Part shown: in pieces, positions 1 to 32,000 of the stretch
Layout of the letters: every line of letters begins with the position of its first letter
Position numbering within the stretch: the first letter of the stretch is position 1
Origin: Nitratidesulfovibrio vulgaris str. Hildenborough
Lineage (GTDB): Bacteria > Desulfobacterota > Desulfovibrionia > Desulfovibrionales > Desulfovibrionaceae
Reading direction: 5' to 3'
Assembly (NCBI RefSeq): GCF_000195755.1
Contig: NC_002937.3
Span: 1,110,001 to 1,142,000, forward strand
DNA length: 32,000 bases
Position numbers and translations under genes: made by a program
Notes under the pieces: model-generated
Database searches by the model: none
What the model was told of the DNA's origin: nothing
The model's input: only the letters and a program-made list of their open reading frames with translations

Positions 1-560
1 CCCGAGGCCTTGCCTATGCTGTCGACGAAGCCGACATCCACACCCTTGATGTAGAAGTCGCTGTTGTCGCTGCTAGTGGTGCCGTCGGAGTTGTCCACAG
101 CCTGAACGACGACCCTGTCGAACAGGACGCCTGTGTAGCTGAACTGTCCGTTGGCGGGAATCGCCTGACTGGCGACCTGTACGTTGCCGAGGAAGAAGAG
201 GACCTGTCCGCGTTCGCCTTCCCCACCGGTGTAGAAGGAACCGGGAGCGTCCATGTTGAACCTGTTGGCGACGCCATCCAGTTCGAAGACCACCCCTTCC
301 TGTTCACCGGAAGTCTTGTCGTCGCGGTAGCCCAGTTCGTTCTCGCGGTCGGGACCATCGCTGCCTGCGACGGGCTTCCCGTCGTAGGTCACGCCGAGGC
401 CGTTACTGGTGAAGTTGGGCGTGCCGCCGTTCACCTGCAACTGCACACCGGGGGCTATCATGTCGCCGTCGCCGGGGTGCGTGTCGGCACCGAAGCCGAC
501 GTGAACAAGGGCGGACTGGCCGAAGTCGTCGGTGACCGCGCCGTTGCTGACCGTCAGCGT
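1..560 (-). repeat. Copy B of a ~185-aa intragenic module of the adhesin, truncated or ending at the window edge
   Basis: Protein: ...VNGGTPNFTSNGLGVTYDGKPVAGSDGPDRENELGYRDDKTSGEQEGVVFELDGVANRFNMDA...SSDNSDFYIKGVDVGFVD. The nucleotide core gtcttgtcgtcgcggtagcccagttcgttctc (323-354) is identical in copy A. Confidence 0.8.
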
Positions 561-3500
561 GGGCGCGTCATCCTTGATGTCGATGTTGATCGTGGCCGAG
601 GTGCTGTCGTTGTCACGGTCGGTCAGCGTCACGGTGATGTCGAGGTCGAACGTCTCGTCGGTGGCCGGCGTTGTATGCGGCGCGTTCCTGTCCAGTTCGA
701 AGGTGTAGGTCACCTTGCCGGTTACCGCATCAAAGCCGGTGATGGTCAGGTTCCCGTAGGGCGTGTCGAGCACTGCGCCTTCGGCGATGTCGACTGTCTG
801 ACCACCGTAGCTCATGGTGAGTGAACCGAGTCCGTCCTTCACGTCGATGGTGAACTCGCGTTCTGCGGTCACCAGCGAACCGAGGCCGTCTTCGGTGCCG
901 CCGGGCAGGTACTTCTCGTACAGTTCACCTTCAGAGCCCTCCAGCCCCTTGATGGAAACGCCGTCGTCCGTCCCCACGATGGTGATGACGAGAGGTGCCG
1001 TTGAAGCATCACCGTCACCGTCCGTGACGGTGTACTTGAAGGTCTCCGTCAACCTGTCCGTCTTGGAGTTGAGGTGCTGTACGCGCGGGTCGTCATTGTT
1101 GAGCGAGTACGAGTAGCTACCATCGGCGTAGATGGTGAGCGTTCCGTATTCACCCTGAATCTCGGTGCTACCGTTTTCGGAGAAGTCGGTCGCAGCACCG
1201 TCGCCCTTGGCGATGTGTGTGACGCGGTTGCCGTCGGCGCTCAAGTCGTAGCCGGGGGCGGTGTCGTTGGAGAGCACATTGCCAGAGGCGATGAGCTTGC
1301 CATCTTCACGTACCCAGTCGGCATCCATCTGGGCGACGGGCATGTCGTCGGTCACCTTGAGCGTGACCGAGCCATCCACGTAGTCACCGTCGATGTCGGT
1401 GCCGCGAACCTTGATGCCGGTGATGGTCACAAGGTCGCTTCCGTTGGCGTGCAGCAGCGGGTCGATGAGTTCGGCGTGAACGGTCACGTTGCCGGTTTCA
1501 CCTGCGTCGATGTTCCCGCCGGAGAGTGAAAGGATGACCGCCTTGTCACCATTGGAGTATCTGCCGACGAGTTTGCCAGATTCGACGGCCCACGTCAGGG
1601 CTGCGCCTGCGCCTTCCATCTGGACGCCGCTGGCGTCGACGAACTTGAACGATTCGAAGTCGTCGGAACCTGCGGTGAAGCTGAGGCTGCCGCTGGTCTT
1701 GTCGGTGTCGAGATAACCGTCGGGTCGCGTCAGCATCGATGCCGCATCGTCATCGAGCGTGAGCGTCAGGGTTCCTGCGCGCGCCGGACCTTCGCCGTCG
1801 TTGATGGCGACGGTGATGGTGTCGGTAAGCTTGGTGTCGCCATCCGAGTCGGTGATGCGCAGGGCGAACTTCAATTCCTGCTTGTAGTCGTGGTCGAGGT
1901 TGTTCTTCGCCGCGAAGGTCCATTCCCCGTCACCGTTGACGCGCAGGATGCCCTTCGAGGTGTAGATGTTCTGGTTGATGCTGTATTCGTTGCCGCCGAT
2001 GACGACCTTGATGGAACTGCCAAGGTCATTGTCGGCCCCCATGGCGTGCGTCCATGTGCCCGCGATGCTCTGCCCTTCGGTGACGGGGCCGGCAGCGGGG
2101 GCGAGGTCGATGGTGGGGGTGTCGTCGACGATGGTGACGGTGAGGGACGCAGAGGCTGACTGGGCATGCCCGTCCGCACCCGTGGTCGTCACCGAGACGG
2201 GGATGACGTCGCCCGTCTTCATGTCGTCGAGGTCTTGTCCGTGCCTGACGTTGTCCTTCAGTGTGTAGCGATACTGGACACTGTAGCCGGAGGTGGCATC
2301 ACCACTGACCCCGATGATTTCCAGCGTGGCATGGGAAGGGACGCCAAGGTAGCCGTCGACGGTCACGTCCTTGCCGTTCATGCCGATGTTGAAGACCTTG
2401 CCCAGCAGGTCGTTGATGGTCTCCACACCGTTTGAGACGGAGAAGGACACCCCGGCGATGCTGACGGACGTGAGGTCTTCGCCGTTGGTGTCGATGCGGA
2501 AGGCACCCTCTACAGCTGCCAGTGACGCATCGTTACCAGCCACAAGGCCGTTCTCGTCGACCACGTGGGCAACGGGAGGCATGTCGATGTCGGGGGCACG
2601 GTCGGCCTCGTTCACCGTGACGGTGAAGCTGCCGGAGGCCGTGTCGCCATCGGTGTCGGTGATGGTGTACGAGAAGCCGAGTTTGCCGCCGTTCTCTGGC
2701 AGGTCGAGCGGTACGCGCTGTGCGAGCGTCCATTCTCCTGTGGCGGTGTTCACGGTGAGCGTGAAGGCCACCTGACCGGAATCGGTACCATCGTCATTGA
2801 TGATGTGACCGACCATGGTTCCTGCAATGGGGTTGCCTTCCGAGTCTCGCTCGGGCTCGATGCTCACGCGGCGTCCATCCAGCGTCCAGATGGAGGCGTC
2901 TGTGATGTCCGCACCGTCCGAGGGGGCGGCTGCACGGTATTCCACGGATTCGGCTTCTGGCTGCTGACCTGAAGCGATGCCATCGAACACCAGTTCGAAC
3001 GAGCCGGGTCTGTCTGCCCCATAGTCGAAGTAGAGCATGCCGGAATGGATATCTACGCTGGCGGCGTCTGCTTCGTGGAAGCTGACGTTCTTGATGTAGA
3101 AGTCGCTGTTGTCGGATGTGCTGAGCCATGTCCTGTCGGTGGCGGTGACGACAACGCGGTCGAAGAGACCGGTGAACTCGATGCTGCCGGCAGTGGAGGA
3201 CGTGATGGTTCGCGCTCCCACAAGCTGGTCGCCGAGGAAGAACTGCACGACACCGCGCTCCCCGGAGCCTTCGCTCCCTGACAGTGCGCCACTGGCGTCC
3301 ATCTCGAAATGGTCGGCGACACCGTTGAGCTTGAAGACCAGCGCTTCCTGCTCATGGGACGTCTTGTCGTCGCGGTAGCCCAGTTCGTTCTCACGGTCGG
3401 GCCCGTCGGCAGCGCCAACCTGCACGCCATCATAGGTTCCACCCAGCCCATTGGCACCGCCGTTGTAAGGGGTGCCGCCGTCCATGCGGATGTCAACGAA

Positions 3501-5117
3501 CCCCGTGTTGGCGTCGGTGCTGGCACTGATGAGGTCGGCGAGGGTGCTGCCGCTGGTGAAGTTGAAGCTGTGCGTGAGCGCGTCATCGGCAACGGAGGCA
3601 TGGGGTGCGTCACTGGCTGCCGCGTAGTCCGCCCGCTCGATGAATTCCTCACTCCCGTACACGCGCGGCCCGTCGTCCCTGACGACGACAGTGATGTTGC
3701 CGGTGGCTGTGTCGGTATCGGTGTCGGTGAGCACCACACCCACGTTGAACTGCAGTGCGTCGTTGTGCGGATGGTCTGTGCTGGCGGGGTCGCCGGGCAA
3801 AGCGTCACCGTCTACTGAATGGTCGAGGGGACGTTCCTGCGTGTAGGTGTACTTGCCGGTATTGTCGATGGTCATGGTGAAGACGGTGAGGCCGTTCGGG
3901 GCGGCGTCATCGCCCTCGGCGACGATGTAGCCGCGCAACGTCTTGCCGTCGTCGCTTACGTCAAAGAGCACTTGTGCGCCCTGTGACGTGAGTGCGGGGC
4001 CGTTCGTCTCGATGGTGGCATCGAATACCAGCGACTGGACACCGTCTGCACCCGCCGAGAAATTCAGCGTGCCCTGCGTTTCGATGACGCCATCGCCCCA
4101 CGGGTCGGCAGGGTTGTCTCCAGTATCGGACACGAGAAGGGGAGTGACATCGCCGGACGTGTTTCCTTCACGGAAATTGGTCTCGTCCACTTCCGCCTGC
4201 CCGCCGATGATGACGGGGGCGTCATCCAGAATCTGGATGTTGAGCGAATCGCTGGCAAGGTCGCCGTCGGTGTCGGTGGCGGTGATGGGGAAGGTCTCGA
4301 AGATGGTGTCGTCACCGGCGGTGTGGTCGGCGTTGCCCGTCAACTCGTACGAGTAGGTGATGACGCCGGTGGCGGGATTGTAGCCGGTGATGGTGAGGGT
4401 GCCGTAGTCTCCGGTGACGGTGCTGTTCACCAGCGCACCCCCGGAGATGACGGTCTCGCCGCCTATGATGACTGTGGCGAGTCCATCGGGGGCGGTGATG
4501 GTGAAGTCGCCGGTCAGCGTCCTGCCAGCCGCGTCAGGTGCGCTACCGCTGGCAAGGGCGGTCTCGTCGACGATGCCCTCTCCGGCACCGATGTCAGGAC
4601 CGCCGGGCGCGATATTGGTTATGGTCACACCGTTGTCGACGATGCCGACGTCGGTAAGCGGCAAAGGTTCTGTGCCACGTTCGAACACCAGCGGGTCGAG
4701 GGTGCCAAGCCGGTCGACGCTGTCCACGAGGTTGCCGGGGTCGTCGGTGTAGTCACCCACACCGCCGCTACCTGCGCCACCGCCTGCCCCGGGGCCCGCT
4801 GCGGGCAGAAGTTCGGCGTTGAAGGCGGTTAGGAAGGCGTCTCCGGGGAGTTCCTGACCTTCGATGACGAAGGTGGGCACGTTGCCGCCTTCAAGCTGGG
4901 CGAAGAAATCGGAAACGATCACTTGCCCGCCTTCAGGGAAGGTGAAGACCAGGTCGTTGCCGGATTTCTCTGTGGTTGCCGCATCAGGGGCGAATTCAAG
5001 AGCGAGTTTCAGCCCGGCGGCGTTCTGTATGGTGATGACTTCGTCAACTGCGGGCGCAGGAAGACGTATCGTACCCGCGGTGGCTTGCTGCGGAGTGATG
5101 GTGCGATTGAGAGGCAT
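1..5117 (-). CDS. Giant secreted repeat adhesin (LapA/RTX-adhesin-like T1SS substrate). Only the 5' ~1705 codons are present; the 3' end lies beyond window position 1.
   Basis: No track ORF occupies the minus frame whose codon first bases are 2 mod 3 between 1 and 5117. That fits one open frame with no in-window stop. The ATG (5117-5115) is preceded by AAAGGGGGGAGCT. Hand translation gives MPLNRTITPQQATAGTIRLPAPAVDEVITIQNAAGLKLALEFAPDAATTEKSGNDLVFTFPEGGQVIVSDFFAQLEGGNVPTFVIEGQELPGDAFLTAFNAELLPAAGPGAGGGAGSGGVGDYTDD. Spot translations at 1-100, 961-1040, 1801-1860, 2581-2700, 3061-3120 and 3291-3500 stay open. They give T/V/D/G-rich beta-sandwich-type repeats with Ca-binding-like motifs (YTITDTDGDTASGSFTVTVNEADRAP, RITDSDGDTKLTDTITVAIN, YTVTDGDGDASTAPLVITIVGTDDG). 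Confidence 0.88.
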   Translation of the reverse strand, partial: MPLNRTITPQQATAGTIRLPAPAVDEVITIQNAAGLKLALEFAPDAATTEKSGNDLVFTFPEGGQVIVSDFFAQLEGGNVPTFVIEGQELPGDAFLTAFNAELLPAAGPGAGGGAGSGGVGDYTDDPGNLVDSVDRLGTLDPLVFERGTEPLPLTDVGIVDNGVTITNIAPGGPDIGAGEGIVDETALASGSAPDAAGRTLTGDFTITAPDGLATVIIGGETVISGGALVNSTVTGDYGTLTITGYNPATGVITYSYELTGNADHTAGDDTIFETFPITATDTDGDLASDSLNIQILDDAPVIIGGQAEVDETNFREGNTSGDVTPLLVSDTGDNPADPWGDGVIETQGTLNFSAGADGVQSLVFDATIETNGPALTSQGAQVLFDVSDDGKTLRGYIVAEGDDAAPNGLTVFTMTIDNTGKYTYTQERPLDHSVDGDALPGDPASTDHPHNDALQFNVGVVLTDTDTDTATGNITVVVRDDGPRVYGSEEFIERADYAAASDAPHASVADDALTHSFNFTSGSTLADLISASTDANTGFVDIRMDGGTPYNGGANGLGGTYDGVQVGAADGPDRENELGYRDDKTSHEQEALVFKLNGVADHFEMDASGALSGSEGSGERGVVQFFLGDQLVGARTITSSTAGSIEFTGLFDRVVVTATDRTWLSTSDNSDFYIKNVSFHEADAASVDIHSGMLYFDYGADRPGSFELVFDGIASGQQPEAESVEYRAAAPSDGADITDASIWTLDGRRVSIEPERDSEGNPIAGTMVGHIINDDGTDSGQVAFTLTVNTATGEWTLAQRVPLDLPENGGKLGFSYTITDTDGDTASGSFTVTVNEADRAPDIDMPPVAHVVDENGLVAGNDASLAAVEGAFRIDTNGEDLTSVSIAGVSFSVSNGVETINDLLGKVFNIGMNGKDVTVDGYLGVPSHATLEIIGVSGDATSGYSVQYRYTLKDNVRHGQDLDDMKTGDVIPVSVTTTGADGHAQSASASLTVTIVDDTPTIDLAPAAGPVTEGQSIAGTWTHAMGADNDLGSSIKVVIGGNEYSINQNIYTSKGILRVNGDGEWTFAAKNNLDHDYKQELKFALRITDSDGDTKLTDTITVAINDGEGPARAGTLTLTLDDDAASMLTRPDGYLDTDKTSGSLSFTAGSDDFESFKFVDASGVQMEGAGAALTWAVESGKLVGRYSNGDKAVILSLSGGNIDAGETGNVTVHAELIDPLLHANGSDLVTITGIKVRGTDIDGDYVDGSVTLKVTDDMPVAQMDADWVREDGKLIASGNVLSNDTAPGYDLSADGNRVTHIAKGDGAATDFSENGSTEIQGEYGTLTIYADGSYSYSLNNDDPRVQHLNSKTDRLTETFKYTVTDGDGDASTAPLVITIVGTDDGVSIKGLEGSEGELYEKYLPGGTEDGLGSLVTAEREFTIDVKDGLGSLTMSYGGQTVDIAEGAVLDTPYGNLTITGFDAVTGKVTYTFELDRNAPHTTPATDETFDLDITVTLTDRDNDSTSATINIDIKDDAPTLTVSNGAVTDDFGQSALVHVGFGADTHPGDGDMIAPGVQLQVNGGTPNFTSNGLGVTYDGKPVAGSDGPDRENELGYRDDKTSGEQEGVVFELDGVANRFNMDAPGSFYTGGEGERGQVLFFLGNVQVASQAIPANGQFSYTGVLFDRVVVQAVDNSDGTTSSDNSDFYIKGVDVGFVDSIGKAS
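3046..3610 (-). repeat. Copy A of the same ~185-aa intragenic module, about 3.04 kb from copy B
   Basis: Protein: ...RMDGGTPYNGGANGLGGTYDGVQVGAADGPDRENELGYRDDKTSHEQEALVFKLNGVADHFEMDAS...TSDNSDFYIKNVSFHEADAA. The second shared nucleotide block cttgatgtagaagtcgctgttgtc is at 3090 versus 45. Confidence 0.8.
4794..4805 (-). other. P-A-A-G di-alanine motif at residues 105-108 of the adhesin; candidate BTLCP/LapG cleavage site
   Basis: Codons ccc gca gcg ggc were read directly, in the context NAELL-PAAG-PGAGGGAGSGG. The motif follows a ~100-residue N-terminal globular-looking segment and is followed by a Gly-rich linker. Confidence 0.6.
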
Positions 5118-5206
5118 AGCTCCCCCCTTTGGTCTTGCACCCTGCCATGCTGGACATGCAGGGCGGTTGCTCGCTTACGCCAGCCTGATGCTCTCCGGGC
5201 TGGCAT

Positions 5207-5233
5207 GGCGGCGGATTCCCCAAATCCGCCGCC
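5207..5233 (-). promoter_or_regulatory. Perfect 11-bp stem / 5-nt loop hairpin in the tolC-adhesin intercistronic spacer
   Basis: ggcggcggatt-cccca-aatccgccgcc. No U-tract follows on the minus strand. Two further short stems flank it (ccagcc/ggctgg at 5180-5203, ccctgc/gcaggg at 5141-5164). Confidence 0.5.
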
Positions 5234-5281
5234 AATTGCTGACGCTTGGTCGGGCCGCTGGCGACCCTGTAGCCGTGTGTC

Positions 5282-6652
5282 CTAGCGGATGGTGCCTTCT
5301 TCGGGCACGTTTCGCAGTTCACTTCTGTCGATGGACAGGGAGGCAAGAAGGTTTCCGCCAAGTGCGAGCAGGCGGTAGGCGGTTCCGGCTTCGTTGGCCT
5401 TCGCAGTCACAAGCTGCACTTCGGAGCTGTACAGTTCATTCTCGGCGTCGAGAACGTCAAGCAGACTGCGCTGGCCGACGAGGAACTGCTGCATGTATGT
5501 GTCGCGCGTCTGGGTGTTGTACGTGACCGCCGTGGTGTAGAAACTGCTCTGCTCGTGCGCTGAAAGGTAACGGCTCCATGTGGCGCGGGTCTCTTCGTTC
5601 AGGGTGTCGAGCAGGTTCTGGAGTTCCTGCCTGCTCTGGCGAACGCGGGCTGCCGAACCTCTCACGGCTGCAACGTCTGCACCGCCGTCATAGATGTTCC
5701 AGTTCACGCGCATCATGGCCGTGGTACCCCATGCGTAGGATTCGCTGCTCTCTACGCGCTCCTTGTATGAAGGGCCGACCTCAAGATATACATTAGGGTG
5801 AAAACGCGATTTGTCGAGGTCTTCCTGACCGCGGGCCGCCTGAATGTCAGACTGGTAGGCGGCGATTTTGGGGTTGGCCGTCAGGCTCGCCCCCAGTGCC
5901 GTCTCGAAGCTGGCGGGCGCGGTGTCGGGAATGCCAGCCCGTTCGAGTTCGGTGGGAACCTCCATGCCGGTCAGGCGCTTGTAGGCGGCTTCGGCAACTT
6001 CGAGGGCACTCCTGCTTTCCACGAGAGTGGATTGGGCGCGGGCAAGTCGGCCTTGTGTCTGGGTGACATCGGCGATGCTGGCCACACCCATCTTCTGCCG
6101 TTCACTCTGCGAGCCGAGGATGGTCTGGTGCTGCTGGACGTTGATCTCGGACAGCCTGACGATTTCGCGCTGGCGCAGCACCTCGATGTGGGCGAGCACT
6201 GCGTCGAGTCCGAGGGCTTCGGCGTTATCCATCAGCCTGTTGTCGGCAGAGTCGAGTTTGGCCTTGCCGACATCTACACGGCTTGAAGTCGCGAAGCCGT
6301 CCCAGACGGTCTGCGTGAGTACGGCCGAGGCGTCGCCACGTTCGGTGAACTCATCATCCTTGTTGGACTGTCTTGAAGTCGTGTCGCTGTATTGTTCTGC
6401 GCCGTATCCTGCGCGAACATCGACGCGCGGCAGCCAGCCTGCTCTTGCGCGGCGAAGATCGTGCGTTGCAGCTTCTCGATTCTCTTGGAAGACTTTCAGC
6501 TTCGGGTTGCTGTTGATCGTAGAAAGAACGCTGTCCTTCAGTTTGGTCTCTGCGAACGAGACGTCTGGAAGAGACAGAAAAGCACCTGATGCAGAAATAA
6601 GAGCGCACGCGGTTGCGCCTGTGATCATTTTTTTGCAGATTGATGACTTCAT
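5282..6652 (-). CDS. tolC: TolC-family type I secretion outer membrane protein
   Basis: 456-aa ORF with an N-terminal signal peptide (MKSSICKKMITGATACALISASGAFLSLPDVSFA). It shows the duplicated coiled-coil/OEP architecture typical of TolC. AAGGAG lies 6 nt upstream of the ATG. It sits directly upstream of the adhesin on the same strand. Confidence 0.92.
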   Translation of the reverse strand: MKSSICKKMITGATACALISASGAFLSLPDVSFAETKLKDSVLSTINSNPKLKVFQENREAATHDLRRARAGWLPRVDVRAGYGAEQYSDTTSRQSNKDDEFTERGDASAVLTQTVWDGFATSSRVDVGKAKLDSADNRLMDNAEALGLDAVLAHIEVLRQREIVRLSEINVQQHQTILGSQSERQKMGVASIADVTQTQGRLARAQSTLVESRSALEVAEAAYKRLTGMEVPTELERAGIPDTAPASFETALGASLTANPKIAAYQSDIQAARGQEDLDKSRFHPNVYLEVGPSYKERVESSESYAWGTTAMMRVNWNIYDGGADVAAVRGSAARVRQSRQELQNLLDTLNEETRATWSRYLSAHEQSSFYTTAVTYNTQTRDTYMQQFLVGQRSLLDVLDAENELYSSEVQLVTAKANEAGTAYRLLALGGNLLASLSIDRSELRNVPEEGTIR

Positions 6653-7053
6653 ATCTTGCTCCTTTATTGTGCTTTTTCATTCTCTCTACATCAAAGATAT
6701 AGAGCGATAGTTGTTTGTTGTTCTGATTGGATGTATGATTATTTTGTGTAGTATCGCGTTGTGTCACTTTTGCTGGCTGCTTGCGTCTCAGCCTTTGAAC
6801 GTGCTTGACGCCTTCGGCGGTATAACCTGTAGACTCTTGCGATTATTTGTTTGTCGGTTTTCTTTACACGTAACATCCTGACACGGTGTCGGCAAGTGCA
6901 CAAAGAAAGATTCTAACGCCTTGCCAGCGGGGGGGAATCTGTCCTTTTGTTGCACAGGGCTGAAAAGGGTTGTACCTTTCTCAACTTTCGATAGGTCGCT
7001 GCGTTACGTGGCAGGGTCGAAAAACGGCTTGTTGTCACCTGCTTGGGGGAAAA
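6653..7053. promoter_or_regulatory. AT-rich divergent control region between tolC-adhesin (minus) and the ABC-MFP-protease-receptor operon (plus)
   Basis: This is the only markedly AT-rich stretch in the left half of the window. It contains the palindrome GACACgGTGTC (6880-6890) and a G7 run (6929-6935). I could not place a convincing -35/-10 or -24/-12 pair. Confidence 0.5.
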
Positions 7054-9384
7054 GTGTCTGGAATTGATGAAGAACATATGGGCGGTTATCAGGGAGCCGA
7101 CGCGGGTGACGCCTCTGGGCAGGACCGTGTTGCGGCGTCAGGTGTCGCTTCGGAACATTATGCAAAAAATACGCCAGTGGACCTTCCTTCGGGGGTCGCA
7201 GCCGGTGACGTGGACTATGCGCCGCCCCTCATGCAGTGTCTGGCCTTGCTGTTCCGTCTGAACGGAAAGCCCGTCTCGACACGCTACCTCATGTCCGGCT
7301 TGCCCATGGGGGCCACTGAAGGCCCGGCCCTCACTGCCGCGTGTCTGCGGGCTGCAAGAGTCGCTGGCATGGAGGCCCGTGTCGCCTATAAGCCGACCTT
7401 GCGGCAGATTTCACCGTTGACGCTGCCGTGCATCATGCTGCTGAAAGACGAGAAGGCCTGCATCCTGATGCGGATACAGGGTGAGCAGGCCGAGGTGCTC
7501 TTTCCCGAGACGGGCATGGATGCCGTCACCGTGCCGCTTTCACGTCTCGCCGAAGAATACGCCGGGTATGCCGTCTTTGGCAGCCCTGTGAGCAAACTCG
7601 ACAAACGGGCCAGCGAGATGCGCCTGCTCAAGGTCAAACGCTGGTTCTGGGACACCCTGCTCCATTTTCTGCCAATATACAGGCACGTGCTGCTTGCCAG
7701 TGTCGTGGTGAACCTGCTCACGGTGGCAAGCCCGCTTTTCTTCATGAACGTCTACGACCGTGTCGTACCCAACAGTGCCACCGACACCCTCTGGGTGCTG
7801 GCCGTTGGTATCGGTATTGCCTACATCTGCGATTTCGTGCTCCGGAACCTGCGCAGCTACTTTGTCGACGTGGCCGGGCGCAATGCCGATGTGGTGCTTG
7901 CCAGCAGGCTCATGCAGCATCTCATGGCCGTGCGCCTTGACAACAAGCCCGATTCGACCGGGTCGCTCGCGAACAACCTGCGCGAGTTCGAGTCGTTGCG
8001 TGAATTCTTCGGCTCGACGACGCTTCTTGCCCTGGTCGACCTCCCATTCCTCGTTCTCTTCCTGTTCATCGTCGCGCTGATAGGGGGCGAGATGATCGCG
8101 TTGCCGGCCATAGCCATCCCGGTCGTGCTGGGAGTGGGTATGCTCGTGCAGTACCCGTTCCAGCGTGTCGCCGAAGCAGGCTACAAGGAGGCGATGCAGA
8201 AGAACGCGCTGCTGGTGGAGATCATCAACGGGCTCGAGACGGTCAAGGCGTCCATGGCGGAAGGGCGGCTGCAACATGCGTGGGAGAAGGTCGTCGGCAT
8301 GAGTGCCCGTTCCAACGCGCATTCGAAGGGGCTGGCCAACCTTTCCATCACCGTGTCGCTGCTGGTCACCCAGCTTGTGAGCGTGGGCATCATCATCTGG
8401 GGTGTCTACAAGATAAGCGACGGTACGCTCACCATGGGTGGGCTCATCGCCTGCAACATGCTGTCAGCACGCGCCATGGCCCCCCTGAGCCAGATAGCCG
8501 CCATGCTGGCACGGTTGCAGCAATCGCGCATGGCCCTGAAGTCGCTCGACATTCTCATGCAGCTGCCTGTCGAGCGCCCTGAAGACAGGCCCTATGTGGA
8601 CTTCGGACCACTCGAGCACTCGCTTGAGCTGGAGTCCGTCTCCTTTGCCTACCCGGGGGCCGAACGGCTTGCGCTGGACGGTGTGTCGCTGCGGATACGC
8701 CCAGGCGAGAAGGTGGGGGTCATCGGCAAGATGGGGTCGGGGAAGTCGACACTCGGACGTCTCATGATGGGACTCTACCAGCCACGGGACGGGGCCGTGA
8801 AGTTCGGCGGCGTGGATATCAGGCAGATGGACATGGCCGACCTGCGCGGTCGCATCGGCTATCTGTCACAGGACAACTATCTTTTTTACGGTACGTTGCG
8901 CGACAACATCGCCATGGGTGTGCCCAATGCCGATGACCGCATGATCATGCGTGCCGCCGACGTCGCGGGTGTCACCGAGTTCGCACGCAACCATCCCGCA
9001 GGGTTCGGCTTGCAGGTCGGCGAACGGGGCATGGCGTTGTCGGGGGGGCAACGGCAGGCTGTCGCCCTTGCCCGCGCGCTGCTGCACGACCCCGACGTGC
9101 TCATCCTCGACGAACCTACCAGTAACATGGACACGGGCTCTGAATTCGCATTCAAACAGCGACTCAGGGCCCTGCTTGGTGACAAGACGCTGGTGCTCAT
9201 CACCCATCGTATGAGTGTCATCGACCTTGTGGATAGACTCGTCGTCGTCGATGGCGGTCGCATCGTGGCCGACGGTCCGCGTGATGCCGTCATCAAGGCG
9301 CTTCGCAGTACCGGGGTGCAAGCCGCGCCTGCTGCCCGCTTCAGGAAGAACGGCACGGTCGGTGCCGCCGGGGGGGCTGCCTAG
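7054..9384 (+). CDS. Type I secretion ABC transporter (permease/ATPase) with an N-terminal C39-like domain; LapB/HlyB class
   Basis: The 6-TM ABC_membrane region is followed by Walker A GKMGSGKST, signature LSGGQRQ and Walker B LILDEPTS. The track starts at TTG 6970. I prefer in-frame GTG 7054 (GGGGGA 3-5 nt upstream) or ATG 7078, so the start is uncertain within 6970-7078. Confidence 0.9.
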   Translation: MSGIDEEHMGGYQGADAGDASGQDRVAASGVASEHYAKNTPVDLPSGVAAGDVDYAPPLMQCLALLFRLNGKPVSTRYLMSGLPMGATEGPALTAACLRAARVAGMEARVAYKPTLRQISPLTLPCIMLLKDEKACILMRIQGEQAEVLFPETGMDAVTVPLSRLAEEYAGYAVFGSPVSKLDKRASEMRLLKVKRWFWDTLLHFLPIYRHVLLASVVVNLLTVASPLFFMNVYDRVVPNSATDTLWVLAVGIGIAYICDFVLRNLRSYFVDVAGRNADVVLASRLMQHLMAVRLDNKPDSTGSLANNLREFESLREFFGSTTLLALVDLPFLVLFLFIVALIGGEMIALPAIAIPVVLGVGMLVQYPFQRVAEAGYKEAMQKNALLVEIINGLETVKASMAEGRLQHAWEKVVGMSARSNAHSKGLANLSITVSLLVTQLVSVGIIIWGVYKISDGTLTMGGLIACNMLSARAMAPLSQIAAMLARLQQSRMALKSLDILMQLPVERPEDRPYVDFGPLEHSLELESVSFAYPGAERLALDGVSLRIRPGEKVGVIGKMGSGKSTLGRLMMGLYQPRDGAVKFGGVDIRQMDMADLRGRIGYLSQDNYLFYGTLRDNIAMGVPNADDRMIMRAADVAGVTEFARNHPAGFGLQVGERGMALSGGQRQAVALARALLHDPDVLILDEPTSNMDTGSEFAFKQRLRALLGDKTLVLITHRMSVIDLVDRLVVVDGGRIVADGPRDAVIKALRSTGVQAAPAARFRKNGTVGAAGGAA

Positions 9385-9386
9385 CC

Positions 9387-10732
9387 ATGCCGCTGTTCCA
9401 ATGGAAAAAACGCGACAGTGTTGCGAGGGAAGACGTACAATTCATGAGCGAGGTCGATGCAGCCTTGCATCGGGCCGGGCATCCTTATGCCTACCTGCTT
9501 TCGTGCGCCATCTTCGGCGTGTTCGCCATCTTTTTCGTGTGGGCGGCTTTCGCCCCGCTGGATGAGGTCACGCGCGGACAGGGGCAGGTCATTCCCTCGC
9601 AGCGTGTACAGGTCATCCAGAACCTCGAAGGCGGCATCCTGCGCGAACTGCTCGTCCATGAGAGCCAGATTGTGGAAAAGGGCGACGTGCTGCTGCGTAT
9701 CGACAACGAAGCAGCCGAGAGTTTCTACCGCGATGCCCTTGGCAAGTCCGTCGAACACCAGATTGCCATCGCCCGCCTCGAAGCCGAACTCGAAGGGCGT
9801 GACCCCGTGTATCCTGCTGAACTCATGACCGAATGGCCTCAGGTCGTGGAGAACCAGGCGGATGTCTACCGGGCGCGAAGACAGCAGGTCGCCGTCGAAC
9901 AGAGGGTCCTCGAAGCGCAGCTGCACCAGAAGGAGCAGGAAATCGAGGAGATGACGAGCCGCAAGCGACAGCTTGAAGATTCGTTGCGCGTCGCCGTGGA
10001 GCAACGTGAAATCGCCCGCCCGCTCATGGAGAAGCAGATATACCCGCGCGTCGAGTACCTTTCGCTCGAGCAGAAGGTCATCTCCCTGCGAGGCGAGATA
10101 AGCTCGCTTGCCATATCCATTCCCAAGGCCCGCGCGGCAGCGGATGAGGCCAAGGAACGCCTCGCCTTCCGCAAGGCACAGATACGTTCCGAGGCGCTTG
10201 AGGAACTCAACAAACGACGGGGCGAGTTGAACTCCCTGCGTGAGACGCTTTCTGCCGGGGGCGACCGGGTGACACGTACCGACGTGCGCAGCCCGGTGCG
10301 AGGAACGGTCAAGCGGCTCATCATCAATACTGTCGGGGGGGTCATCAAACCGGGTGAGCCCATCATGGAAATCGTGCCACTGGATGACACCCTGCTCATC
10401 GAGGCCCGGATACGCCCCGCCGACATCGCCTTCCTGCATCCCGACCAGAAGGCCGTGGTCAAGATAACGGCCTATGACTATTCCATCTACGGGGGGCTTG
10501 AAGGGGTCGTCGAACAGATAAGCGCCGACACCATCGAGGACAGGAAGGGCGAGTTCTACTATCTGGTGAAGTTGCGCACCCGCAAGAGTGCCATCGTGTA
10601 TCGGGGTGAGGCGCTGCCCATCATGCCCGGTATGACCGCAACCGTGGATATTCTCACAGGCAAGAAGACGGTTCTCGATTATCTGCTCAAGCCCATCCTC
10701 AAGGCACAGCAGAATGCCCTGCGGGAGCGTTG

Positions 10733-10733
<1 letters not shown>
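9387..10733 (+). CDS. HlyD-family type I secretion membrane fusion protein (LapC-like)
   Basis: 448 aa with an N-terminal TM (LLSCAIFGVFAIFFVWAAF), a long coiled-coil and C-terminal beta-barrel motifs (ARIRPADIAFLHPDQKAVVKITAYDY, MPGMTATVDILTGKKTVLDYLL). The ATG lies 2 nt after the ABC stop. Confidence 0.93.
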
Positions 10734-14061
<3,328 letters not shown>

Positions 14062-14215
14062 TAGAGGATTGCAAGCCCGGAAGGGAGTGTGCTCTGTGAA
14101 CAGGCATCCTGTCGTGCAATAGCGACCGGTGACGGTGGTCGAGGGGCATTCGTGCCGATGCCACCGCGACGCCGGGCAGAAGTTCACGCCGGATGCATGT
14201 GCCCATGTCAATGAA

Positions 14216-14244
14216 AGAGGCCCGGAGCGAAACTCCGGGCCTCT
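14216..14244. terminator. 12-bp perfect hairpin between convergent genes (receptor gene and SufBD gene)
   Basis: agaggcccggag-cgaaa-ctccgggcctct. Only weak T-rich tails are present on either strand. Confidence 0.5.
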
Positions 14245-14279
14245 CGTCGTCTGGTCTGATGAGGGATGCTGTCCCGATG

Positions 14280-15446
14280 CTACATGGCGTCGCCAGCGTC
14301 AAGCTGGTTGATCTGCTCTTCGACAGCCTTTTCAAGTTCTTCGGGCAGTCCCATGATGTCGACGTTGAGGAAGCCCCGCACGATGGTGGAGGTGGCTTCA
14401 TCTTCGTCAAGACCGCGTGCCATGAGGTATTCGATCTCTTCCTGCGCGATCTTGCCCACTGCGGCTTCGTGCGACAGTTCGACCCCGTCCTGCGTACCTT
14501 CGAGCTCGGGGATGGCGTGGATGACACCGCCGCCGAGGATGAGGCCCTTGCATTCGAGGTGCCCGCGGGCAGGTACGGCATGGCCCGCGATGTGACCGCG
14601 GTTGATGATGGTGCCGCCTGTGGTCATGGTGCGGGCGATGATCTCGCCGCGCGTGTCGGGGGCTTCGAGCAGGATGCGGTTGCCGGTGTCGACGTACGAG
14701 CCTGTAGGGGCAACGATGACCGAGTTGAAGCGGGCCACCGAACCACGACCACCGAGGGTGATGGTGGGGTACATCTGCAGGTCGGTGACAGGCTTGAGCA
14801 GTACATAGTTGCTGAGGAAGACGGCGTCTTCTTCAAGGTAGCCTGCGGAACGCGGACGGACGGCGGCCTCTTCACCCCAGTTGTGGATCATGGTGAAGGT
14901 GAGCTTGCCGCCCTTGTGGACGTAGAATTCGGAGATGCCGAGGTGGGCCACCGAACGGGTGTCATGCGCGGTGGCACAACCCGTGATGATGTGCATCTCG
15001 GCCCCTTCTTCGACGACCACCACGTTGTGCACGTTCTGTCCGACGCCGTTGCCCTTGATGAACAGGCACGACTGGACGGGGGCTTCTATCTTCGCGCCCG
15101 CGCGGGCACGGATGAAGTAGCCGCCATGCAGGTGCTCGTCGGCGGCACGGGTGTACTCGTCCTTGTTGCGGTCGACGAGTTTCCAGAAATAGTCGGGCAG
15201 ACCGTGGTAGGTGTCGAGGGCCTGCTTGATATCGAGAATCTCGAGCCCTTCCTGACGGCTGGTGCAGTGCACACCCGAATGGTTCATGTGCATGAACGAG
15301 CCGGCGAGATTCTGCTGGTTCACGTCGATACCGGCGTAGAGCAGGCGCTGCTTGTCGGCGGCGTCAAGCTGGGTGAGGTCGCCGATAGAGGAAGCCTGTG
15401 CGCCGTCGAACTGGTAGCGCGAGAGGTCGACTTTCTTGAAGCTCAT
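14280..15446 (-). CDS. SufB/SufD-family Fe-S cluster assembly scaffold protein
   Basis: 388 aa with a beta-helix-type SufBD core (GAEMHIITGCATAH, GHLECKGLILGGG, IPELEGTQDGVELSHEAAVGKI). Its start abuts the SufC stop. Confidence 0.88.
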   Translation of the reverse strand: MSFKKVDLSRYQFDGAQASSIGDLTQLDAADKQRLLYAGIDVNQQNLAGSFMHMNHSGVHCTSRQEGLEILDIKQALDTYHGLPDYFWKLVDRNKDEYTRAADEHLHGGYFIRARAGAKIEAPVQSCLFIKGNGVGQNVHNVVVVEEGAEMHIITGCATAHDTRSVAHLGISEFYVHKGGKLTFTMIHNWGEEAAVRPRSAGYLEEDAVFLSNYVLLKPVTDLQMYPTITLGGRGSVARFNSVIVAPTGSYVDTGNRILLEAPDTRGEIIARTMTTGGTIINRGHIAGHAVPARGHLECKGLILGGGVIHAIPELEGTQDGVELSHEAAVGKIAQEEIEYLMARGLDEDEATSTIVRGFLNVDIMGLPEELEKAVEEQINQLDAGDAM

Positions 15447-15447
15447 G

Positions 15448-16224
15448 CTACAGTCCTCCCTTGATGTCGCTATCGAGGCAGCGCAGACATTCCTGATAGC
15501 CGTGCTTGCCGATGTGCTCGAGGATGTCGCGCGGGCGTGCCTCGCAGCACAGGTGCCCGTCGTACATCACCTGACCGCGGTCGGCGTTGACGTATTCGAG
15601 GATGTAGCCGGTGTGCGTGATGATGAGCCCGGCGGTCTTGCAGGCTGCCTTGCGCTGCTTGATGCTGGCGCAGGATGCCGGGGCGATGCCGTCGAGCAAC
15701 TGGCGCGCCGTCTGCCCGATGAGCGACATGTTCTCGAGGTCGACCCCGGATTCGGGTTCGTCGAAGAGAACAAGGTCGGGCTGCTGGGCCATGAGCTGCA
15801 GAAGTTCGGAGCGCTTTATCTCGCCGCCGGAGAACCCGGCGTTGACGTCACGTTCGAGGAAGCGGTCGAAGTTGACGCGCTGCGCCAGCCCTTCGACGTC
15901 CACCTCGCGTCCGCGTCCGCACATGCGCACGAGGTGCCCGGTCTTGAGACCATGTATGGTGGGCGGGCGCTGGAACGACATGCCCATGCCGAGACGGGCG
16001 CGTTCGTACATGGGCGCGTTGGTGATGTCATGACCCTTGAAAAGTATCTGACCCTGCGTGACCTTGTAGTTGGCGAAGCCCATGAGCGTCATGAGCAGGG
16101 TGGTCTTGCCGGAACCGTTGGGACCGAAAAGAATGAAGGTTTCACCGGGGCGGATGTGGAGATTGATGCCCTTCAGCACCTCGACATCGCCGATGCAGAC
16201 GTGAAGATCCCGTATCTCGAGCAT
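15448..16224 (-). CDS. sufC: SufC-type Fe-S assembly ABC ATPase
   Basis: MLEIRDLHV..., Walker A GPNGSGKTT, signature FSGGEIKR, Walker B LVLFDEPESGVD. AAGGGG lies 7 nt upstream of ATG 16224. The track's 16272 start adds 16 unlikely residues. Confidence 0.9.
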   Translation of the reverse strand: MLEIRDLHVCIGDVEVLKGINLHIRPGETFILFGPNGSGKTTLLMTLMGFANYKVTQGQILFKGHDITNAPMYERARLGMGMSFQRPPTIHGLKTGHLVRMCGRGREVDVEGLAQRVNFDRFLERDVNAGFSGGEIKRSELLQLMAQQPDLVLFDEPESGVDLENMSLIGQTARQLLDGIAPASCASIKQRKAACKTAGLIITHTGYILEYVNADRGQVMYDGHLCCEARPRDILEHIGKHGYQECLRCLDSDIKGGL

Positions 16225-16724
16225 TGTGGACCCCTTGGAGATGGCTTCATGCGGTACGCGCCCCTCATGCAAGGGGGGACTGCATGGCAGACCTGAACTT
16301 ATGCGGCATACCCCCGGTCAAGTCAATGTGGACTTTTCCGGTATGTGATAGGTGCGTTTCTGGTGTGTGAAGGGGCCTTCTGGAGATGATGACCTCCGCA
16401 ATACATGCCGTGCAGATGGCGGGAGGTCGTTTGCCGCCTGCGGTGCCCCTGCCCCAGACGCAATCCCCATATCCTCTCCGTCTCTTCGCCGCCCCGCCCC
16501 TGTCCGTCGTCCTGTCATTGGACTGCCCGTTGCCGATATCGAGTCCCCACGTTTCAGGGGCTCCTGTCTGCCTCGCGTCGTGTACGCCATCGAGGCTGTT
16601 GCCGGGGCGACGTGCCGGGGGGATGCGCAAAAGCTCGGGCAGATGCTCTGCGCAGGACGCCGTGAGGCTGCGCAAGGCGCCGGGGGCGTTGCGGGGGGGG
16701 GCTGTCCGAGACGCCCGATGTCGT

Positions 16725-17465
16725 TCAGTCCTGCAAGGGAGGAACAGCCTTTCTGCTACGCCCGAAAGGGCCGTGAGGGGAGCAGAAGTAGCAGCGTTCG
16801 GGCCTGCGGAACAACGGCAGGAGCAGCACTCCGGCGATGAACCCGCCTAGGTGGGCCCACCATGCGATGCCCGCGCCCTCGTCTCCGAGGGCGGAAAGGC
16901 CGGAGGCCAACTGTACGAGAAACCAGATGCCGAGGTACACGAGGGCGGGCAGGTCGAACACCAGCGGGATGAAGACCAGAAGTACAAGCGTCGTGACCCG
17001 CGCGTGGGGGTACAGGAGGAAATACGCGCCGAGAACACCTGCAATGGCGCCCGAGGCACCGACGACCGGTATCGTCGATGCGGGGGAGAAGAAGACATGT
17101 GTGAACAGCGCTGCCAGACCGCACGTGAGATAGAACACCGTGAACCGCCACGGACCCATGACATCTTCGATGTTGTCGCCGAAGATCCATAATGTCCACA
17201 TGTTGACGAGAAAGTGCCCCCAGCCGCCATGCAGGAACATATGCGTGAAGAAACTGGCTTCGCCGCCGGGCGGGAAACCAGCCGAAAGTGCCCAGTCGGG
17301 GAACGAGAAGCGGGCGGGCACGACACCGAAGACATGAAAGACCGTGTAGACCTCCGAAGGGGCAAGTCCCTGCTGCCACAGGAAGACCGCAAGGTTCAGG
17401 CCGAGAATCGTCCAGACGGCCCACGGCGTATGGACTCTGGGGATGGTGTCGCGCAGGGGGAACAT
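16725..17465 (-). CDS. Rhomboid-family intramembrane serine protease
   Basis: Polytopic protein with HMFLHGGWGHFLVNMW, the catalytic GASGAIAGVLG motif and the WWAHLGGFIAG histidine motif. AGGAGGA lies before the ATG, 11 nt after the upstream stop. Confidence 0.9.
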   Translation of the reverse strand: MFPLRDTIPRVHTPWAVWTILGLNLAVFLWQQGLAPSEVYTVFHVFGVVPARFSFPDWALSAGFPPGGEASFFTHMFLHGGWGHFLVNMWTLWIFGDNIEDVMGPWRFTVFYLTCGLAALFTHVFFSPASTIPVVGASGAIAGVLGAYFLLYPHARVTTLVLLVFIPLVFDLPALVYLGIWFLVQLASGLSALGDEGAGIAWWAHLGGFIAGVLLLPLFRRPERCYFCSPHGPFGRSRKAVPPLQD

Positions 17466-17476
17466 GCGTTGTCCTC

Positions 17477-19102
17477 CTAGTCCTTCCAGATGTCGTGCAG
17501 TTCTTCGGCGAGTCTTGCTTCTGCCGCTTCGCGGCGCGTATCGAGTGCGGCGATGAAACGGCCCGTCTCGCCGGACAGGTCTTCCAGCGAACCGCCGTTG
17601 TCGATGAGCATGTCACAGGCGCGCATCTTGTCCTCGTCCGGCCACTGCCACGCGGTCATGGCGGCGATGGTCTCGGGTGTCCAGCCGCGTATCTCGGTCA
17701 GGCGGTGCATGCGTTCGCGTTCAGGACAGGCCACCCCTGCCAGCACGTCGCATGAACCGTCGCCGCTTCGCCAGCCTGCTTCGAGGAACAGGGGGACTTC
17801 CGCCACGGCCACGGGTGCGCCCGTTTCGGCATGGCGTGTGTAAAAGGCCTCCATGTCGTGCCTGACGAGGGGGTGCACCATCTGTTCGACCTCGCGGCGC
17901 AGCCCCGGTTCAGTCTGCATGGCGGCAAGCAGGGCCCTGCGGTCGACAGGTGCGGAGTCGTCGGGCACGAACCTGTCGCCGAAGCGTCCGCGCAGGCAGT
18001 GCCAGCCATCGGCCCCCGGTTCATAGAGGGCTGCCACCGCCGCGTCGGCACTCCATGTGGGAACGCCGCGGTCTTGCAGGCAGTGCAGCAGGGCGGACTT
18101 GCCGCAACCCGGTGAGCCTGTGATCACCACCCGTGTCATGCGACGCGCGAGGGCGATGGCGAGGTCGGGGAAGTCCTGCGGGGGCGGGCAGGTGAAGCGC
18201 AACCGTTCCCCGGTGACGGGGTGGGTGAAGGCAAGATGCCATGCATGCAGCATCTGCCTTGCGCCGTAGCCCTGTTCGCGTAGACGGGCTGGCGTGCCGG
18301 GGCCGTAGAGTTGGTCGCCCCAGAGGGGAAAGCCCGCGTGGGCCATGTGCACTCTTATCTGGTGCGTGCGGCCCGAATGGATGCGCACCGCCACGAGGGC
18401 GTAGTGTCCTTCCGGGGCGGCATGGAGCACGCGCCATTCGGAACGGGCGGGTTTGCCGCCCTTCACCACCGCCATGCGCACCTTGTGGGTGGGGTGGCGC
18501 CCGATGGGGGCGTCGACCTCTCCGGTGGCGGGAGGCACGCCATGCACGAGGGCGAGGTATTCCTTTTCGACGGTGCGCTCGGCGAAAGCCTCGCTCAGCT
18601 TCAGGCGCACACCCTCGGACAATGCCACGAGAAGCAGGCCGCTCGTATCCTTGTCGATGCGGTGGACGATGCCGGGTCTGAACCCTTCTTGCGCGCGCAG
18701 CGCGTCGAAGTGGTGCACCAGACGATGCACCAGCGTGCCTTCGGGGCAACTGGGGCAGGGGTGCACCGTGAGTCCGGCGGGCTTGTCGATGACCAGCAGG
18801 TGCTCGTCGCGATGGATGATGGTCAGGTCGCCCTCTTCGGGCTCCACGGCTGTGGCGGCGGGGGCTATGGCGAGTTCCACCCTTTGTCCGGAGCGTAGCC
18901 GGGTACTGGGGGTGGTGCAGACGGTGCCGTCGACCGTGCACTGACCGTCGCGTATGGCACGCTTGATCTTTTCGCGTGAAAGGTCGGTATGGGACAGGGC
19001 CTCGCCGAGAAAGCGGTCGAGCCGTTCGTTGCGCATCCCGGCGGGAACCGTCAGGCTGTGTGCCTGCTCCTTTCCGGAGAGGGCTGTCTGTGTGTTCTGC
19101 AT
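17477..19102 (-). CDS. Fusion protein: RluD-type 23S rRNA pseudouridine synthase (S4 + PseudoU_synth_2) with C-terminal dephospho-CoA kinase (CoaE)
   Basis: The N-terminal part has RLDRFL, an S4-like segment and the catalytic HRIDKDTSGLLLVA. The C-terminal ~205 aa has the P-loop ITGSPGCGKS (~18094-18120) and CoaE-like helices. The frame is continuous. There is no SD before the internal Met at 18139. The start (19102) has no obvious SD and may instead be the Met 22 codons downstream. Confidence 0.85.
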   Translation of the reverse strand: MQNTQTALSGKEQAHSLTVPAGMRNERLDRFLGEALSHTDLSREKIKRAIRDGQCTVDGTVCTTPSTRLRSGQRVELAIAPAATAVEPEEGDLTIIHRDEHLLVIDKPAGLTVHPCPSCPEGTLVHRLVHHFDALRAQEGFRPGIVHRIDKDTSGLLLVALSEGVRLKLSEAFAERTVEKEYLALVHGVPPATGEVDAPIGRHPTHKVRMAVVKGGKPARSEWRVLHAAPEGHYALVAVRIHSGRTHQIRVHMAHAGFPLWGDQLYGPGTPARLREQGYGARQMLHAWHLAFTHPVTGERLRFTCPPPQDFPDLAIALARRMTRVVITGSPGCGKSALLHCLQDRGVPTWSADAAVAALYEPGADGWHCLRGRFGDRFVPDDSAPVDRRALLAAMQTEPGLRREVEQMVHPLVRHDMEAFYTRHAETGAPVAVAEVPLFLEAGWRSGDGSCDVLAGVACPERERMHRLTEIRGWTPETIAAMTAWQWPDEDKMRACDMLIDNGGSLEDLSGETGRFIAALDTRREAAEARLAEELHDIWKD

Positions 19103-19125
19103 AGGAGGAGAGCCGATGGTTTTTC

Positions 19126-19155
19126 TTGACGTCGCATCTGTAGATTGGCTATTTA
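19126..19155 (+). promoter_or_regulatory. Candidate sigma70-type promoter for upp
   Basis: TTGACG (19126-19131), an 18-nt spacer, then TATTTA (19150-19155). The -10 match is weak. Confidence 0.3.
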
Positions 19156-19211
19156 CTGTCCGTTTGGGGTTCTGACGCCCCTGTCACCGTACCACGTCCA
19201 AGGAGACAACC

Positions 19212-19838
19212 GTGGCTGTTTACGTCGTCGACCATCCGCTGGTCAAACACAAGCTGGGCCGCCTGCGCCAGCATGATGTCCCGGTGAGCGAATTCCGGGC
19301 CATCGCCAACGAACTCTGCCGTCTTCTCGCCTACGAGGCCACGAAGGACCTCGAAACGGAGAAGGTCAGCGTACAGGGTTGGGCCGGGCCTGTCGAGGTC
19401 GACCAGATAAAGGGCAAGAAGATCACCGCCGTGCCCATCCTGCGCGCCGGTCTCGGCATGCTCGACGGCTTCCTGGATATGATTCCCGGTGCCAAGGTCA
19501 GCGTGGTGGGCATGTTCCGCAACGAGGAGACCCTCGAACCGGTGCAGTACTACACCAAGCTCGCCAAGAACATCGACGAGCGCATGGCTGTCATCCTCGA
19601 CCCCATGCTGGCGACCGGCGGCACCCTCGACGCCACCATCGACCTTCTCAAGAATGCAGGCTGCCCGCAGATAAAGGGACTTTTCCTCGTCGCCGCGCCC
19701 GAAGGGCTGAAGCGCATCGTGGACAAGCACCCCGATGTGGACATCTACGTCGCCGCCGTGGATGAACGCCTGAACGAACACGGCTACATCCTGCCCGGTC
19801 TCGGCGACGCGGGCGACAAGATATTCGGCACCAAGTAA
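19212..19838 (+). CDS. upp: Uracil phosphoribosyltransferase
   Basis: 208 aa. The PRPP motif ([13 protein letters not shown]) and C-terminal [17 protein letters not shown] are diagnostic. GTG start with AAGGAGA upstream. Confidence 0.95.
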
Positions 19839-19856
19839 GACGGTATCCGCAATGGT

Positions 19857-19921
19857 GGGGCATTTTTCCGGAGTCGGCGCATCGTGAATGTGCCGGCTTC
19901 GTTGAAGAATGCCCCTTTTTT
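19857..19921 (+). terminator. Branched hairpin plus T6 run downstream of upp; terminator or attenuator ahead of the permease gene
   Basis: The outer stem is ggggcatt (19857-19864) / aatgcccc (19908-19915), followed by tttttt. An inner imperfect stem is cggcgcat/atgtgccg. Confidence 0.55.
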
Positions 19922-20017
19922 GCGGCTTTCAGGCATCCGCAGGCGGGGTAGGGCGAACGTGCGCCGGGCGTCGTCGTCCATGATGTGCAGAGATAACCGA
20001 ACAGGGAGGAGGCAGAG

Positions 20018-21277
20018 GTGACGACAGACCCGCGTTTCATACCGGAGTACAATTTCAGGTTTCGTGACGGGCTGATAGGGGCCCAGATGCTCTTCGTGGC
20101 CTTCGGCGCACTGGTTCTCGTGCCGCTGCTTACAGGCCTCGACCCCAACGTGGCCCTGTTCGCGGCAGGGTGCGCCACGCTCATCTTCCAGGCCATCACG
20201 CGGGGCAAGGTGCCCATCTTCCTTGCGTCGTCGTTCGCCTTCATCGCGCCCATCATCTACGGCGTGCAGACCTGGGGCATCCCGGGCACCCTCTGCGGTC
20301 TCACCGCCGCGGGTCTGGTGTACATGGCGCTCAGCGCCCTCATCCGCGTGCAGGGGCCCGGCGTGGTCGAGCGTGTGCTGCCCCCCATCGTCACGGGGCC
20401 CGTCATCATGGTCATCGGCCTCATCCTGTCTCCCGTGGCCGTCTTCATGGCCATCGGCAAGACGGGTGACGGCGCGGTGCAACTCATCCCCAAGGACAAG
20501 GCCATGATCGTGGCCATGGTGTCGCTGGCATCCACGGTCATCGCATCCCTGCTTGGGCGTGGTTTCGTCAAGCTCATTCCCATCTTCTGCGGCATCGTGG
20601 CCGGTTACGCCACGTCGCTCTTCTTCGGCATCGTCGACTTCACCCCGGTGCTCAAGGCCCCGTGGTTCGCCGTGCCCAATTTCGTCACGCCCGAATGGAA
20701 CCTCGACGCCATCCTGTTCATCGTGCCCGTGGCCATCGCCCCGGCCATCGAACATGTGGGCGGCATCCTTGCCATCGGGTCCGTCACCGGCAAGAACTAC
20801 CTCGAAGACCCGGGTATCGACCGTACCCTTTTCGCCGACTCCATCGCCACCATGGTGGCTACATCCGTGGGCGGGCCGCCCTGTACCACCTACGCCGAGG
20901 TCACCGGGGCCATTGCGCTCACCCGTGCCTTCAACCCCGCCATCCTCACATGGGCAGCCATCACCGCCGTCTGCCTCGCCTTCGTGGGCAAGCTTGGCGC
21001 ATTGCTGACCACCATCCCCTCGCCTGTCATGGGCGGCATCATGGTGTTGCTCTTCGGTGCCATCACCGTTGTGGGCATGAACAGCCTCGTGCGCGCAGGG
21101 CAGGACCTCATGGTGCCCCGCAACATGGCTGTCGTCGCCATCATCCTCGTGTTCGGTCTCGGTGGCATGGCCTTCAACGTGGGCGAATTCTCGCTTCAGG
21201 GCATCGGCCTCGCCGGTATCACCGGAGTGCTTCTCAACCTCGTGCTTCCGGGCAGACGCGCCGCTTCCGGCAGGTAG
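20018..21277 (+). CDS. uraA: Uracil/xanthine permease (NCS2/NAT family)
   Basis: 419 aa, ~12-14 TM, with an NCS2-like N-terminus ([20 protein letters not shown]) and [18 protein letters not shown] motifs. GTG start after GGAGGAGG. Confidence 0.9.
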
Positions 21278-21311
21278 TACGCCGTTTGTCCGACGGAGTA
21301 CCCGTCTTTTC

Positions 21312-21344
21312 GAAAGCCGCCTTCGGGCGGCTTTCCTGCTTTTG
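21312..21344 (+). terminator. Rho-independent terminator after the permease gene
   Basis: gaaagccgcc-ttcg-ggcggctttc followed by ctgctttt. Confidence 0.75.
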
Positions 21345-21510
21345 CGCGGGCCGTCAGGTCAAGAAACACGGCGTCGAGTATGTTCGTGGTGGGGCCTTTT
21401 GCGGCGTATGGGTGTCAGCGGGATTGCACTATGGCGAACACACAGGTATGATAGCCAATTCTGTTAACAATAGCACACATATGTGACGTCATACAGCTTT
21501 CGGTGGGGCC

Positions 21511-22482
21511 ATGCAGGAAGAAAACGCCAACGATTCCGCAGAAAAGAAGAGCCGCTCCTTTTTCAGGCTGGGCAGCCTCGGTTCCATGCTCAACGAAAAG
21601 GAACAGAAGAACCTTCTTTTCTATCTTTCCATCGGGATCATCATCGTCGAGTTCGCCGTCACAGTGGGGGCGCTCATCTACGGTATCGCCAACGCGCACC
21701 AGCAGCCCAACGGCATGATGCGCTTCAGCTTCCCGTGGGCGGGGTATCTCGTCTCCGTGGTGGTGGCACCCGTGGTGGTGATGCTGCTGGTGAACCTCAT
21801 CGGCATGGGGTTCTATCGTGCGGTGCACGGTGAACCTGTCCTCGACGAGGAACAGATGAAGGAGATGCCGCAGCGTATGCGGTCGTTCTTCTCCCTCGTG
21901 CGCGGCGCACCTACCATCGTCCTGTTGGGCGGCGTGCTCGTGCTGGGTGCCGTGCTGTACTACCTTGACGGTGTGATGACCTTCCTGCTCAAACTGGGCG
22001 ACTCTGTGGAGACCATCGCCATATGGGGAACGGTGGGCCTCGTCGTCGCCTGGTGTGTGAGCTATCTTGCCCGCGCGTGGTTCATGTACAAGACGCGCCA
22101 CCTTGAAGAGGAGTTCGCGTTCCGCCGCGAAGTGTTCGAGAAGACGGGCATGGTCATCCTCGACCAGAAGGCCATGCTCAGCAGTGAAGTGCCCGGCAGA
22201 CAGGGGATGCGAGAACTCCCTGCCGGTACTGTCGAGGTATTGCCCGCCGGAGGCGGCGCACCCTCGGCCCCTTCAGGCGGGGGGGCTGACACCGGTCTTT
22301 CCGGCGCAGATTCGGCGCAGGATGGCGCCACGGTGACCATCGTCGCCTCCGATGCCCCTGCGGAACAGGGTCCTGCCCCCACGACCGCTGGTGCTTCCGC
22401 CGATGCGGAGGATGGCGACGTGGTCGATGCCTGCATCGTGGAACCCGCGTCGAAGAAGGCCGATGAAGGCACGAAAGGCTAG
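21511..22482 (+). CDS. Hypothetical membrane protein (~4 TM) with an Ala/Gly/Pro/Asp-rich C-terminal tail
   Basis: 323-aa ORF with clear hydrophobic helices (LLFYLSIGIIIVEFAVTVGALIYGI, AGYLVSVVVAPVVVMLLVNLIGMGF and others) and GC-rich third positions. I recognise no family. Confidence 0.65.
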   Translation: MQEENANDSAEKKSRSFFRLGSLGSMLNEKEQKNLLFYLSIGIIIVEFAVTVGALIYGIANAHQQPNGMMRFSFPWAGYLVSVVVAPVVVMLLVNLIGMGFYRAVHGEPVLDEEQMKEMPQRMRSFFSLVRGAPTIVLLGGVLVLGAVLYYLDGVMTFLLKLGDSVETIAIWGTVGLVVAWCVSYLARAWFMYKTRHLEEEFAFRREVFEKTGMVILDQKAMLSSEVPGRQGMRELPAGTVEVLPAGGGAPSAPSGGGADTGLSGADSAQDGATVTIVASDAPAEQGPAPTTAGASADAEDGDVVDACIVEPASKKADEGTKG

Positions 22483-22590
22483 TCGGAACGTTCATCGGGC
22501 GTGGGTGCAGAGTCCATCGCCCCGACGGCTGTTTGCATGAGGGACCATGGGCGGGCCGGGGCTGCCTCGCCGAAGAGGATAGATAAGAAG

Positions 22591-22612
22591 GGGGGAACCG
22601 TCAGGTTCCCCC
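22591..22612. terminator. Bidirectional hairpin between convergent genes (membrane protein gene and cmk)
   Basis: gggggaacc-gtca-ggttccccc, with T-rich tails on both strands (ctttctattct on plus, cttcttatcta on minus). Confidence 0.7.
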
Positions 22613-22718
22613 CTTTCTATTCTGGGGACTTTATCTTTGCCGCCATCGGGGAGTGTGAGCCCTGTATACACTGTGGGACACTCCTGCCACGAGATGCCCC
22701 TCTGGCAAAGGTGCGAGG

Positions 22719-23417
22719 CTAGAGTCCGTCGCGCGACCTGATGTGCTGCATGATGACACCGAAAACACCGTCGATGTCGAGGTCCCCCGTGTCCACGATG
22801 ATGGCGTCGGCGGCGGGGCGGAGTGGGGCGACGGCCCTGTTGCGGTCTTGCTCGTCCCTGCTGCGAATCTGTTCGGTGAGGAGTGCAAGGTCGTGGGCCT
22901 CGCCCATGGTCTGTAACTGTGTGTACCGGCGCATGGCCCGTATTTCGGGGGCGGCATCAAGGAAGAACTTGTGCCGTGCACCCGGGAAGACCACAGTGCC
23001 CATGTCGCGCCCTTCCACGACCAGGGGCTGCGCTGCGCCCATGCGCTGCTGCGCTGCCTTGAGGCATTCGCGCACCACGGGCAGTGCGGCGATGCGCGAG
23101 GCCATGGCCCCCACTTCTTCAGTGCGAATCTCGTTGCCGATGTCCTCACCGTTGCACGAGAGTACCGATGCCCCGCCACGACCCCGTAGCGTGAAGACGA
23201 ACCCGGCAAGGCGGTCGCGCAGGAGTGCCTCATCCAGATCGGGGCCGTCGGGGCCGAGTCTCCACGCCATGGTGCGGAACATGGCCCCCGTGTCGAGATA
23301 CGGGATGCCGAGGGCATCCGCCACGCGGCGTGCCAGCGTCGTCTTGCCCACACCGGCGGGGCCGTCGAGGGTCACCACCTTGAGTGCGGCCGGGTGGCCC
23401 CCAGTGGTATCAGGCAT
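22719..23417 (-). CDS. cmk: Cytidylate kinase
   Basis: P-loop LDGPAGVGKTT, then IPYLDTGAMFR and VVEGRDMGTVVFP. The start overlaps the hisC stop by 8 nt. Confidence 0.93.
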   Translation of the reverse strand: MPDTTGGHPAALKVVTLDGPAGVGKTTLARRVADALGIPYLDTGAMFRTMAWRLGPDGPDLDEALLRDRLAGFVFTLRGRGGASVLSCNGEDIGNEIRTEEVGAMASRIAALPVVRECLKAAQQRMGAAQPLVVEGRDMGTVVFPGARHKFFLDAAPEIRAMRRYTQLQTMGEAHDLALLTEQIRSRDEQDRNRAVAPLRPAADAIIVDTGDLDIDGVFGVIMQHIRSRDGL

Positions 23418-24531
23418 GAGGCAGAATCTCCTTGCAGGCTTCTATGAAACGTCTGTTCTCGTCGGCGTTGCCCACGCTCACCCGCAGGTGTTGGGGCAGG
23501 CCATAGCTTTTGAGAGGTCTGATGATGATGCCGCGCCGCAGAAGCGCCTCGAAGAGGTCGGTGGCATCCGTGGGCGGTCGGAACATGATGAAGTTGGCCC
23601 ACGAGGGCATGACCTCGCACCCCAGTGCCGTCAGTCCTTCGGCGATGTACGCACGGCCTTCGGCGGTGACGCGAAGGGTCTCGCTTCTGAACACAGTATC
23701 CTCAAGGGCGGCAAGTCCCGCTTCTTCGGCGAGGATGTTCACGCTGAACGGCAGCCGTACCCGGTGCAGGTAGTCGGCCAGACGTTCCGGGAGGATGCCG
23801 TAGCCGAGGCGAAGTCCCGCAAGCCCGAAGCTCTTGGAGAAGGTGCGTAGCACCGCGATGTTGGGGAAGGCGTCAAGCCGAGAAAGCAGCGAATGCGCGG
23901 CTTCGTCGCCGCAGAAATCCATGTACGCCTCATCGATGACGAAGAGGCACGACGGGGGCAGTGTGCGGGCGACGTGTTCAAGTTCAGACACCGGCGGACA
24001 CCAGCCGGAGGGGTTGTCGGGGGTGGTCACGAAGGCGATGGCGGTGTTCTCATCCGTGGCGGCGAGGAAGGCGTCCCAGTCGAAGGTGAAATCGGGTCGC
24101 AGGTCGGCCTGCCGGAATTCCAGACCGCAGAACTTCGCCTGAAGCTCGTAGATGCTGAAGCACGGGCGAAAGGCCACGATGTTGTGCTTGCCGGGGGTGG
24201 CGCGCACGCGGATGAGCAGGTCGATGATCTCGTCTGAACCGTTGCCCGCCACGACACGTTCCGGCGCGACACCATGATGGGCGGCAATGGCACGCGTGAG
24301 GCGGGGGTTGCCCGACTGCGCGTAGCGGAAGGCGAGGTCGGCCTTGGTCTTGAGGGTACGCTGCACGACGGGCGAAGTGCCGAGGGGGTTTTCGTTGCTT
24401 GCCAGCTTCACCACGTCGGCGAGTCCGAAGCGGTCGCGTATCTCGTCGATGGACAAGCCCGGAACGTAGGGCTTGAAGTCGAGCACTTCTGGCCGCACAT
24501 CGTCCGGCCTGCTCATGCTTGGTGCGGTCAT
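23410..24531 (-). CDS. hisC: Histidinol-phosphate aminotransferase
   Basis: Class II aminotransferase features (YVPG, LASNENPLG, TFSKSFGLAGLRLGY with the PLP lysine). AAGGAG lies 6 nt before ATG 24531. The track's 24588 start is an upstream extension. Confidence 0.92.
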   Translation of the reverse strand: MTAPSMSRPDDVRPEVLDFKPYVPGLSIDEIRDRFGLADVVKLASNENPLGTSPVVQRTLKTKADLAFRYAQSGNPRLTRAIAAHHGVAPERVVAGNGSDEIIDLLIRVRATPGKHNIVAFRPCFSIYELQAKFCGLEFRQADLRPDFTFDWDAFLAATDENTAIAFVTTPDNPSGWCPPVSELEHVARTLPPSCLFVIDEAYMDFCGDEAAHSLLSRLDAFPNIAVLRTFSKSFGLAGLRLGYGILPERLADYLHRVRLPFSVNILAEEAGLAALEDTVFRSETLRVTAEGRAYIAEGLTALGCEVMPSWANFIMFRPPTDATDLFEALLRRGIIIRPLKSYGLPQHLRVSVGNADENRRFIEACKEILPHA

Positions 24532-24743
24532 GATCTGCTCCTTCTGCGGGGTGGCGCGGAATACGTGCGACCTCGTGAAATAGTCCACGGCCGCGGGTTT
24601 CGCAAGCCGACAGTTTGTGGCGGGCAGGGAGCGGCCATGGGCGGGATGAAGTCCCTAACGGCCGGGGAGGTGTCTAGTCGTGCTGCCGGAGACTGTCCGG
24701 GACTTGCCGGTTCAGAACCCTTGTACCGCCCGACAACGAACGT

Positions 24744-24773
24744 AAAAGGGCCGCCGCCAGATGGCGACGGCCC
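24744..24773 (-). terminator. Rho-independent terminator of the usp gene
   Basis: On the minus strand: gggccgtcgcc-atct-ggcggcggccc followed by TTTTACG. The stem has one mismatch. Confidence 0.65.
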
Positions 24774-24797
24774 GAAGTGGACGATGCGATGATGCCA

Positions 24798-25241
24798 TCA
24801 GGCAACAGGGCGGATGGTCAGCACGGGCTGTTCCGCGCTCTTGACCACCTTCTCGGCCACGGACCCGAAAAGGATGCGGTCGATGCCACGTCTGCCATGG
24901 GTACCCATGATGATGAGGTCGACCTTCTCCTTCTCTGCAAGGGCGAGGATTTCTTCAGCCGCATAGCCGATGACGATCTTGCCCTTGGCGGGGACGTTGC
25001 CGAAGTTCTCGGCCACGAAGTTCTCCATGGCCTTCTCGGCACCGCTGACGATTTCACCCACGAAGTTCTCGATGGAGTTGGGCGGCACATGGAACCCTAC
25101 GTACTGGCTCAGAGAAGGGGCCGCGTAGACGACGAGAACCGAGGCCCCCATGCTGGCGGCCAGCATGGATGCATGTTCGGCGACGGTCTTGCTGTGGTCG
25201 GAAAAGTCTATGGCGCACAGGATAGTCTTGTAACCAGTCAT
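24798..25241 (-). CDS. Universal stress protein (UspA family)
   Basis: MTGYKTILCAIDFSDHS... then DLIIMGTHGRRGIDRILFGSVAEKVVKSAEQPVLTIR. GGAGGGA lies before ATG 25241. The track's 25370 start is an extension into AT-rich DNA. Confidence 0.9.
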   Translation of the reverse strand: MTGYKTILCAIDFSDHSKTVAEHASMLAASMGASVLVVYAAPSLSQYVGFHVPPNSIENFVGEIVSGAEKAMENFVAENFGNVPAKGKIVIGYAAEEILALAEKEKVDLIIMGTHGRRGIDRILFGSVAEKVVKSAEQPVLTIRPVA

Positions 25242-25501
25242 GGTTTCCCTCCATGTGGGGGTTGCCGGCGCATCATGCCGGGATGAGCTTGTGAGCAAAA
25301 GCTCTATCAACATATATAGGCCCTTCCGGGCAAATAGACAAGCCGTCCCATGTGTCGTACATGGTGCCATGGCATGGTCGGGCGGCAGTTTTTTCCTGTA
25401 TCCTGATTGTGTATAGCTGTTGTTTCAGTGTGTTATGGCTGTTTGTCTGGGTGGCGTGCTTCTTGCTCCGCCACAGGCAAACCCTAACCTATGGGGGTGC
25501 C

Positions 25502-26011
25502 ATGAAGATTCGTAGCGAGCATCTGGATGCCCTGTTGCAACAGGAGCAGACACGGCGCAAGCAGCCCGCTGACGCGGGGGGCTTCGACGAACTGCTCTCG
25601 CAGCAACTGGGTGAGGCCGGAGAGGCACAAGAGGTGCTGCCAGCCGTTCCGCCGCCGGGTGCACGGGCCGGAGGCGTCTCTCCCCTGCTGTTGCAGGGGG
25701 TGGAGGCGACAGCGGCCACTTCTGCTGTGGAGGAGGCGGACGCCTCGTCCGTTGCCGCAGCGGCAGACAGCATCGGCGGGCTTCTCGACGGATGGGGTGC
25801 CTACGCCGAGGAACTGGGCAAGTCCGGTTCCGGCGGGTTGCGCAACGCCTATGCCATGCTGGAAGGGCTCGACGGGCAGTTGCGTTCCCTGCGCGAACAG
25901 TCGCCCGACCTCGCCAGTCGTCACCCCGGTCTGGCCTCTCTGGTCAATGACCTGGAGGTGATGACCACGACCGAGAAGTTCAAGTTCAACAGGGGCGACT
26001 ACGTGGCATAG
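25502..26011 (+). CDS. Hypothetical protein (169 aa, acidic, Ala/Gly/Leu-rich)
   Basis: ATG 25502 follows GGGGG. The upstream 50 codons of the track ORF lie in AT-rich, Cys/Phe-rich sequence that looks non-coding. No family recognised. Confidence 0.55.
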   Translation: MKIRSEHLDALLQQEQTRRKQPADAGGFDELLSQQLGEAGEAQEVLPAVPPPGARAGGVSPLLLQGVEATAATSAVEEADASSVAAAADSIGGLLDGWGAYAEELGKSGSGGLRNAYAMLEGLDGQLRSLREQSPDLASRHPGLASLVNDLEVMTTTEKFKFNRGDYVA

Positions 26012-26443
26012 CCGACGTCAGCCCGGACAGGCCCTGCTTTTGCGGCGTGTCCGGTGCTGGTGTCGTTGCGATGAGACGGCAGGGTATTCCTGACGTGACT
26101 GTCGTATGCTGTGTCCTTCTGTACGGTGCGGCGGCGGTGCTGCCGGTACCTGTCCCCGTTCGCAGGGAAATCAGAGACCGTCCCGACACCTGAAGGTGAA
26201 CGGACGGTCTCTTGGCGATGACCACCCCTGCACTGGAAGCCTGAATCGGCTACGGCGCTGTTTCCCTTGCGCATCGGCCTGACGAGAACGGTGCGGTGTG
26301 GAAGGGGCGTGAAACCGCCTGTCCGCCTCTTCGCAGGTTATCGCCCGTCGCCAGCAACGTCAGACCGCCCGCTACCATGAAGGTGAACGAGTGGCCTGTT
26401 GTCATCTTGCGGAGGCGTGGCTTCGCTGGCGGGGCGCGGTTCG

Positions 26444-26938
26444 CTAGCCCCCGTCCTCCATGCGTTCCATCGTCCAGCGCAGGGCAGCCTCAGCCGTGTC
26501 TTCACGGATGGTTCGCCTGTCGCCCGCGAAGTGGAACCTGTGTGCCTCGATGACGCCATCCAGTGACGAAGCTATCCATACCGTTCCCACGGGTTTGTCG
26601 GCGGTGCCGCCATCGGGGCCGGCGATGCCCGACACTGCCACGGCTGCCTGTACCCCCGCGATGCGGCATATGCCTGCGACCATCTCTCGGACGACCTCCT
26701 CGCTGACGGCACCGTGGGCCGCCAGAGTGCCTTCGCGCACTCCAAGCAGGTCACGCTTCACGTCATTGGCGTAGGCGACGACACCGCCTTCGAACCATAC
26801 GGAACTACCGGGGATGTCGGTGCACCATGCAGCGATGAGGCCGCCCGTACACGATTCCGCGGTGGCAAAACGGCGCCCGGTGGCAGTGAGGCGTGCACCC
26901 AGCAGGGCGATGAGGTCTATGACGGCTTCTTCTTTCAT
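26444..26938 (-). CDS. pncC: CinA C-terminal-domain / nicotinamide-nucleotide amidohydrolase (PncC-type)
   Basis: TAESCTGGLIAAWCTDIPGSS, GGVVAYANDVK and VSGIAGPDGGTADKPVGTVWIA are hallmark CinA_C motifs. Confidence 0.88.
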   Translation of the reverse strand: MKEEAVIDLIALLGARLTATGRRFATAESCTGGLIAAWCTDIPGSSVWFEGGVVAYANDVKRDLLGVREGTLAAHGAVSEEVVREMVAGICRIAGVQAAVAVSGIAGPDGGTADKPVGTVWIASSLDGVIEAHRFHFAGDRRTIREDTAEAALRWTMERMEDGG

Positions 26939-27145
26939 CAGGGCTCCGTTCGTCTCGTCCTTGCCGTGTCGCGTCCGGGATGAGGCTGTGGCAGGTTTAC
27001 AGTTGATTATGGCAGGTGGGAGTTACCATCGCAAGCGGCTTCGGACAAGTCGCGCCTTGCGTTGGCGCTGTGCTGCGGCTAGTCTTGGCGGCATACCCGC
27101 AAGCCGTCCACATGTCGGTCAGATGCGGGCTTCAGGAGGTGGGCG

Positions 27146-27931
27146 TTGGTACACACACGGGACGAGATGGTCGATGCCCTTGATGAAGAAGTGCTCAGCG
27201 AGATGGCATGCAGTTTCTTCGGTGCGCGCTGTTCCATAGATGACGAGGTTGAACTCTTCGAGGCCCGTGCCGCCGACCTCGAACTCGCGGGACAGCGGGT
27301 GACGAGCCTGTTGGCCTTGCTGAACGAGGCCTTCATCGAGCCGCATCATGCACAACGGTTCTGGGCTGCCATCAACGTGCCTGAATCGTTCGTCGCATTG
27401 GCGTCGGGGCAGAGGGTCTCGCATTACCATGCCGTACCATGGGCTCTGACCTTGTGCCGCAGGTACGTGAAATTCCTCGAACGGTTGTACGCATCGCTGG
27501 TGCTCGCGGTGGAACGTTACCGCAGTGGTACGGACTATCAGCGCACTGACGGGATGGGCCGGAGTCGGCTTGTGGGGTGGGATGGCTACCAGAAATGGGC
27601 TGAAGAACTCAACGCCCGCATCGATGCCGTCAACGCCAACCAGTCGCCTTCTGCGGTGCTTGGCTTTGCCCGTGGCCTTGATATGAGCGGGGCCGAAAAG
27701 GCACGGGTGGTGGGGGCGGCCATCAACGGATACAGTGACGCCATTGATGACAATCTGAACCTCCACCATGTGGACGGCAGTGCGGCTGGCCTCGGCCCGG
27801 TGCAACCCCTGCCGTCTCCCGATGCCGTGAGAAGTGTCATCCGTAGCGAGGGCCGTGCCATCTGCGCCGCCGAAAGGCGCCGTGTCATGGCGTTGCTGGA
27901 CAGGCTTTCACGACTTGCGGAGGTGTCATGA
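27146..27931 (+). CDS. Conserved-looking hypothetical protein, translationally coupled to glk
   Basis: The 261-aa frame has G/C-rich third positions. AGGAGG (27134-27139) lies 6 nt before TTG 27146, with an alternative ATG at 27167. The stop overlaps the glk ATG (ATGA). Confidence 0.6.
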   Translation: MVHTRDEMVDALDEEVLSEMACSFFGARCSIDDEVELFEARAADLELAGQRVTSLLALLNEAFIEPHHAQRFWAAINVPESFVALASGQRVSHYHAVPWALTLCRRYVKFLERLYASLVLAVERYRSGTDYQRTDGMGRSRLVGWDGYQKWAEELNARIDAVNANQSPSAVLGFARGLDMSGAEKARVVGAAINGYSDAIDDNLNLHHVDGSAAGLGPVQPLPSPDAVRSVIRSEGRAICAAERRRVMALLDRLSRLAEVS

Positions 27932-28995
27932 TGCATCGTGACACGGTGACAAGCTTTCCCTTTGTCGCGACCGGCATGGAGAAGGGCTGCCGTATCCTTG
28001 CCGCAGACATCGGCGGGACACGCAGCCGCTTTGCCTACTTCGACTATGCCGGAGGGGAGCTTGGCATGGGCGATGTCGTCCGCATCCCCACGGCGGAGGC
28101 TACCGGGTTCGACGACCTGCTTGGCAGGGTGCGCGCAGCCGCGCCCGGTGCATGGGCGCGACTGACGCGACAGACTGACACCGGGAATGATGCTCCGGAT
28201 ACGCCCGATGCAAGCGTCACCGCCTTCGCCGCCTTTGCCGTGGCAGGGCCTGTCGAGGAGGGGGCGCGTTGTCTGCCTCCCAACATCGGTTGGCATATCG
28301 ACCTCGCCACCACGCGTGGTTTGCCGTGTGCAGCGTCGCTGCTCAACGATTTCGAGGCGCAGGGATGGGCCTGTCTGCTGCCCGGGGCGCAACAGTGCCT
28401 TCAGCTACTGCCCGGAAAGCCGGACGCGACGGCACCTGTGGCTGTCGTCGGGGCAGGCACGGGGCTTGGCAAATGCCTTCTGCTTCCGGGCACGCCGCAC
28501 AGGGTGCTGCCCTCGGAGGGAGGGCACGCCACGTTCGCCTTCGAGGGGCGTGCCGAGGCCGAATACGCCGCCTTTGCTGCCGACCGCCTTGGCGTGGGAC
28601 GACTGATTGGCGATGACGTGCTTTCCGGGCCCGGGCTGTCTCTGTTGTACGCCTATCATCACGGCGAGACGCTACCCCCGCACGAGGTGGCGGCACGTCT
28701 CACCGGAAGTGACGTCGTCGTCGAGTGGTTCGCGCGTTTCTACGGGCGCACCTGCCGTGACTGGGCGTTGCATACCCTTGCCAGAGGCGGTGTGCGCATC
28801 GCGGGGGGAGTGGCGGCTGCCAACCCCATGCTGGTGCAGCATGGGGCCTTCGCCGAGGCGTTCTTCGATTGCCCCACGCACACGCACCTCTTGCGCACCA
28901 TCCCCGTCTCACTGGTCACCAATGCCGACGCCGGCCTATGGGGGGCGGCCATCTTTGCCCTGCTTCATGCCGGGACAAGGAGAACGCCACGATGA
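27928..28995 (+). CDS. glk: Glucokinase
   Basis: The ATP-binding N-terminus is ILAADIGGTRSRFA, followed by LLNDFEAQGWA, VVGAGTGLGKCLLL and SEGGHATFAF, typical of the Glk family. Confidence 0.88.
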   Translation: MMHRDTVTSFPFVATGMEKGCRILAADIGGTRSRFAYFDYAGGELGMGDVVRIPTAEATGFDDLLGRVRAAAPGAWARLTRQTDTGNDAPDTPDASVTAFAAFAVAGPVEEGARCLPPNIGWHIDLATTRGLPCAASLLNDFEAQGWACLLPGAQQCLQLLPGKPDATAPVAVVGAGTGLGKCLLLPGTPHRVLPSEGGHATFAFEGRAEAEYAAFAADRLGVGRLIGDDVLSGPGLSLLYAYHHGETLPPHEVAARLTGSDVVVEWFARFYGRTCRDWALHTLARGGVRIAGGVAAANPMLVQHGAFAEAFFDCPTHTHLLRTIPVSLVTNADAGLWGAAIFALLHAGTRRTPR

Positions 28996-29876
28996 CATCA
29001 GGGGATTCTGGCGACATGAAGCATGGAGCACGCGAGGCGGTTACCGTCGGCCCCGGCGGCAGTGCGGGTGAAACGGATGTGGATACTCCCGTCCGGGGAC
29101 AGGCCACAGAGGAGCGTATCGTCTTGCCCTGGGGGACGGGACAGACCGGCGACGAGGCTGTGTCGCCTTCCGCAGCTTCAGGGGGGCGCGGCAGAACGTT
29201 CGTGCGTGTCGCCCTGTTGGGACTGGTCGGCGTGGCACTGGCGGGTTTCTGGTTCGCGGGGGGGAGTGACCTGTTGACTCTCGAACGCCTGCGGGCCTCA
29301 CACGACACGCTGGTCTCCATCTATAGGGAGTCTCCGGTTGCCAGCGTGCTTGTCTTCTCCCTCGTCTATGTGGCGGCTACGGCCTTGTCCTTTCCGGGGG
29401 CGGCGGTGCTCACGCTTGGCGGGGCCTCGGTCTTCGGCTTCTGGGTGTCGCTGGTCGCCGTCTCTTTCGCCAGCACCGTCGGGGCGACCCTCGCCTTCAT
29501 GGGGGCCCGCTACGTGTTCCGTGATTGGGTGGCCCGTCGTTTCATGGAACCCATGCGACGGGTCGACGAAGGTGTGCGCAAGGACGGGCTCTTCTATCTG
29601 TTCTCGTTGCGCCTCGTGCCTGTGGTGCCGTTCTTTCTGGTCAATCTGCTCATGGGGCTGACCCGCATGCCCACGCGCACCTACTACTGGGTGTCGCAGG
29701 TGGGCATGTTGCCCGGCACGGCCGTGTACGTCTACGCCGGGCAGGAGTTGGGGCGCATCAGGACGACGGCGGACATCTTCTCGCCCGGACTCGTCGCGGC
29801 CTTTGTGCTGCTTGCCGTCTTTCCGTGGATGACCCGCAGTGCACTCGCATGGTATCGTGCTCGACGGATGGACTGA
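28992..29876 (+). CDS. TVP38/TMEM64 (DedA/SNARE-associated) family membrane protein
   Basis: AAGGAGAA lies 7 nt before ATG 28992, which overlaps the glk stop (ATGA). The SNARE_assoc-like core is FPGAAVLTLGGASVFGFW...LRLVPVVPFFLVNLLMGLTRM. The track's 28869 start is an extension inside glk. Confidence 0.85.
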   Translation: MTSGDSGDMKHGAREAVTVGPGGSAGETDVDTPVRGQATEERIVLPWGTGQTGDEAVSPSAASGGRGRTFVRVALLGLVGVALAGFWFAGGSDLLTLERLRASHDTLVSIYRESPVASVLVFSLVYVAATALSFPGAAVLTLGGASVFGFWVSLVAVSFASTVGATLAFMGARYVFRDWVARRFMEPMRRVDEGVRKDGLFYLFSLRLVPVVPFFLVNLLMGLTRMPTRTYYWVSQVGMLPGTAVYVYAGQELGRIRTTADIFSPGLVAAFVLLAVFPWMTRSALAWYRARRMD

Positions 29877-29906
29877 CCCGTCAACCTCCAGCCTGCCGGA
29901 GATGCC

Positions 29907-31349
29907 ATGGACTACGACGCCGACCTGTTGGTCATCGGGGGCGGGGCCGCAGGGTTGACTGTGGCCGCCGGTGCGGCCCGGCTGGGTGCCCGTGTGGTTC
30001 TGGCCGACAGGGGGCCGACCCTTGGCGGAGACTGCCTTCATCATGGCTGTGTGCCCAGCAAGACGCTCATCGCCTCGGCAAGGGCACGGAGGACCATGCG
30101 TGATGCCCCACGTTTCGGGTTGCCGGAGGTGGCACTCCCCCCCGTGGACTTCAAGGCCGTAGCCGCGCATATCGCGGGGGTGCAGTCTGTCATCCAGAAG
30201 CACGATTCTGTCGAGCGCTTCAGCGGGTTGGGGGTCGAGGTGCGCTTCGGCGATGCGGTGTTCGTCGATGAGCATACCGTGGCGGTGGAAGGACGACGCA
30301 TTTCGGCGAGGCGCATCGTGGTGGCAACGGGGTCGTCTCCGCAAATCCCCGCCTTCCCCGGTCTCGCAGATACCCCCTATCTGACCAATCGTGACATCTT
30401 CACGCTTGAGACGCTGCCCGCATCCCTGATTGTGCTGGGGGGCGGCCCCATCGCTGTCGAGATGGCACAGGCCTTCGCGCGTCTGGGCTCACGGGTGGTG
30501 CTCGTCCAGCGGGGGGGGCACATCCTTTCGCGTGAGGATGCCGATATGGCGGCGGTCGTCCATGAGGCCCTAGAACAGGATGGCGTGCGCATCATGACAG
30601 GGGCGACGGTCGAGGTTGCCCGTCGTCAGGACGCCGGTGTTGTCGTGACCGTGCGGGTGGGCGATGAGCATGTCGACGTTCACGGAGAGCGTCTTCTTGT
30701 CGCGCTCGGTCGTACGCCGAATGTCGAAGGACTGCACCTTGGCAATGCCGGTGTGGTCTTCTCTGAACGTGGCGTGCCGGTGGACGCCCGGATGAGGACG
30801 TCGCAGTCGCATATCCTTGCGGCGGGCGATGTCACGGGGGCGTGGCAGTTCACCCATGCAGCCGGGTACGAGGGGTCGGTCGTGGTCGCCAATGCCGTGT
30901 TGCGTCTGCCGCGAAAGGCGAAGTACGACCGGATGCCGTGGTGCACGTTCACCGACCCGGAGTTGGCCTCTGTGGGGCTCAATGAGCGCGAAGCGCATCG
31001 GCAGGGCATCGGCGTGGACGTGCATACCGAATCGTTCTCCAGTAATGACAGGGCGCTGGCAGAAGGAACGGCCTGCGGGCTTTTGAAGCTGGTACTCGCA
31101 CGCGGGACGCAGCGGGTGCTTGGTGTCCAGATTGCGGGACCGCACGCAGGCGAACTCATCAACGGCTGGTGCATGGCGCTTGGCGGCGGGGTAAGGTTGA
31201 CCACCCTCGCCGGAGGGGTCATGCCCTATCCCACGCTGGGCGAGATTTCACGCCGTGTGGCGGGGAACATCGTCTCCGAGGCGTTGTTTTCGGACAAGGT
31301 GCGCAATGTGCTCTGTACTCTTTTCCGCTACCGCGGCAAGGGCTGCTGA
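29907..31349 (+). CDS. Class I pyridine nucleotide-disulfide oxidoreductase (dihydrolipoamide dehydrogenase / MerA-like flavoprotein)
   Basis: FAD fold VIGGGAAGLTVA, redox disulfide GGDCLHHGCVPSK, NAD fold VLGGGPIAVEMA and a dimerisation domain containing YPTLGE. Confidence 0.9.
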   Translation: MDYDADLLVIGGGAAGLTVAAGAARLGARVVLADRGPTLGGDCLHHGCVPSKTLIASARARRTMRDAPRFGLPEVALPPVDFKAVAAHIAGVQSVIQKHDSVERFSGLGVEVRFGDAVFVDEHTVAVEGRRISARRIVVATGSSPQIPAFPGLADTPYLTNRDIFTLETLPASLIVLGGGPIAVEMAQAFARLGSRVVLVQRGGHILSREDADMAAVVHEALEQDGVRIMTGATVEVARRQDAGVVVTVRVGDEHVDVHGERLLVALGRTPNVEGLHLGNAGVVFSERGVPVDARMRTSQSHILAAGDVTGAWQFTHAAGYEGSVVVANAVLRLPRKAKYDRMPWCTFTDPELASVGLNEREAHRQGIGVDVHTESFSSNDRALAEGTACGLLKLVLARGTQRVLGVQIAGPHAGELINGWCMALGGGVRLTTLAGGVMPYPTLGEISRRVAGNIVSEALFSDKVRNVLCTLFRYRGKGC

Positions 31350-31380
31350 CGTCTTCTGTCCGACTGGCGCAGAAACAGGA

Positions 31381-31411
31381 AGCCCCCCGGCATCGGCGAT
31401 GCGGGGGGCTT
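31381..31411. terminator. Strong hairpin between convergent genes (oxidoreductase gene and hisA)
   Basis: agccccccg...cggggggct, a perfect 9-bp stem that extends imperfectly through gcatc/gatgc. It is followed by ttgcatttgt. Confidence 0.7.
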
Positions 31412-31451
31412 TGCATTTGTCAGTGGCGTGGGCGCAACTGCCTCTACGAGG

Positions 31452-32000
31452 TCAGCATGCTTCCGCCTTCTCCTGCTGGCGTATCCAGTCCATGGCGGTA
31501 CGCAGGTCGAGGGTCCCTTCGTAGATGGCACGTCCGGAGACGGCCCCCTGAAGGTTGGTGGTGCGTGACAGCGGGTAGAGTGCCTTCACGTCTTCAAGCG
31601 TGGCGACGCCCCCGGCTGCGATGACGGGCACCGTGCTAGCCTTGGCAAGATGTTCGAGCGCAGGCAGGTTCACACCGGTCTGCATCCCGTCACGGTCTAT
31701 GTCGGTGTAGATGATGAAGGCCGTGCCCGCCTCAAGCAGTCTGGGCAGCACCTCGTCCACGGTGAGACCGGAGTCGGCGACCCACCCCTTTGTCTTCAGC
31801 TTGCCGCCCTCGGCATCCAGCGAAACGCCGATGCGACCGGGGAATTCCGCGCAGAGTGCGGCATAGGCATCAGGTTCTTCAAGGGCGATGGTGCCGATGA
31901 TGAGGCGTTCGACCCCGGCTTCGAGGTAGGCTTTGGCGGTGGCTGCGTCACGGATGCCCCCGCCAAGCTGGACAGGTATGTCCAGCGCGTCGCAGATGCT
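31452..32000 (-). CDS. hisA: HisA (ProFAR isomerase), 3' portion; the 5' end lies beyond the window end
   Basis: Hand translation stays open to position 32000: [111 protein letters not shown]...[12 protein letters not shown]. The track shows only the part from an internal GTG. Confidence 0.9.

Follow-up and report, generated by a model that had tools for sequence, protein, structure and literature searches.

The N-terminal module of the giant adhesin DvhA of Nitratidesulfovibrio vulgaris Hildenborough and its PAAG release site for the protease DvhG

Results and Discussion

The dvhA gene start

The window analysed here is a stretch of 32,000 nucleotides of Nitratidesulfovibrio vulgaris str. 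Hildenborough (contig NC_002937.3, positions 1,110,001 to 1,142,000), and all coordinates given below refer to it. Its left end (1..5117, minus strand) is occupied by the 5' part of dvhA (DVU1012), which encodes a giant T1SS adhesin and was recognised by its open frame, its domain matches and published residue numbers. The frame comprises 1705 open codons from an ATG at 5117 and leaves the window at the left edge. A Shine-Dalgarno sequence (GGGGGAG) stands immediately 5' of this ATG, and the region between it and an in-frame stop at 5177 is devoid of alternative start codons. Profile searches with the visible part of the protein returned T1SS-143 repeat, VCBS, DUF5801 and bacterial cadherin-like domains. 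When the sequence was compared with itself by BLAST in search of internal repeats, the identity match was the only one.

The published numbering of DvhA fits the window protein at I85, L90, F95, F99, A106, A107 and G119 (Karbelkar et al. 2024 PNAS, PMC10990149; Font et al. 2026 Nat Commun, PMC13090378). The minus-strand gene opening at 5117 is the start of DvhA (alias BfsA), the giant LapA-like biofilm adhesin of D. vulgaris Hildenborough. Its published length is 3038 aa, and a serralysin-like C-terminal domain has been described (PMC13090378); the C-terminal ~1330 residues lie outside the window, and our comparison covers the 1705 visible codons. In the comparable parts no differences were found from the DvhA/DvhG/DvhD system of the two papers (PMC10990149; PMC13090378), with which protein, locus and gene order are apparently identical. 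No exact copy of a 60-base stretch of the PAAG region was found in a collection of genome contigs, whose representative of the species evidently lacks this exact sequence, and the identity of the dvh locus was based on PDB sequences together with the published residue numbers. The window as a whole gave no matches in Rfam and tRNA scans.

Secretion, protease and receptor genes

Next to dvhA and on the same strand lies dvhE (5282..6652), encoding the TolC-family outer-membrane channel of the T1SS (TIGR01844 type_I_sec_TolC, 267 bits, cut-off 225; Pfam OEP). A promoter and terminator scan of 5000-7200 performed no better than shuffled sequences, and no terminator-like site was found between dvhE and dvhA. 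The remaining genes of the system are on the plus strand. The first of them, dvhB (7078..9384), encodes an LssB/LapB-type T1SS ABC permease/ATPase of 768 aa (TIGR03375, 975 bits, cut-off 693); its frame stays open as far upstream as a TTG at 6970, gene callers place the start at the ATG at 7078, and the 768-aa product is found in identical public contigs. It is followed by dvhC (9387..10733), encoding a HlyD-family periplasmic adaptor (TIGR01843, 419 bits, cut-off 209).

The BTLCP gene that a first-pass annotation of this DNA had placed near the adhesin was located at 10733..11953 (plus strand). It is dvhG (DVU1019), encoding a membrane-anchored BTLCP cysteine protease that matches Pfam Peptidase_C93 with 59.3 bits (cut-off 27). 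Its landmarks include D316-C317-E318, H352 and D367 (with C317, H352 and D367 as the C-H-D triad), a hydrophobic helix that begins at residue 17 and a linker rich in Ala, Gly, Ser and Pro, and its numbering agrees with the published C317A and D316A/E318A mutants (PMC13090378, PMC10990149). The 406-aa protein is present unchanged in public assemblies, where the genes follow the same order. Against the LapG equivalog model NF045674 it scores 90 bits, below the cut-off of 320, and Font et al. report 33% identity in the catalytic core (PMC13090378). DvhG is a divergent, membrane-anchored BTLCP that works like LapG.

The last gene, dvhD (DVU1020; 11956..14061, plus strand), encodes the dCache-PAS-HD-GYP c-di-GMP receptor that restrains DvhG (PAS_4; HD_5, 135 bits), in which profile searches found no match to GGDEF or EAL. 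Its ORF equals PDB entry 9RC0 residue for residue and aligns over the full length of 9RC2 and 9RBZ with similar bits per residue; all three entries are assigned to DvhD by Font et al. (PMC13090378). The adhesin is thus accompanied by the BTLCP protease and T1SS of a Lap-type system, but its c-di-GMP receptor is the HD-GYP protein DvhD rather than LapD.

In both this system and LapA/LapG/LapD of Pseudomonas fluorescens Pf0-1, the giant T1SS adhesin has a folded retention domain at its N-terminus, together with a targeting helix, a [T/A/P]AAG site some 105-110 residues from the start (A108-A109 in LapA) and a Gly-rich linker. A Ca-dependent BTLCP protease, c-di-GMP control and nearby transporter genes of the LapB/C/E type are likewise common to both. 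The dvh system differs in that DvhG, unlike LapG, combines a disordered linker of ~180 residues with a transmembrane anchor, and in that the receptor is of dCache-PAS-HD-GYP architecture, whereas LapD is HAMP-GGDEF-EAL. Moreover, the two retention domains have no detectable sequence similarity, and that of DvhA itself docks on the protease, unlike that of LapA (PMC13090378).

The PAAG cut site

PAAG was read by translation at residues 105-108 of DvhA (4794..4805, minus strand; reverse complement CCC GCA GCG GGC), exactly where it had been placed before. Its interpretation as the cut site, with the di-alanine of a (T/A/P)AA(G/V) motif, is upheld by its conservation and by the published DvhG cleavage and RR resistance. 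In an alignment of 21 diverse relatives A106, A107 and G108 are invariant, and 135 of 143 family members have [P/T]AAG at residues 92-117.

Both papers report that DvhG cuts fragments of DvhA in a Ca-dependent manner (PMC10990149, PMC13090378). The in vitro assay proposed in the first-pass annotation, with and without Ca and with an AA->RR mutant, is thus already in the literature for DvhA and had the expected outcome: fragments 79-129 and 1-129 were assayed with DvhG in the presence or absence of the Ca chelator EGTA, and DvhA reporters were cut by DvhG unless EGTA or the AA->RR substitution blocked cutting (PMC13090378). For cleavage, DvhG needs C317 and its Ca-binding site (PMC13090378, PMC10990149). 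In vivo, a chimera carrying 105-PRRG-108 resisted DvhG, and protection of the AA->RR chimera was only partial when DvhG was over-expressed (PMC10990149), so that minor alternative cut sites may exist. DvhG probably cuts between A106 (4800-4802) and A107 (4797-4799), the exact bond being deduced from mutation rather than from product sequencing; in the available text of PMC10990149 and PMC13090378, no report was found that maps the new N-terminus of cleaved DvhA.

The partial processing of the AA->RR chimera under DvhG over-expression would also be expected if PAAG at 105-108 were a chance tetrapeptide in an Ala/Gly-rich stretch and the real cut lay elsewhere, for example at NAAG (residues 32-35; 5013..5024, minus strand) or at DAAG (residues 195-198). 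DvhA contains 9% Ala and 13% Gly, and other xAAG tetrapeptides in its visible part start at residues 32, 195 and 1007. However, [TAP]AA[GV] occurs at just two positions, 105 and 1007, across the 1705 residues, and the motif started within residues 95-125 in just 1.2% of 5000 composition-preserving shuffles of DvhA. The second position falls in the extracellular repeat region, beyond the reach of a periplasmic protease. In the 21-sequence alignment the NAAG column varies, in contrast to the invariant AAG, and in the AlphaFold2 model NAAG lies between strands 26-30 and 37-40, within what is predicted to be a confidently folded domain, which bears out its earlier dismissal as lying inside the folded plug; we take it as a decoy di-alanine. 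Given also the pronounced in vitro resistance conferred by the RR substitution (PMC13090378), we consider a chance origin of PAAG extremely improbable.

PAAG is the release site of DvhA for DvhG, as already published for DvhA itself. The site had been described and tested on this very protein before, so its detection here brings no novelty; what it does show is that a Lap-type cleavage site can be recognised from raw sequence alone.

The N-terminal domain

Residues 1-91 of DvhA (4845..5117, minus strand) are assigned to a retention ("plug") domain rich in beta strands, on the basis of an AlphaFold2 model, of relatives and of a weak BapA prefix-like match. In the model, beta strands fall between residues 3 and 91 (block pLDDT 81-93), a helix spans residues 92-99 and disorder sets in after ~105, in agreement with the folded N-terminal segment of ~100 aa that had been proposed.

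The layout of a LapA-type retention module, also proposed, holds for the architecture but not for membership of the LapA retention-module family at the sequence level. A search of NCBIfam retrieved no retention-module model for the window protein (E<=1) or for the 21 relatives (E<=0.1). With hhalign, the family profile showed no similarity to three N-termini of Pseudomonas "retention module-containing" LapA-type proteins (probability 0.8%), which is weak negative evidence because the template was shallow. Residues 1-150 had no significant phmmer match among PDB sequences, and a short-form family member had no tblastn match on plasmids. Foldseek of the model against the PDB returned weak beta-roll-like matches to TcdB and to CyaA RTX block V (TM ~0.5; best E 1e-3) that we did not take as homology.

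A family signal was obtained from the BapA prefix-like domain (PF22783, NF033677), likewise an N-terminal domain of giant T1SS adhesins, whose model positions 38-81 are matched by the central 'DLVFTFxDGGxIVLxDF' strand pair. The window protein itself reaches neither curated cut-off (20.9 bits, with 27 required, for Pfam PF22783; 19.4-19.7, with 35 required, for NCBIfam NF033677), but 20 of the 21 relatives match at E<=0.1, the best with an E of 4.7e-8. Judged by sequence, the N-terminal domain of DvhA appears BapA-prefix-like and not LapA-like.

This being the sole family signal, next to the lack of a LapA retention-module match and of profile similarity to the Pseudomonas N-termini, the domain might be mainly a protease-docking or BapA-type "prefix" module that plugs no channel; DvhA would then be retained at the surface by something else, and PAAG would be cut without removal of a plug. 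[quoted passage not shown] The plug role of the domain is therefore less firmly shown than cleavage. Nevertheless, the strain with the swapped module formed significantly more biofilm than a lapA deletion, and upon expression of DvhG the chimeric adhesin left the cell surface and appeared in the supernatant (PMC10990149). Moreover, the arrangement of a folded domain, a helix, a cut site and an unstructured Gly linker, located at the extreme N-terminus of a T1SS-secreted protein, corresponds to the architecture of two-step secretion adhesins. We therefore judge it very unlikely that the domain serves docking without plugging, and we retain the plug assignment.

Targeting helix and Gly-rich linker

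Between the plug domain and the cut site, residues 92-104 (GDAFLTAFNAELL; 4806..4844, minus strand) constitute the targeting helix (modelled at 92-99) and a turn, as supported by conservation. In the 21-sequence alignment 90% or more of the sequences share F95 and all share L103, and a pattern F-[LF]-x-[AST]-[LF] is conserved in the helix region of the relatives. According to Font et al., F95 and F99 lie on the beta-sheet of DvhG, and gammaproteobacterial substrates have a conserved "DP" turn between helix and cut site (PMC13090378). No DP motif precedes the cut site of DvhA, where the sequence reads FNAELL-PAAG, the relatives having [DE]L[LM]-[PT]AAG; compared with LapA, the spacers around the helix are also shorter.

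The flexible Gly-rich linker expected after PAAG was found at residues 109-121 (PGAGGGAGSGGVG; 4755..4793, minus strand), just beyond the stretch that the first-pass annotation had covered. It is assigned as unstructured from its composition and low pLDDT (below 50 at residues 111-122 of the AlphaFold2 model), and the Gly/Ala-rich make-up of the segment is kept in relatives. Presumably it is this linker that is threaded through the outer-membrane channel.

Proposed mechanism of retention and release

Taken as a whole, positions 4794-5117 of the minus strand very probably encode the periplasmic N-terminus of DvhA, a plug that is cut off by DvhG at PAAG for release of the adhesin and dispersal of the biofilm. 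First, the adjacent T1SS (DvhB, DvhC, DvhE) would export DvhA, C-terminus first. Then the beta-rich domain (residues ~1-91) would fold and be unable to pass the TolC-like channel, with the Gly-rich residues 109-121 in or near the pore; blocked at the channel by its folded N-terminal domain, DvhA would therefore stay anchored. At low c-di-GMP, the HD-GYP receptor DvhD would release its restraint on the Ca-dependent DvhG. Finally, DvhG would dock on the retention domain and on helix 92-99 and cut at A106/A107, leading to adhesin release and biofilm dispersal. PAAG would be the switch point at which c-di-GMP signalling, via DvhD and DvhG, is converted into surface release. Published work has demonstrated regulation by DvhD and c-di-GMP in a reconstituted Pseudomonas host. 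We infer that the DvhA domain plugs the native DvhE channel, and that the sequence of events is probably identical in D. vulgaris itself.

The DvhA-type module as a family

A second adhesin of D. vulgaris, DVU1545 (BfsF), has the same type of retention domain, a helix and [T/A/P]AAG, and is also cut by DvhG (PMC13090378). Its gene lies elsewhere in the genome, outside the window, and its N-terminus is shorter than that of DvhA (published fragment 1-111). Related genomes also have two adhesin loci with a DvhA-type N-terminus.

Relatives of the DvhA N-terminal module form at least 750 clusters (50% identity, E<=1e-3). Nearly all of them carry the module at the extreme N-terminus of a protein 1000-6000 aa long, the match beginning within residues 1-20. 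We tentatively suggest, with somewhat more doubt than confidence, that the DvhA-type module is a sequence family of its own, distantly BapA-prefix-like, named so far only in Desulfovibrionaceae (Nitratidesulfovibrio, Desulfovibrio, Bilophila, Mailhella), that either evolved separately or diverged beyond recognition from the gammaproteobacterial LapA module, with the same invariant AAG, and that acts both as channel plug and as protease-docking surface. If so, a rule combining a DvhA-type domain with [P/T]AAG at 92-117 could, given the number of clusters with the module, flag BTLCP-released adhesins across the family. Many of these clusters come from gut metagenome-type contigs.

Identity and gene order of the locus

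The PAS/HD-GYP ORF of the window is identical to PDB chain 9RC0_A at every residue across 328 residues and spans 9RC2 and 9RBZ from end to end; all three entries are depositions by Font et al. 2026 (PMC13090378) and represent Desulfovibrio vulgaris Hildenborough DvhD. The window adhesin agrees with all the DvhA residues named in that paper and in Karbelkar et al. 2024 (PMC10990149), namely I85, G87, L90, F95, F99, A106, A107 and G119. Moreover, the protease, numbered from the ATG at 10733, has D316-C317-E318, fitting the published D316A/E318A and C317A mutants, and many public assemblies hold its exact 406-aa sequence in identical gene order. Identity to the PDB sequence, residue numbering in DvhA and DvhG, and recurrent gene order together identify this as the dvh locus (DVU1012-DVU1020), and the PAAG finding concerns DvhA.

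Besides the adhesin, the locus encodes a TolC-family channel (5282-6652, minus strand; TIGR01844, 267 bits) and, on the plus strand, an LssB/LapB-type ABC transporter (7078-9384; TIGR03375, 975 bits), an HlyD adaptor (9387-10733; TIGR01843, 419 bits), the neighboring BTLCP protease noted in the first-pass annotation (10733-11953; Peptidase_C93, 59 bits) and the PAS and HD-GYP membrane protein (11956-14061; PAS_4, HD_5), in which no GGDEF or EAL match was found. The protease scored 90 bits against the LapG equivalog model (cut-off 320). Two starts are ambiguous: the transporter ORF is open from TTG 6970 (804 aa), gene callers choosing ATG 7078 (768 aa), and the open dvhD frame reaches back to GTG 11911, where it overlaps the dvhG end, its called start being ATG 11956 (701 aa).

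PAAG in the DvhA N-terminus

DvhA starts on the minus strand at ATG 5117, with a GGGGGAG ribosome-binding site closely 5' of it; an in-frame stop at 5177 precedes this codon, with no other start codon in between, and the frame runs for 1705 codons without a stop, continuing beyond the left window edge. Translation of this strand confirmed PAAG at residues 105-108 (4794-4805, CCC GCA GCG GGC). The span initially annotated, 4794-5117, corresponds exactly to residues 1-108, and the glycine linker PGAGGGAGSGGVG (residues 109-121; 4755-4793, minus strand) falls directly beyond it. Only two [TAP]AA[GV] sites, at residues 105 and 1007, were found in the 1705 residues scanned. A chance origin of the first is unlikely, because only 1.2% of 5000 composition-preserving shuffles placed a motif start at residues 95-125. 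The second PAAG (DLAPAAGPVTEG; residues 1007-1010, 2086-2097, minus strand) lies far inside the extracellular repeat region, presumably inaccessible to a periplasmic protease and there by chance.

Exhaustive HMMER searching with DvhA residues 1-125 as query yielded, at E<=1e-3, 750 representative proteins; the great majority aligned at their own extreme N-terminus, and most are 1000-6000 aa long. Among the top matches long enough for the motif to be judged, 135 of 143 carried [P/T]AAG at residues 92-117 (PAAG in 109, TAAG in 26), with a conserved F-[LF]-x-A-[LF]-x-x-[DE]-L-[LM] segment ahead of the motif and a Gly/Ala-rich stretch after it. When 21 diverse members were aligned, A106, A107 and G108 proved invariant and P109 and F95 were kept in at least 90%. 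The competing NAAG at residues 32-35 (5013-5024, minus strand) occupies a variable column of this alignment, and in the AlphaFold2 prediction for residues 1-130 (mean pLDDT 80.6; strands within 3-91, helix 92-99) it is flanked by strands 26-30 and 37-40 within the confidently modelled domain. Both lines of evidence favor PAAG over NAAG as the cut site.

The proposed retention-module layout is supported. A folded domain, PAAG and a disordered linker (pLDDT below 50 at residues 111-122) are present, but membership of the LapA retention-module family is not seen by sequence: the corresponding NCBIfam model was absent from the matches of DvhA and of the 21 relatives, and profile comparison of the DvhA family with three Pseudomonas "retention module-containing" N-termini gave no similarity. 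The sole family signal was the BapA prefix-like domain, matched by 20 of the 21 relatives (best E 4.7e-8) and below cut-off in DvhA (20.9 versus 27 bits, 19.4 versus 35). Fold comparison of the model with the PDB gave weak beta-roll-like matches at best.

Cleavage of DvhA and comparison with the Lap system

The 106-AA-107 motif had been noted by Karbelkar et al., who replaced N-terminal segments of P. fluorescens LapA with those of DvhA. DvhG frees the chimera from the cell surface, which needs C317 and the DvhG transmembrane helix; a 105-PRRG-108 mutant resists release more, and DvhG is restrained by DvhD with c-di-GMP (PMC10990149). In vitro, DvhA 79-129 and 1-129 reporters are cleaved in a Ca-dependent, EGTA-blocked manner, with pronounced resistance of the di-arginine substrate, enhancement when the retention domain is included, and reduction by I85E, L90E and F95E (PMC13090378). 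The experiments proposed in the first-pass annotation are already published, except for mapping of the new N-terminus of cleaved DvhA, which was not found in the accessible text of either paper. The PAAG cleavage reading is supported, already known and experimentally validated on this exact protein.

In the best-supported model, DvhA would be exported via DvhBCE, C-terminus first, and then retained through the folded domain at its N-terminus; with c-di-GMP low, DvhG would cut the A106/A107 bond and release the adhesin. Cleavage and its di-alanine dependence have been demonstrated (PMC10990149, PMC13090378), and mutation points to A106-A107 as the exact bond. Less firmly established is that the N-terminal domain serves as a plug: LapA carrying the full-module swap proved unstable, and it raised biofilm, but not its surface signal, significantly above background (PMC10990149). 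Room is left for minor secondary sites, since the RR chimera showed residual processing when DvhG was over-expressed (PMC10990149).

Unlike LapA, DvhA has an N-terminal domain outside the LapA retention-module family at the sequence level, and it lacks the DP turn of gammaproteobacterial substrates. In contrast to the canonical Lap system, DvhG is membrane-anchored via a long Ala/Gly/Ser/Pro-rich linker, and the receptor is an HD-GYP protein instead of LapD. Differences in protease, receptor and shorter helix spacing were already discussed by Font et al. (PMC13090378), who also report that signal peptides replace the membrane helix in most DvhG orthologs. DvhG residues 1-215 (10733-11380, plus strand) comprise a hydrophobic helix from residue 17 and then about 175 Ala/Gly/Ser/Pro/Arg-rich residues, before the catalytic domain.

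Distribution of the N-terminal module

Every named relative of the DvhA N-terminus belongs to the Desulfovibrionaceae (Nitratidesulfovibrio, Desulfovibrio, Bilophila, Mailhella), and in related Nitratidesulfovibrio and Desulfovibrio genomes two or more adhesin genes carry this N-terminus. In some of their loci (L014, L015) the adhesin gene lies beside, and divergent from, the ABC-HlyD-BTLCP-DvhD cluster with no TolC in between; in others (L007-L011) it is unlinked to the protease and has a TolC homologue downstream. The window differs from both in having TolC between the adhesin and ABC genes. Such linked and unlinked adhesins parallel DvhA and DVU1545 in D. vulgaris. The module apparently represents a large, Desulfovibrionaceae-centred, BapA-prefix-like retention-module family with invariant AAG, a family-level view that is only a mildly new angle.

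Other features of the adhesin and the window

The DvhA body contains repeats of the T1SS-143, VCBS, DUF5801 and cadherin-like types. Two copies of a module about 180 residues long, which neither Pfam nor NCBIfam models cover, lie in the part of DvhA inside the window (residues ~503-678 and ~1517-1693; 3084-3611 and 39-566, minus strand; 50% identity, E 7e-45); the module includes "...DGPDRENELGYRDDKTS.EQE..VF.L.GVA..F.MDA.G...SDNSDFYIK.V".

Scans of the whole window for tRNA and Rfam families gave no hits, and Pfam gave no match for the ORFs at 21511-22482 and 22741-23850 (plus strand). Housekeeping genes in the remaining window (14280-16272, 16725-17465 and 23410-24588, minus strand; 19212-21277, 27928-28995 and 29907-31349, plus strand) encode a SufBD/SufC pair, a rhomboid protease and an aminotransferase on the minus strand and, on the plus strand, a putative upp product (from translation) with a xanthine/uracil permease, a glucokinase and a pyridine-nucleotide-disulphide oxidoreductase. 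A single 541-aa ORF (17477-19102, minus strand) combines S4, RluD-type pseudouridine synthase and dephospho-CoA kinase (CoaE) domains, so that, unusually, an enzyme of RNA modification is fused to one of CoA biosynthesis.
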